Below are positions 1 to 64,000 of a stretch of DNA of 64,000 nucleotides, one piece after another. The stretch comes from Cytophagales bacterium (GTDB lineage Bacteria > Bacteroidota > Bacteroidia > Cytophagales > VRUD01): positions 9,717-73,716 of the forward strand of contig VRUD01000001.1 in assembly GCA_019456305.1 (NCBI GenBank). The letters run 5' to 3'. Position 1 is the stretch's first letter. The number at the start of each line of letters is the position of its first letter. The notes under the pieces are model-generated. The model worked only from the letters and a program-made list of their open reading frames with translations, was not told the origin of the DNA and made no database searches. The position numbers and the translations under genes were made by a program.

Positions 1-109
1 CATAAGGCCCATTGGTTTGCAGCCATTGGGCATTGGAGTTTATAGTTCCGAGTACAAAAATTAAACTGAGAAGGGAATAGATGGGAAGTTTTTTTATGTT
101 GTGTGCCAT
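1..109 (-). CDS. N-terminus of a secreted protein (partial, continues past left edge)
   Basis: The rc ATG at 107-109 gives MAHNIKKLPIYSLLSLIFVLGTINSNAQWLQTNGPY.., which looks like a signal peptide. It is missing from the ORF track because the window edge truncates it. Confidence 0.35.
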   Translation of the reverse strand, partial: MAHNIKKLPIYSLLSLIFVLGTINSNAQWLQTNGPY

Positions 110-175
110 ACTATTGATAATTATTTGTTTTTGCCTACTCTGTTTTAAGGATTTTCGGCTTGATCCTTTTGGTTG

Positions 176-205
176 CCCTGCACCCCGAGTACTCGGGGTG
201 CGGGG
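176..205. repeat. Hairpin carrying the CCCGAGTACTCGGG core (copy 1)
   Basis: GCACCCCGAGTACTCGGGGTGC is a perfect palindrome at 180-201, and CCC/GGG extends the stem. Confidence 0.8.
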
Positions 206-357
206 TAAAGATACTAAATTTAGTTCCTAAAAATCTAGATTAAAAAGAAAGAAAAGTGATTGTAAATGTTATGATACTTCCTTAATTTAGTTGCCGTAAA
301 AGTAAAAAATTAATAATTACACTAATTTAATTTGTGTAATTCGTGTAATTCGTGGTT

Positions 358-1998
358 TCATTCCCAAATTATTGACTCTTCCTGCTCATACCATGCCTCA
401 TACTTACCTGAATGAATTTTTTCCAGGTCATTTCTTTTAACCTTCATGGTTGGGGTTAATAGTTCGTTTTCGATGGTCCATTCTTCGTTCAGAACAATTA
501 ATTTTTTAATCAATTCATGGTGGTCAAGTCCGGAATTTACCTTTTCCAATGTTTCTTCAAGGCCCTTAGTTATTTCTTCTTTAGGCTTCTTTTTTGCATC
601 TTCAGATAGCACTATCAAGGCGATTGGCTGGGGAATTCCTATACCAACTACGCAAACTTGCTCGATATTAATGTTGGCTGAAAGTTTTGACTCAATAGGG
701 GAGGGAGCAATATATTTACCTTTACTGGTTTTAAATAAATCCTTAACCCTTCCAGTGATCTTCAAAAACCCTTCATCATCTATCTCTCCTTTATCGCCTG
801 TTCTTAAATAACCGTCTGTAAAAGTTTCAGCAGTCATTTCGGGTTCTTTATAATAACCGTCCATCAATGCTTCATGTTTGATCAGTATTTCCCCTTCTTC
901 ACTCAATTTGACGTCACAATAAGGCAAGGGTGCGCCAACATACCCTATCTTTATCTTGTCATTTAAAGATACATGAGAATAACAGGTATTCTCGGTCATA
1001 GCATAAGCTTCCTGTATCCTGATGCCTATTTTTTCAAACCATTTTATTAATGAAACAGGGGTGGGTGCCGCGCCTGTAAAGACATTGGTTGCCTCATTCA
1101 ATCCCAGTCCTGTCCTTATCTTCTTTTTTATAATACCTGACAAAATGGGAATTTTAAGAAATGTATCCAGTTTTTTCTGAGGCAGCTTGTTGAGAACTCC
1201 TTGCTGGAATTTGGTCCAAATTCTTGGCACACCGAGAAACACTGTGGGCTTGGATTCAGCCAGGTTTTTTGCAAATGTGTCTATTGATTCGGCAAAAGAT
1301 ACGGAGCCGCCTGTGTATATGCTGCCCATTTCTACCAATAATCTTTCAGCAATGTGGGCCAGGGGCAGATAGGAGAAAAACCGGGATCCATTTCCCATTC
1401 CCAGATATTTAAATGCATGGCTGCAAGTAAATGCAAAATTGTGAAACTTGTGCATAACGCCCTTAGGCATACCTGTTGTTCCAGATGTATAGATAATCGT
1501 TGCCAATTCGGCTGGGTCTCTTACTACGTTCTCTTTGACCGGCTCCACCTTGGCAGTAAGATCATCCCAGTTGTCGTATTCGGTGTGTGAATAAAAGGGG
1601 TATGTGATGCAATATACATCATCGGGCACGCCCGGTTTCATAGAGGGATAATCGTCTAATTTTCCCACGAACAACACCTTTGTTTCGCTGTGTTCGAGTA
1701 TTTGTCTTACTGAATTGGCTGACAGGTTGGGATACAAGGGAACGGATATATGATCCGCCATCATAATGGCAAGGTCGGAGAGCATCCAATGCACACAGTT
1801 TTTGGATAAAATGCCGATCTTACTTTTTGGAGGCAGGTTCAAGCCCTTCAAGACAGCCGCCATTTTTCTTACTTCTTCACCTGTTTGCTTCCATGTGTAT
1901 TCATGGTAAACATCATCAATAGGCTGGCGCATATATACCTTATCCGGTGTTTCGCTTTCCCATTGGTAAAGCATTTCAAGGGGTGATTTGAGTTCCAT
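358..1998 (-). CDS. fadD: Long-chain acyl-CoA synthetase (AMP-binding family)
   Basis: Contains the AMP-binding signature IIYTSGTTGMPKGV and a C-terminal TGD..DEDGF..GRxKD-like motif (LRTGDKGEIDDEGFLKITGRVKD). I chose the MELKSPLEMLY start at 1996-1998; the longer ORF N-terminus reads through a repeat. Confidence 0.85.
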   Translation of the reverse strand: MELKSPLEMLYQWESETPDKVYMRQPIDDVYHEYTWKQTGEEVRKMAAVLKGLNLPPKSKIGILSKNCVHWMLSDLAIMMADHISVPLYPNLSANSVRQILEHSETKVLFVGKLDDYPSMKPGVPDDVYCITYPFYSHTEYDNWDDLTAKVEPVKENVVRDPAELATIIYTSGTTGMPKGVMHKFHNFAFTCSHAFKYLGMGNGSRFFSYLPLAHIAERLLVEMGSIYTGGSVSFAESIDTFAKNLAESKPTVFLGVPRIWTKFQQGVLNKLPQKKLDTFLKIPILSGIIKKKIRTGLGLNEATNVFTGAAPTPVSLIKWFEKIGIRIQEAYAMTENTCYSHVSLNDKIKIGYVGAPLPYCDVKLSEEGEILIKHEALMDGYYKEPEMTAETFTDGYLRTGDKGEIDDEGFLKITGRVKDLFKTSKGKYIAPSPIESKLSANINIEQVCVVGIGIPQPIALIVLSEDAKKKPKEEITKGLEETLEKVNSGLDHHELIKKLIVLNEEWTIENELLTPTMKVKRNDLEKIHSGKYEAWYEQEESIIWE

Positions 1999-2065
1999 TA
2001 TTATTGAGATTAATTTATTAAGAGTAATTTTGTGCAAAAATATGATTAATTTATCTAATAAAAAA

Positions 2066-2218
2066 TGAGTCCACTCCAAAAAGTCAATTTTCGCCACAAA
2101 AGCACAAAAACACAAAATCCCACAAAAGTTATTTGATTGATTTTCAATGTTTTGTGGGATTTAGTGCTTTGGTGTTTTAGTGGCATTTTTTCTTTTTTAA
2201 CTTTTTGGAGTGGACTCA
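2066..2218. repeat. 153-bp imperfect hairpin of the GTG-N5 periodic / GTGGCA-ended family
   Basis: Left arm is TGAGTCCACTCCAAAAAG..GCCACAAAAGCACAAAAACACAAAATCCCACAAAAG. Right arm is its imperfect reverse complement and ends ..GGAGTGGACTCA. The 41 nt at 2150-2190 are identical to 46719-46759. Confidence 0.8.
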
Positions 2219-2227
2219 AAAATGTAT

Positions 2228-4333
2228 TTACAAACTTCTACCCAGATACTTCACAATCAAAAAAAGCATAACGAATCCTAATAAGTAATTAAAGTACCAT
2301 GGAATGCCCATATTCACAAACACCGCACAAACCAATAAGCTTACCACAGCCACAGTGATTGCATAAGGCAATTGCGTTCTCACATGATCTACATGATTAC
2401 AATTGGTTGCTAATGAGCTCAGGATGGTTGTGTCAGAAATGGGCGAGCAGTGGTCACCAAATACCGAACCGGCCAGCACTACGGAAATAACATTATAGAA
2501 TATCGGCATTGATTGCCCGGTTTCAAAACCACTTTGCTGGCATAATAGCCAGGTAGCGGGAAGCATCAAAGGGTATAAAATTGCCATCGTGCCCCAGCTT
2601 GATCCGGTTGAAAATGAGATCAGCGCTGCCAGGATAAAAACTACAGTGGGCATCCATACGGGAGAAATAGCACCGCTGAACAAGGAAGTAAGAAAATCGG
2701 CTGTATGCAGATCCCCGGTTATTTTTGCCAGCGACCATGCCAGGATCAGGATCAGTACTGCAGGAAGCATGGTTTTGAAACCAAATACTAATGTATCCAT
2801 TATTTTTCTTAGCGGCATGATCCTTTGAATGACGGTTAACAGAATGGCTAAAACGACACCTGATAATGACGCCCAGAGCAAAGCCACATAAGCATCAGCA
2901 TTGCCGATAATGATCCCGAGTTTCCTGAAAAATGCTACATCCTGTCCGTTGTTAAGATGGTAAAGGTTTTCCCATACATTCATAAAGGAATAATCCTGTA
3001 TGACAATTCCGGCCTCCAATAAATTATCAAAAGATTTGTGAGCGCCTGTAACCAAAAGCGCTGCTATTGTTACTAAGACTACTGATATAACGGGAATAAA
3101 TGCATTGTACCACTTTTGTTTTACACCCTCGACAGGGTCCAAATCTTTAAGTGATTCATTATTTTCGAATTTCGAATTTCGAGTTTCGAGTTTCGAGTTT
3201 CGAGTTTCGAATTTCGAATTTCGAGTTTCGAATTTCGAGTTTCGAATTTTGAGTTTCGTCCCGAGTACTCGGGATCGAATTTCAGCCTTATACATTGACC
3301 CGAAATCCTTTTTAAAGTATATCAAAAAGAACATAAATACCAGTGTGAAAATGGGATAGAAAGCATATTGCAGCGAATTCAAAAACATTGAATAAGCATT
3401 TTCATTGATCCTTAAGTTAACCGAAGCATCCTGGATATAACCAAGCTCAGCTCCGATCCAGGTGGTAATAAATGCGATAGCAGCTACAGGCGCTGCAGTA
3501 CTATCCACTATATAAGCAAGCTTTTCTCTGGATATCTTGAACTTATCTGTTACCGGGCGCATGGTGTTGCCAACGATAAGTGTATTGGCGTAATCGTCAA
3601 AGAAAATAGCAATGCCCAGAAACCAGGTAATAAATTGCGCACTTCTGGCAGACTTTGCGTATTTTGATAATTTGTCAACAACTCCTGCCATCCCTCCGTT
3701 TTTGGAAATGATCGCTACCATGCCGCCAATCAATGTTGAAAATAAAATTACCGACAAATGCCCTGTGTCCATCATTGCGTTAATGATATAATTATCAAGC
3801 ACGTTGTACATGGCTGGGATCCAGTTTTTAGGATGAAAGCCAAGTAATATAAGCGCTCCTGAAAATATACCCAGGAAAAGCGACACCAACACCTCTCTGA
3901 ATATCAGCGCCATGGCAATGGCAATAAGCGGAGGCAGAATGCTGAGCCAGGCAGGGATATGTCTGATTTTGAAAAATTTAGCTATTCCGGAGTCCGTGTC
4001 CTTTACCGTTATTTTCTTTGATCCGTCAATTATGACAGGTGCAATGCCCATCCCTTCTTTAAACAGGATGATCTTGTTTTTACCATCAAACTGAAATACA
4101 AATTTTCCTTTAATAGACCTGTCTCTGTTGTCGTTCCTGTCTAAAGCGGTTATTTTTACATCTACATTTTTCCTGAACACATATTCGGGCGCTTCTATTA
4201 CAAAGTTTTTGATCCTGAGGGCTTGGACAGAAATACTGTATGTATCTTTGTTTTGCCGGGTAATTTTGATATTTTGTGCACAGGTAAAAATTGAGCATAA
4301 TAACAGCAGGCTTATCAATTGTACCTTTTTCAT
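2228..4333 (-). CDS. NhaC-family Na+/H+ antiporter with an N-terminal extracytoplasmic domain
   Basis: Many TM segments plus the NhaC-type block YANTLIVGNTMRPVTDKFKISREKLAYIVDSTAAPVAA. Start is MKKVQLISLLLLCSIFTCAQ (4331-4333), or 12 nt upstream at 4345. The central loop carries a repeat insertion. Confidence 0.75.
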   Translation of the reverse strand: MKKVQLISLLLLCSIFTCAQNIKITRQNKDTYSISVQALRIKNFVIEAPEYVFRKNVDVKITALDRNDNRDRSIKGKFVFQFDGKNKIILFKEGMGIAPVIIDGSKKITVKDTDSGIAKFFKIRHIPAWLSILPPLIAIAMALIFREVLVSLFLGIFSGALILLGFHPKNWIPAMYNVLDNYIINAMMDTGHLSVILFSTLIGGMVAIISKNGGMAGVVDKLSKYAKSARSAQFITWFLGIAIFFDDYANTLIVGNTMRPVTDKFKISREKLAYIVDSTAAPVAAIAFITTWIGAELGYIQDASVNLRINENAYSMFLNSLQYAFYPIFTLVFMFFLIYFKKDFGSMYKAEIRSRVLGTKLKIRNSKFETRNSKFETRNSKLETRNSKFENNESLKDLDPVEGVKQKWYNAFIPVISVVLVTIAALLVTGAHKSFDNLLEAGIVIQDYSFMNVWENLYHLNNGQDVAFFRKLGIIIGNADAYVALLWASLSGVVLAILLTVIQRIMPLRKIMDTLVFGFKTMLPAVLILILAWSLAKITGDLHTADFLTSLFSGAISPVWMPTVVFILAALISFSTGSSWGTMAILYPLMLPATWLLCQQSGFETGQSMPIFYNVISVVLAGSVFGDHCSPISDTTILSSLATNCNHVDHVRTQLPYAITVAVVSLLVCAVFVNMGIPWYFNYLLGFVMLFLIVKYLGRSL
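3165..3285. repeat. Heptamer array (TCGAATT/TCGAGTT)n plus CCCGAGTACTCGGG core, inside the NhaC ORF
   Basis: About 13 tandem 7-mers at 3165-3258 followed by TCCCGAGTACTCGGGA at 3259-3274. On the - strand this translates as ..EIRSRVLGTKLKIRNSKFETRNSKFETRNSKLETRNSKFE.. with no stop codon. Confidence 0.85.
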
Positions 4334-4540
4334 ATTAAAAGTCATTTAATAATTTGGTGCGGGGTAAAATTATTCTTTTTTTGAAAGATTACTATATTAA
4401 TGTTGAGACAATTTACTACCTTTGATAGCTACATAAAAATAAGAGTTGGCAGCGGCAGCAGCAGGAGGCAGGACTGCCAACTGCCGCTGCCTACTGCTGC
4501 TTGTTTGTTTTGTTGTCATTTGTGTAGCTATTTTCCTACA

Positions 4541-7195
4541 ATGAAAAAACCACTTATCATATTCTTATTAATTTTATCGGGACTGCCTGCTGCCGGCTTA
4601 TTTTCTCAAACCCCTCCCGACAAATCGGGATCTCCGCTGCGCTCCGAAAAGATTGACAGCCTCCTGCAGGTCTTAAAAAATGCCAAAGAAGACACCACTA
4701 AAATAAAAACCCTCATTAATAAAGAGATTGGTAATAAGCAGGGCATTGCAGTTTCAAACATCAATATTGGAGTGATTTATACCGAGCAAAAGCAGTATGA
4801 TAAAGCGATAGAACGAATTAGTGAAGGTTTAAAACTGGCAAAAAACATTGGCCATAAAGAATGGATGCAGCTTGCTTATAAGAGTTTTACAGATTTGTAT
4901 GTAAAACAGAAGAATCATAAAAAAGCTTTAGAGTATCACCAACTTTATGTGCAGACAAAAGACAGCCTCTTCAACGAAGAAAAATCCAAAGACATAGGCA
5001 GGGTGGAAGCAAGGCACGAGACAGAAATGCAGATGATGGAAGAGCAGGCAAAGGTGAAGGCTGAAGCGGATAAGATAGAAAAGGAAAAAAAACGCAGGAA
5101 TTACTGGCAGTATTCGGCTATTTTTATCGTATTTGTTATTTTGTTTTTGAGTTTATTCCTGCTGACAAGGTTTCATATTCCCATAACTGTTGCAGAAGGG
5201 ATCATTTTCACTGTATTTCTGCTGTTTTTTGAGTTTATCCTGGTATTGGCTGAGCCATGGATAGAAGCTATCTCACACGGAGAACCGGCTATTATCCTTG
5301 CATGCAATGCAGCGCTTGCAGGAATGATTTTTCCCTTTCACAGTTTCTTTGAAGCTAAGGTGAAAGAAAGGATAGTAAAACAGTCGGCAGTTGGCAATAG
5401 GCAGTTGGCAAAAAGAAAATCCAATATTACAAAACTTACCATGTTGTTGATGATTGCCTTTACTAATAGCTTTTACAGCTATTCTCCTACTTACACAGAG
5501 TCGAACTTTTCTAAACCTATGAAGTTTAGGAAAGTTATTGTTAAGGGAGCGCTTAGTTTTTCCAATTCAGATAATCAAGCAAAAACCCAATTCGTAAATC
5601 GTAAGTCTGAAATCGTAAATCCTACCATTGATTCTCTTGAAAATATGCTCAAAGCCCTTTCTGTTGGTGAGGGACGGGGCAAAAATGAAATTTCCAGATT
5701 AAAAATTCTAACCCGACTCATCCTGGAATACGAATTAACTGACCCTAATAAAGCCTTGCAATACGGAATGGAGGGTTTGGCTTTAGCAAAGCGTATGGCA
5801 AATTTGCCTGATGCATTTTTAGCAAAAGAAGGTAAAATAGGTGTAGCATCTTGTTTAAATAATATGGGGCTGGTTCATCAGGCACAAGGCAGCTACCAAA
5901 AAGCTACGGATCAATTCCTCTATTCATTAAAAATTAAAAAAGAATTATTTAACTCCCTCCCTACTGGTAAGGACAGTGAATGGATTAAACATGGAATTGC
6001 CAACAGCTTAATCAATCTCGGAGAAGTAAACAGACTTCAGGGAAATTACGACAAAGCCATTGATTATGATCTGCAATCTTTACAAAATTATGAGCAGTTA
6101 AAAGAATCATCTTTCAAAGCTCTGGCAAGGTCTGGCCAAATAGGGATTTCAAATTGTTGGAATAATATTGCTATAATTTATTATTACCAGCGTAACTATG
6201 AAAAAACCCTGGATTATTTCTTTCAATCTATAAAAATTAAAGAGAAACTAGGCAATAAAAGATTAATTGCAGAAAATTTAGGTAATATAGGGGTTATTTA
6301 TAAAATTCAGGGTAAAATTGAAAAAGCAATGAAGTATTATATGAAATGTTTAACACTAAGAAAGCAATTGGGATCAACTGGAGGATTTTCCAGCATTTTG
6401 ATTAATATCGCAAATATTTATACCATGCAGGGTAAATATAAAAAAGCCCTAAACTACCACTTTCAGGCATTGAAAATTACTCAACAGTTAGGTTATAAAG
6501 ATCAATCTGCTTTATGTCTGGATAATATTGGGGATATATATTCAAAGCAAAAGTATTATAAAAAGGCCATCTTATACTTTCACAAAGGTATAAATATTGC
6601 AAAGGAGATTGGATCTAAAATAGTACTCATGGATAGCTATAAACACCTTTCTAATACGTATGCCCAACTGGTAGAACACCCTCTTGCTCCTATTACCAGG
6701 GCAGTTGCTTACAAGCAAGCTTTTGAATACCACAAATTATATGCAGCTATTAAAGACAGCCTGTTTAATGAAGAAAAATCAAAAGAGATCGGCAGGTTGG
6801 AAGAGCACTACCTGATAGAAAAGAAAATAGCGAAAGAAAAAGCTAAAGCCAAAGTAGAGGCGGTGATAAAATCCGAAAAAAAAGCGCAAAGGCATAGACT
6901 TCAATTTATGGGCAGCTTTATTGTCATTGTAGCATTGTTAATAGTTGTATTCACACTTGCCGGGGTTTATATTCCGATTGGTTTTGCAAAAATACTGATT
7001 TTCATTATCTTCGTGCTGTTATTTGAATTTATCCTGGTGTTGTTAGACCCAATGGTAGATGAATTTTCCGGTGGAGCACCGGCAATAAAGCTTGCTTTCA
7101 ATGCCATGGTGGCAGGGATGATGTATCCTTTACACAGGTTTCTTGAGTCTAAACTTAAAAGTATGATATTAAAAAAGAAAACGAAGAGAACATAA
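4541..7195 (+). CDS. TPR-repeat membrane protein; apparent fusion of two tandem paralogous units
   Basis: MKKPLIIFLLILSGLPAAGLFSQ is a signal-like start at 4541. The block TPR - DSLFNEEKSK(D/E)IGR coiled coil - 3 TM with LLFFEFILVL occurs twice (about 4541-5380 and about 5640-7195). The 4400 start of the track ORF reads through an upstream hairpin. Confidence 0.6.
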   Translation: MKKPLIIFLLILSGLPAAGLFSQTPPDKSGSPLRSEKIDSLLQVLKNAKEDTTKIKTLINKEIGNKQGIAVSNINIGVIYTEQKQYDKAIERISEGLKLAKNIGHKEWMQLAYKSFTDLYVKQKNHKKALEYHQLYVQTKDSLFNEEKSKDIGRVEARHETEMQMMEEQAKVKAEADKIEKEKKRRNYWQYSAIFIVFVILFLSLFLLTRFHIPITVAEGIIFTVFLLFFEFILVLAEPWIEAISHGEPAIILACNAALAGMIFPFHSFFEAKVKERIVKQSAVGNRQLAKRKSNITKLTMLLMIAFTNSFYSYSPTYTESNFSKPMKFRKVIVKGALSFSNSDNQAKTQFVNRKSEIVNPTIDSLENMLKALSVGEGRGKNEISRLKILTRLILEYELTDPNKALQYGMEGLALAKRMANLPDAFLAKEGKIGVASCLNNMGLVHQAQGSYQKATDQFLYSLKIKKELFNSLPTGKDSEWIKHGIANSLINLGEVNRLQGNYDKAIDYDLQSLQNYEQLKESSFKALARSGQIGISNCWNNIAIIYYYQRNYEKTLDYFFQSIKIKEKLGNKRLIAENLGNIGVIYKIQGKIEKAMKYYMKCLTLRKQLGSTGGFSSILINIANIYTMQGKYKKALNYHFQALKITQQLGYKDQSALCLDNIGDIYSKQKYYKKAILYFHKGINIAKEIGSKIVLMDSYKHLSNTYAQLVEHPLAPITRAVAYKQAFEYHKLYAAIKDSLFNEEKSKEIGRLEEHYLIEKKIAKEKAKAKVEAVIKSEKKAQRHRLQFMGSFIVIVALLIVVFTLAGVYIPIGFAKILIFIIFVLLFEFILVLLDPMVDEFSGGAPAIKLAFNAMVAGMMYPLHRFLESKLKSMILKKKTKRT

Positions 7196-7201
7196 CTTTG
7201 T

Positions 7202-7221
7202 AATCCGATAGCTATCGGATT
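7202..7221 (+). terminator. Perfect 20-bp palindrome just after the TPR gene stop
   Basis: AATCCGATAGCTATCGGATT begins 7 nt after the stop at 7195. Confidence 0.45.
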
Positions 7222-7430
7222 GATTTAAAAATTATTATGGATGTTATTTTTTGGATAAAATTGATCGCTTTCTGGGCATTTGCTCTTGTTTTCTGTTTAT
7301 TATTTGCCCCGGAAGGTGATACACTTATATTTGGAAATAAGCTAAAACGTGGGACAGTAATTAAAATTATGTATTTATTCTTTTGGATTCTCTCAAGCTT
7401 GTTAATTCTTTGGGGCGTCATATAAATATA

Positions 7431-7742
7431 GTTGGCAATCGGCAATCGGCAGTCGGCAGTCCACAATCGACAGTCCACAGTCGGCAGTTGGCAGTTGGCA
7501 GTCCACAGTCCACAATCGGCAGTTGGCAGTCCATCCCGAGTACTCGGGAGCAGTCGGCAATTGTTTTTTGCCGACTGGGGACTGCCGACTGCCGATTGAT
7601 TAAGTTAAGTTTCTAAATCCAGTTGCCATATTGTTTTAATGGTTTGATTGTTATTTTCTTTTTTGTCGACTGTGGACTGCCGACTGCCGACTGATTTTTT
7701 TGCCGACTGGAGACTGTAGATTGCCGACTGCCGACTGCCAAC
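7431..7742. repeat. ~310-bp foldback built from GGCAGTC/GGCAGTT/CCACAGT heptamers around a CCCGAGTACTCGGG core
   Basis: 7431-7533 holds heptamers in GGCAGTY orientation and the core is at 7534-7549. 7570-7606 and 7664-7742 hold the complementary words (CCGACTG, GACTGCC). It lies between convergent genes. Confidence 0.8.
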
Positions 7743-7745
7743 TTT

Positions 7746-9296
7746 TTATTCACTTATTCCCTTTCCCGGGAGTGCAGCAATTATTCTATTGGCCATCTTC
7801 TGTATATTATCACCGATGATCCGTTGGATGTTATTTGAGTTTGAGTTATAGAAGATCTTTATTTTGCTGCCTGCAATTTGTTTGCCCTCCCTGTTATAAA
7901 TGGAGTAATGAACTATAAAATCCCGTTCATAATCCTGCCTCGTCCTGTCTAAACAATGCTCATAATTGGTATTTACTTCAAATTGAGTAACGAAGATATA
8001 ATATCCCAGGTCGTATTTTTTGTTGAAGTATTCAAAAAATTTAGGGTCTTTGATCTTTGCTCCAAAATATTTATTTTCAAACTTCATCTTGCCAAACCTG
8101 CCTGAAAAAGGAGATTCAGGGCTTTTTTTTAATTTTCTTTTCACTGTTTCGAGAGATACAGGCAAAGCCTTTTCTTTTGGAGGGGCATAATTATCTACAT
8201 AATCCGGTTCATTGACCAAATCCTGGTAATTATAAGTTAACGACCTGTATATTTTATTCAGATCAGTTACCGAATCTTCAATGGAGCCTCCCATAAGATG
8301 CACGGTTTCATAATCAGGGGACTGGATCATTGTATTTAAGTTTTTACGGAAAACCTGCCTTACTTTAGTTCTTGGAATACCAGATGCAGCAGCGATCTCA
8401 TCATCAGCATCGGAAAAATATAAATAAGGGTCAAAAGGTACGACTAAAACTTTTTTCTGGGTTCCGGGAACTGGGTTCTTGTCGGAGCGAAGCATAGATC
8501 CCCCCGAGTACTCGGGGGGGGTATTGGTTTCTGGGTACTGATCATCTATTCCCTCTATTTCCCCTTTTACTTCTATTTCCGTATTTACTTCTTTTTCCTC
8601 TATTTCCTCTACATCCTCTACTTCCTTTACTTCCTTTATTTCCTTTACTTTCTTCATATCTTCTTTTTTGCGTGACTTTATATATTCCTTTGCTAACACT
8701 TTTTCCACTGTTTCAACTTCACCCTTTGCCTTATATCCAACAATAAGTTTCTGGCCTGCTTTTATATGCAGGTCATTCAATCCCATTAATTGATCAAGAG
8801 ATATATTGTATTTTTTTGATAAACTCCAAAGGGTCTCTCCTGGTTTTACAATATGAATTATAGCTTCTTTGAATGTTTGTTTTTCTACCAGTATTGTAGG
8901 TTGATGTTCTCCGGTTTCCACGATATGTATGATAATACCTTTTTCAGAAATTCCGGATCTTTTGATGACATCAGGATGATATGGAATGTTGATGACCTGC
9001 CCTGTTTTCAAACCGTTTTCCAATGCAGGATTAATTTCCAGTAGCCCGGCAATGGGTACGCCATGTTTTGTAGAAATTCCATAGATGGTCTCACCGGCAG
9101 AAACCAGGTATATGAGATGGAGCTTGCCTTTGATCTTCTGGACACCGATCGAATCGCAGGAAGGATATGGGGAAATAGAGGAATAGGGAAATAAGGATTT
9201 CGAGTTTCGAGTTAAGGGTATAAGAGTATGTGTTATAGCAGAATAAACTATTGAACTAAAAAAAAACAATAGAAAAATAACAGAATTGTATTTCAT
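7746..9296 (-). CDS. LysM-domain protein (2 LysM) with an acidic KE-rich linker and an unknown C-terminal domain
   Basis: Two LysM-like blocks: YLVSAGETIYGISTKHGVPIAGLLEINPAL..GQVINIP and HIVKPGETLWSLSKKYNISLDQLMGLNDL..GQKLIV. It has an N-terminal signal sequence. Confidence 0.7.
   Translation of the reverse strand: MKYNSVIFLLFFFSSIVYSAITHTLIPLTRNSKSLFPYSSISPYPSCDSIGVQKIKGKLHLIYLVSAGETIYGISTKHGVPIAGLLEINPALENGLKTGQVINIPYHPDVIKRSGISEKGIIIHIVETGEHQPTILVEKQTFKEAIIHIVKPGETLWSLSKKYNISLDQLMGLNDLHIKAGQKLIVGYKAKGEVETVEKVLAKEYIKSRKKEDMKKVKEIKEVKEVEDVEEIEEKEVNTEIEVKGEIEGIDDQYPETNTPPEYSGGSMLRSDKNPVPGTQKKVLVVPFDPYLYFSDADDEIAAASGIPRTKVRQVFRKNLNTMIQSPDYETVHLMGGSIEDSVTDLNKIYRSLTYNYQDLVNEPDYVDNYAPPKEKALPVSLETVKRKLKKSPESPFSGRFGKMKFENKYFGAKIKDPKFFEYFNKKYDLGYYIFVTQFEVNTNYEHCLDRTRQDYERDFIVHYSIYNREGKQIAGSKIKIFYNSNSNNIQRIIGDNIQKMANRIIAALPGKGISE
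8500..8519. repeat. CCCCCCGAGTACTCGGGGGG palindrome inside the LysM ORF
   Basis: Perfect 20-bp palindrome, translated in frame as ..PPEYSGGS.. Confidence 0.8.
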
Positions 9297-9303
9297 TGTT
9301 ACT

Positions 9304-10611
9304 TTAAAATAATTTCACCACATCATTTCCAATAACAAATGCCATAAAAGAGAATAATATTACCATTCCTATGACCTGTGCATTTATCATAAATTTATCA
9401 CTGAATTTTTTCCCCGAAACTGCTTCAATACTTAAGAAGGCGGCATGCCCTCCGTCTAAGGCAGGTATGGGCAGTACATTGATAAAAGCCAGGATCATAG
9501 ATAACATACCGGTAAGTAACCAAAATTTATACCACACCCATACCCCACCAAAATGTTTAGCAATGTCAATTGGGCCAGACACAGATTTTGAAAATGATAA
9601 TTCACCTCTGATGATCTTGCCAAAAGCTATTATATTTGCAAATAAAATATCCCAGGATTTAGAGTTTCCCTTTACAATAGATTCAAGAAGTCCGTATTCA
9701 ATATGTTTAAATTTAAAATCATCAGTTATTTCGGGGATGAACCCCAATTTACCATCATCATCAACTTGTGCTGATAATTTTATCTCTTTACCCTTTCGGT
9801 CAATTATTAAATTAGCCTTCTGGGCTTTATAATGTCCCAAAATCTCAACAATTTCATCGAAGAAATTAACAGGTTTGCCATTAACGGAAATTATCTTATC
9901 ATTCGCTAATAATCCTGCTTTTTGGGCATTACTACCCGGTATTACTTCTTTCACATAAAAAGTAAAGCGGTAATCAATAAATTTAGTTCCTTTGGTTTCT
10001 TGCATTCTTTCAAGAAAATCAGCAGGCAGAGGGACATCAATCATTTTACCACTTCTCTCTACATTCAGTACAACATTATCACCCAATAGAACTTTAGTGC
10101 TTGTCAGCTCACTAAACCGGTTAACCTTTTGACCATTTATTGCAATTATTTTATCTCCTGTTTGTAAACCGATTTCCTGACCAAGCTTATGGGCAACAAT
10201 ACCATATTTTGCCTGGTCAATCGGTAAGTAATTGTCGCCATATCTAAAAGTCATTAGTGAAAAAATGACAATGCCAAGGATCACATTGACCGTAACTCCG
10301 GCCAACATAACTATCAGCCGCTTCCAGGCTGGTTTGGATCGAAATTCCCAGGGCTGCGGAGGCTTTTTCATCGCGTCAGTGTCCATAGATTCATCGATCA
10401 TTCCGGCAATTTTAACATATCCACCTAACGGTAGCCAGCCAATGCCATATTCAGTATCTCCTTTTTTAAAACTAAAAAGCTTTACTCCCCAGGCATCGAA
10501 AAACAGGTAAAATTTTTCGACTTTAATTCCAAATATCCTGGCAGCTACATAATGACCTAATTCGTGCAAAATGACCAAAATTGATAAGGCCAGAAGCAAC
10601 TGGGCTATCAT
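9304..10611 (-). CDS. rseP: RIP metalloprotease RseP (site-2 protease)
   Basis: HELGHY zinc motif near the N-terminus, PDZ-like middle region, and a C-terminal LPIPALDGG motif. The start MIAQLLLALS (10609-10611) fits family spacing; the alternative start is at 10692. Confidence 0.8.
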   Translation of the reverse strand: MIAQLLLALSILVILHELGHYVAARIFGIKVEKFYLFFDAWGVKLFSFKKGDTEYGIGWLPLGGYVKIAGMIDESMDTDAMKKPPQPWEFRSKPAWKRLIVMLAGVTVNVILGIVIFSLMTFRYGDNYLPIDQAKYGIVAHKLGQEIGLQTGDKIIAINGQKVNRFSELTSTKVLLGDNVVLNVERSGKMIDVPLPADFLERMQETKGTKFIDYRFTFYVKEVIPGSNAQKAGLLANDKIISVNGKPVNFFDEIVEILGHYKAQKANLIIDRKGKEIKLSAQVDDDGKLGFIPEITDDFKFKHIEYGLLESIVKGNSKSWDILFANIIAFGKIIRGELSFSKSVSGPIDIAKHFGGVWVWYKFWLLTGMLSMILAFINVLPIPALDGGHAAFLSIEAVSGKKFSDKFMINAQVIGMVILFSFMAFVIGNDVVKLF

Positions 10612-10717
10612 AGTGGTGACACTTATGACCTTATCAAAATTCAATATTGATATGTCAAGTAATAAGTAAGTGGTATTTATTATTAGTTCCATATTTATTT
10701 AAGTTTTTCAAAGATGC

Positions 10718-11881
10718 CTACGAATTTACTAGTTCCAAGGCTTTATTCCTGGTTTCAGTATCTGTCTCTACATAATCTTCCAAAGACGGGCTGGCAATAT
10801 AGGGTACTTTATCCATACAACTTTCAATAATTTCTGAAATTTTCAGGAAATTTAATTTTTCCTTTAAAAAGGCGCTGACCGCGATTTCGTTGGCTGCATT
10901 TAATATACAAGCCGCGTTACCCCCTTTATTGAGTGCGAAATAAGCAAGGTCAAGGTTTTTGAAAGTATCCAGGTCTGGTTTTTCAAAAGTCAAATTGGGA
11001 TATTCTGTAAAACTGAACCTCGGAAAATCTGATTTTAGTCTGTATGGAAAACTTAAGGCATATTGTATAGGGATCCTCATATCGGGTAGTCCCATTTGAG
11101 CTTTCATAGAGCCGTCTTCAAACTGGACTATGGAATGAATAATTGATTGGGGATGAATGACTACCTCTATCTGGTTCGTTTCCACGTCAAACAACCACTT
11201 TGCCTCGATCACCTCAAAGCCCTTGTTCATTAATGTTGCCGAATCTATGGTGATCTTGGCGCCCATATCCCAATTAGGATGAGCCAAAGCCTTTTCCTTT
11301 GTTACTGTCTTAAGATCGTTTAATTTTTTCCCTCTGAACGGGCCGCCTGATGCGGTTAGAATGATCTTTTGTATGGGGTTATGATCTTCGCCTACTAAAC
11401 ACTGAAAAATTGCTGAATGTTCTGAATCTACGGGTAAAATTTTGACTTGCTTTTCTTCAGCAAGTTTGGTAATGAGCTCGCCTGCCACTACCAGCGTCTC
11501 TTTATTGGCAAGGGCTATTGTTTTACCTGATTCTATTGCTTGTAAGATAGGTTTTAAGCCTATATAACCTACAAGCGCAGTCAATACAATATCAATAGAA
11601 TCAAATTCAACTATTTGTGTCAAAGACTTTTCGCCTGCAAATACTTTAATCCCTTTTGGATCAAGGGCTTCAAAAACCTGTTTGTATTTTGTTTCATTTA
11701 CTATTACAACAGCGTTAGGGTTAAATTCAATCGCCTGCCTGATGAGCAGCTCAGCATTATTATTGGCGGTTAATATTTCTATCACAAAAAAATCAGGATT
11801 ATTACGAATAACATCCAATGCCTGTGTTCCGATAGAACCTGTTGAACCAAGGATGGCGATATGGCGTTTTTTGTTTGTCAT
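10718..11881 (-). CDS. dxr: 1-deoxy-D-xylulose 5-phosphate reductoisomerase
   Basis: ILGSTGSIGTQALDV NADPH-binding start, LANKE, and the DSEHSAIFQC and HPNWxMG motifs. Confidence 0.95.
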   Translation of the reverse strand: MTNKKRHIAILGSTGSIGTQALDVIRNNPDFFVIEILTANNNAELLIRQAIEFNPNAVVIVNETKYKQVFEALDPKGIKVFAGEKSLTQIVEFDSIDIVLTALVGYIGLKPILQAIESGKTIALANKETLVVAGELITKLAEEKQVKILPVDSEHSAIFQCLVGEDHNPIQKIILTASGGPFRGKKLNDLKTVTKEKALAHPNWDMGAKITIDSATLMNKGFEVIEAKWLFDVETNQIEVVIHPQSIIHSIVQFEDGSMKAQMGLPDMRIPIQYALSFPYRLKSDFPRFSFTEYPNLTFEKPDLDTFKNLDLAYFALNKGGNAACILNAANEIAVSAFLKEKLNFLKISEIIESCMDKVPYIASPSLEDYVETDTETRNKALELVNS

Positions 11882-11889
11882 TTGTAATT

Positions 11890-11944
11890 GACGAAGTACG
11901 AAACACGAATGATCCCGAGCACTCGGGATACTTCTTAATTCGTC
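11890..11944. repeat. Hairpin with ACGAA-word arms and a CCCGAGCACTCGGG core variant
   Basis: GACGAAGTACGAAACACGAATG-ATCCCGAGCACTCGGGAT-ACTTCTTAATTCGTC, located between the dxr start and the dehydratase stop. Confidence 0.7.
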
Positions 11945-11961
11945 ATTAGTAAAATGTTGTG

Positions 11962-12285
11962 TTATAACGCATCAATTTTTGCGGCTAAAATAAAATCATT
12001 TTCAGACAAGCCACCGATAGCATGCGTCCATAATACAATTGTTACTTCATTATAATGTATATGAATATCGGGATGATGTCCTTCTTTTTCAGCTAACTCA
12101 GCGAGTGAATTTACAAATTTCATCGCTTCAATGAAATCTTTAAATACAAAGTTGCGTTGAATTTTGGTTTCATCAATCACTTCCCACAGATTTTTAAGCT
12201 GCGAAAGATATTCCCGGATCTCTGTCCCTTTAATAGGAGGAATACCTCCTTCGCATGCCACACATTTTTTTTCAATAAGTTCCAT
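11962..12285 (-). CDS. Pterin-4-alpha-carbinolamine dehydratase
   Basis: EGHHPD...HY..V...WTH signature (EKEGHHPDIHIHYNEVTIVLWTHAIGGLSENDF). Starts with MELIEKKCVACEG at 12283-12285. Confidence 0.85.
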   Translation of the reverse strand: MELIEKKCVACEGGIPPIKGTEIREYLSQLKNLWEVIDETKIQRNFVFKDFIEAMKFVNSLAELAEKEGHHPDIHIHYNEVTIVLWTHAIGGLSENDFILAAKIDAL

Positions 12286-12368
12286 GATATTTGAAGTAAA
12301 AAGTAATTTATCCAGAAAAGAAAACACAAAATTATAAAAAAAAAGTTTGGCATAGGGGTAAAAAATAT

Positions 12369-12376
12369 TATATTTG
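12369..12376 (+). promoter_or_regulatory. Bacteroidota-type -7 box TATATTTG
   Basis: Matches TAnnTTTG and ends 19 nt upstream of the ATG at 12395. Confidence 0.35.
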
Positions 12377-12394
12377 TAAAAAAAAATAAAAATA

Positions 12395-13057
12395 ATGGAA
12401 ACTCAACAAAAACCCATAACGATTTACACAGAAGCCAACCCCAATCCAAACTCGCTGAAGTTTGTCGCTGATTTTATGTTGGCGCCTGAAGGCAGCAGCT
12501 TTGATTATCCCGATGTCAGCAGCGCTGCTGACGCACCATTGGCATTGGCGTTATTTCAGTTCCCGTTCGTAAGGCGTGTGTTTTTTGCATCCAATTTTGT
12601 TACCATCACAAAGGATGAGAATACAAGCTGGGAAGATATTGCTCCTTCGCTTAAAGATTTTATTAAGAGTTATCTTGAAGCAGGAAAGCCAATACCGCGC
12701 AGCAGCCCCCCTCTAACTCCCGGCCCACCTGAATCGGAGAAACGGGGAATCGGAGAAACGGAGAGAAGGAAAACGAAGCAATTCACCGATTCGGTAAGGA
12801 ATAGTGGAGGAGGGGCTCCTGATTCTGAAATAGTAAAGAAAATAAAGAATGTTTTAGAACAGTATGTCCGTCCTGCGGTTGAAATGGATGGCGGCAATAT
12901 TAGTTTTGACTCATTTCAGGATGGTGTTGTTAAGGTAAACCTGCAGGGCGCCTGCAGCGGCTGCCCTTCTTCTGCAATAACATTAAAGCAAGGGATAGAA
13001 AACCTTTTTAAACAGATGGTTCCGGAGGTGAAGGAAGTGGTGGCTGAGGGGGTTTGA
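12395..13057 (+). CDS. Nfu/NifU-like Fe-S cluster scaffold protein
   Basis: Nfu N-terminal domain (NPNSLKF...) and a C-terminal NifU domain with the CSGCPSS pair. The inter-domain linker carries a repeat insertion. Confidence 0.8.
   Translation: METQQKPITIYTEANPNPNSLKFVADFMLAPEGSSFDYPDVSSAADAPLALALFQFPFVRRVFFASNFVTITKDENTSWEDIAPSLKDFIKSYLEAGKPIPRSSPPLTPGPPESEKRGIGETERRKTKQFTDSVRNSGGGAPDSEIVKKIKNVLEQYVRPAVEMDGGNISFDSFQDGVVKVNLQGACSGCPSSAITLKQGIENLFKQMVPEVKEVVAEGV
12728..12807. repeat. CGGAGAAA-word hairpin element in frame in Nfu; homologous to 55450-55605
   Basis: CCTGAATCGGAGAAACGGGGAATCGGAGAAACGGAGAGAAGGAAAACGAAGCAATTCACCGATTCGGTAAGGAATAGTGG. It encodes PESEKRGIGETERRKTKQFTDSVRNSGG. Confidence 0.85.
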
Positions 13058-13083
13058 CTACCCTTAGATGAAAAGTCAGAGAT

Positions 13084-13335
13084 ATGTCTGTAAATTTACA
13101 TCCTCATGCGCTGGAGCGCATGCTATTACGCGGTGCTAATAAGAAAGAGGTAACAGCCACGGTTGAAAAAGGAGAAGTATTTCCTGCGAAATTAGGAAGA
13201 AAGGGTTTCAGGCGTAATTTCTCTTTTAAACAGCAGTGGAAGGGAAGATTTTATGAAACAAAACAAGTCGAAGTTTTTGCCGTAAAAGAAAATGATGATT
13301 GGCTTGTTATAACTGTTATTACCCGTTATTTTTAA
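13084..13335 (+). CDS. DUF4258-like small protein (putative toxin)
   Basis: The N-terminal HPHALERMLLRGANKKEV pattern (HA..RM..RGI..eeV) is typical of DUF4258. 83 aa, paired with the next ORF. Confidence 0.55.
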   Translation: MSVNLHPHALERMLLRGANKKEVTATVEKGEVFPAKLGRKGFRRNFSFKQQWKGRFYETKQVEVFAVKENDDWLVITVITRYF

Positions 13336-13345
13336 AAAAAATATT

Positions 13346-13603
13346 ATGAAATTAACATATGATCCCCGATATAATATCGCTTATATTTACTTCAAAGAAA
13401 AAAAAACAGAAGTTGAGTCTATAAAAATTAGTGATGAAGTAATAATAGATATTGATACTGATGGTAGTATATATGGTATTGAACTACTCAACGCTAATAA
13501 ACAATTATTACAAAATGGGGATAGGGGTAAAGTTCTTTTCGAGAATGAAGCTACAGGTGAAAAAAAAGAATTATCTATCCTGCCTTCAAAAATTTATTCC
13601 TAA
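13346..13603 (+). CDS. DUF2283-like small protein (putative antitoxin)
   Basis: MKLTYDPRYNIAYIYF...IIIDIDTDGSIYGIELLNA pattern. It starts 10 nt after the previous ORF. Confidence 0.6.
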   Translation: MKLTYDPRYNIAYIYFKEKKTEVESIKISDEVIIDIDTDGSIYGIELLNANKQLLQNGDRGKVLFENEATGEKKELSILPSKIYS

Positions 13604-13608
13604 GGTAC

Positions 13609-13715
13609 CTTCGGAAATTTCAGATGGAATATGGGAGGGAATTTCCGAAGTTTTCTTATTCCCAACACAAACTTCGGAAATCTCCTCCCTGCAGGCCACC
13701 TGAGATTTCCGAAGG
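13609..13715. repeat. Two tandem REP-like hairpins (CTTCGGAAAT stems)
   Basis: CTTCGGAAATT at 13609-13619 pairs with AATTTCCGAAG at 13640-13650. CTTCGGAAATCTC at 13672-13684 pairs with GAGATTTCCGAAG at 13702-13714. Confidence 0.75.
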
Positions 13716-13734
13716 TTTCCTGTCGAAACGTTTT

Positions 13735-13858
13735 TTTCTTTAACTTCTACCAAAAAATGAAAATGATTAGGCATCAGACAATATGACCATACATCCAGGT
13801 AATTTGAAAAATATTTATTACAAATACTTGTTTTTAAAAGAGATTTCTTACCTTTCAC
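13735..13858 (-). pseudogene. Relic of an IS200/RAYT-type Y1 (HUH) transposase
   Basis: ..YFSNYLDVWSYCLMPNHFHFLVEVKE.. contains the (C/V)xMPNHxHxL HUH block of REP-associated tyrosine transposases. The N-terminus and the catalytic-Tyr region are missing. Downstream in-frame codons are just the REP hairpins. Confidence 0.5.
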
Positions 13859-13882
13859 CCATTATTAACCTTCACTCCATTA

Positions 13883-13972
13883 GGGCATCTCTAAAAACTA
13901 CACCATACATTCCCCTCTATCAAGAGGGGCAAGGGGTGTGTTTTAAAAAATATGTAGTTTTTAGAGATGCCC
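13883..13972. mobile_element. 90-bp MITE-like element (copy 1), 20-bp perfect TIR GGGCATCTCTAAAAACTACA
   Basis: Identical at 90/90 positions to 49125-49214. It sits between the RAYT relic and the A2M start. Confidence 0.7.
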
Positions 13973-13993
13973 ATTAGATAATTTTTTATAATC

Positions 13994-16900
13994 ATGAAAA
14001 ATTCTATTAAAAACTTAGCAATTGCAGCCACCATGATCCTTGCTGCCTGCAGTGGCGGCAGATTAAAGGTCACTGATAAGAACTTTGCCGAAGAAATCGA
14101 GCTGCGGCAAAACCTGGTCTTTATTTTTAATAAAGACCTGATGCCCGATTCATTGTGTAACCTCTGGAATAAGACCGAATACATAAAATTTACACCTCCG
14201 GTGTTAGGTAAATTTCAATGGACCAGCCCCAGCGAATTAGTATTCTCTCCTGATCTTGGATTTGCTGCCAGCACAGAATATAAGGGTGAGTTTACTGAAA
14301 AATTATTGAATTTTGCAACGAAAGTCAATTCCTTACCGTCTGAACGGATTATTCCCTTCCACACTCCTTACCTTGACTTATTGGGTACAGATATCTTTTG
14401 GGCAAAAACTTCAGGAAAAATACAGGCGCGTATCAACCTGAATTTTAACTATAAGGTAAACCACCAGGAGCTTGCCCGGTTATTACACATAAAGGTTGAT
14501 GGCAAAGAAAGGGATTTTATTATGAACAGCTCCTCCATCGCACATACGATAGAAGTTGCGGTGGATGAACCTGCGGATAAGAAGTTTGATAACCTTTCAT
14601 TGAAAATAGTCATTGACAAAGGTTTAAAATGTATTGAAAGTGATTGGATAAGCAAGGAAAAGATTGAGCTGACAACCAAAATACCCGACAAAGGCAAATT
14701 CCAGATCACACAGGTGACCACCGAACACGATGGCGAACGGGGGATCATTCATGTTTATACCAACCAAGGTGTTGAAGATAAAAATATCAGAAGCCGGGTC
14801 ACTTTTCAGCCATACATTGCCTTCAAAATAGAAAAACTTGAATATGGCTTCCTGGTAAAAGGCGATTTTAAGACAGAAACTACGTATGAATTAACAATTT
14901 CTAAAGATATAAAAGGGATCTTCGGAAGCCGGTTAGGCAAAGACCATGAACAGTTCGTTGTTTTTGGTGAAGTGGAGCCTGACATAAGATTCACTGCTAA
15001 AAAAGCGATCTACCTTACCGGCAAAGGAACAAAAAATGTGGGGATCAAGATCGTCAATATTCCCACGGTTAATGTAAAAATTTACAAGATATATAAAAAT
15101 AATATCCTGGCCTTTCTGAAAAGTTCCGGCGCCTTCAATTACCATGACGACTATTATGATGATTATTATTGGTATGGCAGCTCAAATCTTGGTACATGGG
15201 GCGATGTGGTGCTCGACAGGGACTACAAAACTAAAGACCTCAAAAAGTTAAATGCGGCCAGCTTATTAAACCTGAATTTCCGTGATATTAACCAATTTAA
15301 GGGAATATTTGTAATAGAGGTAAGCTCCAAAGAAGACCGCTGGCTCAAGGCGTCCCAAACTGTTGCCATTTCTGATGTCGGGCTCATTGTTAAAGAAACA
15401 AAGAACGCCATCCTGGTATTTGCCAATTCAATTTTAACGGCAGAACCGTTGGCAGGCATTGATGTTGGATTGGTGAGTTCAAACAACCAGTTTGTTTACA
15501 ATCTAAACACAGATAATGACGGGGTGGCTGTTTTTAAAGACATCCGCAAAAAAGCTGCCGGCTTTAATATTAAAATGGTAACAGCCAGGGATGGCGAAGA
15601 TTTTACCTACCTGCATTTCAGGCAGTCAAAAGTTGAAAATTCAAGATACGAAGTGGGTGGCAGCCGGGAAAATCCTGCCGGCTACCAGGCGTTCATCTAT
15701 GGCGACCGCAATATTTACAGGCCGGGAGAAACCATCCATGTCAACACAATTATCAGGAATGAAAAATGGGAACCTGTGGGGAAGATCCCCATCAAGCTGA
15801 AATTGCTTTTACCCAATGGGAAAGAGTATAGATTGATCAAAGGCAAATTAAACAGCCAGGGTGCATTTGAAACTTCCATTGAGCTGTCTTCATCTACCGT
15901 TACCGGAACCTATACGTTAGAAGTTTATTCTTCAAATGATGTATTGCTGAATTCCGAATATATCAGCGTAGAAGAATTTATGCCCGACAGGATCAAGGTC
16001 AATGTTACCCTCAATAATGTTGTGGACGGGCGTGTGCGTCCATTACATCCGGGTGAAGACCTTGAAGTATCAGCAACTGCCTTAAACCTGTTCGGCCCGC
16101 CTGCTGCGAACAGGAATTATGAGATGGAAATGGTATTTAACAGGAAATATTTTTCGCCTAAAGGACTGCGGGATTATAACTTTTATATCAGCGGCACGGA
16201 TAATACCTCTTTTGACCGGGAATACCGGGAAGGTAAAACAGATGAGAATGGGGTAGCTATTGAGGAATTCCATATCCCTGAAGTATATGAAAACATGGGA
16301 ATGCTTTCAGGCAAAGTATATGTAACCGTATTTGATGAAACAGGCAGGCCTGTTAACAGGATCAATAGCTTCGATGTGGTCACGCAGGATGTTTTCTATG
16401 GTATCAAATATTTTGATACTTATGTTGCCACTAATAAGGCGTTGAGAATACCGCTCATTGCAATTAATAATGATGGAACGGTGTTGCAGAATATTCCGGC
16501 AAGGGTACAGATCATCAAAAGAACGTGGCATACCGTAATTGAGAAGCGAAGATCAGGAAAGTACCGTTATGTTTCTCAAAAGAAAGAAGAAGTGATGGAA
16601 GAGAGAATGATGGATATCAGCGGTATAAAAACATATTTTGCTTATAAGCCCACTATTTCCGGTGAATATGAAGTCAGGATTAGCAAGCAGGGAACAGATT
16701 CCTATGTAAAACAATATTTCTATGCCTATGGCTGGGGACGTACCGAATCCACATCATTTGAAGTTGACAAAGAAGGGCAGGTTACCATTGAGCTGGATAA
16801 AGACAAGTATAAGGTTGGTGACGATGCAAAGATACTGTTTAAAACGCCATTTTCTGGAAAGCTGCTGGTAACTGTAGAAAGAAATAAAGTTTTTGATCAT

Positions 16901-19405
16901 TTCTACGTCAATACGGATAAAAAATCGGCCTCCATATCATTGCCGGTCAAAGAGGAATATTTACCCAATGCTTATGTGACTGCTACCTTGATCAAGCCGG
17001 TAACAGATGACGCCATACCATTGACAGTAGCCCACGGCTTTGTTCCTTTGTTTGCAGAAAAGCAGGTTCATAAATTGCCGGTAACGATCCATGCCGTTGA
17101 AAAATCGCGTTCAAAAAGAAAACAAAAGATATGCATTAAAAGCCTTCCCAAATCCAATATTGAGCTTACTGTAGCGGTTGTTGATGAAGGAATTCTCCAG
17201 ATCAAGAATTATCAGACTCCCGACCCCTATAAATTCTTTTTCCGCAAAAAGGCCCTGGAGGTTAATTCCTATGACATATACCCGAAATTATTCCCTGAGC
17301 TGAGGATCAGCAAAGAAAGCTACGGAGCCGGGGGCTATGACCTGGAAAAACGCGTCAACCCGCTGACCAGTAAAAGGGTGAAGCTGCTGGCGTTCTGGAG
17401 TGGTATTTTGAAAACGAACAGCAAAGGAGAGGCATGCTATACGATAGATATCCCCCAATTTTCCGGTGATCTGAGGATCATGGCTGCTGCCTGGAAAGAT
17501 AATGCTTTTGGGGCTGCTGACAAGCATATGAAAGTAGCAGACCCTGTAGTAGTAAGCGCTGCACTGCCAAGGTTTTTAAGTCCTGGTGACACGGTGCTGG
17601 TACCTGTAACGATCACGAATACAACAGCCAAAAATACCAGTGCAAAAGCAACAATCAGCGTGAAAGGCCCGCTAAAAATAATCGGTAAAAAAGAACAAAG
17701 CGTGAACCTGAAGGCAAACAGTGAACGCCAGGTACAATTTAAAGTTTTTTCAAAACGTGAGATCGGTGCAGGTGAAGTAAAAGTGATTGTAAATGCATTA
17801 AATGAAAAATTCACAGAAAAAATTGACATCACTGTCAGGCCGGCCGCTTCTTTATTGAAGTTGAGCGGATCGGGTCTTGTACCTGCAGGAAAAAGCCAGA
17901 CCATAGACCTGGGAAACGACTTCATTCCCTCCACCGTGGAAGCTAAGCTGATCATCAGCAAATCGCCTATGATACAATTTACGGAAGACCTGAATTACCT
18001 GCTGGGCTATCCGTATGGCTGCATAGAGCAAACGGTTTCCAAAGCATTTCCCCAGATCTATTTCCATGACCTTGTGAAGTCAATAGGAATTAAGAAAATG
18101 CAGCGTTCCAATCCGAACTATAATGTACAGGAAGCGATCCGCAAGATACAGACCATGCAGTTGTACGATGGCTCATTAGCTTATTGGCCGGGAGGCAGCA
18201 GGGCAAGCTGGTGGTCAACGGTGTACGCAGCGCATTTCCTGTATGAAGCCAAAAAGGCTGGTTTTGAATTAGACGCCAAAATATTAGACAGGATATACAG
18301 CTATCTTGAAAAAAAGGTAAAAAATAAAAAAACAGAAAAATACTATTATTATGATGAGAGTGGCGTCTATAGAAGTAAAAAGATCGCACCCAAAGAAATT
18401 TTTTATTCTTTATATGTATTAACGATGGCCGGCAAGCGTGATCTTTCTACTATGAATTATTATAAGTCGCGCACGGATCTGATGGCGCTTGATTCAAGGT
18501 ATATGCTGGCCTGCAGCTATTTGTTATCCGGAGATGCATCGGGCTATAGAATATTGTTACCAAAAAATTTTTCGGGCGAGATATCCAAGCCTGTATTCGG
18601 TGGAAGCTTTTATTCTTACATAAGAGACGAAGCGATTGCCTTGAATGCGCTGCTGGAAGCTGACCCGCAAAATGTACAGATAGGGATCATGGCAAGGCAT
18701 TTATCACAGCAAATGAAAAAGAGCAGGTATTTATCTACCCAGGAAAGGTCTTTTGCTGTTCTTGCCTTGGGTAAATTGGCTCAAATGGCAAGTAAACACA
18801 ATATCACGGCAGATGTGAAAGTTAAAGGAAAACAGGTTGCAGGTTTCAGTGGTGAAGATTTGCATTTAAGTAAAGGTATAAAAGGGCAAAAAGTTACCGT
18901 TGTTGCCAAAGGAGAAGGCAATCTTTATTATTTCTGGGAAGTTGAAGGCCTTAGTGCGAGCGGAGAATATAAACAGGAGGATAGCTTTATCAAAGTGAGA
19001 AAATCTTTTTACGACAGAAATGGCCGTATGATCACCAATAATAGTTTCAGGCAAAATGACCTGGTTGTGGTTAAATTAACCATTAACTCTTTGGATGGTT
19101 CTACCATAGACAATGTAGTGATCACAGACATGCTGCCCGCAGGGTTTGAGATCGAAAACCCGCGCATCAACACCATGCCCGACCTAAAGCTGCCAGCTAC
19201 AGCTTCGTACCCCGAACACTTTGACATAAGGGATGACAGGATCAATCTGTTTACTACCGTTAGAGGGACTGCCCGGAACTATTACTATGTGGTGAGAGCA
19301 GTTTCCAAAGGTGTTTTCCAGATGGGCCCTGTTGGAGCCGATGCGATGTATAACGGGGAGTATCATTCTTATCATGGGGCGGGAACGGTGAGAATTTACG
19401 AATGA
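13994..19405 (+). CDS. Alpha-2-macroglobulin family lipoprotein (thioester-containing)
   Basis: 1803 aa with lipobox LAAC|SGG. Thioester motif GCIEQ (CIEQ at 18020-18031) in GYPYGCIEQTVSKAFP. Large MG-domain-like beta-rich body and a C-terminal receptor-binding-like domain. Confidence 0.9.
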   Translation: MKNSIKNLAIAATMILAACSGGRLKVTDKNFAEEIELRQNLVFIFNKDLMPDSLCNLWNKTEYIKFTPPVLGKFQWTSPSELVFSPDLGFAASTEYKGEFTEKLLNFATKVNSLPSERIIPFHTPYLDLLGTDIFWAKTSGKIQARINLNFNYKVNHQELARLLHIKVDGKERDFIMNSSSIAHTIEVAVDEPADKKFDNLSLKIVIDKGLKCIESDWISKEKIELTTKIPDKGKFQITQVTTEHDGERGIIHVYTNQGVEDKNIRSRVTFQPYIAFKIEKLEYGFLVKGDFKTETTYELTISKDIKGIFGSRLGKDHEQFVVFGEVEPDIRFTAKKAIYLTGKGTKNVGIKIVNIPTVNVKIYKIYKNNILAFLKSSGAFNYHDDYYDDYYWYGSSNLGTWGDVVLDRDYKTKDLKKLNAASLLNLNFRDINQFKGIFVIEVSSKEDRWLKASQTVAISDVGLIVKETKNAILVFANSILTAEPLAGIDVGLVSSNNQFVYNLNTDNDGVAVFKDIRKKAAGFNIKMVTARDGEDFTYLHFRQSKVENSRYEVGGSRENPAGYQAFIYGDRNIYRPGETIHVNTIIRNEKWEPVGKIPIKLKLLLPNGKEYRLIKGKLNSQGAFETSIELSSSTVTGTYTLEVYSSNDVLLNSEYISVEEFMPDRIKVNVTLNNVVDGRVRPLHPGEDLEVSATALNLFGPPAANRNYEMEMVFNRKYFSPKGLRDYNFYISGTDNTSFDREYREGKTDENGVAIEEFHIPEVYENMGMLSGKVYVTVFDETGRPVNRINSFDVVTQDVFYGIKYFDTYVATNKALRIPLIAINNDGTVLQNIPARVQIIKRTWHTVIEKRRSGKYRYVSQKKEEVMEERMMDISGIKTYFAYKPTISGEYEVRISKQGTDSYVKQYFYAYGWGRTESTSFEVDKEGQVTIELDKDKYKVGDDAKILFKTPFSGKLLVTVERNKVFDHFYVNTDKKSASISLPVKEEYLPNAYVTATLIKPVTDDAIPLTVAHGFVPLFAEKQVHKLPVTIHAVEKSRSKRKQKICIKSLPKSNIELTVAVVDEGILQIKNYQTPDPYKFFFRKKALEVNSYDIYPKLFPELRISKESYGAGGYDLEKRVNPLTSKRVKLLAFWSGILKTNSKGEACYTIDIPQFSGDLRIMAAAWKDNAFGAADKHMKVADPVVVSAALPRFLSPGDTVLVPVTITNTTAKNTSAKATISVKGPLKIIGKKEQSVNLKANSERQVQFKVFSKREIGAGEVKVIVNALNEKFTEKIDITVRPAASLLKLSGSGLVPAGKSQTIDLGNDFIPSTVEAKLIISKSPMIQFTEDLNYLLGYPYGCIEQTVSKAFPQIYFHDLVKSIGIKKMQRSNPNYNVQEAIRKIQTMQLYDGSLAYWPGGSRASWWSTVYAAHFLYEAKKAGFELDAKILDRIYSYLEKKVKNKKTEKYYYYDESGVYRSKKIAPKEIFYSLYVLTMAGKRDLSTMNYYKSRTDLMALDSRYMLACSYLLSGDASGYRILLPKNFSGEISKPVFGGSFYSYIRDEAIALNALLEADPQNVQIGIMARHLSQQMKKSRYLSTQERSFAVLALGKLAQMASKHNITADVKVKGKQVAGFSGEDLHLSKGIKGQKVTVVAKGEGNLYYFWEVEGLSASGEYKQEDSFIKVRKSFYDRNGRMITNNSFRQNDLVVVKLTINSLDGSTIDNVVITDMLPAGFEIENPRINTMPDLKLPATASYPEHFDIRDDRINLFTTVRGTARNYYYVVRAVSKGVFQMGPVGADAMYNGEYHSYHGAGTVRIYE

Positions 19406-19427
19406 TGAATTACGATTACAGAAAGGT

Positions 19428-20069
19428 TTAAGGAATTTCTTCAAGCAGACTATGCTGGATCACATAATGTGTTAATTGAGAATTGTTCTTTAGGTTCATT
19501 TTTTCTAAAATGCGGGCACGAAAAGTACTGATCGTTTTTACACTTAAAAATAATTCTTCAGCAATCTGAGAATTTGTTTTACCAGCCCCGATCAAACGTA
19601 GAACCTCAAACTCTCTGTCGGATAACAGCTCATGGGGTGGTTTATCATGCTCCCTATTCAGTTCATAAACTAATTGTTCAACAATTTCATTGCTAATATA
19701 TTTCCTCCCCGTAGAAACAACCCTGATAGTTTCTATAATTTTGTCAAGCTCCATATCTTTTGAAAGATATGCTGAAGCACCCGCCTTAAGTGAACGAACG
19801 GCAAACAGATCTTCACCATGTATGCTAAACATTATAACATAAAGTTTAGGAAAGTCTTTTTTTAGTTGTTTCAGTATTTCTATACCATTTAATCCAGGCA
19901 TTAATATATCCAAAATAAGAATGTTAGGAGCCAAAGACTGCACTTTTTCTATTGCCTCCATTCCGTCTACTGCCTCTCCTATTACTTTCATATCGAATTG
20001 CTCTCCAATCATCTGCTTTAAACCTACACGTACAATAGTATGATCATCAGCTATTAATATCTTTATCAT
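19428..20069 (-). CDS. NarL/LuxR-family response regulator (REC + HTH)
   Basis: ILIADDH...DILMPGLNG receiver motifs and a C-terminal LSDREFEVLRLIGAGKTNSQIAEELFLSVKTISTFRARILEKM LuxR HTH. No kinase gene is adjacent. Confidence 0.9.
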   Translation of the reverse strand: MIKILIADDHTIVRVGLKQMIGEQFDMKVIGEAVDGMEAIEKVQSLAPNILILDILMPGLNGIEILKQLKKDFPKLYVIMFSIHGEDLFAVRSLKAGASAYLSKDMELDKIIETIRVVSTGRKYISNEIVEQLVYELNREHDKPPHELLSDREFEVLRLIGAGKTNSQIAEELFLSVKTISTFRARILEKMNLKNNSQLTHYVIQHSLLEEIP

Positions 20070-20355
20070 AAACAGACTATTTAAATATATAGTAATTTCT
20101 ATTATTTTATATTGAGTTTAAACTTTTAAATTCATTTTCAATTGCCACATTGGTTAACAATAATTTTATTAATGAGTTTTACTTATACTTATAAATATAG
20201 AAAAATGTTTCAATATTTAGATAATATTTAGAAAAAGTAGTATTTTTTATAGTAATAAAAATAGAAAAGTTGTATTTTTTATAGAAAAAAACCACTGTCA
20301 GACTTTTTTGTTGTTTTCTTTTTTTCTTTTGGGCTTTTTAATTAGATCAGAAATG

Positions 20356-20591
20356 TTATTTTCCAATATATCGTTGATCGCTGCCAACAGAATGTATAGC
20401 AGTGATTAATTCTTCTTTATCAGTATCTTTGACAAATATCCGGAAGTACCTGTATCAATAGCCTTTATAACGTATTCCCCTTTATTGTGAATTGACAAAA
20501 TCAATACTTTAGTCAAGGGATAATTTTTGCTTATAGTTTTAGTAAGCTCTATTCCTGAAATTACAGGTATAGAAATATCACTAATTAATAC
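20356..20591 (-). pseudogene. Truncated, frameshifted second NarL-type receiver domain
   Basis: The - strand reads VLISDISIPVISGIELTKTISKNYPLTKVLILSIHNKGEYVIKAIDTGTSGYLSK. After a frameshift near 20425-20430 it continues DTDKEELITAIHSVGSDQRYIG. The first ~50 aa and the HTH are absent. It parallels the intact regulator residue for residue. Confidence 0.55.
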
Positions 20592-22504
20592 TTAACTAAT
20601 TTTGATCGAATGCTATTATTAGTCTCATTTTCCAACGCAATGAAATACATACCTTTTTGATAGCTCGAAACATTTATAACAATTTCATTAATTCCTTGCG
20701 TTGTTTCAAATGGATTATTCAACATAACTTCTCCATTCAGTTTATAAATTTTTAAAATTACTATTCCGGTAGCGTTAGAATTATAGGAAATGACTGCTAT
20801 TGCCTCAGTAGGATTAGGTTTCACATTTATAAGTTCAAATGATTCATTTGTTAATGTTACTGATACTATCTGAGAGTAGGAAAAATTACCATCAAAATCT
20901 GTCTGTTTAAGACGATAATAAGATATTCCATATAGAGGGTTTTCATCTCTGTAAGTATAATGCTGTTTAGTGTTGCTATTACCTGCCCCTTTAATTTCAG
21001 CGATGGATTCAAACGCTGCACTATTGTTACTTCTTTCGATCGTAAAGTAGTCATTATTTGTTTCCGTGTTAGTTTCCCATGTTAATAATACAGCATTGGG
21101 GTTGATGGTAGAACCAGAGAAAGAGAGCAGTTCTATCGGTAAGACTACATCCTTATTTAACGAGAGCACCCATACTGCTCCTCTACTGGTATTACCTGTA
21201 CCAGTTCCATCATCATCGCCATACGCACCTACAGCAATTTCAGGGAGACTGTCTCCATTCAGATCTCCGAGTGAGCCAACAGACCATCCCCAAAAATCAT
21301 CATTATTAAGAATGTCGGTAAAATTCCCCTGTGTAGAACTAATTTTTTGAAATGATTTTACACTACCGTCTGTATTTAAAAATAATACCCATACAGCACC
21401 CCTGTTATTTCCCCCATCATCATCTCCGAGAGTTCCTGCAAGGATATCGGTAACTCCATCTCCGTCCAGATCTCCGAGTGAGCTAATAGAATAACCCAAA
21501 AAATCATAATTATCCATGATCCCGGTAAAATTTCCCTGTGTATTGCTAATTTTTTGATGAGATTTTACCGTGCCGTCAGGATTCATAAATAATACCCAGA
21601 TTGCCCCCCTGTTATAACCGCCATCATCATCCTGGTAGGCTCCTATTATAATGTCTGTAACTCCATCTCCATCCAGATCTCCGATTGAGGCAACCGAGCT
21701 GCCGTAACTATCGGTATTATCAAGTATACCGGCAAAATTCCCCTGGGTATCACTGATTTTTTGATGTGATTTTACTGTTCCGTCTTGATTTAGAAATAAT
21801 ATCCAAACAGCGCCTCGGTTAGTGCCTCCATCGTCATCATTTTGTGCACCAACAGCAATATCAGTAATACCATCTCCATCCAGGTCTCCTAATGATGTAA
21901 CTGAATTTCCGAATAGATCTGTATCATCTAATGTTCCCGTGAATCCTCCTTTAGTATCACTGATCTTTTGATGTGATTTTACTGTACCGTTACTATTTAG
22001 AAATAATATCCAAACAGCTCCTCTGTCATTATTACCGCCAGGGCCGTCATCGTCAAACCTTGCGCCTGTTGCAATATCAGTAACTCCATCACCATCAAGG
22101 TCACCCAGTGAGGTAAGAGAACTTCCAAATCTGTCCGAGTTGTCTAAATTACCGGTAAAATTTCCCTTGGTATCACTGATTTTTTGATACGAGTTTACTG
22201 TTTTATCTGCGTTTAAAAATAGTATCCAAACAGCGCCTCTGTCATTGCCACCATCTTCATCGTCTAATGCTCCTATTGCAATATCGGTAATACCATCTCC
22301 ATCAAGGTCTCCTATTGAAGTGATAGAATAGCTAAAATGATCAGCAATATTTAGGGTACCTGAAAAATTTCCCTCAACAGCACTGATTTTCTGATAAGAG
22401 TTAACCGTACCGTGCTGAGCATAAGAATTAAAGATGAGCAGGACAAACGTAATGACCTGTAAGTACATCTTTTTTAAACCGGATTTGATCTTTGTTGTTT
22501 CCAT
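20585..22504 (-). CDS. FG-GAP/VCBS-repeat (7-blade propeller-like) secreted protein with T9SS C-terminal domain
   Basis: Seven repeats of GDLDGDGVTDI..DDDGG.NRGAVW(I/V)LFLN.DGTVKS.QKIS. The C-terminus (..YQKGMYFIALENETNNSIRSKLVKY) resembles a Por/T9SS sorting domain. Confidence 0.8.
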   Translation of the reverse strand: METTKIKSGLKKMYLQVITFVLLIFNSYAQHGTVNSYQKISAVEGNFSGTLNIADHFSYSITSIGDLDGDGITDIAIGALDDEDGGNDRGAVWILFLNADKTVNSYQKISDTKGNFTGNLDNSDRFGSSLTSLGDLDGDGVTDIATGARFDDDGPGGNNDRGAVWILFLNSNGTVKSHQKISDTKGGFTGTLDDTDLFGNSVTSLGDLDGDGITDIAVGAQNDDDGGTNRGAVWILFLNQDGTVKSHQKISDTQGNFAGILDNTDSYGSSVASIGDLDGDGVTDIIIGAYQDDDGGYNRGAIWVLFMNPDGTVKSHQKISNTQGNFTGIMDNYDFLGYSISSLGDLDGDGVTDILAGTLGDDDGGNNRGAVWVLFLNTDGSVKSFQKISSTQGNFTDILNNDDFWGWSVGSLGDLNGDSLPEIAVGAYGDDDGTGTGNTSRGAVWVLSLNKDVVLPIELLSFSGSTINPNAVLLTWETNTETNNDYFTIERSNNSAAFESIAEIKGAGNSNTKQHYTYRDENPLYGISYYRLKQTDFDGNFSYSQIVSVTLTNESFELINVKPNPTEAIAVISYNSNATGIVILKIYKLNGEVMLNNPFETTQGINEIVINVSSYQKGMYFIALENETNNSIRSKLVKY

Positions 22505-23370
22505 GATTAGTAGATTTTAGTTAATGTTAAATAATTTGTTTACGGAAAATTGTTTTGGCAGAAGGACTAAAACAGTCAGAGAGATTCTCTTTTTTTTGTG
22601 TAATTTAAATTGCCGGATTGTGTGATTTAAACTCTGATATTGTAGGATTTTGTTTTAATTTTTTGTAGGTTTTTATCCTACAATGATGATAAGAAAGATA
22701 TGTATAACAAGGATGAGAAGAAGCGTTTAGAGAAGTTTAAGCTTTAATCAGAAAAGTTTTAGAAGAGTTGTTAAAAGAGATGGTTGATCATGATTCTGGT
22801 TTCAGTGCTGTCAGGTGTTACCACCTGCCACCAAATCCTCATTGAACACTAAAATATTTTTTTACCGTATTTTAATTTTTTAAATTTTAATAAAATTAAC
22901 GGATCTACAAACGGTCATAAACAATAACCTGCCAAAATAATGTCTTATGATAAAAACATCTTTTAAAGCCATTTTTTATGATCAAATGCTTCCGTTTGAC
23001 AGCAACAAGTCATAATTCGCAGGTTTATTACGTACGCATATTTACGTATTTTCAAAATTACGTAAACTTTTTGTCAAAATAATCGTAATTTAATTTGTAT
23101 TTTAAAAACATTAATTTGTACTTTTAGGAAGATTTTTACTATTTGCATTTTTATCAAAGCTATTTGCATTCTATCAAAATGGAGTATTTAAGTTTTCTTA
23201 TGTGCCTGATATCATCCCAAGCTGCAAAATGCAGCTGTTTTTTTCTGAATAAAATTACCTGTCTGCGTCCCGGGCACTCGGGACAGGCAGGCAAGATCAG
23301 GAAATCTTCTGCTGATTATTCTTTTGGCGCATACGCATGGTATGGAGCAAAGGCCAAAGCGTTGAACGCC

Positions 23371-26300
23371 ATGCTCTATGCGCTATGCGCTATGCTCTTA
23401 CTCATCTCTACCACTTCGGTTAAAGCAGCAGTTCTAACTTCTATACAAACCGGCAATTGGACTGATGCTTCCACCTGGGATCTCGGCTATGTGCCTTTAG
23501 CCACTGATGATATAGTGATTGCAGCCGGCCATACGGTATCAATTCCAAATTCGGCAGGCAACCAAACCATTACCAATTTTACTATAAATACCGGAGGAAT
23601 TTTTAATAATAGTAATAAGAGAGTTATAGTGACAGGGAATTATACCAATAACGGCACCCATGCAGGCAGCATTGCAGCCAGAACCACTTTGAATACGCCA
23701 GGAGCTAGTGTAGATGGTATAGGAACCATACACTTTGGTGATTTTGTATTTGAAAACGGAGTTAAAACGATCTTATCAACCGCTAACCTTACCAAAGCAT
23801 TTGGCGATTTTGTGATTGGAAGCGGTGTTACCGTTACCAATAATGGTACCATTACTTCTGCTGAAAGATTGGATGGTGTGGATGCCACTACTTCTATATG
23901 GGTCAATGCAGTTGGTAGTACATTGAATTTTGGGGGTGATACCTTGCTGCCTGTTGGAGTATTAACCGCATCAGCTCCAGGCAATACGATTAATTACTAT
24001 AGCTCAGGTGACCAGCCAATAAAAATACCAACTGCCAACACCTATTACAATCTTTCCTTATCAGGGACAGGTATCAAAATCTTAATGGGTAATCTTATCA
24101 TAGCCGGTAATTTAGCCATTAACAGCGTTACTTTAGATGTTGATGTCACTAATAATTACAGCTTAAATATAGGTGGAGACTGGACAAACAGCGGAGTATT
24201 TGATGAACAATTAGGTACGGTTACTTTTGATGGTACTGCAGATCAAACAATTACAAATACCCTGGGAGAAACTTTTTATATTTTAAGAATTGATAAAACG
24301 GGCGGAAATTTGATCCTCAACGATAATATCACTGTCACCACAACACTTATTATGAACCAGGGTAATATTGTTACCGGTACAAATGTTATTACAGTTGGTA
24401 CCAGCATTGCGAATATCGGAGCGCTTGCTTACACTTCCGGAACCGTTGTTGGCCAATATAAAAAATGGGTAAATGCTATAGGTGTTGGCTACAATTTGCC
24501 GTTAGGTACAAGCGCTGATTACCGGCCTTTTAATTATACACTCACCAATTTGATGGGGGGAGGCGGTACCATTACCGGTGAGTTTATTTCATCTGCCCCT
24601 GGCAACAGTGGTTTGTCTTTAAGTGATGCAGGCGTTACAATTTACAATACTTTTGTAGAAGGATACTGGAGCTTAACAGGCGGTGATGGATTAAACACCA
24701 ACAGTTTTGATATTGAAGCTACCGGTAATGGTTTTACCAGCTTTACTATTGTTGCTTCTACCCGCTTATTAACGCGTGCCGATGCCGGAAGCCTCTGGAG
24801 CGCAGAAGGTACCCACGTTGCAGCAGTTGGCAATACTGCAAAACGTACCGGCACTTCCACCCTGCCAGCTCATTATGCCTTTGGTGATACCACAAATTGT
24901 ACAGGACCAGCTACATCAACGATTACAGGGCCTGACAGCGTATGTACCGATGTTACCGGTGTCCTTTATTATGTAACAGACAATCCGCCAAACTTTTATA
25001 GCTGGACAGTTACCGGAGGAACAAAGGTTTTAGATAATGGTGACAGCATCACTGTTGACTGGGGCTCTGCCGGTATGGTTGGAGATGTTACAGTGATTGA
25101 AACCAATACCTGTTCGGAGGGCGCTCCGGTCAGCCGTGCTGTAAATATTCATTCATTACCTACTTCTGTGATCACAGGTAAAGCAAACGTTGCTGCTTTT
25201 ACCACGGGTGTACCCTACTCTGTAACTGCAAGACCTGGTTATTCACCTTATACCTGGAGTGTAACAGGTGGTGGCACAATAGTATCCGGACAAGGTACAA
25301 ATAGTATTACAGTTGATTGGGGAGCTGCGGGTGCAGGTAATGTCAGCGTGGTTGCCAGCAGCGGGTGTGGTGATGCCCCCTCCGTTGGTCTTGATGTAAA
25401 TATTTATATAGTAATAAACAGCATCGTAAATGGTGCCTGGAACCTAACCGCTACGTGGGATTGCAATTGTGTTCCTGATTTTTTTGATAATATACGAATT
25501 CAGAATACGCATACCGTAACCCTGACCACAAATGAGGTAATAAATCATTTTGAAGTAGTAGCAGGAGGGGTCTTTGATGCTGCGGCTAAAAGGTTGGAAG
25601 TTACAGGCGATTTTAACTTAAATGGAGAATATAATGGTACTAATAACCTCACCTTAAGTGGTGCAGGTACAAACATTGATGGCGCCGGTAACATTTTCAA
25701 TACAGGAACATTGATAATATCAGGAGGGGCTAAAACTATATTATCAACGGCTGTGTTAACAAAATCTTCAGGAAGTTTTCAGATAGGCAGTGGTATTGCC
25801 GTTACAAATCAAGGAAATATTACACTTGGTGGTGATATTACAGGTGCAGCAAGCACAACAACCTGGGTAAATGATACACGCTCTACATTAAACATTGGTG
25901 GCATTATGTTAAGTACAGGAACGTTTTTTGCATCTGCTGCAAACAACTTAGTAAGTTATTATGGTGCTGTTGCTCAAAGTATAAAACTTCCAAATGCATC
26001 TACTTATCATGGTCTTTCAATTACAGGTTCGGGCATAAAAACCTTAACAGGCAATACCATCATAAATGGTGATGTGAATATCACAAGTACTTTTGATGTA
26101 GATGCTGCCAGCAATTATAGTATTGACATGCTGGGAAATTGGACCAATAGCGGAACTTTTAATGCTCAGATCGGCAAGGTAACTTTCAGAGGCTCTGCTG
26201 CACAATCAATTACAAACACCACTGGCGAATCCTTTTATGACCTGGTGATTAATAATAGCAGCGGGATCAATTTGGGCGGGCCTGTAACTGTAAACGATTC

Positions 26301-27414
26301 CCTGATACTTACCAATGGAATAGTCAATACCACATCTGCCAATATTTTGATCATTGCTGATAATGCAACCTCTACGAGCGGCTCATCTACAAGCTTTGTG
26401 GATGGACCTATGCGAAAAGTTGGTAATGATGCATTTGTTTTCCCTGTGGGGGACAGCATAATCTGGGCACGCATTGGAATTTCAGCGCCTGCTACGCTAA
26501 CTGCTGCCTTTGAGGCACAATATTTCAATGCTACGTATGCCAATACTGTCTCAGTAGGCACGCTTAACAATGTGAGCAAATTAGAACACTGGATATTGAA
26601 TCGTACTGCAGGAGTAGATGCTGTTACAGTTACCTTATACTGGGAAGATGGTACGCGTAGTGATATTAATGATCTGCCGGATTTAGTCGTTGCCAGATTT
26701 GATGGTACCAATTGGATTGATGAAACACAAGCCGGTGGTGTGACCGGAACAGTAGTAGCAGGTACTGTAACGAGCCAGGTTGTTTCTTCATTCAGTCCTT
26801 TTACGTTTGGGTCAAATAGCGCTGCTGTTAATGCATTACCTGTGGATCTGGTATTCTTCACTGCAGAGCTGGAAGGCGACAAAGTAGTGATTGAGTGGGC
26901 AACAGCAAGTGAAATTAATAACGATTATTTTACAGTGCAAAGAAGCGCTGATGGGGATATTTCACTAAGTTCAGTACAAGGTTTTGAAGATCTTGTTAAT
27001 ATAGATGGTGGCGGCACCAGCAATATGACGTTGTATTATACCGTAATTGACAATAATCCGATTTTCGGAACTTCTTATTATCGGCTCCTGCAGACCGATC
27101 ATGATGGACAGAGAGAATATTTTGATGCAATAAGAGTAAGTTATCTGCCTGAAAATCAAATTTTTAGTATATACCCTAACCCAACTAAGGGTGATGATCT
27201 GCATTTGACTATAAAAACAAGCAAGGATCAGCATTTACGAATAGTAATAACCGATGTAGTCGGCAAAAAATACTTCTTACAGGTAGTTGTATTGAATGAA
27301 GGTGAAAATTCTATTGAAATTGATGCTGCTGGTAAATTATCTCCGGGAGTATATAATCTCACCGGTACAATTGATGATAATTTTTTGTTTTTTAAGAAAT
27401 TTGTGGTTGAATAA
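23371..27414 (+). CDS. Large T9SS-secreted surface protein (two ~450-aa internal modules, two Ig/PKD-like domains, T9SS CTD)
   Basis: Signal-like MLYALCAMLLLISTTSVKAAV at 23371. Repeated NWxxxxTWD..VP modules. CT..TITGPDSVC..YSWTVTGG..ITVDWG domains occur twice. The C-terminus IYPNPTKGDDLHLTI...GVYNLTG is a T9SS CTD. The track start at 23143 reads through upstream hairpins. Confidence 0.7.
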   Translation: MLYALCAMLLLISTTSVKAAVLTSIQTGNWTDASTWDLGYVPLATDDIVIAAGHTVSIPNSAGNQTITNFTINTGGIFNNSNKRVIVTGNYTNNGTHAGSIAARTTLNTPGASVDGIGTIHFGDFVFENGVKTILSTANLTKAFGDFVIGSGVTVTNNGTITSAERLDGVDATTSIWVNAVGSTLNFGGDTLLPVGVLTASAPGNTINYYSSGDQPIKIPTANTYYNLSLSGTGIKILMGNLIIAGNLAINSVTLDVDVTNNYSLNIGGDWTNSGVFDEQLGTVTFDGTADQTITNTLGETFYILRIDKTGGNLILNDNITVTTTLIMNQGNIVTGTNVITVGTSIANIGALAYTSGTVVGQYKKWVNAIGVGYNLPLGTSADYRPFNYTLTNLMGGGGTITGEFISSAPGNSGLSLSDAGVTIYNTFVEGYWSLTGGDGLNTNSFDIEATGNGFTSFTIVASTRLLTRADAGSLWSAEGTHVAAVGNTAKRTGTSTLPAHYAFGDTTNCTGPATSTITGPDSVCTDVTGVLYYVTDNPPNFYSWTVTGGTKVLDNGDSITVDWGSAGMVGDVTVIETNTCSEGAPVSRAVNIHSLPTSVITGKANVAAFTTGVPYSVTARPGYSPYTWSVTGGGTIVSGQGTNSITVDWGAAGAGNVSVVASSGCGDAPSVGLDVNIYIVINSIVNGAWNLTATWDCNCVPDFFDNIRIQNTHTVTLTTNEVINHFEVVAGGVFDAAAKRLEVTGDFNLNGEYNGTNNLTLSGAGTNIDGAGNIFNTGTLIISGGAKTILSTAVLTKSSGSFQIGSGIAVTNQGNITLGGDITGAASTTTWVNDTRSTLNIGGIMLSTGTFFASAANNLVSYYGAVAQSIKLPNASTYHGLSITGSGIKTLTGNTIINGDVNITSTFDVDAASNYSIDMLGNWTNSGTFNAQIGKVTFRGSAAQSITNTTGESFYDLVINNSSGINLGGPVTVNDSLILTNGIVNTTSANILIIADNATSTSGSSTSFVDGPMRKVGNDAFVFPVGDSIIWARIGISAPATLTAAFEAQYFNATYANTVSVGTLNNVSKLEHWILNRTAGVDAVTVTLYWEDGTRSDINDLPDLVVARFDGTNWIDETQAGGVTGTVVAGTVTSQVVSSFSPFTFGSNSAAVNALPVDLVFFTAELEGDKVVIEWATASEINNDYFTVQRSADGDISLSSVQGFEDLVNIDGGGTSNMTLYYTVIDNNPIFGTSYYRLLQTDHDGQREYFDAIRVSYLPENQIFSIYPNPTKGDDLHLTIKTSKDQHLRIVITDVVGKKYFLQVVVLNEGENSIEIDAAGKLSPGVYNLTGTIDDNFLFFKKFVVE

Positions 27415-27420
27415 GTTTTC

Positions 27421-27497
27421 TTGCCACGAAGACACGAAGACACTAAGGTGTTATAAAAAAAATAACTTTGTGATTCTTTGTGTCTTAGTACCTTTGA
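27421..27497. repeat. GTGGCA-family hairpin after the T9SS gene
   Basis: TTGCCACGAAGACACGAAGACACTAAGGTG..loop..CTTTGTGATTCTTTGTGTCTTAGTACCTTTGAG. Its right arm repeats at 28516-28541. Confidence 0.7.
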
Positions 27498-27538
27498 GTT
27501 TGTTTAATCTTTAACAAAACGATGTCATCGCTATATCT

Positions 27539-27754
27539 TTGAATATTAACTTTAAAAAAAATAAAAATGAAAGAAATGAGATTTATGAGCAAATTTCTTC
27601 TGATCCTGAAATTATGCACGGAAAACCTTGTATTAAAGGAACAAGAATTCCAGTTCAATTGATAGTTTCAATGCTCGCTGATGGAATGTCTGAACAAGAA
27701 ATTATTAAAGAATATCCTTCATTGACAATCAATACTGTTTTAATTTTGCAGTAA
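27539..27754 (+). CDS. DUF433-like protein (TTG start, C-terminally short)
   Basis: ISSDPEIMHGKPCIKGTRIPVQLIVSMLADGMSEQEIIKEYPSLT matches the DUF433 core seen twice more at 62370 and 63037. It lacks the usual C-terminal helix. Confidence 0.55.
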   Translation: MNINFKKNKNERNEIYEQISSDPEIMHGKPCIKGTRIPVQLIVSMLADGMSEQEIIKEYPSLTINTVLILQ

Positions 27755-27772
27755 TTTCTTTATCTTTGAAGC

Positions 27773-28090
27773 ATGGATAAAATTGAAATAATAAAAGAAT
27801 TAAAAGAATTACTCATCAAATATTTCCCTGGCGAAATTGCTCAGGTAATATTATTTGGTTCCCAGGTAAACGGAGATGCGCGGGAATATTCTGATTATGA
27901 TGTGCTTATTGTTGTAAATCGTAATTATGATTGGAGATATGAAAGGAAAATATTAAGGGTTGTCTATAAGAATGATCTTAAATACCATATCCTTACTGAT
28001 TTCACACTTATTTCAAATAAAGAATTAAATACCCTTAAAGGTAAACAACCGGTCGTGCTTGAAGCATTTGAAAACGGTATTGTAATATGA
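27773..28090 (+). CDS. Nucleotidyltransferase-domain protein (MNT-type antitoxin)
   Basis: The FGSQVNGDAREYSDYDVLIVV motif is the minimal NTase GS..(D/E).D signature. 105 aa. Confidence 0.8.
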   Translation: MDKIEIIKELKELLIKYFPGEIAQVILFGSQVNGDAREYSDYDVLIVVNRNYDWRYERKILRVVYKNDLKYHILTDFTLISNKELNTLKGKQPVVLEAFENGIVI

Positions 28091-28491
28091 CACTTAAACA
28101 TGAAGATAGAGAGAGTTTGATCAGATACAGAACTGAGCAGGCAGAAGATGCCATTGAAGATGCTCAAATTTTGATCGCAAAAGACAGGTTGAAAGCGGCA
28201 GTAAACAGAATATATTATGCAGTGTACTATATTGTTTTTGCTTTAGCTCTTAAGCACAAATTTAAAGGTACAAAACATTTGCCCCTGATAGCATGGTTTG
28301 ATAAAAAGTTTGTAGAAACAAATGTAGTTGATGTAAAGTATGGCGAAATGTACAGGGAAGCATTTAAAAAACGTTCTGAAGCTGATTATGGAACTTTTAC
28401 AAAATTCACCAAAAAGCAGGTTCTGGATTTGTTTGATCAAATGATGGAATTTGTTAAAAAAATTAAACATCTCCTTTATTCTGATGATTGA
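28087..28491 (+). CDS. HEPN-domain protein (toxin partner of MNT)
   Basis: Four-nt ATGA overlap with the NTase gene. The helical 134-aa protein with ..AVNRIYYAVYY.. and ..KRSEADYG.. fits the HEPN family. Confidence 0.75.
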   Translation: MTLKHEDRESLIRYRTEQAEDAIEDAQILIAKDRLKAAVNRIYYAVYYIVFALALKHKFKGTKHLPLIAWFDKKFVETNVVDVKYGEMYREAFKKRSEADYGTFTKFTKKQVLDLFDQMMEFVKKIKHLLYSDD

Positions 28492-28515
28492 TTTAAATTT
28501 TAAATCTTAGTGAAA

Positions 28516-28541
28516 CTTTGTGTCTTAGTACCTTTGTGGCA
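28516..28541. repeat. Half GTGGCA-family element; 21-bp direct repeat of 27476-27496
   Basis: CTTTGTGTCTTAGTACCTTTG is identical at 27476-27496 and 28516-28536. Here it continues ..TGGCA. Confidence 0.8.
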
Positions 28542-28572
28542 TGAAGGCAATTTTAAGTAGTAGCTTTAAAAA

Positions 28573-29400
28573 ATGTTCTATTTATTGAGAAAATTAATTA
28601 GGTGTAGTATTATCATTTTGGTGTGGTGTCAGGTGTTTCCACCTGACACTCCTGTATTTGCACAGGCTGATAAAACAGCCCGGGAAAATACAGATATGAT
28701 CCCACTTGCTAATGATATGTATAATTTCAGGCATTTTAAAGATGCTCAGGATATCTACCTTAAAGTTCTGGAATTTGGTCCTGATAATGCTGCGGTCAAC
28801 TTGTTGGCAGGTTTATGTTATCTTAAAACAGTGAATAAAGTAAAAGCCATCCCGTATTTAAAAAAAGCACACCAATTGAACCCCGAAATATTGAAGCTAA
28901 TGGTTGATTATATTGAATTTAGCGATGAAGAATTAGCGCGGATCAATTCAACTGATTATATTATATATTTGATAGCAAAAGGATATCACCTGACTCATGA
29001 TTTTAACAAGGCGATAGAATATTATGAGCGTTACCATGATAGTGTTTTGCAAAGAGATTTTTTTAAATGGGGATACAGGTCAAGTGAAAAAAATGAGCTT
29101 ATTAATAAGATAAAGAGAAATATCTTTGAATGTAATAATGGAAAAGAATTTGTGAAGTACCCCGTAGGTGCGTTAATTGACAATATAGGAGTGCTGATCA
29201 ATACGCCTCATTCGGAATATGTACCCTTGATCTCTGCTGATGATTCTGTGCTGATCTTTACATCCAGAAGAATGGGAAGCACTGGCTGGAACAGGTCCGA
29301 AGATCATGACTTTTTTGAAGATATTTATATATCCCGTAAAAGAGGGAATTACTGGGTAAAACCGAAATATAGGCAGCGATATAAATTCTGCCTTACATGA
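28573..29400 (+). CDS. TPR + first PD40 (TolB-like) repeats; 5' part of a frameshifted OmpA-family gene
   Basis: Signal peptide ..VFA|QAD, then TPR-like helices, then ..FTSRRMGSTGW..EDIYIS..YWVKPK. The reading continues in the +1 frame from about 29365. Confidence 0.7.
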   Translation: MFYLLRKLIRCSIIILVWCQVFPPDTPVFAQADKTARENTDMIPLANDMYNFRHFKDAQDIYLKVLEFGPDNAAVNLLAGLCYLKTVNKVKAIPYLKKAHQLNPEILKLMVDYIEFSDEELARINSTDYIIYLIAKGYHLTHDFNKAIEYYERYHDSVLQRDFFKWGYRSSEKNELINKIKRNIFECNNGKEFVKYPVGALIDNIGVLINTPHSEYVPLISADDSVLIFTSRRMGSTGWNRSEDHDFFEDIYISRKRGNYWVKPKYRQRYKFCLT

Positions 29401-29521
29401 TGCCTGTATTGCTTTATCCCCTGATGCTGCGCAGTTATTTGTATATAAAACCAAAAGGAGCGGAGACATTTTTCTTTCTAATTTTAAAAACGGTCAATGG
29501 TCAAATCCTAAAAGTTTAGGG

Positions 29522-31837
29522 TTGCATATAAACAGCAATTGTACCGAACCATCCGTATCTGTCACTGCTGACGGTCAAACCTTATATTTTTCAAGTACAA
29601 AACCCGACATATACGGAGACCTTGATATTTTCGTCAGTCATAAAAAAAAGAATGGAAAATGGGGAAAATCAACCAGATTAGGACCTGAAATAAATACAGA
29701 ATATGATGAAGATGCGCCTTTTATACTTCCTGATGGGAAAACATTATATTTTAGCTCCAGAGGTCATAAGGGTATGGGCGATTATGATGTTTTCAGAACC
29801 ATATTGGATGAGAACGGAAAGTGGTCAGAGCCGGAAAATATAGGCTACCCGGTGAATACTGCAGAGAATGATATTTATTTTGTTTTTTCAAATGATGGCA
29901 AGCGAGGGTATTTTTCTTCTTACAGAAAAGAAGGATATGGTGAACAGGATATTTACGTTGTTAATCTGCCCGATTTATTTGCACTTTTTCAACGATTTGA
30001 TAATGATTCTTTAGCTTTAATAGCTATGATAAGATCTTATGGCGTTGAAAGTAATCGGCTGACCAACGAAATAGTTTTAAATGACATATTGGGCGCTGAA
30101 AAAGCAAAAAAAATGGCACAATACCTGGAAATAAAAAGGCTTACCCAAAGCGAAGCGAGGGAACTCGAAAAAGAATTTCTTCAAAAGGATTCAACAGAAG
30201 TTTTAGCTTTAGTAGTATTAGAGGAAGAGGGTAAAATAATAGTGATGGAAGAAGAAGAATTTATGCCTGCCTTTGATCCGCAGGATACAACTGCAACGAT
30301 CAAAGATACTTCTGTTGTAAAAAGTATTACTATTACTACTGACAGCATTGCTGAACAATTTAATGCTGGATTTATGTTCAGTTGTTATTATCGCCTTAGA
30401 ATAGTAGATAAATCAAAGATCACAGTTGAAGGCGGATACATCGTAGATGGAATTACCATCGGATACTATGACCAGGTGGGAGCATTTAACTTTGTTAAAC
30501 TTTCTCCCGATGAGCTCAGGAGACTTTCTGCTCCTGTAGGTTCAATGCTGACTGCCGACAGGGAATTGGTGGTTAATGATATTACTATTGGATACTACAG
30601 TGAAGATGGTGAATTTCACTATTCTAATCTTTCACCTGATGAGATCAGGAGGCTGAGTTCACGTAAGGGACCAGTGCTTACAGCAGACCGCAAATTAATG
30701 TTTGAGGGCGTTACTATTGCATACTACGATGTAGATGGTAAATTTCAGTTTGTCAATCTTTCACCTGATGAGATCAAGAGGCTTAGCTCACCTGAAGGCA
30801 CGATGCTGACGGCAGACAGGAAATACGTAGTGGATAATGTTGCTATCGGTCACTACGATAAAAAAGGAACATTTAAGTTTGCCAAACTTTCTAGTGATGA
30901 GATCAGGAAACTTACACCACCCCCTAAGAGCTCCTTGTTAACGGCAGATAGAAAATTGGTTGTTTATGGAATTACTCTTGGATATTACAATGAGCAGGGA
31001 GAATTTAATGTTTCAAATCTTTCTGCTGATGAACTGGACGAACTTAGTTCAATTGTCGCTGTTTCCCGGAATCAAGTCGATGAGATCACTGTTGGCTGCT
31101 ATGATGACCAGGGAGAATTTAAATATGTAGTACTTTCGCCTGATGAGATCAGATGGCTTACTTCAGTTGCAGGTGCAATGATCACAGCAGATGGAAAATA
31201 TGTAGTTGATGGCGTTACTATTGGATATAGCGCCAGTTCCCAGCCACCTGGCGGGGATAGTATTCCACCGCCTGATTCTCTCTATGGCCCATCTCTCTCT
31301 CCCGCACCCCCTGACCCTCCCGACCAAAGGTACGGGACAGGCCTGAAGGGGGAACGGCCTTCTAATGACTTAACAGTAATAGAGCTACACGAAACAAAAG
31401 ACTCTGCTGAAACTGAAATTGTTTCTGTCTCATCAGAATCTCCCGAAGGGGACCCTGATGATTTTAGCGGTAAAAGTATTGCTTGTGCCGAAGTAGGAAA
31501 AAGTATTAAATTTAAAAATATCCTTTTCAATTTTGACAACTATGCTTTAAGGTCTGCAGCATTTAAAGGATTAAATTATTTGAAAGATGTAATTGAGCCT
31601 TGCGATGAAGTAAAAATTACCATCATCGGGCATACAGATAATGTTGGTCCTGCTTCCTACAACCAGGCCTTATCAGAAAAAAGGGCAAAATCAGTATATG
31701 ATCAATTAATAAAAAAAGGTGTCCAGTCAAGTAAATTAACTTATAAGGGATATGGTGAAGAAAAACCGGTCGTGCCCAACGATACAAAAGAAAAACGGCA
31801 GCTTAACAGGAGGGTGGAGTTTGAAATTTTAAATTAA
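29522..31837 (+). CDS. PD40 repeats + six 44-aa novel repeats + OmpA C-terminal domain; 3' part of the same gene
   Basis: PD40 patterns (TADGQTLYFSS, LPDGKTLYFSS, SNDGKRGYFSS). C-terminal OmpA-like block FDNYALR...IIGHTDNVG...YNQALSEKRA..V...NRRVEF. The frame is open back to 29360. Confidence 0.8.
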   Translation: MHINSNCTEPSVSVTADGQTLYFSSTKPDIYGDLDIFVSHKKKNGKWGKSTRLGPEINTEYDEDAPFILPDGKTLYFSSRGHKGMGDYDVFRTILDENGKWSEPENIGYPVNTAENDIYFVFSNDGKRGYFSSYRKEGYGEQDIYVVNLPDLFALFQRFDNDSLALIAMIRSYGVESNRLTNEIVLNDILGAEKAKKMAQYLEIKRLTQSEARELEKEFLQKDSTEVLALVVLEEEGKIIVMEEEEFMPAFDPQDTTATIKDTSVVKSITITTDSIAEQFNAGFMFSCYYRLRIVDKSKITVEGGYIVDGITIGYYDQVGAFNFVKLSPDELRRLSAPVGSMLTADRELVVNDITIGYYSEDGEFHYSNLSPDEIRRLSSRKGPVLTADRKLMFEGVTIAYYDVDGKFQFVNLSPDEIKRLSSPEGTMLTADRKYVVDNVAIGHYDKKGTFKFAKLSSDEIRKLTPPPKSSLLTADRKLVVYGITLGYYNEQGEFNVSNLSADELDELSSIVAVSRNQVDEITVGCYDDQGEFKYVVLSPDEIRWLTSVAGAMITADGKYVVDGVTIGYSASSQPPGGDSIPPPDSLYGPSLSPAPPDPPDQRYGTGLKGERPSNDLTVIELHETKDSAETEIVSVSSESPEGDPDDFSGKSIACAEVGKSIKFKNILFNFDNYALRSAAFKGLNYLKDVIEPCDEVKITIIGHTDNVGPASYNQALSEKRAKSVYDQLIKKGVQSSKLTYKGYGEEKPVVPNDTKEKRQLNRRVEFEILN
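30440..31231 (+). repeat. Six tandem 132-bp (44-aa) coding repeats
   Basis: Units have the form V(D/N)xITIGYYdxxGeFxxxxLSPDEIRRLSSxxGxMLTADRKxV. Confidence 0.85.
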
Positions 31838-31865
31838 AAAGGTTTTCGTGGTGTCGGGTGTTTCC
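31701..31865. repeat. 165-bp direct repeat, copy 1 (last 46 codons of the OmpA gene plus left arm of its terminator hairpin)
   Basis: Matches 32642-32806 with 3 mismatches. Confidence 0.9.
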
Positions 31866-31872
31866 ACCCGAC

Positions 31873-31938
31873 AATCTCACAGGTACGATTGATGATAATT
31901 TTTTGTTTTTTAAGAAAATAGTGGTTGAATAAGTTTTT
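31873..31938 (+). pseudogene. Relic 3' end of a T9SS-CTD gene
   Basis: About 65 nt with 4 mismatches to 27355-27419. It encodes LTGTIDDNFLFFKKIVVE* versus LTGTIDDNFLFFKKFVVE*. Confidence 0.7.
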
Positions 31939-32041
31939 TTAACACCTTAAAATTTGGATATTTGCAAAAACTTTTTTGTAAGAAATACGTAGCAAGAACA
32001 ACGAACGGAAAACTTAAATACTATATTAGATTAATACTGAT

Positions 32042-32287
32042 ATGAAACCAGAAACTTTAGAAGATATTAAAGAATACAAATTTGTTGATATTTTCAAATT
32101 GACATCTAACGGCACGTTTGAACCAAGAAGGGCAATCAAGATAGAAGGATTGACAATTTATCCAGGACAATCTTTCCGGAAACTTGGAGGCGTTGATTGG
32201 TATGATTTTGTTAGCTATGACATTGGGGCGCTTGAAAGGGCTGATGGGATTTTGGAATTAAAAGGAATTTACGACTTCATTAAGTGA
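32042..32287 (+). CDS. Hypothetical 81-aa protein
   Basis: ATG ORF with no recognisable motif. First gene of a two-gene unit lying between the 165-bp direct repeats. Confidence 0.45.
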   Translation: MKPETLEDIKEYKFVDIFKLTSNGTFEPRRAIKIEGLTIYPGQSFRKLGGVDWYDFVSYDIGALERADGILELKGIYDFIK

Positions 32288-32610
32288 AACAGAGAAAGCT
32301 TTCCTCGCTTAAAAATTTATTCAAAGATGCTCCTTCTACCAAGAACATTGTTGACTTACACAAACGTATTGTCCGGACAGATACACTTGTTTATGTTGTC
32401 CTTATTGCTTTCTTTCTGGCTTTCTTAATGTTTGCATACGATTACTTCAAATTTACCTCTGAGAGCAGACAACGGCTCTACGATAAATTAGAACAAATGG
32501 AAGACACATTACAACAACAGAAAGACGACAGGCAGGACCAAGAAATTAAGCATCTAAAGGAACAAATAGACAATCTCCAACTTTCCATCGACACTACCCA
32601 ACTCCCGTAA
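32284..32610 (+). CDS. Hypothetical 108-aa membrane/coiled-coil protein
   Basis: GTG start overlaps the previous stop by 4 nt. One TM segment (LVYVVLIAFFLAFLMFAY) followed by a QE-rich coiled coil. Confidence 0.4.
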   Translation: MKQRKLSSLKNLFKDAPSTKNIVDLHKRIVRTDTLVYVVLIAFFLAFLMFAYDYFKFTSESRQRLYDKLEQMEDTLQQQKDDRQDQEIKHLKEQIDNLQLSIDTTQLP

Positions 32611-32641
32611 AACAAAAATAAAAAAACTGGGCATAACAATT

Positions 32642-32806
32642 ATCAATTAATAAAAAAAGGTGTTCAGTCAGGTAAATTAACTTATAAGGGATATGGTGAA
32701 GAAAAACCGGTTGTGCCCAACGATACAAAAGAAAAACGGCAGCTTAACAGGAGGGTGGAGTTTGAAATTTTAAATTAAAAAGGTTTTCGTGGTGTCGGGT
32801 GTTTCC
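32642..32806. repeat. 165-bp direct repeat, copy 2
   Basis: See 31701-31865. Confidence 0.9.
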
Positions 32807-32852
32807 TTGTAGAGACGTTGCATGCAACGTCTCTACAAGGAAACACCCGACA
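32793..32852. repeat. 60-bp perfect palindrome (nested hairpin elements)
   Basis: TGTCGGGTGTTTCCTTGTAGAGACGTTGCA|TGCAACGTCTCTACAAGGAAACACCCGACA is an exact reverse complement. It is followed by TCAGGTGGAAACACCTGA at 32859-32876. Confidence 0.9.
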
Positions 32853-32893
32853 TCCCTATCAGGTGGAAACACCTGACAGCACTGTATTAAAAA

Positions 32894-34285
32894 TCACAAA
32901 TGTATCACCTCCCCATAAGCCGCTGCTGCAGCTTCCATAATTGCCTCTGACATAGTAGGATGCGGATGCACTGTCTTGATTATTTCATGGCCTGTTGTTT
33001 CCAGCTTACGGGCAGCAACCGCTTCAGCGATCATCTCTGTTACATTGGCACCGATCATGTGTGCACCGAGCCATTCGCCATATTTGGCGTCAAAAATAAC
33101 CTTTATAAAACCTTCTTTTGTGCCGGCAGCGCTTGCTTTTCCGGAGGCTGAAAATGGAAATTTGCCAACTTTTATTTCATAGCCTGCTTCCTTAGCTGCT
33201 TTTTCGGTATAACCTACGGATGCGATTTCCGGCTGGCAATACGTACAATTAGGCAGGTTATTATAGTCTAACGGTTCAGGATCTTTCCCGGCAATTTTTT
33301 CAACGCAGATAATTCCTTCAGCAGACGCTACGTGGGCTAAAGCCGGCCCGTGAACGATGTCCCCGATTGCATATATCCCGGGAATATTGGTTTGATAAAA
33401 ATCATTCACCAATACTTTACCATTATCTGTTGCAACGCCACCTTCGGCTAACCCCAGGTTTTCTAAATTAGAGGTGATACCAACAGCCGAGATCACTATT
33501 TCGGCTTCAATATTTTGTGTACCTTTTTTAGTTTTTATTGAAACCTTGCAATTATTACCTTTCGTATCAATTTTTTCTACAGATGTGCTGGTTAGTACCT
33601 TCAACCCTGATCTTGTAAATAATTTTTCCAGCTCTCTGCAAATATCTTCGTCTTCTACGGGAACTATACGGTCCATGTATTCTACCATGGTAACTTTAGT
33701 TCCGATCGCATGATAAAAATAAGCAAACTCAACACCAATAGCCCCTGCCCCTACTACAACCATGGATTTGGGCTGTTTTTCAAGTATCATTGCTTCGCGG
33801 TATCCTATGATCTTTTTTCCGTCAATTGGTATAGAAGGCAGTTCCTTTGAGCGAGCTCCCGTAGCCAGGATGATGCTTTTGGCTGTTACTTCACTTTTTT
33901 TCCCATTCTTATCGGTAACTTCAATAGTATGATCGTTTTTCAAAGCCCCAGCTCCATTAATATGGTCTATCTTATTCTTTTTAAATAAGAATTGTATTCC
34001 TTTACACATATCACCAGCCGACTGCCGGCTTCTTTTGACCATTGCCTTAATATCAGGCCTAACATCCTTCACCGATATGCCATAATCACTTGCATGTTTC
34101 ATATATTCAAATACCTGGGCGCTTTTTAAAAGCGCTTTGGTAGGGATACAGCCCCAGTTCAGGCAAATACCTCCCAGCTCGGCTCTCTCCACTACGCCTA
34201 CTTTCATTCCTAATTGTGAAGCTCTGATGGCAGCTACGTAACCGCCTGGACCGCTGCCGATTACTAATAAATCGTATTGTGACAT
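32894..34285 (-). CDS. lpdA: Dihydrolipoyl dehydrogenase
   Basis: GSGPGGY FAD motif, redox-active GGICLNWGCIPTK disulfide, and C-terminal HPHPT..E interface motif. Confidence 0.95.
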   Translation of the reverse strand: MSQYDLLVIGSGPGGYVAAIRASQLGMKVGVVERAELGGICLNWGCIPTKALLKSAQVFEYMKHASDYGISVKDVRPDIKAMVKRSRQSAGDMCKGIQFLFKKNKIDHINGAGALKNDHTIEVTDKNGKKSEVTAKSIILATGARSKELPSIPIDGKKIIGYREAMILEKQPKSMVVVGAGAIGVEFAYFYHAIGTKVTMVEYMDRIVPVEDEDICRELEKLFTRSGLKVLTSTSVEKIDTKGNNCKVSIKTKKGTQNIEAEIVISAVGITSNLENLGLAEGGVATDNGKVLVNDFYQTNIPGIYAIGDIVHGPALAHVASAEGIICVEKIAGKDPEPLDYNNLPNCTYCQPEIASVGYTEKAAKEAGYEIKVGKFPFSASGKASAAGTKEGFIKVIFDAKYGEWLGAHMIGANVTEMIAEAVAARKLETTGHEIIKTVHPHPTMSEAIMEAAAAAYGEVIHL

Positions 34286-34339
34286 ATTATTTGTTTTTTT
34301 TTCTAAAATAATCGATTATAATAGAAGTGTCTAACAATA

Positions 34340-34573
34340 TCATTCTGTTCTCCATTTATTAAAATGGTCCCTTGAGTCATTAAAAGCTTTTAATTCTTCC
34401 TCACTCCAGGTTGGCCCTTTCAATAAAAGTTCCGTTAACTCTTGTTTAGAACTTTTTTTTTCTTCTTCTGTGGGTAATATAATTATTTGTACTTTCTTTG
34501 AAGTAAAATTTTTTGGTATTTTAATAACAACTTGTCCATTTTTTACTTCACTGTATTTTGATATTGCTTGCAT
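34340..34573 (-). CDS. Hypothetical 77-aa protein, possibly an orphan AbrB/MazE-like antitoxin
   Basis: The N-terminal GQVVIKIPKNFTSKKVQIIILP resembles a swapped-hairpin beta fold. No partner ORF is present. A CAAATTTA box (rc TAAATTTG) lies at 34603-34610. Confidence 0.35.
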   Translation of the reverse strand: MQAISKYSEVKNGQVVIKIPKNFTSKKVQIIILPTEEEKKSSKQELTELLLKGPTWSEEELKAFNDSRDHFNKWRTE

Positions 34574-34696
34574 TTCAAATAAATTTAGATTGTTTCATGC
34601 TGCAAATTTAATGATTTTCTTTACAGAAAAAATCTTATTTTAAAAAAAATCTGTGTAATCTGTGTAATCTGTGGTTAAACTTACTACTTTTGAATC

Positions 34697-35443
34697 ATGA
34701 ATTTATTAGAAGGTAAAACCACGCTCATCACGGGCGCTTTCAGAGGTATTGGAAGCGCCATAGCCCTTAAATTTGCGGGAGAAGGAGCCAATGTTGCTAT
34801 CTCGGATATTGCACGCGTAGATAATGCAAAACCTTTGGAAAAGGAACTTCTGAAAGCCGGTATCAAGGTAAAATGTTACTCCTCTGACGCATCAGATCTT
34901 AGCGCATCTGAAAAATTAATTGAAAATGTAGTATCGGATTTTGGCTCTCTGGATGTATTGGTCAACAATGCCGGCATCACCAAAGATGGCTTACTGATGA
35001 GAATGACAGAAGAACAATGGGATGCTGTGATCAGTGTAAATTTAAAATCTGTTTTTAATTTGACCAAGGCCGTATTACCCACCCTCATGCGGCAAAGATC
35101 CGGATCAATCATCAATATCTCGTCTGTGGTAGGAATAAGAGGTAATGCAGGGCAGGCGAATTATGCTGCTTCAAAAGCTGGTATTATCGGGTTCACTAAA
35201 TCGGTAGCTTTAGAGCTTGGTTCAAGGAATATCCGCTCAAATGCCATAGCGCCCGGCTTTATAGAAACAGAAATGACAGCGAAACTTGACCAAAAAGTGG
35301 TTGAAGAATGGAGAAAAGCCATCCCTTTAAAGAGAGGAGGCACCCCCGAAGATGTAGCCGATTGTGCTGCTTTTTTGGCTTCTGATTTGAGTAAATACAT
35401 TACCGGGCAGGTTATACAGGTTGATGGTGGAATGTTGACCTAG
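34697..35443 (+). CDS. fabG: 3-oxoacyl-ACP reductase
   Basis: TGAFRGIG cofactor motif, NNAG, and catalytic S...YAASK. 248 aa. Confidence 0.9.
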   Translation: MNLLEGKTTLITGAFRGIGSAIALKFAGEGANVAISDIARVDNAKPLEKELLKAGIKVKCYSSDASDLSASEKLIENVVSDFGSLDVLVNNAGITKDGLLMRMTEEQWDAVISVNLKSVFNLTKAVLPTLMRQRSGSIINISSVVGIRGNAGQANYAASKAGIIGFTKSVALELGSRNIRSNAIAPGFIETEMTAKLDQKVVEEWRKAIPLKRGGTPEDVADCAAFLASDLSKYITGQVIQVDGGMLT

Positions 35444-35460
35444 CGTTATGATTTCCTAAA

Positions 35461-35523
35461 GCGATATAAATATCGCGCTACAAGTAAAACGAAATTTTTT
35501 TGTAGCACGAAATTTATTTCGTG
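35461..35523 (+). terminator. Cluster of three small hairpins after fabG
   Basis: GCGATAT-AAA-TATCGC (35461-35476), CTACAA..TTGTAG (35478-35505) and CACGAAAT-TTAT-TTCGTG (35506-35523). Confidence 0.4.
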
Positions 35524-35571
35524 GAACAGTTATATAATAGTTACAATTTGCCTCAATAAATAATAAATAGA

Positions 35572-36630
35572 ATGAACTCACTGAAAGCATTAGGACTGAT
35601 TTACGCTGTTGTCATCTGGACAATTGTGGTGATATTAATAGGATTTTTGATTTATAGAATTTATAAAGTTTTCCTTAAAAAATCAGACAGAAAACCTATC
35701 GGACAGATTACCGGAAATTGGTATCCCAAAGTCCTAAAAATTCTATTCGGACTTTCAATGTTGCTAACAATTGTATACGCTCCGTTTTATGCTTATGTTG
35801 GCTCAGCATTTAAATTTATTATACCGAACTACCTAAACAACCTGCTTGTAATCATTACTTTCTTGGTTGCCGGTTTGGAATGTTTTCTCACTTTGACCAT
35901 TTCAGAAAAACTTATCCAGAAAATCTACAAAAAAGTCATCCTGACAATTATTGTAATTATTATGCTTCCTCTTTCTGTCTATCTGACAATCTACATACCT
36001 CACATGTTTGCGTATCTTTCAGAAAAGGAGTGCTATCTCGTTGACTTACCAGTAAAAGGCATATGGACAGCAGGACATGCAGGTGGTTCAGAAATTGTAA
36101 ACTATCACTGTGCTGTAAAAGCTCAAATGTATGCAATGGATATTGTTAAAGTAAATAATAATGGACAATTCTTTGAGGGAGAAGGAAAAGATATAACGGA
36201 TTTTTATACGATGGGAGAAAACATATACTCACCGGTATCAGGAATAGTAGTAAGTGTTGTTGATAGTTTACCAAATGCTGGTATTACTTTTATGCCAATG
36301 GACACTTTGAATCCAGCCGGAAACCATGTTGTAATAGAATTTAAAAAAGACAGATATGTTTTCCTTGCACACCTTGACAAAAAATCTGTTAAAGTTAAAG
36401 AAGGTGATCGAGTCAAAGCAGGTAACCTAATCGCACAAGCAGGTAACTCAGGAAATACTTCATGGCCTCATTTACACATGCACATCCAGGACAAATCAAT
36501 AATTGATAACGAAAACGCAATAGGATTTCCATACAGATTTAAAAAAATGGAAAGAAAGCGTTGGTTGACTTGGACGACAGTAACGAATGATTTTTTAGTG
36601 AGAAATGACTTTTTTAAAAATGCTGAATGA
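35572..36630 (+). CDS. Membrane-anchored M23 (LytM-type) peptidase
   Basis: About 5 N-terminal TM segments. The C-terminus has GNHVVIE..FLAHL and GNSGNTSWPHLHMHIQ, which are the M23 HxxxD / HxH-type motifs. Confidence 0.75.
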   Translation: MNSLKALGLIYAVVIWTIVVILIGFLIYRIYKVFLKKSDRKPIGQITGNWYPKVLKILFGLSMLLTIVYAPFYAYVGSAFKFIIPNYLNNLLVIITFLVAGLECFLTLTISEKLIQKIYKKVILTIIVIIMLPLSVYLTIYIPHMFAYLSEKECYLVDLPVKGIWTAGHAGGSEIVNYHCAVKAQMYAMDIVKVNNNGQFFEGEGKDITDFYTMGENIYSPVSGIVVSVVDSLPNAGITFMPMDTLNPAGNHVVIEFKKDRYVFLAHLDKKSVKVKEGDRVKAGNLIAQAGNSGNTSWPHLHMHIQDKSIIDNENAIGFPYRFKKMERKRWLTWTTVTNDFLVRNDFFKNAE

Positions 36631-36676
36631 CAATGAATTACTACTAATCCAAAACACTCACAAACTTTAATAAACC

Positions 36677-38044
36677 ATGATTGACTTAACAACAAACCTC
36701 GCAGGAATAAAATCCCCAAACCCCTTTTGGCTGGCATCTGCGCCACCGACCAATTCCGGATACCAGGTGATGAAAGCATTTGACAAGGGCTGGGGTGGAG
36801 CCGTATGGAAAACGGTAGGCGTACCCATTGTAAATGTCTCCAGCCGTTATGGTGGCGTGAATTACAACGGACAGCGCCTGATCGGGCTAAACAATATTGA
36901 ATTAATAACAGACCGCCCGCTCAAAGATAATTTGAAAGATATGGAAGAAGTAAAAAAGCACTTCCCCGATAATGCCGTTGTTGCTTCCTTAATGGTTGAA
37001 TCAAAAGAAGAATGGCATCAAATAGTAAAAGATGTTGAGAATGCAGGGGCAGATGGAATAGAGCTGAATTTCGGCTGCCCTCATGGCATGTGCGAACGCG
37101 GGATGGGCTCGGCTGTGGGCCAGGAACCTGAAGTGTTGACAACCATCGTATCCTGGGTGAAAGAAGCAGCTACTGTACCTGTAATTGTTAAATTAAGCCC
37201 CAATATTAGTTTCATCACAGACCCTGCTGTTGCTGCCAACAAAGGCGGAGGCGATGCGATCTCATTAGTAAATACTTTTCAGAGTCTTGTTGGCGTTGAC
37301 CTGGATAAATTTGTTCCTTACCCGGTAGTGAATGGGCAAAGTACAAATGGTGGTTATTGCGGTCCCGCAATTAAGCCCATTGCTTTAAATATGGTTAAAA
37401 ATTGCGCCCTGCATCCGGATGTGAGGCTGCCCATCTCCGGGATCGGTGGCATTTCAACCTGGCGGGATGCGGTAGAATTTATGCTTTTAGGCGCTTCTAA
37501 TGTACAGGTTTGCACTGCTGTGATGCATTTTGGTTTTGGAATAATAGATGAACTGATCAGCGGTTTGAAGATATACATGCAGGATAAAGGATTTACCAAA
37601 GTAACCGATCTTGTGGGCAAAGCTTTACCTAATGTATCGGAATGGGGTGACCTGGATCTAAGCTACAAGGTTATTGCTGAAATTAATAAAGATAAATGTA
37701 TTGGCTGCCAGCTTTGTTATATCGCTTGTGAAGACGGGGCACACCAGGCGATTGGATTAGTAGAACAGAATGATGTTCCGTTTAAAAAGGAGGATGGCAG
37801 CGAAGGCATTGGCAGCGACAGGGTTCCTTATATTATTGAAGAGAATTGTGTGGGATGTAATCTGTGCTCATTAGTTTGTCCTGTAGAGGATTGTATCACC
37901 ATGGTTGAAAGAGACACAGGCAAACCATCTGAAACCTGGAACCAACGGATTGAAAAAGGAACCATACCTACTGAATTTAATGATAAGCTTGCAGGGGGGA
38001 TTGGGCATTTTACTCCCAAACCTGCGGATGCGTTGAAAAAGTAA
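36677..38044 (+). CDS. preA: NAD-dependent dihydropyrimidine dehydrogenase subunit PreA-like (DHOD-like TIM barrel + 2x[4Fe-4S])
   Basis: N-terminal L.NPF.LASAP pattern plus two ferredoxin motifs, CIGCQLCYIACEDG and CVGCNLCSLVCPVEDC. No preT lies next to it. Confidence 0.8.
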   Translation: MIDLTTNLAGIKSPNPFWLASAPPTNSGYQVMKAFDKGWGGAVWKTVGVPIVNVSSRYGGVNYNGQRLIGLNNIELITDRPLKDNLKDMEEVKKHFPDNAVVASLMVESKEEWHQIVKDVENAGADGIELNFGCPHGMCERGMGSAVGQEPEVLTTIVSWVKEAATVPVIVKLSPNISFITDPAVAANKGGGDAISLVNTFQSLVGVDLDKFVPYPVVNGQSTNGGYCGPAIKPIALNMVKNCALHPDVRLPISGIGGISTWRDAVEFMLLGASNVQVCTAVMHFGFGIIDELISGLKIYMQDKGFTKVTDLVGKALPNVSEWGDLDLSYKVIAEINKDKCIGCQLCYIACEDGAHQAIGLVEQNDVPFKKEDGSEGIGSDRVPYIIEENCVGCNLCSLVCPVEDCITMVERDTGKPSETWNQRIEKGTIPTEFNDKLAGGIGHFTPKPADALKK

Positions 38045-38052
38045 GAAAAAAA

Positions 38053-38116
38053 TGCCACAAAGACGTACTAGATACACAAAGGTAATTTTACATATTTTGT
38101 GCCTTAGTTAGTGGCA
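38053..38116. repeat. GTGGCA-family hairpin between preA and the ABC operon
   Basis: TGCCACAAAGACGTACTAGATACACAAAGG..loop..TTTTGTGCCTTAGTTAGTGGCA. Confidence 0.7.
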
Positions 38117-38123
38117 AGAAAAA

Positions 38124-39002
38124 ATGGAATTAAAAATCAATAATCTATCAAAAACTTATCCGAATGGTGTAGAGGCGTTAAAAAATGTCTCCTTAACGAT
38201 TCCTACTGGCATGTTTGGTTTACTTGGGCCGAATGGCGCAGGTAAATCAACCTTAATGCGCATCATTGCTACTTTACAGCAAGCAGATACGGGTTCTGTT
38301 TATCTTGATGATCTAAACGTATTGGACCAAAAGGATGAAGTTAGAAAATTATTGGGATATCTACCGCAGGAATTTGGCTTGTACCCAAAAGTAACTGCTG
38401 AAGGTTTGTTGAATCATTTTGCAGTATTAAAAGGTGTTTCTAATCCTAAAGAAAGAAAAGAAGTGATCCATGGTTTACTTCAATTAACCAATTTATATGA
38501 GGTGAGAAAGAAAAATCTGGGAACTTTTTCCGGAGGTATGAAACAACGGTTTGGTATTGCACAAGCACTTTTAGGCGACCCAAAGTTGATCATTGTAGAT
38601 GAACCTACGGCAGGGTTAGACCCTGCTGAGCGCATACGGTTTCATAACCTGCTGAGTGAAATCGGGGAAAATGTCATTGTTATACTTTCTACGCATATTG
38701 TGGATGATGTAAGTGATCTATGCAGCAGCATGGCAATCATTCATCTTGGAGAGGTGCTCTTAACCGGAAGCCCTTTGCAGCTTATGAATGATCTGAAAGG
38801 CAAAGTGTGGGAAAAAGTAATTGAGAAAGATCAGCTAAAAGCGTATAAGGATAAATTTAATGTTATCTCTGCCAGGTTGTTTGCCGGCAAGTCCCTGATC
38901 CATGTGTATAGTGAACAAAAACCGGATAAATCTTTTGAGACGGTACCACCTGAATTGGAAGATGTATATTTTTCTACTATTACAAAAGATATTCATGTTT
39001 AA
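38124..39002 (+). CDS. ABC transporter ATP-binding protein
   Basis: Walker A GPNGAGKST, signature FSGGMKQR, Walker B LIIVDEPTAGLD. Confidence 0.9.
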   Translation: MELKINNLSKTYPNGVEALKNVSLTIPTGMFGLLGPNGAGKSTLMRIIATLQQADTGSVYLDDLNVLDQKDEVRKLLGYLPQEFGLYPKVTAEGLLNHFAVLKGVSNPKERKEVIHGLLQLTNLYEVRKKNLGTFSGGMKQRFGIAQALLGDPKLIIVDEPTAGLDPAERIRFHNLLSEIGENVIVILSTHIVDDVSDLCSSMAIIHLGEVLLTGSPLQLMNDLKGKVWEKVIEKDQLKAYKDKFNVISARLFAGKSLIHVYSEQKPDKSFETVPPELEDVYFSTITKDIHV

Positions 39003-42000
39003 AGAAATTTTCTTTTTTGAACTTAAATACCGCTTCAAGCGCCCTGCCAATTACATATATTTTGGCATTTTCTTTTTGCTGACTTTCCTGGCAGTGAATG
39101 GAATGGCCGGGGGTTTCAAAGGAGTGGTCATCAGTGTTGGCAGCGGAGGCGGAGGGAAAGTACTGGCAAACTCACCATATCAAATTTATCTCCTGATAAC
39201 TCTTCTAAGTTATTTTGGCATTTTGGTGACTTCAGCCATTATGGGCAATCCTGTTTACAGGGATTTTGAACACCAAACGCATTCTTTATTCTATTCAAAA
39301 CCTATTTCTAAATTCGGATATTTAGCGGGCAGGTTTTTGGGTTCATTGGTAATTGCTTTTTTGGTTTTTTTAGGTCTTGGAATAGGGATTTTAACTGCTT
39401 CATGGATGCCGTGGTTAGACCAGGATTATATTGGTCCATTTTATGCAATGGCTTATGTGCAGCCCTATTTAGTTACAGTACTTCCCAACCTGATATTTAC
39501 AGGCGCTATCTTTTTTGCATTAGCCACGCTCACCAGGAATATTCTTTCTACTTATGTTGGAAGTGTTGTTTTCTTAGTCTTGTATTTTATGGGGCTCAGC
39601 CTTCTTTCTGACCTGGAAAATGAAACTATTGCAGCATTATTAGATCCATTTGGAGAAAGCGCTACCGGATTAGCAACAAAATATTGGACAGTAGCTGAAA
39701 AGAATACATTGATCATTCCATTTACCGGGCACTTATTTTTCAACAGAATTATCTGGTTAAGTGCCGGTGTATTGATCTTTGCTTTTGCATATAAAAAATT
39801 CAGCTTCTCTTATTTTATTTCAGAAAAGAGATCTAGGAAAAAATTGAAGCAGCAAACTTTAGAAACTGAAACAATAGATTGGGCAGGGAAATTTTTAATA
39901 CCACGAGCAACCAGGATATTTTCCTTTTCTACAAATTTAGTACAATATATTAAACTTACAGGGCAGGAATTAAAAGGAATTGTAAAGAACGTTTACTTTA
40001 TAGCCATACTATTTGCCGGTGTAGTGCTGATGTTTGTTAATGGAAGCCAGGTTGGAAAGTTTTATGGAACAACTACCTATCCCGTTACCTACCAGGTTAT
40101 TTCAATAATAAGCGGCTCTTTCGGCTTGTTTTTTCTTATTATTATTATCTTTTATGCCGGTGAATTGGTTTGGAGAGAACGTACAACCAAGATCAATCAG
40201 ATTTTTGATGCCCTACCCATCCCTAACTGGGTGCCGTTTAGTTCTAAATTAACTGCTTTGATCCTGCTTCAGGTCGTATTACTCTTAGTAGTAATGCTGT
40301 GTGGTTTAATCATCCAGGTATTTAAGGGGTATTATCATTTTGAGACCGGTCTATATGTAAAATCATTATTCGGATTACAATTTATAGAACTTGCCTTGCT
40401 TTGTGTATTAGCCATGCTGGTCCAGGTAATCGTAAATCATAAATATCTTGGACATTTTATCATGGTTGTATATTTTTTGGTGAGCATTTTTATGGCGCAA
40501 TTTGGTTGGGAACATAAACTATATGATTACGCTGATGATCCGGGATATACCTATTCTGATATGAATGGCTTTGGACATTTTATCTTGCCGATTGGGTGGT
40601 TTAAAATTTACTGGACGGCTTTTGCAGTATCATTAGCGATATTGTCTAACCTTTTCTGGGTACGGGGGTTGGAAACAAGCCTTAAATGGCGGACTCAACT
40701 TGCAAGAAGACAATTTGTTAAGCCCACAAAAATAGCTTTTATCTTAGCTTTATTGGTATTCTTTATTTCCGGTGGTTTTATTTTTTACAATACCAATATC
40801 TTAAATGAATATATGACCAGCAACGAAAGAGAAGAACTAAGTGTAGAATATGAAAAGCGATATAAAAAGTTTGAAAATTCACCACAACCGCGTATAACAG
40901 ATGTAAATGTCAACGTAGATATCTACCCACTTAGCAGAGATGTTGCATTTAAAGGACATTATATTTTAAAAAATAAAACCAACGAGGCTATTGATTCTAT
41001 CCATATTGATATAAATCGCAACATAACTATTAATGATATGTCTTTTGACAGGAATCATAAAATGGTTTTGGAAGATGAGAAGATAGGGTACTACATAGTT
41101 GAATTATCAAAACCATTATTGCCGGGTGAAAATGTAGTGCTTCAATTTGATTTAGCTTTCACTACGAAAGGGTTCAAAAATAGCGGCTCCAATACAAGTA
41201 TCGTTGAAAACGGGACATTTTTACATAGTAACAGCTATTTACCCGCTATTGGCTACAACGAAGGCGGAGAATTAAGTGATGATGATACCCGTAAAAAACA
41301 TGGCCTGAAACCTAAAGAACGTATGGCTTTAGTAAATGACAGCAATGCAAGGTTGAATAATTATATCTCACATGATGCTGATTGGATTACTTTTGAAGCT
41401 ACTATAAGTACCAGCCCGGATCAGATTGCTATAGCGCCTGGTTATTTACAACGTGAATGGACAGAGGGTAACAGAAGATACTTTCATTATAAAATGGACT
41501 GTAAAATTTTGAATTTTTATTCTTTCCTATCTGCAAGGTATGAAGTTATAAGAGATAGCTACGGCCCTACCAGCCCCCCTAACAGCCCCCCTAAATCCCC
41601 CCAAAGGGGGGCTGTTAGGGGGGCTATTGAAATTTATTACCATAAAGGACATGAATACAACCTGGATGCTATGGTAAAAGCTATTAAAAGATCTTTGGAT
41701 TATTATACAGAAAATTTCTCACCCTACCAGCATAAGCAAGTCAGGATACTGGAATTTCCCCGCTATGCTTCATTTGCACAATCATTTCCTAATACCATTC
41801 CTTATTCAGAAGCAATAGGTTTTATTGCACAGGTAGATGAGGATGATGAAGATGATATTGATTATCCCTTTTATGTTACAGCCCATGAAGTAGCGCACCA
41901 ATGGTGGGCTCACCAGGTGATAGGAGGGAATGTACAAGGCGCTACGGTGATGTCTGAAACCATGTCTCAATATTCAGCCTTGATGGTGATGGAAAAAGAG

Positions 42001-42732
42001 TTTGGAAAGGAAAAAATGAAGAAATTTCTTAAATATGAATTGGACAGATATTTAAGAGGTAGAAGTTTTGAACGAAAAAAGGAACTGCCGTTGATATTGG
42101 TAGAAGGACAGGGATATATTCATTATCAGAAAGGTGGGTTGGTAATGTACGCATTGCGTGATTACATAGGAGAGGATTCATTAAATGAAGCGTTAAGAAA
42201 ATATATCAAAGCAGTAGCTTATCAACAACCCCCATATACCAATTCACTGGAATTTTTAAGCTATATCAAATCAGCTACCCCCGATTCTCTGCAATATATA
42301 ATAAAGGATATGTTTGAAACGATTACCTTGTATGAAAACAAAACCAATGAAGCTGTACTTAAAAAACGCCCGGATGGTAAGTATGCTGTTAAGATTAAGG
42401 TAGCGTCTAAAAAGTTACGGGCTGACAGTTTGGGAAATGAAAAAGAGATCCCTGTTAACGACTGGATAGATATTGGGATATTTGGTAAATCCGAATTGAA
42501 AGCAGAGACGCCCAATTTGGACGTCTCTGCTTTCAATTCGGAAAAAAACTCTAATTCGGATAAATCCTCTATTGGTAAGCCTTTGTACCTGAAAAAACAT
42601 AAAATTAACCAGCCGGAAATGGAATTTGAAATTATTGTAGACGAGCTTCCCTGGAAAGCCGGCATAGATCCCTATAATAAATTAATTGACCGTGATTCGG
42701 GAGATAATGTAAAGAAGGTAGGGGCTGGTTGA
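38995..42732 (+). CDS. ABC-2-type permease fused to an M1-family zinc aminopeptidase domain
   Basis: The ATG at 38995 overlaps the ATPase stop (ATGTTTAA). About 12 TM segments run to roughly 40800. Then comes a peptidase domain with HEVAHQWW...E zinc site. Two hairpin insertions are carried in frame. Confidence 0.8.
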   Translation: MFKEIFFFELKYRFKRPANYIYFGIFFLLTFLAVNGMAGGFKGVVISVGSGGGGKVLANSPYQIYLLITLLSYFGILVTSAIMGNPVYRDFEHQTHSLFYSKPISKFGYLAGRFLGSLVIAFLVFLGLGIGILTASWMPWLDQDYIGPFYAMAYVQPYLVTVLPNLIFTGAIFFALATLTRNILSTYVGSVVFLVLYFMGLSLLSDLENETIAALLDPFGESATGLATKYWTVAEKNTLIIPFTGHLFFNRIIWLSAGVLIFAFAYKKFSFSYFISEKRSRKKLKQQTLETETIDWAGKFLIPRATRIFSFSTNLVQYIKLTGQELKGIVKNVYFIAILFAGVVLMFVNGSQVGKFYGTTTYPVTYQVISIISGSFGLFFLIIIIFYAGELVWRERTTKINQIFDALPIPNWVPFSSKLTALILLQVVLLLVVMLCGLIIQVFKGYYHFETGLYVKSLFGLQFIELALLCVLAMLVQVIVNHKYLGHFIMVVYFLVSIFMAQFGWEHKLYDYADDPGYTYSDMNGFGHFILPIGWFKIYWTAFAVSLAILSNLFWVRGLETSLKWRTQLARRQFVKPTKIAFILALLVFFISGGFIFYNTNILNEYMTSNEREELSVEYEKRYKKFENSPQPRITDVNVNVDIYPLSRDVAFKGHYILKNKTNEAIDSIHIDINRNITINDMSFDRNHKMVLEDEKIGYYIVELSKPLLPGENVVLQFDLAFTTKGFKNSGSNTSIVENGTFLHSNSYLPAIGYNEGGELSDDDTRKKHGLKPKERMALVNDSNARLNNYISHDADWITFEATISTSPDQIAIAPGYLQREWTEGNRRYFHYKMDCKILNFYSFLSARYEVIRDSYGPTSPPNSPPKSPQRGAVRGAIEIYYHKGHEYNLDAMVKAIKRSLDYYTENFSPYQHKQVRILEFPRYASFAQSFPNTIPYSEAIGFIAQVDEDDEDDIDYPFYVTAHEVAHQWWAHQVIGGNVQGATVMSETMSQYSALMVMEKEFGKEKMKKFLKYELDRYLRGRSFERKKELPLILVEGQGYIHYQKGGLVMYALRDYIGEDSLNEALRKYIKAVAYQQPPYTNSLEFLSYIKSATPDSLQYIIKDMFETITLYENKTNEAVLKKRPDGKYAVKIKVASKKLRADSLGNEKEIPVNDWIDIGIFGKSELKAETPNLDVSAFNSEKNSNSDKSSIGKPLYLKKHKINQPEMEFEIIVDELPWKAGIDPYNKLIDRDSGDNVKKVGAG
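41572..41625. repeat. 54-bp hairpin in frame in the M1 domain
   Basis: AGCCCCCCTAACAGCCCCCC (41572-41591) is the perfect reverse complement of GGGGGGCTGTTAGGGGGGCT (41606-41625). It encodes ..SPPNSPPKSPQRGAVRGA.. Confidence 0.9.
42491..42541. repeat. 51-bp hairpin (AGACG-CCCAATTTGG-CGTCT core family) in frame in the M1 domain
   Basis: CCGAATTGAAAGCAGAGACG (42491-42510) is the perfect reverse complement of 42522-42541, with loop CCCAATTTGGA. It encodes SELKAETPNLDVSAFNS. Confidence 0.9.
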
Positions 42733-42759
42733 TCTGTTTAGAAATTAATAATGATAATT

Positions 42760-43239
42760 TTAGTAATTTCTATCAACCAACTCAAGCAGCTCAATAAATT
42801 TTTTGCTTCTCAGAGACACGATCTTTCTCTCTGCCCCGATCATTGCTTTCATATAACCGCCTTTATAGTAGCGCCTGAAGAAAGGGCCGGTAAAAAGTAT
42901 TGCATCTAAAACGGTGTATTCAAACGCGAAGTACACACCGGCAGCTACAAGCAGTCCATTTAAAACAAACGAGTTGATCCCATTTTTAATATCACCATAG
43001 TAAATCTGTCCGGCACCGGGCAATAGCATACTTAAATTCTTTGCTGCTCGGGGCCTGATCTTATTGACCTTATTTATTTCACTAAATATTTTGACGATTT
43101 TGGCGCTGTCTGATCTTTCTGTGAGCTGTTTGAAATAACGTTCAGATGAGTTAAGCGCTCCGATTTTAAAATTAATGACAGCCAGATAAAAAAGTTTTTT
43201 CCTGTAAAAATATCCGGAGAGTGAATCATTGATGTCCAA
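42760..43239 (-). CDS. Hypothetical membrane protein (LPGAGQIYYG motif); probably the 3' part of a frameshifted gene
   Basis: TTG start only. A 55-aa ATG ORF (43284-43451, MEFYPLKYAKHL..) lies directly upstream in another frame and reads on sensibly into this frame (..SLIFPLQNDYHYALLRLLDINDSL..). Confidence 0.45.
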   Translation of the reverse strand: MDINDSLSGYFYRKKLFYLAVINFKIGALNSSERYFKQLTERSDSAKIVKIFSEINKVNKIRPRAAKNLSMLLPGAGQIYYGDIKNGINSFVLNGLLVAAGVYFAFEYTVLDAILFTGPFFRRYYKGGYMKAMIGAERKIVSLRSKKFIELLELVDRNY

Positions 43240-43589
43240 TAAACGGAGGAGTGCATAGTGATAGTCATTTTGTAAGGGAAATATTAATGATCGTCAACAA
43301 TAATAGCTTCAATTTCATTGTTTAGATTTTTTTTAAATATGGAATCAACATGTGGATAGAAAAAGGCAAGTCGTTCGTATTCCCTGGAAGCTAACAGGTG
43401 CTTTTGTGAAGCAGACAAATGTTTTGCATATTTTAATGGATAAAATTCCATATTCACTGCAGGAAGGATGAAAATTACATATACCTGTCAGATCTTGTGA
43501 TGAAATAAAATATTTATAGTAATATTGTTTTGACCAAATTGTTTGTAAAAAAATACTTTTTTATTTTGAAACCAAGTAATGAATATTTC

Positions 43590-44003
43590 ATGAAAGAAGC
43601 ATACAAGCAGGCAAAGTATGCTTTTGATGAGGGAGAAATACCTATCGGAGCTGTGATTGTGTGTAATAATAAAGTGATCGCACGGGCACATAACCAGTCT
43701 GAAATATTGAGGGATTTTACTGCGCATGCTGAAATGATCGCTTTTACGGCTGCTTCGGATTACCTTGGTGGAAAAAATCTCAGCGATTGTACTTTATACG
43801 TAACCCTTGAGCCTTGCCTGATGTGTGCAGGCGCCTGCTATTGGGCCCAGATAAAAAAACTTGTAGTTGGCGCTCCCGATCCAAAAAGAGGTTTTAAAAA
43901 GGTCAAAGCAAATATTTTACATCCTAAAACAGAAATTGTTTCCGGAATAATGGATAGAGAATGTGGGAAACTGATCACTGATTTTTTTGATAAAATAAGG
44001 TAG
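43590..44003 (+). CDS. tadA: tRNA-specific adenosine deaminase
   Basis: HAEM(I) and PCLMCAGA zinc-binding motifs of CDA-fold deaminases. Starts with MKEAYKQAKYAFDEGEIPIGAV at 43590. Confidence 0.9.
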   Translation: MKEAYKQAKYAFDEGEIPIGAVIVCNNKVIARAHNQSEILRDFTAHAEMIAFTAASDYLGGKNLSDCTLYVTLEPCLMCAGACYWAQIKKLVVGAPDPKRGFKKVKANILHPKTEIVSGIMDRECGKLITDFFDKIR

Positions 44004-44368
44004 TTTATCACTATTGTCCGGGAAAATTTAGAACATAACTTTCCCTGTCTGTCTCAGGCAGATAAGTTGTTTAAAAATAATAGTTGGTCCCGCCTCAGGC
44101 GGGAGCAGCAAGCAGTTGGCAAAATGGTAGTTCGCAACAAGAAAACAAAGAACTTCGCAACAAGTCAGAAGAAGTAGGACGAATGTTGAATCACATGATA
44201 GAAAATCCTGAAAAGTATCGATCAAGATAGTAGGCAATTTTGCCAATTGCCCATTGCCAACTGCCAACTTCTCTATAAAGCCGACTGCTCCCGAGTACTC
44301 GGGATGTATAATTTTTTTTAATCTATTTTCAAAGTATATGTTCTTTTGTGGTTTTGCTATATAGTTCT

Positions 44369-44376
44369 TATATTTG
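44369..44376 (+). promoter_or_regulatory. -7 box TATATTTG upstream of SOD
   Basis: TAnnTTTG match about 39 nt before the ATG at 44415. Confidence 0.35.
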
Positions 44377-44414
44377 CAAAATTAAATATGTACCACCTCT
44401 AAAAACAGAAAATT

Positions 44415-45044
44415 ATGGAAAATGTAGCTGCAAAAACAGCATTCGAACTGCCGGCTTTGCCTTATGCACCTGACGCATTGGAGCCGCATATCGATAAAAT
44501 GACCATGGAAATACATCGTGGCAAGCACCACAATGCTTATACCACTAAATTAAATGACGCTATTGATGGCACTGAATTGGCTGATAAGTCTATTGAGGAG
44601 ATATTGAAAAATATCAGCAAACATTCCGGAGCGGTCAGGAATAACGGTGGCGGTTATTATAATCATAGTCTTTTTTGGACCATCATGTCTCCTAACGGTG
44701 GCGGACAACCTTCAGGCGACCTGTTAAACGCAATTAATGGTAGCTTTGGTTCTTTTGATAAGTTCAGGGAAGAATTTTCAAACGCTGCTGCCACCAGGTT
44801 CGGTTCCGGCTGGGCATGGCTGGGTGTGAAAAATGATGGCAATCTTTGCGTTTGCTCCACTCCCAACCAGGATAATCCACTGATGGATATTGCTGAATGT
44901 GCCTGCACACCCATTTTAGGTTTGGATGTATGGGAACATGCTTACTATTTAAACTATCAGAACAGACGACCTGATTACATTGCAGCCTGGTGGAATGTGG
45001 TGAGTTGGGAGGAAGTATCCCGAAGGTTTGCAGAGGTTAAATAA
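44415..45044 (+). CDS. Fe/Mn superoxide dismutase
   Basis: FELPALPY start, HHxKHH-like block ([10 protein letters not shown]), and the DVWEHAYYL metal-binding motif. Confidence 0.95.
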
Positions 45045-45045
45045 A

Positions 45046-45342
45046 ATGAACTACTCTAAAACCATAGACGGATTAAGTGACCAGGCATTCTGGGATGTGC
45101 ATTTTGATAAGCTGGACCCGAAGCGACATAATAACTTTATCGTGATGAAGGTTTTTGATTATGGTAATTGGGATGACGTATTATCGGTTTTGGGTTATTA
45201 TGGAAAAGATAGAGTGCGAAAGTGCTTGATTAATGCAGATTACTTGCAGGAGCATTCAATTGATTTGGCCAGATGGCTTTTAGATGTAAAACCTTCCGAT
45301 TTTAAATGCTTTACGAAAAAACAGTTACATCAGACATCCTAA
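45046..45342 (+). CDS. Small protein upstream of AbiEii (putative cognate antitoxin; family not recognised)
   Basis: ATG at 45046. 98 aa. Overlaps the following NTase-toxin gene by 37 nt. Confidence 0.5.
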   Translation: MNYSKTIDGLSDQAFWDVHFDKLDPKRHNNFIVMKVFDYGNWDDVLSVLGYYGKDRVRKCLINADYLQEHSIDLARWLLDVKPSDFKCFTKKQLHQTS

Positions 45343-46001
45343 GAGTGCTGGAAAAAATAAGTGGGATAGATGAATTAGAAAAATTCCAGCTTGTAGGGGG
45401 AACGGCTCTTGCCTTGCAACTAGGTCATCGTCAGTCGTTTGACCTTGATTTTTTTGCTGAAAGGGGCTTCAATAAAGAATACCTGGAATTACGGCTTAGA
45501 GCGCTGTTCCCTGAAAAAAAAGATTTAAGTCAGTCAATTAATGGCTTCTCCTGTAAGTTAGACGGAGTGAGATGTGATTTTTACGATTGGAAAACGGGTT
45601 ATATAAGGGAGCCGGTAGATTTTAAGGGAATAAAAATCGCGTCAACAGAAGATATTGCTGCTTTTAAATTGGATGCTATAACCAGGCGTACAACAATCAA
45701 AGATTTTTGGGATATTGCTGAGTTATTGGATAGGTATTCTATCAAGGAAATGATAATGTTTTACAAAGAAAAGTACCCATACCAGGATATAAGAATTGTT
45801 ATGGATTCGTTGCCCAAAGTTGAAAAAATAACAGAAAAGCCAGAGTATAAGATATTTAAGAATTGCACTTTAAAAGACGTAAATAAAAAGATAGAAACAG
45901 CAACGAAAGAATATATTGCAAATCAAATAAAGCAGAAAAAGGAAAAACAAGAGGAGCGGGTAAAAAAAGCAGAAAAACTTATAGAGCGAAAACAGTTGTG
46001 A
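45306..46001 (+). CDS. AbiEii/AbiGii-family nucleotidyltransferase toxin-like protein
   Basis: FQLVGGTALALQLGHRQSFDLDFF is the characteristic N-terminal NTase block of DUF1814/AbiEii. It has a lysine-rich tail. Confidence 0.7.
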   Translation: MLYEKTVTSDILRVLEKISGIDELEKFQLVGGTALALQLGHRQSFDLDFFAERGFNKEYLELRLRALFPEKKDLSQSINGFSCKLDGVRCDFYDWKTGYIREPVDFKGIKIASTEDIAAFKLDAITRRTTIKDFWDIAELLDRYSIKEMIMFYKEKYPYQDIRIVMDSLPKVEKITEKPEYKIFKNCTLKDVNKKIETATKEYIANQIKQKKEKQEERVKKAEKLIERKQL

Positions 46002-46040
46002 TTTGCTTTCAAAATGTATCTTTGACGTATTGATAAACTT

Positions 46041-46631
46041 TTAAGACACTTTTTTCTTTTTAATCTGCTCCGCTATTCTTACAATAAAATTCTCTATCGT
46101 TTCCCCAGCTTGTATTTTATTGTTTTCCAGTGCTCCGGAGAAACTGTCTAAAAGGCCCTTATATTCCGCGAATGTCTTTTCCAGCAGTTTTTCATCTCCG
46201 GTTTCCCAATAGTGGCCTTCATCGGTTAAAGAAAAATCCTGCAGGTATTTTTTGCTGACATGACGTAAAAAATTAATGATTGTTTTATGAACATCCACCC
46301 CTGCATACTGTGTTTTAGTGAAGATTGAATAAATAAGTTCTTTATCCTTTTCATTTCCCGTTTTCAGGTAATACTCCAGCATGAAAGGGTTTGCCATAAT
46401 CCCGTTGGAAAGGAAACAAAGCATCACCGGTTCGCTTTGAGGAGGAGAAAAGAGGCAGCCGTAGATGTCTTCATTAAAAGACTTCTTTCCAAAACATTTC
46501 ACAGGGAATGTCCTTTTAAAAATGTGATACTTCCATTTGTGTATTTCCGCGGTATCTTTTACTTCGTCTATCATTTTTGAAAGCGAAGCGTTGCTGCGAA
46601 ACTTGCCTTTGTAATAAATGCTTAGTCCCAT
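46041..46631 (-). CDS. Hypothetical 196-aa protein
   Basis: Clean ATG ORF with no motif I recognise. Confidence 0.5.
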   Translation of the reverse strand: MGLSIYYKGKFRSNASLSKMIDEVKDTAEIHKWKYHIFKRTFPVKCFGKKSFNEDIYGCLFSPPQSEPVMLCFLSNGIMANPFMLEYYLKTGNEKDKELIYSIFTKTQYAGVDVHKTIINFLRHVSKKYLQDFSLTDEGHYWETGDEKLLEKTFAEYKGLLDSFSGALENNKIQAGETIENFIVRIAEQIKKKKVS

Positions 46632-46660
46632 TGATTTTGGTTAGTTGGAAAGTGTTTTTT

Positions 46661-46787
46661 GCCACAAAAGCACAAAAGCACTAAATCCCACTAAAAATTA
46701 ACTAATTGATTTTCAGGGTTTTGTGGGATTTAGTGCTTTGGTGTTTTAGTGGCATTTTTATTTTTTGGACTTTTTAGAGTGGACTCA
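46661..46787. repeat. Second copy of the 2066-2218 hairpin (outer left arm missing)
   Basis: GCCACAAAAGCACAAAAGCACTAAATCCCAC..loop..TTTTGTGGGATTTAGTGCTTTGGTGTTTTAGTGGCATTTTT..GAGTGGACTCA. Confidence 0.8.
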
Positions 46788-47047
46788 AATAGTAAAATTA
46801 AATTCATGGCAAAAGTACTTCATCTCTCACAGAATATCAACCAAATTTATTTTATAAAAAAAACATCACTAAAAATTTGTATATTAAAAAACCATCCAAT
46901 ACCTTCGCCCGCAATTTTTGATCCACGCCTGTAGGCGCGGGATCAATATTTAATTTATTATTTAAACAAACACGGAACACGGAACGTACAGACGCCCAAA
47001 TTGGGCGTCTCAACATTCCTCAAATTCCTCAAAACAAATTAATTATC

Positions 47048-47587
47048 ATGAACAAGACAATAAAAAAAATTTTAGCAATTACAGCAATAGCTTTGATTGC
47101 TATGCCTTTGTTTTACAGTTGTAAGAAAGGCGAAAATGACCCGTTTATTTCTTTACGTTCCAGGGATAAACGAATTACCGGGGAATGGAAATTGGTTTCA
47201 GCTGAAGAAACTTCTACTTGGAGTCGTGACTTTGGATTTGGCGCTACTAGTGGTTCAACTACTACTATTTATGATGGTAAGACATCAGTTACAACCGGGG
47301 GTGGTTCTTCCTTATACACATTAACCATAACTTTTGAAAAAGATGGAACTGCCACTTATAAGGAAGATGATGATGGTGATATTGAAGACGTCACAGACGA
47401 ATGGTTTTGGTTAGATTCGAAGAAAAACAAAACGACCATTTCTCATCCATTTGGATTTTTTGTAGTTGATCAACTTAAGAACAAAGAATTAATTTTAAAA
47501 GATTCCGGAACAAATAATCAAAGTGGGTCTGGATGGTATGACAATAATTCATGGGAAGAAACCTGGACTTTTGAAAAACAAAAGTAA
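47048..47587 (+). CDS. Lipocalin-like lipoprotein (paralog family A)
   Basis: Lipobox ..PLFYSC|KKGEND and ITGEWKLVS motif. 179 aa. Confidence 0.6.
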   Translation: MNKTIKKILAITAIALIAMPLFYSCKKGENDPFISLRSRDKRITGEWKLVSAEETSTWSRDFGFGATSGSTTTIYDGKTSVTTGGGSSLYTLTITFEKDGTATYKEDDDGDIEDVTDEWFWLDSKKNKTTISHPFGFFVVDQLKNKELILKDSGTNNQSGSGWYDNNSWEETWTFEKQK

Positions 47588-47610
47588 ATTTCTTCATAAA
47601 GGAATATAAT

Positions 47611-47652
47611 AAAAAAGCCCTGCTCCCGAGTACTCGGGACGGGGCTTTTTTT
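47611..47652 (+). terminator. Intrinsic-terminator-like hairpin with the CCCGAGTACTCGGG core in its loop
   Basis: AAAAAAGCCCTGC-TCCCGAGTACTCGGGA-CGGGGCTTTTTTT, 24 nt after the stop. Confidence 0.7.
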
Positions 47653-48104
47653 CAACTACATGAATGTTTTTTTAAAAGAATAAAAATCGTTAAATTTGAT
47701 TAGTACAATCAGAGTCTCCCGGAAATCCTAAATTCAAACATATTACTATCTTAAAAAGGGGACTCTGATGGGACTCCTTAAAAATATTAGAATATATTTT
47801 TCGCACACATCAGAGTCCCCTGTTCAGGTTTTTGGTATGACTGCCTGCAACGTGTAGGCTTTTCGAAAGGCAAGCAGGTACGAAGTTTGTATTGGCGGGA
47901 GACTCTGATGGGACTGAAATTTATTTTATAAAAAAACATCACTAAAAATTTGTATATTAAAAAACCATCCAATACCTTTGCCCGCAGTTTTTGATCCACG
48001 CCTGTAGGCGCGGGATAAATATTTAACTTATTATTTAAACAAACACGGAACGTACAGACGCCCAAATTGGGCGTCTCAACATTCCTCAAAACAAATTAAT
48101 TATC

Positions 48105-48950
48105 ATGAAAACAATTAAAAGATCTTTAGTGGTAATAGCCACTTGTTTATTGGTTTTAGCAGTTATGGAAAGTTGTAAAAAAACCGCAACACCAAAAAAG
48201 TTAGACGGTAAATGGAAAGCTACAAAAGGTACGAGTACTCGTACAAGTACACAAAAATTGACGTGGTTGGGGTGTACACCAAATGATTGCAGCAGTACCT
48301 CAACTACTACCGAAACTTTTGATGGTGCTACCTGGACGGGTACAATGACATCTTCGAGTACTGATGGGAATGGAATTGTCACACCTAATCCGGACGTACC
48401 CATTGATGATAAGGAAACCATGTCTTTATCTTTTGATAAAAAGAACGGTACCTTTGAGCAATCATTTGTAGGGACTAATACTTATAAAAATCCTTATTGG
48501 AGCAATGTATATGATGATACTACCGCAGCTCCTCTATATAATGGTGGCGCTCTGGATCGAAAAGATGTTACTTCATCAACCGGAACGATGAAAGGAGATT
48601 TTCAGGTTACGGGAGGACTTGGTGATACTGATAAGAAATCTCAGTTTATTCTTTTTGGGACATCATGGACTGATAATTGGACTTCAACTTATTCCTACTT
48701 CCTGACTGGTACTGATAGTTCTGTTAATGTTACGAATTTGTATGTCCAAGATTGGCCTAATTATATTAAAGTGCCAACATCTGAATCAGGTACAGATGGT
48801 TCAATCGGAGAATCAAGTGATGGAGATGTATGGACTGTAACAGAGAACAAAAAAGGTACAATGACAATGAACCAAACTGAAAGTTCTACTAATTCAGATG
48901 GAAGCAACACCTCTTCTTATACCGAGGAATTAACTCTGGAAAAGGAATAA
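48105..48950 (+). CDS. Thr/Ser-rich lipoprotein (paralog family A)
   Basis: Lipobox ..AVMESC|KKTATPKK and LDGKWKAT motif. 281 aa. It shares 5' and 3' flanks with 47048-47587. Confidence 0.6.
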   Translation: MKTIKRSLVVIATCLLVLAVMESCKKTATPKKLDGKWKATKGTSTRTSTQKLTWLGCTPNDCSSTSTTTETFDGATWTGTMTSSSTDGNGIVTPNPDVPIDDKETMSLSFDKKNGTFEQSFVGTNTYKNPYWSNVYDDTTAAPLYNGGALDRKDVTSSTGTMKGDFQVTGGLGDTDKKSQFILFGTSWTDNWTSTYSYFLTGTDSSVNVTNLYVQDWPNYIKVPTSESGTDGSIGESSDGDVWTVTENKKGTMTMNQTESSTNSDGSNTSSYTEELTLEKE

Positions 48951-49026
48951 TATCAGTTTTAGTTGATAAAATAGTGTAGTAGAGGCTATTTTTGAGAGTT
49001 TAAAAAATTGTTGTACTTATTTATAT

Positions 49027-49066
49027 AAAAAGCCCTGATCCCGGGTATTCGGGAGGGGCTTTTTTT
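49027..49066 (+). terminator. Terminator-like hairpin with core variant CCCGGGTATTCGGG
   Basis: AAAAAGCCCTGA-TCCCGGGTATTCGGGA-GGGGCTTTTTTT. Confidence 0.65.
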
Positions 49067-49124
49067 CAACTACATGAATGTTTTTTTAAAAGAATAAAAA
49101 TCGTTAAATTAGTAATTACCTTTT

Positions 49125-49214
49125 GGGCATCTCTAAAAACTACACCATACATTCCCCTCTATCAAGAGGGGCAAGGGGTGTGTTTTAAAAAATATGTAGT
49201 TTTTAGAGATGCCC
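49125..49214. mobile_element. 90-bp MITE-like element (copy 2) with a 12-bp target-site duplication
   Basis: Identical to 13883-13972. It is flanked by TAATTACCTTTT at 49113-49124 and 49215-49226. Confidence 0.8.
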
Positions 49215-49693
49215 TAATTACCTTTTTTAAAAAACACCCCCATCCCCAGCCTGAACACAAACGCATTTGATAGAACATAATAGTCTGCATTTGCCTCAAC
49301 AGCCCAGTGATCGTTAAGCATAAAATCATTTCCCAGACCGAATGAAACATCAAAACTACTTCCCTTTAGTGGGGCTTTTACCAAATAATAACCTTTACTT
49401 CTTAAAAAAAAGGTTTCAGAAAAATATAACCTTAGACCGAGCGCTGCAGCGCTTCTGCTTAAAGAATTAAAATACTCAAAACCCCCGGATAAGGCGAATT
49501 TATCAGCAGCAAAGTAGTTAAGGTCAAATCCAAAGCCAACGCTTTTACCAAAATTCTTGAATGGCTTTTTGTTGTTTGTATTGTATAGATTAACCCCACC
49601 GTTTAGCAGAAAATCTCCCTGGTAAGGTTGGGCATTTGCTGTTAAAACACAACTCATTGCCGCTACAAAGACAGAAAATTTGAATGCTTTCAT
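49214..49693 (-). CDS. Small outer-membrane beta-barrel protein
   Basis: Signal peptide MKAFKFSVFVAAMSCVLTANA|Q followed by alternating beta-strand pattern. 159 aa. Its stop codon TAG is formed at the MITE junction. Confidence 0.65.
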   Translation of the reverse strand: MKAFKFSVFVAAMSCVLTANAQPYQGDFLLNGGVNLYNTNNKKPFKNFGKSVGFGFDLNYFAADKFALSGGFEYFNSLSRSAAALGLRLYFSETFFLRSKGYYLVKAPLKGSSFDVSFGLGNDFMLNDHWAVEANADYYVLSNAFVFRLGMGVFFKKGN

Positions 49694-49732
49694 AGACACA
49701 AAGGTATGAAAAAAATCTGAATAAGAATTAAA

Positions 49733-51769
49733 TCACAACATCTTCTTAAGCTCAAAAAAATCATCCCTCAACCTTGCTGCTTCCAAAAAATCAAGCTCTT
49801 TAGCAGCTTTTGCCATCTGCTTTTGTGTTTTATCAACTAGTTTTTTGATCTCTATTTTAGACATATAAGCCACTACAGGGTCTGCTGCAATGGTTGGCTC
49901 TATATCAGTATAATATTTTTGGGGTCTCTCATTTCGTTTCAAGAAGGGCTTTTTGACATCTGCTATCATTGTTTGCTCCAGTATCTCTTCTTTGGTTTTG
50001 AAGATTGTCTCAGGGGTGATATTGTTAAGACTGTTATACTCCTGCTGGATCATTCTTCTTCTGTTTGTTTCGTCTATTGCTTTTTGCATGGACCCGGTTA
50101 CGGTATCTGCATAAAGGAGTACCTTGCCATTCTTGTTGCGTGCAGCTCTGCCAATGGTCTGTATCAACGACCTTTGATTCCTTAAAAAGCCTTCTTTGTC
50201 TGCATCTAAAATTGCTACCAGCGACACCTCAGGCAGATCCAGACCTTCACGCAATAAGTTTACCCCCACCAATACATCAAAAATACCTAGTCTCAGCTCC
50301 CTTAATATTTCAACCCTGTCCAGCGTATGGACTTCGGAATGGATATAGCGGCATTTGATATTGATCTTATCCAGGAATGTTGCAAGTTCTTCAGCCATTC
50401 TTTTGGTAAGCGTGGTTATCAATACTTTTTCATTCACCTTTATCCTCTCATCTATTTCCTCAAGCAGGTCATCAATCTGGTTGGTGCTTGGCCTTACATC
50501 AATTTCAGGATCAAGCAGGCCGGTAGGCCTGATGATTTGCTCCACGATCACGCCTTCCGATCTTTGTAATTCATGATCAGCAGGAGTGGCGCTTACATAG
50601 ATTACCTGATCTAACAATGATTCAAATTCGTTGAAAGTAAGCGGCCTGTTGTCAAGCGCTGCGGGTAACCGGAATCCGTAATCAACAAGATTGATCTTTC
50701 TTGAGCGGTCACCTCCCCACATTCCCTTCACCTGGGGGATGGTAGCGTGGCTTTCATCTATGATCATCAGGAAATCCTGCGGGAAATAGTTCAAAAGACA
50801 GAATGGCCTTTCACCGGGTTTGCGCCTGTCAAAATACCTTGAATAGTTCTCTATACCGGAGCAATAACCAAGCTCCTTCATCATTTCCACATCAAATTCA
50901 GTGCGTTGTTTTATCCTTTTTGCTTCTTCAGCCCTTTTCTCATCTTCAAAAAAATCGGTCTGTAACGACAGGTCATTTTGTATTTCTGTTAATGCAAGTT
51001 CCATTACATCCTTGCCGGTTACAAAAAGGTTTGCAGGAAAGAGGGCCACAGCGCTTTCTTCAATGATCCGTTTCCCGCTTTCAGGATCGATCCTGTGAAT
51101 AGCTTCTATTTCATCACCGAAAAAAAATATCCTGTAAGCAAAATCAGCGTATGCAGGATAAACATCTACCGTATCCCCTTTTACCCTGAAGGTTCCTCTT
51201 TTAAACTCATCGGCAGTACGACTGTATAGAATATCAACAAATTTGAATAAGAGTTGATTGCGATTGATCTTCTGGCTAACAGACAACCTGATCACATTTT
51301 TACCAAATTCTTCAGGATTGCCGATGCCGTAAATGCAGGATACCGAAGCGACAACAATCACATCCCGTCTTCCTGATAACAAGGCAGAGGTAGCGCTTAA
51401 TCGTAATTTATCAATTTGCTCATTAATAGAAAGGTCTTTTTCTATATACAAGTTGCTTACAGGGAGGTAAGCTTCCGGTTGATAGTAGTCATAATAAGAA
51501 ACGAAATATTCAACGGCATTTTCAGGAAAAAACTGTTTGAATTCGCCATAAAGCTGCGCTGCAAGAGTCTTATTATGACTTAATACCAGCGCAGGTTTGT
51601 TGACATTGGCAATAACATTAGCAATCGTAAATGTTTTACCCGAGCCGGTAACTCCCAGTAGGGTCTGATGCTTATCACCACGATGGATTCCTTCCACCAA
51701 TTGGGCAATTGCATAGGGCTGGTCGCCAGTGGGTTGGTAGTCGGAAGATAGGTTGAAGGTGGATTGCAC
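49733..51769 (-). CDS. uvrB: Excinuclease ABC subunit B
   Basis: YQPTGDQPYAI start, GVTGSGKT Walker A, DESH box, and a C-terminal UVR domain (LDFLEAARLRD). GTG start. Confidence 0.95.
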   Translation of the reverse strand: MQSTFNLSSDYQPTGDQPYAIAQLVEGIHRGDKHQTLLGVTGSGKTFTIANVIANVNKPALVLSHNKTLAAQLYGEFKQFFPENAVEYFVSYYDYYQPEAYLPVSNLYIEKDLSINEQIDKLRLSATSALLSGRRDVIVVASVSCIYGIGNPEEFGKNVIRLSVSQKINRNQLLFKFVDILYSRTADEFKRGTFRVKGDTVDVYPAYADFAYRIFFFGDEIEAIHRIDPESGKRIIEESAVALFPANLFVTGKDVMELALTEIQNDLSLQTDFFEDEKRAEEAKRIKQRTEFDVEMMKELGYCSGIENYSRYFDRRKPGERPFCLLNYFPQDFLMIIDESHATIPQVKGMWGGDRSRKINLVDYGFRLPAALDNRPLTFNEFESLLDQVIYVSATPADHELQRSEGVIVEQIIRPTGLLDPEIDVRPSTNQIDDLLEEIDERIKVNEKVLITTLTKRMAEELATFLDKINIKCRYIHSEVHTLDRVEILRELRLGIFDVLVGVNLLREGLDLPEVSLVAILDADKEGFLRNQRSLIQTIGRAARNKNGKVLLYADTVTGSMQKAIDETNRRRMIQQEYNSLNNITPETIFKTKEEILEQTMIADVKKPFLKRNERPQKYYTDIEPTIAADPVVAYMSKIEIKKLVDKTQKQMAKAAKELDFLEAARLRDDFFELKKML

Positions 51770-51977
51770 GTTATATTGAAAAAAGTAATATTATAAACGG
51801 TGTGGTATTCACCAAAGAATTTTTTGAATATGTCGAATTTTAAACAATTGAAACTGCGGTTATTAGCAAAAATCTTTAACAATTTTTTATCGCTAATACA
51901 ATTAATTCTTTAGAGCTGTTTATTAAACGTATACGTAAAATTATAGAAAATGGTATTAATCCAAAAAGATATTACCC

Positions 51978-52763
51978 TTAAATGCAGTATCTATTCCATA
52001 TCTCCCATGCCTTCTCCGCCTGCAAATACAACATTTCAAGCCCGTTTTTAATTTTAGCTCCTTTTTCTTTTCCTTTCCTTAGAAACAAAGTTTCTTCGGG
52101 ATTATACACAAGGTCAAAAAGGAAATGCGAATGATCAATTGCCTTGTATGGTATGTCAGGGCATTTATTCACATCCGGGAACATGCCTAAAGGTGTTGCG
52201 TTGATTATTAATTTATGTTGTTTTACTATTTCTTCAGTTAGTTCATTATATTGGGTACTGAGTTCTGGGTTCTCGGTGCTGGGTTTTTGGCGGGAAACAA
52301 GTTGATAATCTATACCAAGGTTTTTAAATACTATGCTGACAGCTTTTGCCCCTCCCCCGGTTCCCAGGATCATTGCTACTAAATTTTTGGACGAATCTCC
52401 TGGCAAAAATTTCAACAAAGATTCTTTGAAACTAACTACATCTGTGTTGTAACCAATAAGCTTTGAACTTTGAACTTTGAACTCTGAACTCTGAACTTTT
52501 ATCGTATTAACAGCACCAGCTTCTTCAGCTATTTCATCCAGTTCATCTAAATAAGGAATGATTGATTCTTTATAGGGAATGGTAACATTTAAACCGGTTA
52601 TATCCGGATTATTTTTTATAAAATCAGGAAAATCACTTATTTGTTTTAATTCAAATAGTTCATAACAAGCATTTTTTATGCTTCCTTTATTAAACTTTTC
52701 TGTAAAATACTGTGATGAAAAAGAATGGGTGAGGGGAAAACCTATTAATCCAAAAGTTCTCAA
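51978..52763 (-). CDS. aroE: Shikimate dehydrogenase
   Basis: GLIG.PL.HS.S, NVTIPYK, GAVNTI...GYNTD and GTGGGAKA motifs. It carries two heptamer-repeat tracts in frame. Confidence 0.9.
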   Translation of the reverse strand: MRTFGLIGFPLTHSFSSQYFTEKFNKGSIKNACYELFELKQISDFPDFIKNNPDITGLNVTIPYKESIIPYLDELDEIAEEAGAVNTIKVQSSEFKVQSSKLIGYNTDVVSFKESLLKFLPGDSSKNLVAMILGTGGGAKAVSIVFKNLGIDYQLVSRQKPSTENPELSTQYNELTEEIVKQHKLIINATPLGMFPDVNKCPDIPYKAIDHSHFLFDLVYNPEETLFLRKGKEKGAKIKNGLEMLYLQAEKAWEIWNRYCI

Positions 52764-52871
52764 AATAGTTTTTGGTTTATTATACTCTAAATGAGATAAA
52801 TTCGTGTATTCTAACTAAAAACTGACCAACCATAACCGGAAACCATCAAACTAAAACTATTAACCAATAAA

Positions 52872-53807
52872 CTAATAACCATTTTTTTGTTCTGCAAATT
52901 TTTCAATGCCCCAAATAGTCAAAACACCAATAATCATTAAGGCGACAGCCACCAGGGTCGCTCCGGATAAATCTGGAATGAACCACTGATAACTCTGTAC
53001 AAGAGGTTCTCCATGACGCAAAATGCTATTTCCGTATTCATCTTTCAGATATATTTCGTTTTTCCACGGCCATAAAATACTCAATGAACCCAATATAAAA
53101 CCGGTTAAAATAGCTATGGTTCCCTCCTTGTAATGTTTGAAAACATAAGATAATAGATGTGAAAATGCCAGTAAGCCGAACACACATCCTAAAGCAAATG
53201 GAATCAATACAACCATGTTAAGCTCGGTTATTGACGTCAATACGAGCATATAATTGCCCATGAGGAGCAAAACGAACGAACCCGACAAACCGGGCACTAT
53301 CATACTGCTTATCGCAGCAATACCACAAATAAAGAGATAGACAGTATTGTGATTTTCACCTGCCGGGTTGAATAAAGAGATACCCGCAGCAATAGCGGTT
53401 CCCGTCACCAACATAAGAAAAACACCAACAGACCATTTGCCTATTGTCTTGCCCACAAAGAATACTGATGCCAGGATAAGCCCGAAGAAGAACGACCATA
53501 AAAGCACAGGGTGATTTTCGAACAGCCATTCAAGCAATTTGGCTAAACTAATTATGCTGATGGCTATTCCAATAAAGACGGCTAGAAGAAATTCTAAATT
53601 TATATGTTTGGAAAGCCGGGCGATTTTACCCCCTGCCAGCAGCTTAACTGCCTGCATATCAAAGGACTTTAAAGAGTCAATCAATGTCTCATATATCCCT
53701 GTTATAAAGGCAATTGTGCCACCGGAAACACCTGGGATAACATTTGCAGCGCCCATTGCCATTCCCTTGAAAGCGAGTATTAAATAATGTCGAAAGGGTT
53801 TGCTCAT
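52872..53807 (-). CDS. DUF368-family membrane protein (polyprenyl-phosphate transporter family)
   Basis: PGVSGGTIAFITGIYE near the N-terminus and a second PGLSGSF half-repeat. About 8 TM segments. Confidence 0.75.
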   Translation of the reverse strand: MSKPFRHYLILAFKGMAMGAANVIPGVSGGTIAFITGIYETLIDSLKSFDMQAVKLLAGGKIARLSKHINLEFLLAVFIGIAISIISLAKLLEWLFENHPVLLWSFFFGLILASVFFVGKTIGKWSVGVFLMLVTGTAIAAGISLFNPAGENHNTVYLFICGIAAISSMIVPGLSGSFVLLLMGNYMLVLTSITELNMVVLIPFALGCVFGLLAFSHLLSYVFKHYKEGTIAILTGFILGSLSILWPWKNEIYLKDEYGNSILRHGEPLVQSYQWFIPDLSGATLVAVALMIIGVLTIWGIEKFAEQKNGY

Positions 53808-53925
53808 AAAAAAGTAGGTAGCAGCAATTGACAGTGGTAGTCCCTACGCCTACGAATTACGAATTTCCCGAATTACGAATTCGTAATTCTTAGGAAAGGC
53901 GCTCTATGAAAAAAATAAACATAGA

Positions 53926-54693
53926 TTATTTATCAGAATCTAAAAAAAAGGTCAAAGTGTCGCTTCTCAAACCTAACCGTAAAGTTTCAAGGGGGATAAC
54001 TTCCCTGGGTGCGATATTTCCGAGATTTACGTTTGTGCCGAGCAGCTTAATAAACCAAACCTGTTGCGCTTTTTGGGGCGCTTCCCAGATTATTTTTTCA
54101 AAAGGTATTTTTGTGAGTATCTCTTCAACCAATCCACTCCTGACTTCTCCGGTAGATCTGAAAAGCCCCACATTTCCACTTTCGCGGGCTTCTCCAATCA
54201 CTTTCCATGCTCCTGCTTCTAATTCTTTCTCCATCAGCTCAATCCACTTATAGGGAGGGATGATCTTTTCAGCATCTTTTGAACCAACTTCTGACAGCAC
54301 CGTAACCTGCCCGCAAAGCTTCCGGATATATTCACATTTTTGATCATGGTCTATTTCTATTGAACCATCAGATACTTCGGCAAAGGTCATGTTATATTTG
54401 TCCAGCACCTTTCTATAATCATCAAACTGGTCTCTGAGGATAAAGGTTTCAAAAAGGGTGCCTCCAAAATAAACAGGAATACCGGCTTTACGATAAACTT
54501 CAAGTTTTTCTTTAAGGTTTGGTGTTACAAAAGAGGTACCCCAACCCAGCTTTATAATATCAATATAATCGCTTGAAACTTCAAGTAAATCCTCAGCTTC
54601 TCTAACACTGAGTCCTTTATCCATTACCATTGTGTAGCCGTATTCACGTTTTTTTTTCGTTCTTTCAGGTATGTTAGTCAGGATGTAGTTCAT
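53926..54693 (-). CDS. comA: Phosphosulfolactate synthase (ComA) family protein
   Basis: The pattern GYTMVMDKGLS....DLLEVSSDYIDIIKLGWGTS......L..K...Y...GI.VYFGGTLFE is typical of PF02679. Confidence 0.75.
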   Translation of the reverse strand: MNYILTNIPERTKKKREYGYTMVMDKGLSVREAEDLLEVSSDYIDIIKLGWGTSFVTPNLKEKLEVYRKAGIPVYFGGTLFETFILRDQFDDYRKVLDKYNMTFAEVSDGSIEIDHDQKCEYIRKLCGQVTVLSEVGSKDAEKIIPPYKWIELMEKELEAGAWKVIGEARESGNVGLFRSTGEVRSGLVEEILTKIPFEKIIWEAPQKAQQVWFIKLLGTNVNLGNIAPREVIPLETLRLGLRSDTLTFFLDSDK

Positions 54694-54752
54694 TTTATTA
54701 TGATAAGCTAAGGTTTAAAATTAAGTTTGGCAAATATCTGAAAAAAAATTTA

Positions 54753-54804
54753 AAATGCCTAAAAGAAGAAATGCCTAAAATGAAAAATGCCTAAAATTTT
54801 AGGC
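54753..54804. repeat. Three AATGCCTAAAA words ending in the palindrome TGCCTAAAATTTTAGGCA
   Basis: Words at 54754, 54770 and 54786. Perfect 18-bp palindrome at 54787-54804, just downstream of the epimerase stop. Confidence 0.75.
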
Positions 54805-54817
54805 AATATAAGCATTT

Positions 54818-55975
54818 TTACAAGCCATACCTTCTTTTTAATTCATCACACGTCCATCTTATGGTGTCATTGATGTCTCTGAAATTCAAGCCTTCTTTTC
54901 CGTTAGACAGGCTTAATAAATTCCTTATCTTTCCATTATTGTAATGCAATGAATTTAAAGATGATTTTACAATATCTTTAGTGACCAAGGGCGGCTTTCC
55001 TGTGAAAAGAGATCTTATTATTTCAAATCTCCATGCAATACCACCCCAAAATGGTGATACCATGATATTGGGTTTTCTTTTATCAAAATTCAGCGCAATA
55101 ATATCAAATAATTCCTTATAAGATATTTTACCGGCAAAAATTAAGTACCTTTCATTATTTATCCCGGTATTGATCAACTGCAGCGTGATTTCAGCCAGAT
55201 CCCTCACATCAATATAATGCACCTCCCGGGTAGTATAAAAAGGATATTGTTTCCATACATATTGAAATATTTTTGAACTGCCTTTTTTCCAATTACCAGG
55301 ACCTAATACCACTGCCGGGTTTAATATAACGGCATTGAGTCCTTCTTCTATGCCTCGCCATACTTCCATTTCCGCAAGATATTTTGTTTGGGCGTATAAT
55401 GACACTTCTTCATAGACTGAAAATTGGATTTTTTCATTAATACCAGCCTTCCCCCCACTATTCCTTACCGAATCGGTGAATGGGTGAATCGGTGAATCGG
55501 TGAATTGCTTCGTTTTTCTTCTCTCCGTTTCTCCGATTCCCCGTTTCTCCGTTTCAGGAGGGCTGGTGTGGCTGCCGCTTATTCCCCGTTTCTCCGATTC
55601 AGGGAGGCTGGTAGGTTTGCCTATTGCCGCAACCGAACTTAAATGACAAAGTTTTTTTACACCTTTTTTGATACATACATTTACAATATTTGAGGTACCC
55701 TCTACATTTGTTTTGAATATTAATTTCTTGTCATGGTAAGATAATGAAACCATGGCAGCCGTATGGATAACCGTATCAACGCCTTCAATACTTTTTTCTA
55801 AACCCGTAATATCAAGTATATCTCCTTCTATCCACTCGATTTTATCAGCAATATCAGCAACGAGAGACAGATCGCTCGTTTTTCTTTTTAAAGCGCGCAG
55901 GCGATTGCCTTGCTGTAGTAATTTTCTGGCTATAAAACTCCCTACCAAACCAGTGCAGCCGGTGATGAAAAACAT
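54818..55975 (-). CDS. NAD-dependent epimerase/dehydratase (SDR) family protein
   Basis: GCTGLVG Rossmann motif at the N-terminus and a YAQTK catalytic Y..K. An insertion of about 50 aa lies between SSVAAIG and the YxxxK region. Confidence 0.8.
   Translation of the reverse strand: MFFITGCTGLVGSFIARKLLQQGNRLRALKRKTSDLSLVADIADKIEWIEGDILDITGLEKSIEGVDTVIHTAAMVSLSYHDKKLIFKTNVEGTSNIVNVCIKKGVKKLCHLSSVAAIGKPTSLPESEKRGISGSHTSPPETEKRGIGETERRKTKQFTDSPIHPFTDSVRNSGGKAGINEKIQFSVYEEVSLYAQTKYLAEMEVWRGIEEGLNAVILNPAVVLGPGNWKKGSSKIFQYVWKQYPFYTTREVHYIDVRDLAEITLQLINTGINNERYLIFAGKISYKELFDIIALNFDKRKPNIMVSPFWGGIAWRFEIIRSLFTGKPPLVTKDIVKSSLNSLHYNNGKIRNLLSLSNGKEGLNFRDINDTIRWTCDELKRRYGL
55450..55605. repeat. Expanded copy of the CGGAGAAA-word element, in frame in the epimerase
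   Basis: Its rc contains CCTGAATCGGAGAAACGGGGAAT...CGGAGAAACGGAGAGAAGAAAAACGAAGCAATTCACCGATTC..GGTAAGGAATAGTGG. It encodes ..PESEKRGISGSHTSPPETEKRGIGETERRKTKQFTDSPIHPFTDSVRNSGG.. Confidence 0.85.
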
Positions 55976-56009
55976 ATTTCTGATTATTAGTTGTTATACC
56001 CGATGCCAA

Positions 56010-56046
56010 CCCTGTTAAATAATCCCGAGTACTCAGGATAACAGGG
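56010..56046. repeat. Hairpin CCCTGTTA..ATCCCGAGTACTCAGGAT..TAACAGGG
   Basis: Core at 56022-56039, located between the epimerase start and the kmo stop. Confidence 0.75.
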
Positions 56047-56089
56047 TAAATATACGAATGAATGTGAATTATACGAATTTAATCCAAAA

Positions 56090-57571
56090 CTAAATATCTG
56101 ATGGTATAAACGACTGGGCATATTTGTTCCGAATCAATTCATCAATGAGACTTTCAACTTCCTCACTATCCCATTTTTGTTCTATATCCTCAATAGTAGT
56201 GATTTCTTTGAGCATTTTATCCTGTTCTTTGCCGATCCGCATAGCTTCAGCATAGGGGATATGGCTAAACATGACCATAGAATATAAGGGAGTAAATTTA
56301 TCAGGGTATGATTTATGGATCTTTCTTTCAAGATTTTTTCGTACTAAAAATTTAGGGTCTCCTACCAGGTCGCGCATTTCAATAAAATTCTGAAGTGCCA
56401 GTTCTGAAATGGCATCCGTATTGGGTTTACGGTTTTTTTCATATTCCTTAAAAATAGTTTCCCACCGTTCTCCCCCGATTGGGTCGTTCCTGCCATCTGG
56501 GCAGGCATACTTTCCCATCAGTTCATTTAGCACTGTTATGTCTTCAAAGCCAGCGATCATTCCCTGGCCGTAAAAGGGAACGATAGCGTGGGCAGCATCA
56601 CCGATCATAGCTACCTTATCTTTGTATGTCCATGGAAAGCAGCGAATATAGCAGAGTGATGAGGTAGGGTTGGCAAAATAAGTTTCAGTCAAAGCAGGCA
56701 TCAAGTCCGCGGCATCAGGGAAGGTTTGAAAAAACTTCAGCAGATCCGATCCTGTTTTTATGGAGTCAAAAGAGGTTGTATCAGTGCCTGTTCCGGAAGA
56801 ATCAGTAGTGTCAGGTGTTTGGTAGAGACGCCCAATTTGGTCGTCTCTACCAAACACCTGACGCCAAGGTAAAAATAAGGTACAGGTAAAGCTCCCATCT
56901 GCATTGGGCAGGGCGATCAGCATATAGTGTTTTCTAGGCCAGATATGTAAGGCATTTTTTTCCATAGCCCAACTGCCGTCAGCGGCAGGCGGAATGGTCA
57001 ATTCTTTATAACCATGTTCAATATAAGTTTGTGCATAATTAAAACGATCGGTCATTTGCATTACACTCCGTATTTGTGAAAAGGTGCCATCAGCGCCAAA
57101 TACCAGGTCACTTTTTACATCTGAGACAGCTCCTGTCTTTTGATTTTCTACTTTGATCACAGCTTCTTCCAAATCAACATCCACGCATTTTTCGTTGAAA
57201 TGAATGGTAGTGTTAGAATTTTTTTCAGCATGGTTCATCAGCGTTTTATTGAGCCCGCTGCGAGAAACAGCGTATATGGCGTCATCTTCTTTTCCGTAGG
57301 GTTGAAAAGAAAGTTCGCCATTGACTGCATGTATCATCCTGCCGCGCATGGGTATGGCTGCCTTGCGGACTTCTTCACCAATGCCCGCATCATCCAGCGC
57401 TTTCCAGCCCCTGGTAGAGCAGGCAAGGTTAATAGACCTGCCGGCAGGTATTTTTGCTTTTCGCATATCGGACCTGCTTTCATAAACATCTACCTGATAG
57501 CCCTTTCTTCCCAGGTATATGGAGAGCAGTGAGCCGATAAGCCCTGCGCCTGTTATGGTGATGTGCTTCAT
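56090..57571 (-). CDS. kmo: Kynurenine 3-monooxygenase (FAD-dependent)
   Basis: ITITGAGLIGSLLSIYLGRKGY FAD fold, GDAAHAIVPFYGQGM motif, and a C-terminal helical region. It carries a hairpin insertion in frame. Confidence 0.85.
   Translation of the reverse strand: MKHITITGAGLIGSLLSIYLGRKGYQVDVYESRSDMRKAKIPAGRSINLACSTRGWKALDDAGIGEEVRKAAIPMRGRMIHAVNGELSFQPYGKEDDAIYAVSRSGLNKTLMNHAEKNSNTTIHFNEKCVDVDLEEAVIKVENQKTGAVSDVKSDLVFGADGTFSQIRSVMQMTDRFNYAQTYIEHGYKELTIPPAADGSWAMEKNALHIWPRKHYMLIALPNADGSFTCTLFLPWRQVFGRDDQIGRLYQTPDTTDSSGTGTDTTSFDSIKTGSDLLKFFQTFPDAADLMPALTETYFANPTSSLCYIRCFPWTYKDKVAMIGDAAHAIVPFYGQGMIAGFEDITVLNELMGKYACPDGRNDPIGGERWETIFKEYEKNRKPNTDAISELALQNFIEMRDLVGDPKFLVRKNLERKIHKSYPDKFTPLYSMVMFSHIPYAEAMRIGKEQDKMLKEITTIEDIEQKWDSEEVESLIDELIRNKYAQSFIPSDI
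56810..56862. repeat. 53-bp nested hairpin in frame in kmo
   Basis: GTCAGGTGTTTGGTAGAGACG (56810-56830) is the perfect reverse complement of 56842-56862, with loop CCCAATTTGGT. It encodes ..RQVFGRDDQIGRLYQTPD.. Confidence 0.9.
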
Positions 57572-57622
57572 TTGAATAATACAAATTTACGAAAATATCA
57601 TTTTTAAAATAAATTTTTTAAC

Positions 57623-57630
57623 TAAATTTG
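57623..57630 (+). promoter_or_regulatory. -7 box TAAATTTG within a ~30-bp motif duplicated at 58342-58372
   Basis: TTTTTTAACTAAATTTGCGTTACTTTGTATGTA versus CTTTTTAATTAGATTTGCGTTACATAGTATGTA. Confidence 0.4.
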
Positions 57631-57668
57631 CGTTACTTTGTATGTAAAAAATATTTACTGATATTACT

Positions 57669-57893
57669 ATGAAAATTAAGGAAAAAAAACTAACAAATTT
57701 ACAGTTAGAGTTATTAGAACTATTTAATTATGGCCTAACCGAGCAACAACTAAAGGATATAAAGTATCTATTGACTAAATACTTCGCTAAAAATGCCACT
57801 GATGAGATGGATAAGATTTGGAAGGAGAAAAGGCTAACCAATAAGACTATGGATGAGTGGTTAGATGAGCATTTAAGAACTCCATATAAATAG
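57669..57893 (+). CDS. Putative antitoxin of the PIN toxin
   Basis: 74-aa helical protein ending 9 nt before the PIN gene. Confidence 0.5.
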   Translation: MKIKEKKLTNLQLELLELFNYGLTEQQLKDIKYLLTKYFAKNATDEMDKIWKEKRLTNKTMDEWLDEHLRTPYK

Positions 57894-57902
57894 TGTCAAC
57901 TA

Positions 57903-58316
57903 ATGAAGGTAGTTTTAGACACTAATATTTTACTTGTTTCAATCCCTAAGAAGTCAAAATATAGATTGATTTTTGATGGTGTGATTGATATGAGATATGA
58001 TTTGGTTGTGAGTCATGAAATTTTATTGGAGTATGAAGAAATAATTATACAGAAAACAAGTCAAATTGTCGCAAGTAATATTGTTGAATTGCTTGTAAAG
58101 GCTGATAATGTTGAAAAAAGAGAAATATTTTATAAATGGAATTTAATTGAGGCAGACAAAGAAGATAATAAGTTTGTAGATTGTGCGATTGCTGGCGGAG
58201 TTGATTACCTGGTATCCAATGATAGCCATTTTGACGTGTTGAAAAATATTCATTTTCCTCCTGTTACCCTCCTTAAAATAGATGAATTTATGAAAATTTT
58301 GAAAAACCTTGAATAA
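57903..58316 (+). CDS. PIN-domain toxin (TIGR00305-like)
   Basis: The VVLDTNILLVSIP start and ..EDNKFVDCAIAGGVDYLVSNDSHF supply the acidic PIN residues. Confidence 0.75.
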   Translation: MKVVLDTNILLVSIPKKSKYRLIFDGVIDMRYDLVVSHEILLEYEEIIIQKTSQIVASNIVELLVKADNVEKREIFYKWNLIEADKEDNKFVDCAIAGGVDYLVSNDSHFDVLKNIHFPPVTLLKIDEFMKILKNLE

Positions 58317-58672
58317 AAAAAGGAGAAATCTGGGAAATAAACTTTTTAATTAGATTTGCGTTACATAGTATGTATGGATAAACAGATAAAATAGAAGATA
58401 AATATGATTACTATATTAAAATCAGAATTAAACAAAATAATGAAGATTTTGAAACATGGGATGACTATATAGAATGGAAAGCATACAATGAATTGTTAAA
58501 GGATATCAACAGTGGAAATATTAAAATTGCTGGAGAATGGTGAAAATATAGATTCGTATACTATATTGGATTTTAGGAAATGGAAAGATGGTTTTTATTA
58601 CAATGAAAGTTACGAAATATCATTGGAAGATGTTTTAACAATTATTGAAAGAACTTTTGACTCTGACCAATA

Positions 58673-58707
58673 AAAAAAGGGGCGCTCTGTGATTGCCCCT
58701 TTTTTTT
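58673..58707. terminator. Bidirectional intrinsic terminator
   Basis: AAAAAAAGGGGC-GCTCTGTGATT-GCCCCTTTTTTTT between convergent transcription units. Confidence 0.6.
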
Positions 58708-58725
58708 GAAAATTTTTCATCAAGA

Positions 58726-59199
58726 TTATTTTTGGACGTAAATTTGATAATCTTGAGGATCCTGGTCTTTAGTTGTTACACCACCAAGCCACATTTCTTT
58801 ACTCTTAAGTTTAAGGATCTTGGTACCCCAAAAATCATTACTACCTTCCAATTTTAGCATAAGTTCCGTCTTATCATCACTAAATTCCCAAACTCCATTT
58901 GCGGTAGTGGTAACAACATTGCCAGTAATAGGATCGATAGAGCCATTAATCCATACAGCTTTTCCATCTTTTGTATATTCAGTGGAACCAGCGTCCCTGA
59001 TTTTTTGACAATCTGCGTCACATGTAACTTCTACGCCATCGCTAAAAACTTTGTCAAGTTTCCAGACGTTAACTACTCTGCCTTTTTTACCGGCAAGGCT
59101 TAATGCCGGCCCTTCTTCATATTTTTTACAAGAAGAGAATGAAAACGCCATTGCAAAACCCATCGCAACAGCAATTAATTTTAAATTTACTTTTTTCAT
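58726..59199 (-). CDS. Lipocalin-like lipoprotein (paralog family A)
   Basis: Lipobox ..FSFSSC|KKYEEGP and VVNVWKLDKV motif. 157 aa. Confidence 0.6.
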   Translation of the reverse strand: MKKVNLKLIAVAMGFAMAFSFSSCKKYEEGPALSLAGKKGRVVNVWKLDKVFSDGVEVTCDADCQKIRDAGSTEYTKDGKAVWINGSIDPITGNVVTTTANGVWEFSDDKTELMLKLEGSNDFWGTKILKLKSKEMWLGGVTTKDQDPQDYQIYVQK

Positions 59200-59406
59200 G
59201 ATTTAGTATGTTTAAGTTAAAATGTTAAAAATTTTTGCAAAAGTAGGTATAAATATTTACAATGCAAATATTTTGGAAAGTTTTTTAAAAAAAAAATGTC
59301 TGAACTATGATTCTCAAGATTAAAGGTAAATTGTTATTACAAGTGACATGTTATCCATTGTTTCTAAAATTGTTAAACCTGTGAAATCATTACGCTCTAC
59401 CCTATG

Positions 59407-59424
59407 CCCCGCCAGCTGGCGGGG
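59407..59424. terminator. Perfect palindrome CCCCGCCAGCTGGCGGGG downstream of the SPOR-like gene
   Basis: 18-bp perfect palindrome flanked by CTATGC(G/C) words. Confidence 0.45.
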
Positions 59425-59441
59425 CCATGCTCTATGCGCAA

Positions 59442-60077
59442 TCACATCGCACCTTCCAGCACTTCTTTAATAGGCACTCTCTTGCCATCTTTGTAGGAGA
59501 CGATCCAGGCATCCTTTACGCCCATCTCGCGGAGATATTTTTTAAACCTGTCAGCTTCCCAGTAATCTCTGAAGACCATGAGCGTATATTTTTTAACGCC
59601 ATCCTCGTCAACATCACCGGTGAAATTTGGGTGGTCTTCGAAATATTTAGTCAGGTCTTTATTTCGGAATGCACCGATCTGCACTTTGAAGACTACGCCT
59701 TTAAAGGATTGGTCCAGGTCAGGTGGAGCATCTGCTACTTCAGGCGCTTTCTCGGATTCAGTCTTTTCTAATTTTTCTTTTATTAACACATATCTCTGCT
59801 CTGAGTCTTCAAGTTTTTTCTTCATCTTTTTGATCGTATTATCTTTTGTTTTCGTTTCTTGTTCCAGGTCCGATATCCGGCCGTTCAAATTACTTACCTT
59901 GCCCTTCAGAGAACCAAGCTCTTCCACCATCCTTTTATAATCAAGCGGGTCAAGCTTTTTCTTCTTTTTCTTCCAGGTTTTATATTCCCTCTTTCTTTCT
60001 TTTTTACTCTGCGCTGCAGTATCTGTAAAAAGTGATAGTGCAAAGAGTACGGACATTAAGATTATTATCTTTTTCAT
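59442..60077 (-). CDS. Coiled-coil protein with a C-terminal SPOR-like domain
   Basis: Signal MKKIIILMSVLFALSLFTDTAAQ, then a KE-rich coiled coil. The C-terminal FKVQIGAFRNK...Y.....F......A......L...G..DAWIV fits SPOR. Confidence 0.6.
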   Translation of the reverse strand: MKKIIILMSVLFALSLFTDTAAQSKKERKREYKTWKKKKKKLDPLDYKRMVEELGSLKGKVSNLNGRISDLEQETKTKDNTIKKMKKKLEDSEQRYVLIKEKLEKTESEKAPEVADAPPDLDQSFKGVVFKVQIGAFRNKDLTKYFEDHPNFTGDVDEDGVKKYTLMVFRDYWEADRFKKYLREMGVKDAWIVSYKDGKRVPIKEVLEGAM

Positions 60078-60470
60078 ATTGTTTGAATTTATTTCCACGA
60101 TAATACGCAAAAATACATTAATTGTTTGATTAATTTGCAAATAATTAGATAGCTTTTCAGGGCTCTTTATCCTTCAGGTTAATTATACATCTATGATACC
60201 TGCCATTACCAGAATAGCTAAAATCATAAATAATACTCATACAATTGTCGTTTTCTAACCCTATTTTTTATTCTTCAGGTTTTTGGCAAAGAACTCTATG
60301 TAGATGATTCCCGCTAATGCGAAAATACCTGCTACAATGAAAAAAATTGTTAAATATATTATTTTACACCTCCTTTAAATCTAATCTGCTTGCAAATATA
60401 AACAACATAATACTAACAAGCAAGCCAGCAGAGAATAAATAGATAATGAAACAATAGAACAATGCAACAG

Positions 60471-61862
60471 TTATTTACTACCAACCATTTTCTCAGGTTT
60501 TACCCATTCATCAAACTGTTTATCAGTCACCAATCCAAGCCCGATAGCTGTTTCACGAAGCGTTTTACCCTCTTTGTGTGCTTTTTTAGCAATTTTAGCC
60601 GCGTTTTCATATCCTATATGGGTGTTCAATGCGGTTACAAGCATCAGGGAATTTTCAAGATTTTCCTTTATCACTGCTTCATTTGGCTTAATACTCACTG
60701 CACAGTTCTTATTGAATGAATCACAGGCATCTCCCAAAAGACGTGCAGAGGAAAGCAGGTTAAATATCATCATGGGTTTGAATACGTTTAGCTCAAAATG
60801 CCCGTTCATACCGCCCACATTGATGGCAGCATCATTACCGATCACCTGTGCACAGACCATTGTCAATGCCTCTGCCTGAGTAGGGTTTACCTTCCCGGGC
60901 ATAATGGATGACCCGGGTTCATTTTCAGGAATTAAAATTTCACCGATGCCGCACCTTGGTCCTGAAGCAAGCATACGGATATCATTGGCAATTTTCATCA
61001 GGCTCACAGCCAATTGTTTTAATGCTCCGGAAGTCTCTACAATAGCATCGTGTGCTGCTAAAGCTTCAAATTTGTTCTCAGCAGTTCGGAAGGGTAAACC
61101 GGTAAGTCCTGCGATCTTTTTAGCTACCAGTTCAGCAAAACCTTTCGGAGCATTTAAGCCTGTGCCCACAGCAGTGCCACCCAATGCCAACTCGCCCAGG
61201 TGGTCTAATGTATTATTTAATGCTTTTAATCCATGATCAATCTGTGATACATAACCTGAGAACTCCTGCCCCAACGTTAGAGGCGTAGCATCCATAAAGT
61301 GCGTTCTGCCGATCTTTACTACGTCCATAAATTTCTTTGTCTTCTCATCCAAAGTATTACGCAATTTCTTTACAAAAACGATCGTATTGTCTGTGATCAT
61401 TTTATATGCAGCAATGTGCATAGCGGTAGGAAATGTATCATTGGAGGATTGAGATTTATTTACATCATCATTGGGGTGGATCTTTTTTTTCTCATCATCT
61501 AATTTTCCGCCCAGCAAAACATGGGCTCTGTTGGCAATTACCTCATTCACATTCATATTTGTTTGTGTTCCTGATCCGGTCTGCCATACAACAAGGGGAA
61601 ATTGGTCATCATGTTTGCCTTCTGATATTTCATCACATACTTTCATGATAATATCTGCCTTATCTTTTGGGAGCGTTCCCAACTCACAATTCGTTTGAGC
61701 GGCAGCTTTTTTAAGAATTGCAAATGCGTAAATAATTTCAATGGGCATCTTTTGCCCTCCGATGGTGAAATTTTGTTTAGACCGTTGAGTTTGAGCGCCC
61801 CAATATTTATCAGACGGTACCTCCACTGTGCCCATGGTGTCTTTTTCCATTCTGGTATTCAT
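60471..61862 (-). CDS. fumC: Class II fumarate hydratase
   Basis: [13 protein letters not shown] signature loop and the EKDTMG..VP....YGAQTQRS start. 463 aa. Confidence 0.95.
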
Positions 61863-61867
61863 TGTTA

Positions 61868-62287
61868 TTAAGCTATTTGAAATTGCTCTGTTTGTATTTC
61901 TTTAAGTTTATATTCCACGGATAGTAATTGTATTGGTATTTTAAGTAACTTGCTCAAACCCCTGATATTATCCAGACTTAATCTCCTCTTAAGATTTAGT
62001 ATTTTGGAAATATTACCTTTATTACCAAATATCTCTATCAAATCCTTCGGTTCTTTTGATATTTGCTCCATTCTCATTTTAATCAGTGAAACAGGATGTG
62101 CTTTCGGCAATGGTTCTAATTTCTCATCCTCATTATCATACTTTGTAATCAAAAGTTTAAGTATCTGATACTCATTATATGCTACACTCCCTTTTGGCTT
62201 AGGTAAATCCATAAGCTCATCAATGCTTTTCAATGCGGCTATATATTCTTTTTTATTCTCTATTATTTTGAGTGAATTTGTCATCAT
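61868..62287 (-). CDS. HigA-2/COG5499-like HTH antitoxin (no toxin partner visible)
   Basis: N-terminal I.N..EY..AL..I..LMD pattern. C-terminal HTH ..[37 protein letters not shown]. It ends 5 nt upstream of fumC. Confidence 0.55.
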
Positions 62288-62369
62288 ATTTGTTTATTTT
62301 TCGTAAAATTAGAAAAAATTATTCGTTTATTATCAATAAATTCATAACTTTACCCAAAATGTAATAGAT

Positions 62370-62609
62370 ATGGAATGGCAAGAACATATTCACTCTGACC
62401 CCAAGATTCGTTTAGGCAAGCCAGTCATTAAAGGAACCCGGCTTTCAGTAGATTTTCTATTGGGCTTATTTGCTTCCGGATGGACTGAAAAACAAGTATT
62501 GGATAATTATCCTGGTTTGAGTAAGGAAAATATTCAAGCGATTTTTGCATATGCCAAAGAATGTTTGGAAGATGGATTGTTATATGAATCACCTAAAGAG
62601 CATGATTAA
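62370..62609 (+). CDS. DUF433-domain protein (antitoxin-like)
   Basis: IHSDPKIRLGKPVIKGTRLSVDFLLGLFASGWTEKQVLDNYPGLSKENIQAIFAYA. Confidence 0.75.
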   Translation: MEWQEHIHSDPKIRLGKPVIKGTRLSVDFLLGLFASGWTEKQVLDNYPGLSKENIQAIFAYAKECLEDGLLYESPKEHD

Positions 62610-62962
62610 TGAAATTTTTAGCTGATGAAGATTTCCCTATCTTTGGTGTTAAGTTAATTGACAATACTGGGCATGATATAAGAAGTATACGAATTGATTC
62701 ACCTGGAATTGAAGATGAGGAAGTACTGGAATTAGCCTTGAAAGAAAAGAGAATAATTCTTACCTTTGACAAAGATTATGGGGAATTAATTTACCATAAA
62801 GGATATACACCTTCTCCTGGCTTGATTTTTTTCCGATTAATCACATATTATCCTCAAGAACCTGCTGAAATTTTACTAAAGTTAATTGAGCAAAAAACTA
62901 TCAAGTTAGAAAATATGTTTACAGTGGTTAAACGTAATAAGATCAGACAGCGCCCTTTGTGA
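62609..62962 (+). CDS. DUF5615-like PIN-fold protein (toxin-like partner of DUF433)
   Basis: MKFLADEDFP start and ..RIILTFDKDYGELIY. One-nt TAATG overlap with the DUF433 gene. Confidence 0.65.
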   Translation: MKFLADEDFPIFGVKLIDNTGHDIRSIRIDSPGIEDEEVLELALKEKRIILTFDKDYGELIYHKGYTPSPGLIFFRLITYYPQEPAEILLKLIEQKTIKLENMFTVVKRNKIRQRPL

Positions 62963-63036
62963 AATTTACGATAGTATTACTCTATCAACTACTTCCATAT
63001 AAGTTAGTAAGTTTACAGTTAAATCGATACAAGATA

Positions 63037-63261
63037 ATGCCCACAATGTGGAAAGACCATATCGTAAGCGATATAAAAATTTTAAAAGGTAAACCCTGTA
63101 TCAAAGGAACCAGGATACCTGTAGCTCTTATTTTAGGATATTTGGCTAATGGTAACACTTTTGAGGAAATATTAATTGAATTTCCTGGTCTTAAAAGAGA
63201 GCATATTGCAGCTTGCTTAGATTATGCACGTGAATTATCTGAATTTGAGATTGTAACTTGA
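63037..63261 (+). CDS. DUF433-domain protein (third copy)
   Basis: IVSDIKILKGKPCIKGTRIPVALILGYLANGNTFEEILIEFPGLKREHIAACLDYA. ATG at 63037. Confidence 0.7.
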   Translation: MPTMWKDHIVSDIKILKGKPCIKGTRIPVALILGYLANGNTFEEILIEFPGLKREHIAACLDYARELSEFEIVT

Positions 63262-63302
63262 TGAAATTAAGATTCTTTGCAGATCATTTTGTGAATTCGT
63301 AA
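63261..63302 (+). pseudogene. 13-codon stump of a DUF5615 gene cut off by a GTGAATTCGTAAATTCAC repeat
   Basis: TGATG overlap as in the intact pair. It reads MKLRFFADHFVNS* (compare MKFLADEDFP), and the stop lies inside the repeat words. Confidence 0.45.
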
Positions 63303-63350
63303 ATTCACAACTCGTAAAAAATAGGATTTTTTATTTATTAATTTTAAGTT

Positions 63351-63509
63351 ATGGAAACATTAAACATTTTATGCTTCAGCTTGCCGGGTGGTATGGAATG
63401 GATCATTATTATTGCAATTTTTTTAATTCCTATTGCAGTTTATTTGCCGTTTCTTCCTGTGTATCTAATTATATTGTTGATACGCTTCATAAAGAGAATC
63501 ATGAAGTAA
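63351..63509 (+). CDS. Possible 52-aa small membrane protein
   Basis: METLNILCFSLPGGMEWIIIIAIFLIPIAVYLPFLPVYLIILLIRFIKRIMK. It is below the ORF-track cutoff and the only support is hydrophobicity plus the ATG. Confidence 0.25.
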   Translation: METLNILCFSLPGGMEWIIIIAIFLIPIAVYLPFLPVYLIILLIRFIKRIMK

Positions 63510-63543
63510 TTTTTTATAAAGATATTTTTGTACCTTTCGAATA

Positions 63544-64000
63544 ATGCCCAAAACAAAAACCACCTTTTTCTGCCAAAACTGCGGAGCCCAATCGGCTAAA
63601 TGGATTGGTAAATGTCCTTCTTGCGAACAGTGGAATACCTATGTAGAAGAGATCATTCAGAAAGAAGACGGGAACGGGAAATCATCCTGGAGATCAGCTG
63701 CAAAATTCAAGGTATCCAGCAACAAGCCAAAAGTGATCAGCGAAATAAGTTATGATGGGGAAATAAGAATACAGGTTCCTGATAAGGAATTGAACAGGGT
63801 ATTAGGAGGCGGTATCGTGCCAGGATCTTTGGTGATGATCGGGGGTGAGCCGGGCATAGGGAAGTCAACACTGTTGTTGCAACTCGCATTAAAGCTCCAT
63901 GATCTGAAGATCTTGTATGTGACAGGTGAAGAAAGTGAGCAGCAGATCAAGATGCGGGCTGAGAGATTGAATAGCAGTGGCAGCAGCAGTCAAAATAATT
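63544..64000 (+). CDS. radA: DNA repair protein RadA/Sms (5' part, runs off right edge)
   Basis: N-terminal zinc ribbon CQNCG...KCPSCEQWN and Walker A GGEPGIGKSTLLLQ. It is absent from the ORF track because there is no stop in the window. Confidence 0.9.
   Translation, partial: MPKTKTTFFCQNCGAQSAKWIGKCPSCEQWNTYVEEIIQKEDGNGKSSWRSAAKFKVSSNKPKVISEISYDGEIRIQVPDKELNRVLGGGIVPGSLVMIGGEPGIGKSTLLLQLALKLHDLKILYVTGEESEQQIKMRAERLNSSGSSSQNN

Follow-up and report, generated by a model that had tools for sequence, protein, structure and literature searches.

On the minus strand of the window, i.e., the whole 64-kb stretch of DNA analyzed here, a 705-aa ORF at 2228-4345 encodes a transporter matched by the Pfam profile PF03553 (Na_H_antiporter, E = 8.4e-55). 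Across all 607 aa of MBW8048742.1, a shorter gene call named 'NhaC family protein [Cytophagales bacterium]' at NCBI, the translation of the ORF is 100% identical. In the AlphaFold2 model (mean pLDDT 81.9), an N-terminal beta-rich domain is followed by two helical membrane halves. An earlier note on this DNA had taken the gene for an NhaC antiporter. Judged by its sequence, the label NhaC-family transporter is correct, whereas Na+/H+ antiport stays putative, with an NCBIfam NhaC equivalog score of 47 bits that falls far short of the cutoff of 370.

The gene is interrupted at 3163-3258 by a heptanucleotide array, read on the minus strand and delimited by Tandem Repeats Finder (TRF), translation and unit parsing. 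TRF reports 13.7 copies of a period of 7 with 89% matches and the consensus TTTCGAG. Two unit variants, TTTCGAG and TTTCGAA (GAAACTC and GAAATTC on the coding strand), are interleaved, and the longest perfect period-7 stretch measures 34 nt. As 7 is not a multiple of 3, three successive units cover all three frames and give rise to a 7-aa repeat, and as the unit carries a stop codon in none of the coding-strand frames, the array is translatable. It is translated as (RNSKFET/RNSKLET)n at about residues 363-395 of 705, and the ORF reads MYKAEIRSRVLGTKLKIRNSKFETRNSKFETRNSKLETRNSKFENNE across the repeat. This peptide sits between the two well-modelled helical halves, and residues 363-396 have a pLDDT below 50. 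The array is also self-complementary, with an MFE of -45.1 kcal/mol (z = -6.7) for the mRNA sense.

Adjoining the array, and likewise in frame, stands a 16-nt perfect palindrome, TCCCGAGTACTCGGGA, at 3259-3274, hereafter called P. It is open in all six frames, forms a hairpin with an MFE of -8.2 kcal/mol and is translated here as S-R-V-L-G, which aligns onto the conserved RARxTG motif of orthologs. The flank of P at 3275-3283 (minus strand), resolved from the sequence and by computation, starts with a TCG (3275-3277) repeating the TCG at 3256-3258 on the other side of the palindrome; the rest represents an extra heptamer unit (GAAATTC on the coding strand) and is the source of the conserved Glu355 codon. 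Excising P together with one TCG (19 nt; CGA on the coding strand) restores an unbroken array of 14 units (98 nt), a length that does not keep the frame. According to the frame computation, adding or removing one or two heptamer units truncates the transporter at 390-412 aa, whereas a change of three units leaves it intact. The anatomy given in the earlier note, i.e., about 13 tandem heptamers plus a palindrome in a loop of the NhaC-family protein, the quoted minus-strand reading of the peptide and the frameshift expected from a single-unit slip, is therefore borne out.

Alleles of the tract in a sister species

An orthologous array occurs at the same codon position in L001 (GCA_022567835.1), a MAG from a separate project with about 89-90% nucleotide identity to the window. 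It comprises 6 units instead of the 14 found here, and the orthologous site is devoid of P. The tract measures 60 nt in L001 and 117 nt in the window, both multiples of 3. The difference of 57 nt corresponds to a complex event that combines the insertion of P, the loss of 15 nt and unit changes, and L001 keeps an ancestral-like KAEFKARS at the tract. The repeat peptide reads RNSKFET in the window and RNPKLEI in L001, and the unit variants are homogenized per lineage (GAAATTC in the window, GAAATCC in L001), which indicates that the tract has been turned over repeatedly. More distant orthologs (n = 21, up to 59% identity) have a hydrophilic, unconserved loop about 20 aa shorter at this place, and none of the 21 carries the repeat. 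Both comparisons thus run counter to the outcomes that the earlier note named as refuting its reading, i.e., an invariant unit number and a peptide repeat conserved in distant NhaC orthologs.

In the collections searched, two distinct alleles of the tract were found, each in frame. The transporter protein cluster contains the sequences of the window and of L001 and no others, and the best match in a metagenome scan for further transporter alleles reached 48% amino acid identity. L002, 100% identical over 14.3 kb, is the window's own assembly and does not independently confirm how many units there are.

Small repeats in the window and in other genomes

Both components of the tract recur in the window. 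The 14-mer TTTCGAGTTTCGAG is found 13 times with at most 2 mismatches, for 0.41 expected, and P is found 11 times in 64 kb with at most 3 mismatches, for 0.05 expected, so that a chance origin is excluded for both. A second copy of TTTCGAGTTTCGAG at 9198-9211, read as ...LTRNSKS..., lies near the N-terminus of a LysM protein (7746-9296, minus strand), where the earlier note had correctly placed the heptamer word and the peptide TRNSK. It belongs to 2.3 in-frame units of TTTCGAG (9198-9213, minus strand) within an N-terminal insert of roughly 20 aa that is absent in all eight orthologs covering the N-terminus; the ortholog P0124 is truncated there. The linker of the same protein carries a variant of P, CCCCGAGTACTCGGGG, in frame at 8502-8517 (minus strand) and translated as PPEYSGG. 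This copy adjoins a 9-mer array (8545-8650) and falls within a 10-aa insertion relative to P0124 (72% identical).

Other copies of P are mostly intergenic, at the tips of hairpins or terminators specific to each locus. An intergenic block identified by TRF at 7434-7743, made of CAGTCGG, CAGTCCA and inverted GCCGACT arrays, contains an exact P at 7534-7549 and folds as a long hairpin (MFE of -72 kcal/mol and z = -9.3 for 7480-7610). Another exact P, at 47624-47639, occupies the tip of a bidirectional terminator-like hairpin composed of an A-run, a stem and a U-run (MFE -27.2 kcal/mol, z = -7.2). The copy at 49039 resembles this terminator-like one. All copies in the window stand alone, at distances of more than 1 kb from one another, and no inverted doublet of P was found among them.

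Heptamer arrays are likewise numerous, as TRF detects more than 12 period-7 arrays with differing units in the 64 kb. In a separate scan of periods 4 to 12, four strong arrays were found at period 7 and none or one at each other period. About half of the arrays are intergenic, whereas intergenic DNA accounts for only about 12% of the sequence. In-frame arrays are present in four genes of the window, including a TPR ORF and a shikimate dehydrogenase (PF08501) with 5.6 units of CTTTGAA delimited by TRF at 52461-52499 (minus strand). Alignment to the PDB AroE chains 5dzs, 3fbt and 2hk7 shows that the latter array adds exactly 7 aa ahead of the GYNTD motif. At gathering thresholds, Rfam gave no family over P or the array, its sole match in the window being DUF805b at 132-168. 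Pfam detected no transposase domain in the 31 ORFs of the window that were scanned, the L002 gene calls yielded none either, and no RAYT or other enzyme able to mobilize P was found in the window.

Beyond the window, P is multi-copy in many Bacteroidota genomes and in some genomes of Patescibacteria and Aminicenantia. Extra P-like copies were found at 23 of 120 loci, for 0.2 expected, and close pairs are few (e.g., in L020 and L109). In these genomes, only 21% of the copies of P fall in open spans of at least 200 codons, compared to 68% of control positions. Where P is in frame, it is translated as SRVLG, PEYSG or PSTR(E/D) in loops of apparently conserved enzymes. A CGTC formed by P and an adjoining CG is seen at 36 of 127 copies (28%) compared to about 8% expected, and is enriched but not constant. 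Direct flank repeats of at least 3 nt surround 10 of 135 copies, compared to 4.0 under a composition-matched null (P = 0.0075). A target-site duplication of fixed length was rejected as a general rule, with 3-nt direct flanks at 4 of 136 copies for 2.1 expected, and what remains is a modest excess of 3-5-nt repeats.

Heptamer arrays contain or flank P at 3259, 7534 and 44289 of the window and, in other phyla, in L105, L017, L036, L066 and L093. Period-7 arrays accompany P more often than random positions (7.1% vs 1.1%). A mechanistic coupling is nevertheless unsupported, as the enrichment disappears with non-coding controls (5.3% vs 3.8%, p = 0.53), with the caveat that stop-free arrays may count as coding and be masked in this test. 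Two other candidate explanations of P were discarded. A tRNA or 5S origin, hinted at by L082 and L033, was rejected as the only product of ARAGORN and Rfam was a normal tRNA-Asp in L082, and no 5S was detected; an Rfam scan of 18 P-rich loci returned tRNAs only. For phage carriage, the 15 exact matches in IMG/VR are about the chance level by a rough estimate. The string of P had no match in the literature searched and is absent from the REP catalogue of PMC3733652.

Interpretation of the tract and competing readings

Given the observed anatomy, polymorphism, loop location and genome-wide context, the tract is probably a hypermutable, essentially neutral microsatellite that received a REP-like palindrome in a permissive loop and is held in frame by selection. 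In the same vein, we rather favor the view that it represents, within a coding region, two classes of small repeats dispersed over the genome and not a feature specific to the transporter. The GAAACTC/GAAATTC array would have been born in the unstructured loop of variable length that joins the membrane halves, before the split from the species of L001. Since then, it would have grown and shrunk by replication slippage or unequal exchange, processes favored because the unit holds the palindrome TTCGAA, so that the array folds on itself. Alleles with a net length that is a multiple of three would keep the C-terminal half in frame, and the others would be purged by selection. P, a high-copy REP-like hairpin whose usual home is intergenic DNA and terminator hairpins, would have landed in the array afterwards, in the lineage of the window, with a 3-nt duplication (CGA-P-CGA). 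P and the CGA add 19 nt, i.e., a +1 shift, so that the present 14 units would represent a compensated state or, alternatively, the product of a single conversion event. The outcome would be a disordered loop lengthened by about 19 hydrophilic residues, probably with neutral effect. Counter to a simple insertion, the position of the P-encoded R-S-R-V-L-G at the R-A-R-x-T-G of the orthologs may be due to selection acting on the product or to an origin by a conversion-like process.

In-frame insertion of REPs and other small repeats in genes is documented (PMC3733652, PMC3184786), and, among long simple-sequence repeats of bacteria, heptamers are the most frequent according to Mrazek 2007 as relayed by PMC4679880 and PMC4692102. 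The present locus offers a clean natural example of small, selfish or slippage-born repeats entering essential-looking genes, where they are tolerated in disordered loops provided that they are stop-free and of a net length that is a multiple of three. The comparison with the sister species suggests that the array is older than the split and the palindrome later, and that a 19-nt insertion may have been compensated in frame via the heptamer number. Such tracts also affect annotation by creating low-complexity inserts restricted to a lineage, spurious mini-ORFs and, possibly, gene fusions.

A wider proposal concerns P itself, which would be an undescribed ultra-small mobile palindrome common to Bacteroidota, Patescibacteria and Aminicenantia, whose insertion would duplicate 3-5 nt and reach both hairpin-rich non-coding DNA and permissive coding loops, with heptamer arrays as frame-buffering safe harbors. 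Of this proposal, the cross-phylum multi-copy spread, the presence or absence at the site orthologous to L001 and the flank duplications are backed by the observations above. As 7 equals +1 modulo 3, unit changes could offset the frameshift of each insertion, and the NhaC tract would be a case caught in the act. The specific link between P and heptamers that this proposal includes is unsupported with non-coding controls, and as a whole we consider it doubtful. If P were a true mobile element of Bacteroidota and candidate-phyla bacteria, it would rank among the smallest known and point to a mobilizing activity yet to be found.

The earlier note had gone further and suggested a potential contingency (phase-variable) tract. 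In its full form, this reading would have heptamer slips switch the transporter OFF, truncated after its first membrane half, and ON again, with selection acting on the switching itself. Part of the suggestion holds, as the unit length is indivisible by 3, the protein is cut short at 390-412 aa when one or two units are gained or lost, and the unit number differs between related species. Besides, the tract has 13.7 units with a perfect core of 34 nt and a strong self-complementarity that should favor slippage. The differing unit number and the within-lineage homogenized variants point to continuing turnover, and the compensation of the +1 shift brought by P would imply that the array is able to restore the frame. 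The switching part fares worse. Both known alleles are in frame, and the 57 nt that separate them stem from a complex event and not from a plain unit slip. The contingency loci of Haemophilus, Neisseria and Helicobacter share with this tract an in-CDS unit indivisible by 3, whose changes shift the frame, but their tracts are perfect, usually made of 1-5-nt units and located near the 5' end of surface or restriction-modification genes, whereas the present tract is imperfect and mid-gene (codons 363-395 of 705) in a transporter. Phase-variable repeats are indeed described as concentrated near N-termini, often in surface-protein genes, in the account of Lin and Kussell 2012 given by PMC4692102. 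Moreover, shikimate dehydrogenase and other ordinary genes contain similar in-frame arrays, and about half of the arrays of the window are intergenic, so that a general mutational process suffices without selection for switching. On sequence grounds, the tract would make a possible, atypical contingency locus, and the selected switch appears improbable.

Array and P might also form a single composite mobile element, inserted or gene-converted into the loop as a unit. The association of P with heptamer arrays at several loci of the window and in other phyla, the excess of period-7 arrays near P over random positions and the 5' edge of the tract, where 15 nt lost and 23 nt gained suggest replacement rather than point mutation, would accord with such an origin. 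It is nonetheless quite improbable, because L001 has the orthologous array without P, the units vary between loci and the enrichment vanishes once the controls are non-coding.

Lower still ranks a functional insert, i.e., a selected basic heptad-like regulatory or linker peptide, or mRNA hairpins controlling translation or mRNA stability. In its favor, the residues encoded by P retain the spacing R-x-R-x-x-G seen in the conserved motif, the mRNA folds strongly (-45 kcal/mol, z = -6.7) and the array has been retained since the split from L001. However, the peptide is conserved in no ortholog and diverges between the two relatives (RNSKFET vs RNPKLEI), is modelled as disordered and has one hydrophobic residue per heptad, unlike a coiled coil. 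Among 5.8 billion proteins, its matches are all of 100 aa or less and nearly all devoid of a Pfam domain, and the six matches inspected are all translated (GAAACTC)n arrays. The repeat peptide is not a protein module and is found elsewhere in spurious mini-ORFs only. An assembly artifact (a mis-assembled repeat or a chimeric palindrome), conceivable for a MAG whose sole second copy, L002, comes from the same assembly, is hardly credible as the 705-aa frame is preserved across the tract, the independent MAG L001 carries an orthologous array at the equivalent codons and P recurs in many unrelated assemblies, including megabase-scale contigs and complete chromosomes, judging by their titles.

Comparison with known repeat families

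P resembles the GTAG- or CGTC-tagged REPs (PMC3733652, PMC3116915) as a short, GC-rich, high-copy hairpin located mainly between or downstream of genes, with a plausible terminator-like character and occasional in-frame copies within ORFs. Unlike REPs, it is a perfect palindrome of only 16 nt with an inconsistent CGTC tag (28% of copies), and one and the same 16-mer occurs in multiple copies across several phyla; neither REP doublets nor a RAYT gene were seen in the 64-kb window. Rickettsia palindromic elements are about 100-150 nt long and are not known outside Rickettsia, whereas P is a 16-mer hosted here by a Cytophagales MAG and elsewhere by Bacteroidota, Patescibacteria and Aminicenantia. 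Both are selfish palindromic DNA found in frame at permissive sites, as far as the Rickettsia elements are presented in Ogata 2000 via PMC3184786 and PMC3733652. For P, such sites are the NhaC loop, the LysM linker and apparent enzymes of other genomes. Elhai and co-workers (2008, cited in PMC3116915) reportedly described the small dispersed repeats (SDR) of Nostoc, 21-27 nt long, hairpin-forming, apparently mobile and without coding capacity. The genomes carrying them are likewise rich in heptamer arrays. P differs from SDR in sequence and host phylum.

The array itself is akin to the heptanucleotide LSSRs, such as the cyanobacterial STRR, the TAACTGA repeats of Beggiatoaceae and Bacteroidetes and the GGGAATC repeats of Xanthomonas and Nostoc (Mrazek 2007 via PMC4679880 and PMC4692102). 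LSSRs are, like the arrays of the window, tandem 7-nt units with many unit types per genome and a dominant period of 7, and they are occasionally translated as 7-aa repeats. They are mostly non-coding, and about half of the arrays of the window are intergenic; the peptides of TAACTGA arrays are discussed in PMC4679880. Unlike LSSRs, the 96-nt array stands midway in an intact gene for a transporter, is broken up by a dispersed palindrome and has an orthologous array of different length in a sister species. The CAGTCGG and CAGTCCA arrays of the window share a CAGT core with the STRR and TAACTGA units.

The heptamer tract and its host gene

A heptamer array (3163-3258) and a perfect 16-nt palindrome directly abutting it (TCCCGAGTACTCGGGA, termed P; 3259-3274) are both contained in a minus-strand ORF of 705 aa (2228-4345). 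TRF describes the array as period 7, 13.7 copies, consensus TTTCGAG and 89% matches, with TTTCGAG and TTTCGAA units mixed and a longest perfect period-7 stretch of 34 nt. The tract is translated in frame and the ORF includes the peptide KAEIRSRVLGTKLKIRNSKFETRNSKFETRNSKLETRNSKFENNE quoted in an earlier note, which had correctly placed tandem heptamers and a core palindrome inside an NhaC-family gene. The recurrence of the word TTTCGAGTTTCGAG, also reported there, was found at 9198-9211, read TRNSK near the N-terminus of a LysM protein (7746-9296, minus strand); chance is excluded for the occurrences of both this word and P. The ORF matches PF03553 (Na_H_antiporter) with E = 8.4e-55; a shorter gene call, MBW8048742.1 ("NhaC family protein [Cytophagales bacterium]"), is 100% identical to it across its 607 aa. 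The NhaC equivalog score of the ORF is far under the cutoff, and any assignment of its substrate is therefore putative.

In an alignment of 21 orthologs, none above 59% identity, the conserved KAExRARxTG motif is followed directly in every case by a hydrophilic loop whose sequence varies; this loop is about 20 residues shorter than the window's and carries the repeat in none of them. In the AlphaFold2 model (mean pLDDT 81.9, pTM 0.75), the membrane domain has a single long segment predicted at pLDDT below 50: residues 363-396, exactly the repeat peptide, situated between helices 349-372 and 391-400/413-444. P itself is translated S-R-V-L-G; extended by the CGA codon before it, the peptide becomes R-S-R-V-L-G and aligns with the R-A-R-x-T-G conserved in the orthologs.

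Turnover, slippage and the contingency question

At 90% identity, the transporter's protein cluster contains a single further distinct sequence, MCH8318208.1, which comes from the sister-species MAG GCA_022567835.1, whose contig L001 is 89-90% identical to the window at the DNA level. At the same codon position, L001 reads GCT GAA TTTAAAGCACGTTCT, then six units (two GAAACTC and four GAAATCC), then GAAAATAAT; the array would therefore predate the split of the two species. From GCT (Ala354) to GAAAATAAT, the tract spans 117 nt with 14 units and P in the window, versus 60 nt with six units and no P in L001, the reading frame being kept in both, and the difference of 57 nt is a multiple of 3, not of 7. 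The GAAACTC unit is common to both, whereas the other unit is GAAATTC in the window array and GAAATCC in that of L001, without exception in either. The array has thus turned over since the species split, the lineage-wise second unit being the mark of concerted evolution. A contig of the window's own assembly (L002), 100% identical to it over 14.3 kb, offers no independent allele, and the metagenome scan returned no further close alleles.

The state with the palindrome is taken as derived because L001 retains the ancestral-like KAEFKARS. On the coding strand, the window junction reads CGA-P-CGA, and deleting P with one CGA (19 nt) in silico leaves an uninterrupted 14-unit array starting at the conserved Glu355 codon. 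As the 98-nt array so restored would be out of frame, either the +1 shift of the 19-nt insertion was compensated by unit number or everything arrived in a single event. The tract is probably a hypermutable, essentially neutral microsatellite that would have arisen within a permissive loop and later received a REP-like palindrome, its frame presumably maintained by purifying selection on the C-terminal half.

The earlier note had proposed a contingency (phase-variable) tract instead. Its premise that a single-unit slip frameshifts the transporter was borne out by computation: a change of one or two units in either direction truncates the product at 390-412 aa, with the C-terminal membrane half gone, whereas a change of three leaves it intact. 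Because the unit contains TTCGAA, the array self-pairs (MFE of -45.1 kcal/mol in mRNA sense, z = -6.7, and -57.5 kcal/mol on the opposite strand), which should promote slippage. None of the array's three coding-strand frames contains a stop codon, a requirement for any translated heptamer array. The proposal also survives the refuting conditions that the note itself had set: unit number is not invariant between the two species, and the peptide is not conserved in the 21 distant orthologs. However, the distinguishing features of switches in actual use are missing: the tract is not at a 5' position, its repeats are imperfect, the gene class is not surface-related and neither known allele is OFF, both being in frame. 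The proposal is further undercut by the same arrays in housekeeping genes, and contingency is an unlikely reading of this tract.

P as a dispersed element

With up to 3 mismatches, P occurs 11 times in the window versus 0.05 expected, five copies being exact. Besides the NhaC copy, copies and variants lie at 183, 7534, 8502, 11913, 23268, 44289, 47624, 49039 and 56023, that at 4615 being doubtful. Most form the tip of a longer hairpin that is specific to the locus and placed between genes or downstream of one; the copies at 47624 and 49039 make textbook bidirectional terminators (-27.2 kcal/mol), and that at 7534 is a side branch of a -72 kcal/mol hairpin made from inverted heptamer arrays. 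Two lie in coding sequence, the NhaC copy and the variant at 8502 in the LysM protein; by inspection, P has no stop codon in any of its six frames. At 15 nt from the copy at 183, Rfam places a DUF805b RNA motif (132-168, minus strand; 41.6 bits versus a gathering score of 35.6).

A scan of one genome per species matched at least 120 stretches, and Bacteroidota make up most of the matches listed. Among these, many Bacteroidota MAGs and some from Patescibacteria and Aminicenantia contain the exact 16-mer in multiple copies, with many copies in one Aminicenantia, two Patescibacteria and one Rikenellaceae MAG. Further P-like copies occur within 8 kb at 23 of 120 loci listed (0.2 expected), and their differences fall mostly in the 4 nt at the centre, a hairpin signature. 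Again among the matches listed, open spans of at least 200 codons surround 21% of copies versus 68% of control positions, flanks show a symmetric Y-M-R preference, and an abutting CG, which would create a CGTC tag, is present at 28% of copies versus about 8% expected. Flanking direct repeats of 3-5 nt are modestly enriched among them (10 of 135 copies versus 4.0 expected, P = 0.0075), and no fixed-length duplication flanks P. In-frame copies were found in apparent enzymes of other genomes, including a PrmC-like methyltransferase, a histidine kinase and a MiaB-like enzyme, as judged from conserved motifs. Matches in viral contigs are at about chance level by a rough estimate. P has no Rfam family, and no description of the string TCCCGAGTACTCGGGA was found in the literature searched.

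P behaves like a REP element, and REPs are documented inside genes (PMC3733652), although its CGTC tag is enriched but not constant, its copies in the window are singletons and no RAYT gene was found among the 31 window ORFs scanned with Pfam. It resembles the Rickettsia palindromic elements, which insert in frame (PMC3184786), but is far smaller. P might be an ultra-small mobile palindrome of a new kind, shared across phyla.

Heptamer arrays at times enclose P in other phyla, and a period-7 signal is found near 7.1% of copies versus 1.1% of random positions among the matches listed. With non-coding controls from the same loci, this enrichment is gone (5.3% versus 3.8%, p = 0.53, same matches), and a mechanistic coupling is therefore not claimed. 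The simplest reason for the adjacency in the NhaC-family gene is permissiveness, the array marking one of its few insertion-tolerant places.

In L082 (Sphingobacteriales; 5430-5790 and 6300-6370), three tandem tRNA-Asp-like copies and a partial one, in which a P-like hairpin replaces the 3' anticodon stem and variable loop, adjoin a normal tRNA-Asp. In L033 (a Chitinophagaceae MAG; 1770-2430), tandem units of about 122 nt contain recurring P variants. Both sets of repeats go unrecognised by Rfam.

Heptamer arrays across the window

TRF detects more than 12 period-7 arrays with different units in the 64 kb, and period 7 stands out among periods 4-12. They are grouped here with bacterial heptanucleotide long simple-sequence repeats and STRR-type repeats (PMC4679880, PMC4692102). 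A search of 5.8 billion proteins with the NhaC repeat peptide yielded no product longer than 100 aa, and nearly all those found lack a Pfam domain; translation of (GAAACTC)n arrays accounts for the six that were inspected, so that the peptide is a DNA read-out and not a protein module.

Three genes besides that of the transporter carry in-frame arrays. Compared with solved AroE structures, shikimate dehydrogenase (51978-52763, minus strand) has exactly 7 more residues (VQSSEFK) ahead of the conserved GYNTD motif, contributed by CTTTGAA x5.6 (52461-52499). Small DNA repeats make up three inserts of low complexity in the LysM protein, all of them lineage-specific: the P variant at 8502-8517, read PPEYSGG within a 10-aa insertion relative to a 72%-identical ortholog; a 9-mer array of 11 copies that encodes a linker rich in E, K and V (8545-8650); and an N-terminal insert of about 20 aa made of 8-mer and heptamer arrays (9170-9213). 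The third is a 931-aa TPR ORF (4400-7195, plus strand) with two homologous halves (4923-5383 about 67% identical to 6717-7177), joined by a stretch with two stop-free heptamer arrays (5381-5410 and 5592-5621); it may represent two tandem paralogues fused by read-through, an array having replaced the first stop codon.

An intergenic block (7434-7743) combines direct and inverted arrays of CAGTCGG, CAGTCCA, CAGTTGG and GCCGACT, which through their CAGT core are reminiscent of cyanobacterial STRR units and of the Beggiatoaceae TAACTGA repeat. About 100 nt of the block (7600-7698) are 83% identical to a portion of the 3-kb contig L051, which is binned as Solirubrobacterales and has its P at a different position. 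Elsewhere, a PKD-domain protein secreted via the type IX system has an (ATGCGCT)n array (23367-23395) overlapping its probable start codon and signal peptide, and the P-like palindrome at 23268-23283 lies about 80 nt upstream of this array. Since each unit has an ATG, unit changes would shift the in-frame ATG, and for phase variation such a placement is more classical than that of the NhaC tract.

Two dispersed non-coding repeat pairs were also noted, 2088-2220 with 46656-46789 (89% identical over 134 nt, containing CACAAAAA-type 8-mer arrays) and 13877-13972 with 49119-49214 (98% over 96 nt). Toxin-antitoxin-type genes (HEPN, AbiEii nucleotidyltransferase and PIN domain; 28087-28491, 45306-46001, 57903-58316) are scattered among housekeeping genes.

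Follow-up and report, generated by a model that had tools for sequence, protein, structure and literature searches.

Two unrelated enzymes encoded in the window, a 64,000-nt stretch of DNA from a Cytophagales bacterium (GCA_019456305.1, VRUD01000001.1:9717-73716), contain almost the same nucleotide sequence and, translated from it, the same peptide. The question raised by this locus is whether the common segment is a protein module kept by both enzymes or a DNA element that has been carried into both coding sequences. The initial annotation had favored a mobile DNA element over a protein domain. The analysis supports that reading: the segment occurs in unrelated genes and in an intergenic copy, its variation is even over codon positions, its GC content is foreign to the genome, and its consensus is palindromic.

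Near-identical inserts in two unrelated enzymes

The first host gene (12395-13057, plus strand) encodes an Nfu/NifU-family Fe-S scaffold protein of 220 amino acids, with an intact open reading frame. Pfam assigns residues 10-97 to the Nfu_N domain and residues 150-216 to the NifU domain, and the NCBI protein MBW8048749.1 differs from it only by an additional N-terminal residue. The linker between these domains contains a short form of the element of about 111 nt (12704-12815, plus strand). A profile derived from eight copies aligns with 12704-12814 over model positions 1-135 and scores 103.5 bits; the bounds of 12728-12807 given in the initial annotation thus located the element and drew it too narrowly. 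The peptide encoded by this copy is SPPLTPGPPESEKRGIGETERRKTKQFTDSVRNSGGG, and the ends of the copy, AGCCCCCC...GGGGCT, are complementary. An alignment with 17 homologues (190-216 amino acids, 59-65% identity) reveals approximately 25-27 residues that are missing from all 17 of them.

The second host gene (54818-55975, minus strand) encodes an extended SDR of the NAD-dependent epimerase/dehydratase family, 385 amino acids long and also intact (NCBI MBW8048787.1), which matches the Pfam Epimerase family and related families. Here the element occurs in a long form whose left end is duplicated (55447-55612, minus strand); the profile matches 55449-55566 with 130 bits, and a second, partial left end lies at 55581-55614. 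Comparison with homologues delimits an insert of 52 residues (residues 124-175, nucleotides 55451-55606) in the loop between SSVAAIG and the YAQTK catalytic motif, ahead of the YxxxK helix. Query residues 3-135 and 183-354 align to adjacent chain residues of the homologous structure PDB 3wj7, and the insert is missing in 10 of 10 more distant homologues of 322-333 amino acids. In the AlphaFold model the Rossmann core is confident and pLDDT falls below 50 at residues 116-178 (24-38 for residues ~120-180); the insert, located between the strand 108-112 and the helix 193-210, is therefore predicted to be disordered. The insert-free state that the initial annotation had expected is thus represented by the Nfu homologues, the distant SDR homologues and 3wj7. 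The same homologues argue against the possibility, also raised there, of an ancient linker common to the phylum.

BLAST aligns the Nfu and SDR copies at 95.7% identity over 70 nt, followed by a 27-nt tail that is 100% identical, about 100 nt in all. A repeat finder returned the same relationship as a pair of arms at 12720-12792 and 55494-55566 (73 nt, 95% complementary), that is, one sequence present on opposite strands. The 20-nt string GAATCGGAGAAACGGGGAAT has six matches at three or fewer mismatches, compared with 0.01 expected from shuffled sequence, and the 23-nt string AAAACGAAGCAATTCACCGATTC has two exact matches where shuffled sequence predicts none; chance is excluded as the source of the match. 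The DNA and the peptides quoted in the initial annotation were reproduced exactly, and in both genes the element has the same orientation and frame relative to the coding strand, with the hosts on opposite strands, as had been claimed.

The left arm of the Nfu copy (12731-12775, plus strand) is a series of tandem 8-nt units, GAATCGGA GAAACGGG GAATCGGA GAAACGGA and onward, in which Tandem Repeats Finder detects 5.8 copies of period 8 and 1.9 copies of period 16, the latter at 100%. Its right arm (12781-12795, plus strand), ATTCACCGATTCGG, comprises only about 1.5 units and pairs with GAATCGG of the left arm. The right arm of the SDR copy (55470-55505, minus strand) has 4.5 tandem 8-nt units, ATTCACCG/ATTCACCC on the coding strand (period 8, 4.5 copies, 92%). 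Compared with it, the right arm of the short form in Nfu lacks 24 nt, which corresponds to three units and eight codons. The "extra CACCGATTCACC" previously noted in the epimerase is this addition, real but 24 nt in size. Similarly, the "extra GAATCGGAGAAACGGGG unit" reflects a true duplication whose extent is in fact 45 nt (15 codons): a tandem duplication of the left end of the element, GGCA..CCAGCC.CCTGAAWCGGAGAAACGGGGAAT twice over (55536-55621, minus strand; 55536-55576 versus 55581-55621, 83% identity, direct-repeat family D19). It is missing from three orthologous SDR inserts (L005-L007).

Architecture, folding and composition of the element

The consensus derived from the eight copies is 136 nt long, AGCCCCCCTCTAACTCCAAGCCCCCCTGAATCGGAGAAACGGGGAATCGGAGAAACGGAGAGAAGGAAAACGAAGCGATTCACCGATTCACCGATTCACCCATTCACCGATTCGGTAAGGAATAGTGGCGGGAGGG, and encodes the peptide SPPLTPSPPESEKRGIGETERRKTKRFTDSPIHPFTDSVRNSGGR. 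The element measures approximately 110-135 bp, the short form being 111 nt. Its ends are complementary, AGCCCCCC...GGGGGGCT, in the copies of Nfu, biotin carboxylase, inositol monophosphatase (IMPase), L133 and AK1. The left arm has the form (GAAWCGGN)n and the right arm (ATTCACCS)n, with an A-rich apex; the non-repetitive parts AGCCCCCCTCTAACTCCAAGCCCCCCTGAA, GAGAGAAGGAAAACGAAGCGATTC and GGTAAGGAATAGTGGCGGGAGGG are common to the copies. The consensus contains stop codons in five of the six frames and is open in one. Because a single frame is open, selection alone gives the shared orientation and frame; the coincidence of frame stands as an observation but is not the independent evidence that it had been taken for. 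It was likewise rejected as a sign of targeted insertion.

With DNA parameters the consensus folds into one imperfect stem-loop spanning positions 4-132 (-25.9 kcal/mol). The GAATCGG and CCGATTC arms are complementary; the helix GAATCGG.GAA / TTC.CCGATTC persists in 7-8 of the eight copies, and every copy has two helices in common with the others. Folding is stronger than that of shuffled sequences in the long copies (z = -2.5 to -5.9; the SDR copy, z = -4.5 to -4.8), with the exception of the decayed copy AK1 (z = -0.2). The short copies (Nfu, L132 and L007) do not, the Nfu copy alone giving z = +0.5 and -0.8 in two computations. Stem pairs decay among the copies, and covariation among the copies is absent (covariation term +1.17, 1 of 17 pairs compensated). 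Thus the hairpin of the initial annotation holds for the palindromic consensus; it is imperfect, poorly formed in the short copy of Nfu, and no compensatory changes accompany it.

The GC content of the element is 51-53% (~52%), compared with 37.8% for the window. Variable sites are distributed over codon positions 1, 2 and 3 as 15, 12 and 13 among 46, 45 and 45 positions, respectively, a spread that gives no indication of the peptide being under selection. Rfam has no match at the element. An intein or intron identity was rejected, as no Pfam intein or Hint domain occurs in the host proteins and no Rfam intron family in the window.

Further copies in the genome and in relatives

An exhaustive phmmer search with a 40-residue Nfu segment against 1.84 billion representative proteins yielded 10 matches at E ≤ 0.001; a word-index peptide search with the 58-residue SDR insert had returned nothing, although copies were there for the exhaustive search to find. 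Four of the matched hosts belong to the same MAG (FVQ77): an inositol monophosphatase (MBW8051480), a biotin carboxylase annotated as "hypothetical" (MBW8051427), an aspartate kinase with two copies (MBW8049986) and a SAM_HAT protein (MBW8050079). The sister MAG GCA_022567835.1 contributes an ABC ATPase, a small lipoprotein and a 57-residue ORF, and one match is a JGI PAS-domain protein. BLAST and the profile applied to the DNA of these additional loci showed full-length copies in each gene, two of them within the aspartokinase gene. The search for further copies suggested by the initial annotation therefore extended the family, in the same frame throughout the genes. Altogether, at least seven copies reside in six unrelated enzymes over ~114 kb of one genome, and they are 90-96% alike with ends and apex included; this count is biased toward genes, four of the loci having come from the peptide search.

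Alignment with PDB homologues indicates clean insertion in these hosts also. Residues 1-278 and 321-498 of the biotin carboxylase correspond to chain residues 1-278 and 279-461, leaving 42 inserted residues; residues 12-114 and 167-307 of the IMPase correspond to chain residues 16-113 and 115-254, leaving about 52; the aspartokinase shows two gaps, hence two inserts. The inserts lie between adjacent residues of the homologues, from which we infer the secondary-structure context of these sites. No Pfam family covers the insert in the host proteins.

The 57-residue ORF of the sister MAG is a spurious gene call over an intergenic copy of the element; this copy follows immediately, on the 3' side, after the stop codon of a CHU_C-domain gene, to which it is antisense. 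In addition, the NCBI gene calls for three host genes are truncated at the N-terminus. Repeats of this type mislead automated annotation and break assemblies.

Probable dispersal by insertion, filtered by reading frame

The element is most probably a short, non-autonomous, dispersed palindromic DNA repeat that spreads by insertion and whose survival in genes is filtered by frame. Dispersal as DNA follows from the intergenic copy, the palindromic consensus, the foreign GC content and the even use of codon positions. The master sequence is an imperfect palindrome whose copies have inserted at many sites in the genome of this uncultured bacterium, those in genes persisting only in the open orientation and frame, and only where some 37-52 extra residues are tolerated, as in interdomain linkers, β-turns and surface loops. 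The Pro/Glu/Lys/Arg-rich peptide would be a passenger, probably disordered. The copies change further after insertion, and within genes always by multiples of three: the arms by gain or loss of three 8-nt units (24 nt), presumably through slippage of these units, the ends by duplication (45 nt), and the arm or apex by nesting of other small genomic palindromes such as CCCGAGTACTCGGG (+6, +24 or +36 nt). New copies may arise by transposition-like insertion, probably of a hairpin in single-stranded DNA acted upon by an enzyme in trans.

No intact mobilizing gene is present in ~114 kb of this genome, and the gene lists for this 114 kb include no parent insertion sequence with matching ends. The window offers as sole candidate a fragment at 13586-13858 with a weak match to Y1_Tnp (IS200/RAYT-like), 16.6 bits against a cut-off of 23; a RAYT was rejected as mobilizer, the fragment being below threshold. 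The eight junctions show no consistent direct repeat that would represent a target-site duplication, a possible TACC/TTACC being seen at the second aspartokinase copy only.

Variation at the orthologous SDR site

SDR genes were recovered from three other datasets. Their proteins are 88-91% identical to that of the window, and all three contain the insert at the same site, so these close orthologues provide no empty site at the DNA level. The site can thus be compared over four lineages, in which it changes by frame-preserving steps: the ends are kept, and every length difference in the interior is divisible by three. These differences comprise 24 nt in the right arm, small hairpins of +24 or +36 nt at the apex, the 45-nt duplication confined to the window and the nested palindrome CCCGAGTACTCGGG (+6 nt). 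The peptide at this site is hypervariable. In the sister MAG the nested CCCGAGTACTCGGG is found at the same left-arm position in two genes (L005 and L133). The center of the window SDR copy is nearer to the Nfu copy of the window (95.7%) than to its own orthologues, which have 24-36 extra nucleotides at the apex.

The nested palindrome in two genes and the affinity of the SDR center for paralogous copies suggest that copies have undergone gene conversion or have replaced one another. The close match between the Nfu copy and the SDR copy might then be due mainly to conversion or repeated replacement between pre-existing copies and not to recent insertion, the SDR insertion being old and homogenized to the current master of the genome. 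As the insert site is common to four lineages, the insertion predates their split, which agrees with such a history, as do the 95.7% match to the Nfu copy and the equal position of CCCGAGTACTCGGG in L005 and L133. On the other hand, a first copy at a new locus cannot arise by conversion, and seven loci in unrelated genes still need insertion. Conversion as the main source of the near-identity is possible rather than probable. It is compatible with dispersal by insertion and would complement it, and conversion may also help to maintain the similarity of the copies.

Alternative explanations

The element might instead be a cis-acting DNA or RNA structure selected for its function, such as a terminator or attenuator, an mRNA stability element or a translational pause site. 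Long copies do have hairpin potential, the intergenic copy immediately follows a stop codon, and other palindromes of the genome, AAAAAGCCC...GGGGCTTTTTT, occur in terminator-like contexts. However, the element has no following T-run and no Rfam match, its stem pairs decay without compensatory change, the short copies barely fold, and a terminator within genes for essential enzymes would be harmful. Selection for such a structure is improbable.

Still less credit is given to a functional protein module, for example a flexible linker, a degron or an interaction motif, kept by selection on the peptide. Every genic copy is in frame within an intact host, and the SDR insert has persisted across four lineages, as expected of a module, but the single open frame accounts for the former without any function. 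The remaining evidence also disagrees with a selected peptide: the variable sites show no preference for any codon position, the peptide is hypervariable at the orthologous SDR site, the insert is predicted to be disordered and belongs to no Pfam family, one copy is intergenic and antisense, and the palindromic consensus and foreign GC content suit a DNA element. A functional module is accordingly very unlikely.

Independent local growth of simple 8-nt repeats, a microsatellite-like convergence without dispersal of a unit, would explain arms made of tandem 8-mers that vary in copy number, and the same 8-mer arrays do occur in many unrelated metagenome contigs. It does not explain why AGCCCCCCTCTAACTCCAAGCCCCCCTGAA, GAGAGAAGGAAAACGAAGCGATTC and GGTAAGGAATAGTGGCGGGAGGG, which are non-repetitive, are common to the copies, or why full-length profile matches (positions 1-135) are found in this lineage only and the unrelated contigs match positions ~27-113 only. 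Convergence of this type is highly unlikely.

The sequence itself is authentic. Both host genes and their inserts are present in the NCBI MAG "Cytophagales bacterium", on a contig of 110,598 bp, and in an independent ENA assembly (sample SAMN11268109), in which the Nfu and SDR genes are inside two separate scaffolds. This sample belongs to the set of metagenomes from subseafloor sediment published by Zhao et al. 2020 (PMC7768721). The SAM_HAT copy was found again in a second sample, and three related assemblies have the SDR insert at the identical site. The assembly chimera or contamination considered in the initial annotation is refuted for practical purposes and has a negligible probability: repeats of this kind do break assemblies, and the SDR-bearing ENA scaffold terminates at a different repeat (near window position 49000), but the element lies inside intact genes away from contig ends in two independent assemblies, recurs in a second sample (the SAM_HAT copy) and in three other datasets (the SDR insert), and keeps the reading frame everywhere.

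Relation to known repeat families

Large-scale evidence for selfish palindromic DNA within essential enzymes comes mainly from Rickettsia, where its survival is usually attributed to relaxed selection under intracellular conditions. Two sources (PMC10969869, PMC3184786) describe the Rickettsia palindromic elements (RPE; Ogata et al. 2000, Science 290:347) as repeats of 105-146 bp found in frame in many metabolic genes, with a conserved passenger peptide that fits the host fold and with other copies intergenic, and report no known transposase for them. The element described here is likewise palindromic, of similar size, in frame in unrelated enzymes and also intergenic, and no transposase was found for it in ~114 kb. 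As a palindromic repeat of ~100-150 bp with multiple in-frame genic copies at permissive sites, it has the features of the RPE-like class. The host is, in contrast, a free-living-type member of the Cytophagales (Bacteroidota) from marine sediment, whereas that of RPE is an obligate intracellular alphaproteobacterium, and the arms here are expanding and contracting tandem 8-nt units in which other palindromes nest. The element thus appears to work like RPE; the likeness is one of behavior, the build is different, no relationship in sequence is expected, and membership in the RPE family is not claimed.

MITEs such as ERIC, BOX/RUP and those of Anabaena occasionally form in-frame fusions with host ORFs (PMC10969869, PMC3184786). 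The present element resembles them in being small, non-autonomous and multi-copy, with terminal inverted repeats and in-frame copies in host ORFs; it differs in showing no target-site duplication at eight junctions and in being palindromic over its whole length and not at the ends alone. REP and REPIN sequences are hairpins mobilized by RAYT (Y1) transposases and tagged with GTAG/CGTC (PMC3733652), the REPs being 20-40 bp long and extragenic. A hairpin without target duplication, the weak Y1_Tnp-like fragment 0.8 kb from the Nfu copy and the CGTC motif in another palindrome family of the window recall this class. The element is, however, 111-136 nt long and mostly genic, its ends are without GTAG/CGTC, and no intact RAYT is present in 114 kb; the REP/REPIN-RAYT class was rejected on size, tag and location.

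Short tandem units in Bacteroidetes are also known from the heptamer repeats (STRR; TAACTGA), which occur with a patchy spread and no known mechanism in Cyanobacteria, Beggiatoaceae and Bacteroidetes and are mostly direct, intergenic arrays upstream of start codons, with a few in ORFs (MacGregor 2015, PMC4679880). The unit is 7 nt there and 8 nt here, and the arms of the present element are a pair of complementary arrays within a discrete unit that has unique ends and resides in enzymes. The nesting of CCCGAGTACTCGGG and of the 24-36 nt apex inserts may have a counterpart in another phylum and in other sequences: the very small dispersed repeats of cyanobacteria, palindromic units said to have been described by Elhai et al. 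in 2008 as nested in other repeats. By that description the two would be alike.

The phenomenon is thus known in kind, and the phylum and the modular architecture are new. This Bacteroidota genome from subseafloor sediment provides a case comparable to Rickettsia, with at least seven in-frame copies, two of them in one aspartokinase gene. The case bears on the origin of disordered loop insertions in proteins, and on the repeat sequence as a filter, with one open frame in six and 8-nt units that change in threes.

Octamer-arm hairpins in metagenomes

Metagenome contigs were scanned with the pattern GAAWCGGAGAAMCGGGKAAT, which was found in 119 contigs with GC contents of 0.38-0.68. Arrays of three or more units account for 105 of 121 matches of the octamer pattern, and 36 have at least two complementary units starting within 120 nt. 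The core of the element (model positions ~27-113) matches octamer hairpins in dozens of unrelated contigs with 20-48 bits, and full-length profile matches are restricted to the Cytophagales lineage. One unrelated contig (L115, 52% GC) encodes an AsnB-type amidotransferase that has two octamer arrays in frame. In viral contigs the specific core has no match and the generic octamer pattern one, with no sign of a phage vector. A scan of genome contigs with ACGAAGCAATTCACCGATTC, in a collection from which the source genome is apparently missing, gave two matches (Gemmatimonadaceae and Rhodococcus), one per contig, which is the chance level for a 20-mer. The right end of the element has no match in the metagenome collection, which does not include the JGI contigs L006 and L007 that carry the pattern. 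In the literature searched, no paper contains the octamer strings and no published definition of such a class was found. A general tie of octamer arrays to genes for four-helix-bundle proteins (23S rRNA IVS-protein-like) was rejected, as it applies to 6 of 119 loci.

Whether the octamer-arm hairpins of many metagenomes constitute a wider, unstudied class of repeats is a question on which the present element bears. It is tentatively proposed, and with more doubt than confidence, that the core of the element belongs to an undescribed hairpin class of many lineages, defined by tandem CGGNGAAW units and complementary arms and produced or moved by one shared mechanism that acts on hairpins. Older hairpins would then receive new ones in their arms and apices, coding sequence would be colonized repeatedly, with the AsnB-type gene of L115 as one independent case, and the Cytophagales family would be a lineage-specific derivative with acquired unique ends. 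The same process might also yield the heptamer-array and 12-mer-array hairpins of the window.

As a separate observation, the window contains many other hairpin and array repeats, several of them inside ORFs. A palindrome family of the form GAGACG...CGTCTC, which contains the CGTC motif, is also present.

Hairpin families and nested palindromes

A tandem array of 13 heptamer units (TTTCGAR), followed by the palindrome CCCGAGTACTCGGG, occupies positions 3163-3273 within the Na+/H+ antiporter gene (ORF 2228-4345, minus strand), where the two together are in frame and encode the peptide ..SRVLGTKLKIRNSKFETRNSKFETRNSKLETRNSKFE... The 14-nt palindrome recurs at ten window sites when up to two mismatches are allowed, compared with an expectation of 0.02 (184, 3260, 7535, 8503, 11914, 23269, 44290, 47625, 49040 and 56024). 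Its settings vary: it forms the apex of the heptamer-array hairpins at 7430-7598, lies in frame at 8503-8516 within a LysM gene, appears in terminator-like contexts of the form AAAAAGCCC..GGGGCTTTTTT, and is nested within some element copies of the sister MAG, GCA_022567835.1.

Nesting is also seen in the FAD-dependent monooxygenase gene (Pfam FAD_binding_3; ORF 56090-57571, minus strand), which contains an in-frame, near-perfect hairpin of 53 nt at 56810-56862. Here a GAGACG..CGTCTC palindrome is enclosed by a GTGTCAGGTG..CACCTGACAC palindrome, the encoded peptide being ..RQVFGRDDQIGRLYQTPDT.., and related palindromes are located at 42490-42542, 46976-47024, 48042-48090 and 32791-32854.

ORFs also contain hairpins of another family, in which each arm repeats a 12-nt unit: (CAGCCCCCCTAA)n on one side and (TTAGGGGGGCTG)n on the other. 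The window member spans 41571-41626 inside the ORF at 38902-42732 (plus strand), and others were found on two of the contigs compared, L129 (10417-10520 and 11786-11890) and L130 (about 8070). The unit of this family is similar to the element's own extreme ends, AGCCCCCCTCTAA ... ATTTAGGGGGGGCT, which suggests nesting of the element itself within a hairpin of the 12-nt-unit type.

Octamer-array hairpins of the form (CGGNGAAW)n ... (WTTCNCCG)n are present in 119 metagenome contigs (L008-L126) with GC contents of 0.38-0.68. One of these contigs, L115, encodes an AsnB-type amidotransferase carrying two such hairpins, both in frame. At six loci of the set, an ORF resembling the four-helix-bundle protein of 23S rRNA intervening sequences (IVS) adjoins the octamer array.

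An ORF fragment at 13586-13858 (minus strand) gives a weak IS200/RAYT-like match (Y1_Tnp, 16.6 bits). It is adjoined by a 96-nt repeat with inverted ends of 20 nt (13877-13972), a second copy of which lies 35 kb away at 49119-49214 with 98% identity.

Annotation and assembly

Three insert-bearing genes have NCBI protein calls that are N-terminally truncated relative to the ENA calls: 232 versus 320 aa (P0243/P0251), 307 versus 561 aa (P0244/P0252) and 318 versus 533 aa (P0247/P0253). One of the truncated products is named 'hypothetical protein'. The inserts seem to disturb homology-guided annotation. Assemblies of the Cytophagales genome are broken up by repeats; the end of L004, the ENA scaffold with the SDR gene, coincides with duplicated window segments at about 47600-49220 (47641-47696 is identical to 49055-49110, and 46844-46978 matches 47917-48051 at 93%).

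The SDR protein itself has a further seven-residue insertion close to its C-terminus, ..SLSNGKEG.. (residues about 355-362, window about 54890-54915), common to the group of four close SDR relatives and absent from the other homologues. The sole Rfam match in the window is a DUF805b RNA motif at 132-168 (minus strand, 41.6 bits).

Follow-up and report, generated by a model that had tools for sequence, protein, structure and literature searches.

The window, the whole stretch of 64 kb that was analysed, carries between a DUF2283 gene and an alpha-2-macroglobulin gene a minus-strand reading frame that is a chimera. One part is the remnant of a RAYT (REP-associated tyrosine transposase, or TnpAREP) and the other is the translation of an in-frame REPIN. 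The locus comprises the following features:

13586..13858, minus strand: annotated 90-aa ORF, a 90-codon open frame (NCBI FVQ77_00115, 'hypothetical protein', from a Cytophagales MAG)
13724..13825, minus strand: RAYT/TnpAREP pseudogene fragment of ~35-40 codons, recognised by HMM, tblastn, alignment A1 and phmmer
13757..13765, minus strand: HUH motif, CAT TTT CAT (His-Phe-His), in YCLMPNHFHFLV
13608..13723, no strand: REPIN of 116 nt, two inverted REP units with a spacer, recognised by nested arms, fold and copies in L087, L093 and L086; the palindrome proper is 13607-13716 (110 nt, nested)
13669..13723, minus strand: REP unit A, which adjoins the HUH block, with foot GGAAACC, stem CTTCGGAAATCTC / GAGATTTCCGAAG and a 17-nt loop
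13607..13653, minus strand: REP unit B, an inverted copy of unit A, with stem CTTCGGAAATT / AATTTCCGAAG
13883..13972, no strand: unrelated 90-nt MITE with 20-nt perfect terminal inverted repeats (GGGCATCTCTAAAAACTACA); a second copy, 100% identical and in unrelated flanks, lies at 49125-49214

The translation of the minus-strand ORF contains ..NKYFSNYLDVWSYCLMPNHFHFLVEVKEKN.., which the preliminary description had read as the HUH block of a RAYT lacking its N-terminus and its catalytic-Tyr part. Both points were borne out by a family HMM built from 16 relatives with the relic left out, which matched the relic with 63.2 bits (E = 2.8e-18) and only at profile positions 40-88 of 209. The fragment covers the end of the helix before strand beta3 and beta3 itself with the HUH motif; in alignment A1 this HUH region alone is retained, and ~45 N-terminal codons and ~120 C-terminal codons, including the catalytic Tyr (YIHxNP motif in relatives), are absent. 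The general models were less sensitive than the family model. Pfam Y1_Tnp (PF01797, 'Transposase IS200 like') gave the sole Pfam match of the relic, at 16.6 bits (E = 0.0085) against a gathering cutoff of 23 bits, and REP_Tyr_transpos gave the sole NCBIfam match (E = 0.0013, below cutoff). Four of five intact relatives scored even lower than the relic on Pfam Y1_Tnp, and the Pfam model is therefore insensitive to this clade. With a model suited to the family, the HUH-like block withstands the HMM search whose failure the preliminary description had named as a refutation.

Direct searches gave the same picture. With the relic as query, phmmer returned 54 matches at E <= 1e-3 (best 1.3e-8) among 1.84e9 representative proteins. 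When ~170 collected proteins of 150-300 aa, almost all of them family members, were compared with the window by tblastn, 141 matches fell into the single 150-nt bin that holds the relic, the best (E = 2.5e-12) at 13816-13709, where identity to the closest intact relative, P0003, is 69%. The second-best fragment found by the family HMM in the six frames of the window reached only E = 0.59, and neither method found a further family fragment, or an intact paralog, within the 64 kb. A word-indexed protein search with the 55-aa relic matched the relic itself alone, phmmer of the relic alone against the PDB gave nothing relevant, and an exact-sequence lookup of the relic ORF found no record. Plasmids gave marginal tblastn matches to the HUH block only, and a search of viral contigs for related loci with this short query gave pattern matches of which none was confirmed. 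As the N-terminal part and the catalytic Tyr part are gone, the gene is dead: the FVQ77_00115 locus holds a pseudogene of a RAYT/TnpAREP-type Y1 HUH transposase and not a functional member.

The remainder of the frame is repeat. Residues 48-90 of FVQ77_00115 are coded by hairpins (GNLRKSQ..EISEV..TSEIP..SEISEG), and a word-indexed protein search with this hairpin-coded peptide found two small ORFs. Two perfect stem pairs, 13609-13619/13640-13650 and 13672-13684/13702-13714, had been described earlier and were confirmed. A stronger, nested pairing joins 13607-13627 with 13696-13716 and 13633-13653 with 13669-13689 (21-nt arms, 90% complementarity), and as single-stranded DNA either strand folds into one long bulged hairpin of about -35 kcal/mol (z about -7.5 to -7.9). 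The inverted REP-like hairpins, built on AAAC[CT]TTCGGAAAT, are set apart by a 15-nt spacer. Because two inverted REP hairpins with a short spacer fold here as one hairpin, the element at 13608-13723 has the architecture of a REPIN. Its REP feet are GGAAACC and AAAAC, and both a 5' GT[AG]G foot and a double foot GT[AG]G..C[TC]AC are absent. The core CTTCGGAAAT occurs four times in the window, always within 13609-13714, with 0.27 occurrences expected by chance. A gap of 4 nt separates REP unit B from the convergent DUF2283 gene, whose stop codon is at 13601-13603, and the REPIN may now serve as a transcript-end structure for the neighbouring operon. No terminator was called at the REPIN, and Rfam gave only spurious matches to miRNA precursors, far below threshold.

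Copies of the element were found at other loci. A JGI metagenome contig (L087) carries the whole doublet with an identical spacer (92.9% over 113 nt), and in L093/L094 the doublet (89% over 109 nt) lies downstream of a gene for aspartyl-tRNA synthetase. L086 holds a single REP unit, 100% identical to 13607-13657 (51 nt), and L001 holds 1.5 REP units. L086 comes from ENA analysis ERZ23499938, and so does L088, in which window positions 9346-17603 recur with 100% identity; the copies seen in this metagenome sample are the one within the 64 kb and a singlet on a second scaffold, L086. No transposase gene lies beside the REPIN or REP copies of L087, L093/L094, L086 and L001, and these sites are intergenic. 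The bounds 13608-13723 were taken from the sequence common to the dispersed copies, and by comparison of these copies the REPIN is an independently mobile unit. We also considered that the doublet could be a by-product of a deletion that fused an intragenic with a flanking REP, and rejected this idea on the grounds that the same doublet and spacer occur in L087 and L093 without a RAYT.

Two further repeats accompany this REP family. In L087 (200-281) and L093 (745-797), which are unrelated loci, the REPIN is preceded by a shared module of ~60 nt (GGCTATATGGTTATATGGTTTC..GTTA[AG]CCATATAGC), which points to a composite repeat of larger size there; in the window the corresponding place is taken by the RAYT relic. 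Tandem 7-mers (GTAAAAA / TTTTTAC)n lie near CTTCGGAAAT REPs in two unrelated contigs, L001 (1-190 and 290-330) and L086 (about 3300-3345).

How the REPIN sits with respect to the old gene was informative. Homology to the family ends at ..VEVKEKNVST and the REPIN starts at the very next codons (GGA AAC CTT CGG ..), and the ORF runs through the entire REPIN without a stop, from nine codons after the HUH strand onward. On the minus strand, two of three frames pass through the REPIN without a stop, so that the open frame is weak evidence when taken alone. The preliminary description had placed a REP doublet directly 3' of the HUH block. The doublet itself was upheld and the 3'-flanking position was not: on the evidence of the read-through ORF, of L002 and of other relatives, the REPIN lies at the variable-linker position, directly after the HUH strand. 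L002, from a Chloroflexota MAG, is the sole hairpin match in the genome collection with a transposase nearby. Its family gene is apparently intact and reads ..YCLMPTHYHLTLRGHENQ-TSEISSGVSPILESSKEISEV-FSPISRAMKNFLISYTKGINKRYGRVGTLFQG..YIHANP.., the middle, hyphenated segment being a 66-nt in-frame hairpin. This hairpin (AAACTTCGGAAATCTC..GAGATTTCCGAAGTTT), right after the HUH strand, is of the REP type of the window REPIN, and a related REP (AAACTTCGGAAGTCTCC..) follows directly 3' of the stop codon. In alignment A1 the L002 transposase is 26% identical to reference P0003 and the relic row 36%; because the L002 transposase is not especially close to the relic, the REP core common to both could reflect convergence.

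We then asked how the linker behaves across the family. The family profile matched 5030 proteins, which their sources name 'transposase', 'REP element-mobilizing transposase RayT' or 'IS200-like', with hosts that include Fulvivirga, Balneolaceae, Flavilitoribacter, Prevotellaceae and Candidatus Leptofilum; the clade is common in Bacteroidota and Chloroflexota. No FVQ77 protein was among the best 120 of these 5030 matches. Intact members have 190-225 aa and share the order FYHIYNRGNN .. YCLMPNHFHFL .. variable linker .. R.GSLFQK.FK .. YIHxNP.HHGL .. W.YSSY. In a survey of 80 metagenomic loci with family genes, the distance from the HUH to the Tyr motif ranged from 53 to 103 aa, and we called a gene long-linker when this distance was >= 64 aa (n=48; short-linker n=23). 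The most stable 45-nt window of the gene lay in the linker in 24 of the 48 long-linker genes, against 7.2 expected by length, a count not attained in any of 200,000 simulations. The linker also held every one of the 18 strong hairpins of family genes (-12 kcal/mol or stronger), and the 23 short-linker genes had none.

These linker hairpins are related to the surroundings of their genes. For thirteen of the 18, 11-mers of the hairpin turn up again at other sites of the locus, and for ten of these thirteen such a site lies within about 100 nt of the 5' or 3' end of the gene (L015, L035, L067, L031, L036, L006, L034, L016, L042 and L044). In this clade, then, an in-frame copy of the REP that flanks the gene is a regular feature of the post-HUH linker. 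Short-linker genes, L021 for example, show the classical layout with the same hairpin on both flanks (2930-2960 and 3615-3645 in L021), and P0003 has no REP in its flanks, which are short. A foot of the form (A/G)AAC(C/T) occurs in 9 of 22 clade hairpins, which are not independent of each other, against about 4% expected, and both REP units of the window carry it as well. The REP hairpins of the clade (genes of L006-L085; L021) often combine this foot with a TTYNAAA loop. A GT[AG]G-type tag is present in 2 of the 18 linker REPs of relatives, and at the position that aligns with E. coli W94, which belongs to the GTAG-binding region, 49 of 71 relatives have Phe and one has Trp.

The closest described group is TnpAREP subclass 2.4, reported from Cyanobacteria, Bacteroidetes and other phyla, with hosts that include Caldilineae/Chloroflexi (Quentin, Siguier, Chandler and Fichant, 2018; PMC6006769), and equivalent to RAYT group 4 (Bertels et al., 2017; PMC5581495). 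Subclass 2.4 has the HuH motif NH[IFV]H (Table 1 of PMC6006769), a variable insertion between beta3 and alphaC and an accumulation of in-frame REPs in this post-HUH linker, and its canonical REP has a 5' GT[AG]G foot or a 'double foot' GT[AG]G..C[TC]AC (PMC6006769). The relic resembles this group in all the features that it retains: in its NHFH, which fits NH[IFV]H, in the variable insertion after the HuH strand and in the in-frame REP. It differs in that the window REP is without a 5' GT[AG]G foot and in that the intact genes nearest to the relic code for Phe at the position of W94 and for W.YSSY after the Tyr motif. The subclass 2.4 features W94-Q95 and YIxNNP fall in the region deleted from the relic, and the Tyr motif of the relatives is YIHxNP. 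As the Y motif and the W-Q region are lost, the subclass of the relic cannot be fixed; it is probably a RAYT of the in-frame-REP type, with subclass 2.4 as the closest described group and membership not established.

Beyond this group, the family sides with TnpAREP. The family profile (A1) had E. coli TnpAREP 4ER8 as its sole PDB match (E = 2.8e-7), and intact members had REP_Tyr_transpos as their sole NCBIfam match as well, with 52-65 bits (E 1e-14 to 1e-18; equivalog cutoff 80 bits), which places the relic closer to TnpAREP than to the TnpA of IS200/IS605. With the E. coli enzyme (YafM, 4ER8) it shares the HUH/Y1 nuclease type and hairpin repeats (REP/BIME) present as inverted pairs, but the E. 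coli gene is REP-flanked and uninterrupted, its REPs carry a GTAG guide tetranucleotide, and its similarity to the family is limited to the C-terminal half, which is lost in the relic. In the REPIN-RAYT system of Pseudomonas, an inverted pair of REPs with a short spacer forms one long hairpin, which is the mobile unit (Bertels and Rainey, 2011; PMC3116915, PMC3337134). The window element is likewise an inverted REP pair with a short spacer, and singlets coexist with doublets, but its copy number is low as far as seen, its RAYT is dead, and lineage and REP sequence are different.

Altogether, these results indicate that 13724-13825 is the remnant of a RAYT/TnpAREP and 13608-13723 a REPIN in its linker, most likely the cognate substrate of the dead enzyme, and we hold this reading with good confidence. 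Where genes of this clade carry an in-frame copy of their flanking REP, its usual place is the linker, which is why we take the REPIN for the cognate substrate. That the REPIN is instead unrelated to the relic's transposase, having been inserted later by another enzyme into the pseudogene or the 3' end of the DUF2283 operon, where it may now act as a stabiliser or terminator, seems unlikely to us, although several observations fit it: a position 4 nt from the DUF2283 stop is typical of an extragenic REP, all the other copies found are intergenic and without a RAYT, the window has a single REPIN copy, and a passage through the REPIN is open in two of three minus-strand frames anyway. What tips the balance is that the junction between relic and REPIN falls exactly where relatives carry in-frame REPs, that an intact relative, L002, has the same REP core both in its linker and at its 3' flank, and that no terminator-like site was called at the REPIN.

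The remaining two alternatives concern the reading frame itself. The ends of IS200/IS605 elements form hairpins too, and IS200/IS605 TnpAs (IS608, ISDra2) belong to the same HUH/Y1 superfamily and recognise hairpins in single-stranded DNA; with 'Transposase IS200 like' as the only Pfam match, the locus might be the relic of such an insertion sequence, its hairpins being the subterminal end structures. We consider this very improbable, since the family profile matches the TnpAREP structure 4ER8 and no IS608 or ISDra2 TnpA structure, the sole NCBIfam match is REP_Tyr_transpos, and the window shows neither IS ends nor a tnpB nor a second copy of the gene in its 64 kb; moreover, the hairpin element moves without the gene, and the short REPs on the flanks of the relatives turn up again at other sites of the same loci. 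That the ORF at 13586..13858 could be a genuine small protein gene, with an HUH-like block arisen by chance or convergence, is hardly credible. An NCBI protein annotation does exist, and the Pfam and NCBIfam scores are under their cutoffs, but the family HMM match has E = 2.8e-18 and is confined to profile positions 40-88 of 209, half of the ORF is a translated palindrome, and the protein searches found no homolog of the whole ORF besides itself.

The surroundings of the relic hold other mobile and repeated sequences. The MITE that had been noted at 13883, on the 5' side of the relic, is real. At a distance of 24 nt upstream of the relic ORF, it separates the truncated 5' end of the relic from the start of the alpha-2-macroglobulin gene at 13994. 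It has been active recently, with two copies that are 100% identical, and by sequence it is unrelated to the CTTCGGAAAT REP. On the other side, two small adjoining genes, 13084-13335 (DUF4258, 24.5 bits, just under cutoff) and 13346-13603 (DUF2283, E 1.4e-14), look like a toxin-antitoxin-type pair.

At least three other palindromic families, unrelated to the CTTCGGAAAT REP, are present in the window. One is a REP-like family, GTAGAGACG..loop..CGTCTCTAC, of the 'double foot' GT[AG]G..C[TC]AC type of subclass 2.4 REPs, with at least five copies in 64 kb:

32793-32852: GTAGAGACG family copy
42490-42542: GTAGAGACG family copy
46986-47014: GTAGAGACG family copy
48052-48080: GTAGAGACG family copy
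56810-56862: GTAGAGACG family copy

This family would be expected to have its own enzyme. A similar GTAGAGACG-type copy is found in L021 at 5466-5493. We also considered the GTAGAGACG double-foot family as the REP of the clade and rejected it: it occurs in one fetched locus only, 2 kb from a gene that has its own, different flanking REP. Two of its palindromes are read in frame by long ORFs (42490-42542 in 38902..42732, plus strand, and 56810-56862 in 56090..57571, minus strand), giving the peptides SELKAETPNLDVSAFNSE and RQVFGRDDQIGRLYQTPD, and they look like repeats that were inserted in frame into host genes. A 70-nt repeat (12723-12792 and 55494-55563, 95.7% identity) lies in two different ORFs, the NifU/Nfu-like gene 12395..13057 (plus strand) and the ORF 54818..55975 (minus strand), with the shared peptide EKRGIGETERRKTKQFTDS. 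A palindromic family GCCACAAAAGCACAAAAGCAC .. GTGCTTTGGTGTTTTAGTGGC is found at 2066-2218, where it is nested in a larger inverted repeat, and at 46660-46754. The ORF 38902..42732 also holds a perfect 21-nt inverted repeat (AGCCCCCCTAACAGCCCCCCT, 41572-41625), and 7443-7598 is a large imperfect palindrome that contains CAATCGGCAGTCGGCAG repeats.

With one REPIN copy in 64 kb against at least five copies of the GTAG-footed family, the CTTCGGAAAT family does not dominate among the repeats of the window. The preliminary description had further proposed that an intact paralog of the relic mobilises the many palindromic families of this DNA, and this proposal was not supported. The genes of the relatives are each flanked by their own hairpin family, in line with the one REP family per tnpAREP reported before (PMC6006769), and no sequence is common to the CTTCGGAAAT REP and the other families of the window. 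A single RAYT that mobilises all palindrome families here is thus unlikely.

The cognate relationship between RAYT and REPIN, the mechanism of deletion and the mode of action are what we infer from these comparisons, and the CTTCGGAAAT family is proposed as cognate by analogy with the relatives. A RAYT gene with an in-frame REPIN would once have stood between the DUF2283 gene and the alpha-2-macroglobulin gene, the REPIN having landed in the permissive linker, or having been inherited within it, with the frame kept. Deletions would later have taken away ~45 codons at the N-terminus and, on the 3' side, all that followed the REPIN, the catalytic Tyr among it. On this 3' side the loss stops at the outer edge of the REPIN, and a plausible cause is recombination of the intragenic REPIN with a 3'-flanking copy: relatives have the same REP in the linker and again just behind the stop codon, and an exchange between two such REPs would excise exactly the segment that was lost. 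E. coli TnpAREP binds and cleaves single-stranded REP hairpins and then rejoins them. By analogy, single-stranded REP hairpins would have been the substrate that the intact enzyme bound, cut and rejoined, and REP and REPIN copies would have spread in this way. It is also conceivable, if distinctly doubtful, that the clade uses a guide code unlike GTAG/W94, with Phe for W94 and (A/G)AAC(C/T) feet, and that its in-frame REP is a seed copy or a means of self-targeting and not a tolerated accident. As a protected seed, the in-frame REP may travel with the gene and found or refresh a REP population after transfer; alternatively, it may make the enzyme's own gene a target.

The object is ordinary in kind, the pseudogene of a known type of transposase with a known type of in-frame repeat, and it is a new instance in that its REP family lacks GTAG. 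The arrangement of REPs in frame within RAYT genes was published in 2018 (PMC6006769), and current understanding is unchanged. For the annotation, FVQ77_00115 should become a pseudogene fragment and a repeat, and not a protein. For the family, the GTAG-less REPs built on AAAC[CT]TTCGGAAAT are added to those found inside RAYT genes, and this decayed RAYT of an uncultured Cytophagales, which retains its REPIN, captures a REPIN family that has outlived one of its candidate enzymes or is in the course of doing so.

Follow-up and report, generated by a model that had tools for sequence, protein, structure and literature searches.

Small TA and defence cassettes that carry no recombinase are found in many contexts, and their mode of movement is poorly understood. 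Integron cassettes, as in sedentary chromosomal integrons and CALINs, are small, often of the TA type and lack a recombinase of their own. Their attC sites are imperfect hairpins of one family, 60-150 nt long, and the sites that flank a cassette are chimeric. The pdif modules of Acinetobacter plasmids, which depend on XerC/D, are integrase-less as well, ~1 kb long and often of the TA type, and are bounded by short conserved sites in varied contexts. The REP, BIME and REPIN elements are short imperfect intergenic palindromes that occur in many copies and in genome-specific subfamilies, solo as well as paired, are frequently nested and rearranged, and are targeted by insertions, e.g. by IS elements in REPs. 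The cyanobacterial STRR consist of tandem units of 7-8 nt, which form intergenic and often inverted arrays; we know of no link between them and cassettes.

We analysed a window of 64 kb, the whole stretch of DNA under study, from one Cytophagales MAG. An island of ~1 kb lies here between a truncated hairpin and a second copy of its right arm. The hairpin belongs to a family of multi-copy, imperfect intergenic palindromes with subfamilies and resembles the REP and BIME elements in this respect. However, its arms are tandem CACNAAGN octamers with a TGCCAC/GTGGCA clamp, whereas REPs are tagged with GTAG or CGTC, no RAYT was present among the ORFs tested in the 64 kb, and the insert is a TA cassette that lacks a transposase. 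The locus shares with the integron cassettes the small TA cargo without its own recombinase, the flanking hairpin arms of one family and, in the reading favoured below, their chimeric nature. In contrast to attC sites, no RYYYAAC/GTTRRRY cores are found and the ends are TGCCAC and GTGGCA. Also unlike integrons, there is no IntI among the tested neighbouring ORFs, one cassette stands in place of an array, the cassette has a promoter box of its own and its right side holds only half a hairpin. The pdif modules are comparable in size, in TA content and in the lack of an integrase. Their sites, however, are 28-bp inverted XerC/XerD sites on plasmids, whereas the arms studied here are direct octamer arrays on a chromosome. 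The STRR are like the arms in their tandem units but belong to another phylum and have another unit sequence. We tentatively favour the reading that a composite TA islet was joined to a resident hairpin by recombination between hairpin arms. The junction at this locus, resolved to the nucleotide, points to a dispersed hairpin repeat as the portable homology or the site used in integration.

Table 1. Features of the island, its surroundings and the compared loci (positions in the 64-kb window)
Feature	Position	Strand	Basis
Large ORF with T9SS C-terminal sorting domain	23143-27414	+	Pfam Por_Secre_tail 7.7e-08, ORF list
Hairpin left arm, TGCCAC GAAG ACAC GAAG ACAC TAAG (TGCCACGAAGACACGAAGACACTAAG), three octamer units	27422-27447	+	Inverted-repeat search, fold, family pattern
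Hairpin loop with small palindrome GTTAT...ATAAC	27448-27465	+	Sequence reading, fold
Right arm, copy 1, CTTTGTGATT CTTTGTGT CTTAGTAC CTTTG	27466-27496	+	Repeat search, fold
DUF433 remnant and its upstream region	27497-27754	+	Pfam, paralog alignment
DUF433 ORF	27539-27754		Pfam, profile positions 1-49 of 56
MNT-HEPN module	27755-28505	+	Pfam, DNA homology to L014 and L020 confined to this span
MNT	27773-28090		Pfam NTP_transf_2, 4.4e-11
HEPN	28087-28491		Pfam HEPN, 1.6e-10 (PF05168 type)
Right arm, copy 2, complete, four units, CTTAGTGAAA CTTTGTGT CTTAGTAC CTTTGTGGCA	28506-28541	+	Repeat search, fold
Downstream TPR ORF	28573-29400	+	Pfam
Downstream PD40/OmpA ORF	29522-31837	+	Pfam
Family hairpin	2093-2185		
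Family hairpin	38053-38116		
Family hairpin	46660-46754		
DUF6922, no arms	45028-45342		
PIN_3, no arms	57903-58316		
DUF433-DUF5615-DUF433, no arms (intact DUF433+DUF5615 pair 62370-62962)	62370-63261		

The hairpin starts 7 nt behind the stop codon of the T9SS-protein gene (Table 1). Its right arm is present twice. The first copy stops 5 nt short of the hairpin end, for which GTGGCA is the family terminus, and this places the breakpoint at 27496/27497. The second copy is complete and pairs with the left arm (27418-27447) over 30 nt with 80% complementarity. The earlier note had built its proposal on a perfect 21-bp repeat, CTTTGTGTCTTAGTACCTTTG. Both copies were confirmed, at 27476-27496 and 28516-28536, and they are the only ones in the 64 kb even if 3 mismatches are allowed; 100 shuffles yielded no such repeat, and chance would not be expected to produce one. 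The left copy of the repeat forms the distal part of the right arm of the hairpin, much as had been described, but the likeness is not limited to the 21 nt and covers the whole arm with 28 of 31 nt identical. AGTTTG comes next after the left copy, and TGGCA, the complement of TGCCA in the left arm, follows the right copy only. It had been predicted that the deletion of 27497-28536 would recreate a complete hairpin. In RNAfold, the free energy of the structure was -21.3 kcal/mol as it stands and -35.9 kcal/mol without this segment, with the TGCCAC/GTGGCA clamp paired as is typical for the family.

The island differs from its surroundings in composition. Its GC content is 30.3%, compared to 37.8 +/- 3.5% for the window, and is among the lowest few percent of the 1-kb windows. 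DUF433, MNT and HEPN are its three ORFs, and no transposase gene was recognised by Pfam. Likewise, the neighbouring ORFs were tested from 10.7 to 39 kb, apart from those at 13994-19405 and 38902-42732, and none of those tested encodes a recombinase or transposase. From a reading of its ends, the insert begins with AGTTTG... and ends with ...CTTAGTGAAA, and terminal inverted repeats are absent.

The island had been regarded as a single unit inserted into the hairpin. The insertion itself agrees with the breakpoint, the low GC content and the presence of the TA module in another context elsewhere, whereas the unity of the island did not hold. In the relative L014, the DNA homology starts at ~27755, directly after the DUF433 stop codon and ~18 nt 5' of the MNT start, and ends exactly at 28505/28506, 14 nt past the HEPN stop codon. 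This tail, TTTAAATTTTAAAT, closes the module, and the complete four-unit right arm begins with the very next base. L014 has no DUF433 gene, no CACNAAG arms and different neighbours, which shows that the MNT-HEPN pair is a separately mobile module of ~750 bp. The DUF433 gene is cut at its 3' end exactly where this module begins, and it seems that MNT-HEPN has replaced the 3' portion of what was once a DUF433-type locus.

The two copies of the right arm were then compared base by base. They agree at 5 of 5 free positions of the 21-mer and share the rare GTAC variant, which is present in 2 of the 123 family arms listed, and they differ at 3 of 3 free positions in the preceding unit. Taken together, these positions show that identity gives way abruptly to mere family resemblance. 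According to the favoured reading, a REP-like hairpin would have resided directly 3' of the T9SS-cargo gene, and incoming DNA with a family arm of its own would have broken it 5 nt from its 3' end. If the right arm of the resident hairpin recombined with the arm borne by the cassette, two chimeric arms would result. The left one would consist of the resident first unit CTTTGTGATT followed by cassette DNA (AGTTTG...), and the right one of the cassette first unit CTTAGTGAAA with TGGCA as the terminus of the resident hairpin. The 21 bases of identity would then mark the shared zone of exchange and no target duplication made by a transposase. Such an exchange explains why the insert ends in a family unit, and it predicts both chimeric arms. 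It might have proceeded by the Campbell-type integration of a circle of ~1040 bp or by homology-facilitated illegitimate recombination of linear DNA. A length of 21-31 nt is at the lower limit for RecA-type recombination, which speaks against this reading. In another step, an older DUF433-type TA gene would have been reduced to a remnant, and MNT-HEPN, which brings its own promoter box, would have taken the place of everything else as far as the arm.

The exchange model predicts that the empty site reads ...GTGATTCTTTGTGTCTTAGTACCTTTGTGGCATGAAGG and that the joint of the circle reads ...TTAAATCTTAGTGAAACTTTGTGTCTTAGTACCTTTGAGTTTGTTTAATC. Neither an empty site nor an excised circle was found among the relatives of the TPR and T9SS proteins and the exact-protein matches, which weakens the case for this reading. 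The anatomy of the locus, its breakpoints, the module boundaries, the selection on MNT and HEPN and the family context were observed, whereas the direction of the event (insertion here and not loss elsewhere), the route of recombination, the order of the two steps and the DUF433 frameshift described below are deduced. For the TPR protein, no relative above 39% amino acid identity was present in the GTDB genomes. The best relative in a large protein database (81%) is encoded on 1.5-kb contigs that contain 50 nt of upstream sequence and a different abutting gene. The C-terminus of the T9SS protein had no relative above 45-53% identity, and exact matches to the proteins of the locus came from the same sample only. 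Apparent orthologous sites with the flank ACTCAGGTATCT turned out to be members of a longer-arm subfamily at different loci and not filled and empty alleles.

The distribution of the hairpins was investigated with the census pattern TGCCACNAAGNNACNAAGACACNAAG. The family follows the pattern TGCCAC(NAAGNCAC)n ... GTGGCA and was found on at least 120 JGI metagenome contigs and on 24 IMG/VR viral contigs. Among the 123 arms listed, ~52 are part of compact hairpins and ~52 (~40%) are solo; some of the compact hairpins listed, which were not counted, also lack the full GTGGCA terminus. In 48 compact hairpins, the CAC/GTG and AAG/CTT triplets are 81-100% complementary between the arms, and every fourth base pairs at chance level (17-33% Watson-Crick). 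This rule of conserved triplets with a free fourth base is unusual. Intergenic regions of all three kinds, co-directional, convergent and divergent, contain the hairpins, which are also found between phage genes. They may function as terminators, but their preference for 3' ends is weak (37 of 67) and some lie between divergent genes. Features of a MITE were not seen, as the flanks TTTTCT/TGCCAC and GTGGCA/TGAAGG are not duplicated; the flanks of the other copies are A/T runs. In Rfam, nothing in the window reached the gathering score, and a snoRNA match in 27350-28650 (E=0.047) is attributed to chance. No description of the family was found in the searchable literature. The family, widespread between the genes of Bacteroidota-type genomes and of phages, apparently undescribed and without an Rfam entry, is the more unusual by-product of this study.

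Alternatively, the two arms may be independent elements of the family, without any insertion into a hairpin. The T9SS-gene hairpin could have eroded at its end and a solo arm could lie by itself 3' of HEPN, with the TA genes merely in between and the 21-nt identity reflecting a homogeneous, genome-specific subfamily. We regard this main rival as rather unlikely, although it agrees with a number of observations. Solo arms are common, imperfect GTGGCA ends occur in other compact hairpins, and arms adjoin all kinds of genes, including those of phages. Arm pairs on the same contig are often 84-96% alike even around ordinary genes, and the window hairpins at 2093 and 46660, 44 kb apart, are ~90% alike; an identity between two arms of one genome therefore says less about a local duplication than one might think at first. 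Independent elements, however, require two coincidences, a clean cut of the left copy and an adjacent solo arm that supplies exactly the missing terminus. The left copy is cut where the complementarity to a perfect TGCCAC would continue, and 1 of the next 5 bases matches. A change from 21 of 21 identical bases, with five free positions and a rare variant, to 0 of 3 free positions is unlikely for two paralogs that are ~90% alike, and the 64 kb contain no other member of the 21-mer subfamily.

A more far-reaching possibility is that the CACNAAGN arrays are more than terminators, namely attC-like sites which are recognised by a protein and used by a recombinase acting in trans, in Bacteroidota and phages, for an integron-like exchange of cassettes. 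The window would then show a fresh TA cassette with chimeric arms. The conserved triplets with a free and unpaired fourth base, which are found across many environments, resemble protein recognition rather than a requirement for stem stability, and the cassette carries no recombinase itself. Also, arm-cassette-arm arrangements with TA, HNH and PDDEXK_3 cargo recur on unrelated contigs. A zeta-toxin pair is enclosed by 224-nt direct repeats with 93% identity and a spacing of 1280 (L067), a DUF6364+PIN pair lies between two hairpins with a 46-nt repeat of 89% identity (L139), an HNH gene was found between duplicated copies of arm and loop (L129), and PDDEXK_3 genes lie between arms in L120 and L043. 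Nested insertions inside arm pairs were observed in L135 and L108, and loops with nested repeats also exist. These nested insertions and the parallel arrangements in L067, L139 and L129 agree with the favoured reading as well. Nevertheless, we consider a dedicated system of this kind improbable. Most arms are flanked by housekeeping genes, the related MNT-HEPN module occupies a site without arms, attC cores are lacking and the ORFs tested did not include a recombinase gene. In addition, repeats as short as 21 nt and as long as 224 nt occur, a spread that agrees more readily with homologous exchange than with crossover at a fixed site. If the arms were true recombination sites, they would form a cassette system parallel to the integrons; if not, the locus would be an ordinary repeat-mediated insertion of selfish genes.

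The same data bear on the suggestion of the earlier note that the hairpins serve as landing pads for small defence and TA cassettes. The 89 small arm-adjacent ORFs on 700 kb of hairpin-bearing contigs were overwhelmingly housekeeping genes. In a plain count over these 89 ORFs, no surplus of TA genes was apparent, and PDDEXK_3 alone recurred (twice). Arm pairs that are 84-93% identical over 25-90 nt also surround genes for an outer-membrane barrel, OmpA, an acyl-CoA dehydrogenase and phage proteins, and ~40% of the arms are solo. The three other TA-type loci of the window have no arms (Table 1); the parallel cases with cassettes between arms are a handful and lie on other contigs. In view of the alike arms at ordinary genes, the housekeeping neighbours and the armless TA loci, we take the hairpins to be generic repeats between genes through which cassettes are sometimes exchanged; that they have a dedicated role as landing pads was not demonstrated.

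The model implicit in the earlier note is a true target-site duplication, in which staggered cuts of 21 bp frame a cassette of 1019 bp (27497-28515). Perfect 21-bp direct repeats that exactly bound foreign-looking DNA are what such a process would leave behind. The right copy, however, is immediately preceded by a family motif, CTTAGTG, within its own and differing unit CTTAGTGAAA, which speaks against a staggered-cut duplication and for the recombination of two arms. The cassette would have to end in a family unit by chance, and the + strand of the 64 kb contains just two copies of this heptamer. Neither the island nor the tested neighbouring ORFs yielded a transposase or integrase, the ends of the insert are not inverted repeats of each other, and the boundaries of MNT-HEPN differ in a relative. 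To our knowledge, 21 bp also exceeds the duplications generated by known bacterial transposases. A simple duplication thus seems less probable still than a dedicated cassette system.

An assembly chimera at a 21-mer can practically be dismissed. The repeat is as long as the lowest k that common assemblers use, k=21, and the three agreeing assemblies all derive from the read set of one sample. However, both junctions are crossed with 0 mismatches by an ENA scaffold and by a Logan contig, whose assembly presumably used k=31, a graph that a 21-nt repeat cannot collapse.

In the known DUF433+DUF5615 (PIN-like) pairs, a DUF433 gene is joined to a partner. The island copy shares the domain, but it is partnerless, as MNT follows in place of a DUF5615 gene, and it lacks the C-terminal part, as the earlier note had recognised: ~15-20 residues that are found in the two complete paralogs of the window are missing in the alignment. 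The proposed TTG start is, from a reading of the sequence, the end of a TAnnTTTG motif (27534-27541), of which it makes up the last 3 nt. The in-frame NEIYEQISSDPEI aligns with MEWQEHIHSDPKI of the paralogs, and the ATG at 27576 is one base out of frame. Probably, a 1-nt deletion after this ATG (ATGGAG to ATGAG) has caused a frameshift at codon 2, which would make the gene a pseudogene. The island DUF433 thus probably has no usable start codon.

The MNT and HEPN genes were found intact, as had been assumed, with a start/stop overlap of ATGA and a TAnnTTTG box of their own at 27761-27768. The closest HEPN relatives, with 89% and 78% amino acid identity, are encoded on contigs from other samples. 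Searches for a plasmid origin yielded only HEPN genes of ~29% identity on cyanobacterial and Salinibacter plasmids; no phage DNA matched the island and the 21-mer was not present on viral contigs. The dN/dS ratios against the homologs in L014 and L020 are 0.12-0.18, showing that both genes are under purifying selection. In this property, in the MNT gene that lies upstream of HEPN and overlaps it, and in the GS...DxD motif, the pair resembles the type VII HEPN/MNT (HepT/MntA) systems. By analogy, the MNT enzyme may neutralise the HEPN toxin. The island HEPN is, however, of the PF05168 type and not of the DUF86 type. Its only candidate for the R-x4-6-H motif is RSEADY, an R-x4-Y, which is also found in L014 and corresponds to RSEGDY in L020.

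The hairpins of the TGCCAC...GTGGCA family obeyed a period-4 rule. In the metagenome contigs L021-L140 and in the window copy (27422-27496 and 28506-28541), the CAC/GTG and AAG/CTT triplets were 81-100% complementary between the arms. At every fourth arm base, Watson-Crick pairing amounted to 17-33%, which is chance level only. Sequence-specific recognition of inverted CACNAAGN arrays seems to fit this pattern better than selection for stem stability does. The two hairpins of the sister subfamily are about 90% identical and 44 kb apart, and their single mismatches were again found at the N positions. One of them is located between divergently oriented ORFs.

Family hairpins were also found next to other cassettes. 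In the metagenome contig L067, a zeta-toxin gene and a small ORF are enclosed by direct repeats of 224 nt (4633-4856 and 5913-6136; 93% identity, period 1280 bp), each of which holds a family hairpin together with CGCGAAG-type octamer arrays. PDDEXK_3 genes were observed at family hairpin arms in the metagenome contigs L043 and L120 (see table). In addition, 24 viral contigs from IMG/VR (L145-L168) carry family hairpins in a compact form between phage structural genes. On visual inspection of its ORFs, with no HMM match, the metagenome contig L044 also appears to derive from a phage. In L014, the contig with the relative of the MNT-HEPN module, the module also starts a few nucleotides after a hairpin (2559-2662, -26.9 kcal/mol). 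The sequence of the L014 hairpin, ACTACAAGAATA...TATTCTTGTAGT, is unrelated to the window hairpin family.

Features of the window and of two metagenome contigs with family hairpins
Feature	Sequence	Position	Strand	Remarks
Sister-subfamily hairpins, GCCAC AAAAGCAC AAAAGCAC TAAATCCCAC...	window	2093-2185; 46660-46754		
Second TA cluster	window	61868-63261		DUF433 62370-62609; DUF5615 62609-62962; second DUF433 62959-63261
Palindrome family, GTCAGGTGTTT... / ...GAGACG..CGTCTC...	window	28625-28650; 32793-32852; 42490-42542; 56810-56862		
Other intergenic inverted repeats of short tandem units	window	4431-4508; 7434-7598; 13607-13972; 41572-41628; 47600-47931; 49122-49247		
Rfam DUF805b RNA motif	window	132-168	-	41.6 bits
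PDDEXK_3 gene (GxxExxY-type)	L043	10037-10503		between both arms of one family hairpin
PDDEXK_3 gene (GxxExxY-type)	L120	3407-4081		between hairpin and additional arms

Within the window, the second TA cluster has a GC content of 31.5% and is preceded by a minus-strand ORF of 139 aa without Pfam match. Neither CACNAAG arms nor flanking repeats were found at this cluster. A cassette of a small ORF and PIN_3 (57903-58316) is enclosed by a direct repeat of about 23 nt, (A/G)ATTTGCGTTAC(T/A)T(T/A)GTATGTA, at 57627-57650 and 58353-58376, and the next small ORF follows after the repeat. This repeat may be the repeated promoter of successive cassettes. Another TA-like pair may be formed by a DUF6922 ORF (45028-45342) and an overlapping ORF of 231 aa (45306-46001), about 650 nt from the sister-subfamily hairpin at 46660.

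Downstream of the islet, a TPR+PD40 ORF (28573-29400) and a PD40+OmpA ORF (29522-31837) are arranged in tandem with a gap of 121 nt. They look either like two genes or like a single TPR-PD40-OmpA gene that a frameshift or a stop has interrupted. The first copy of the palindrome family falls within the N-terminal part annotated for the TPR ORF, and this part is not conserved in the closest relative (81% aa identity). The gene may therefore actually begin further downstream than annotated.

The genome is unusually rich in intergenic inverted repeats built of short tandem units. Examples of these units are the heptamers CGGCAGT and CAGTCCA, AGCCCCCCTAAC, and GGGCATCTCTAAAAACTACA, which was found at two loci. 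The DUF805b motif was the sole Rfam match at gathering score in the window.
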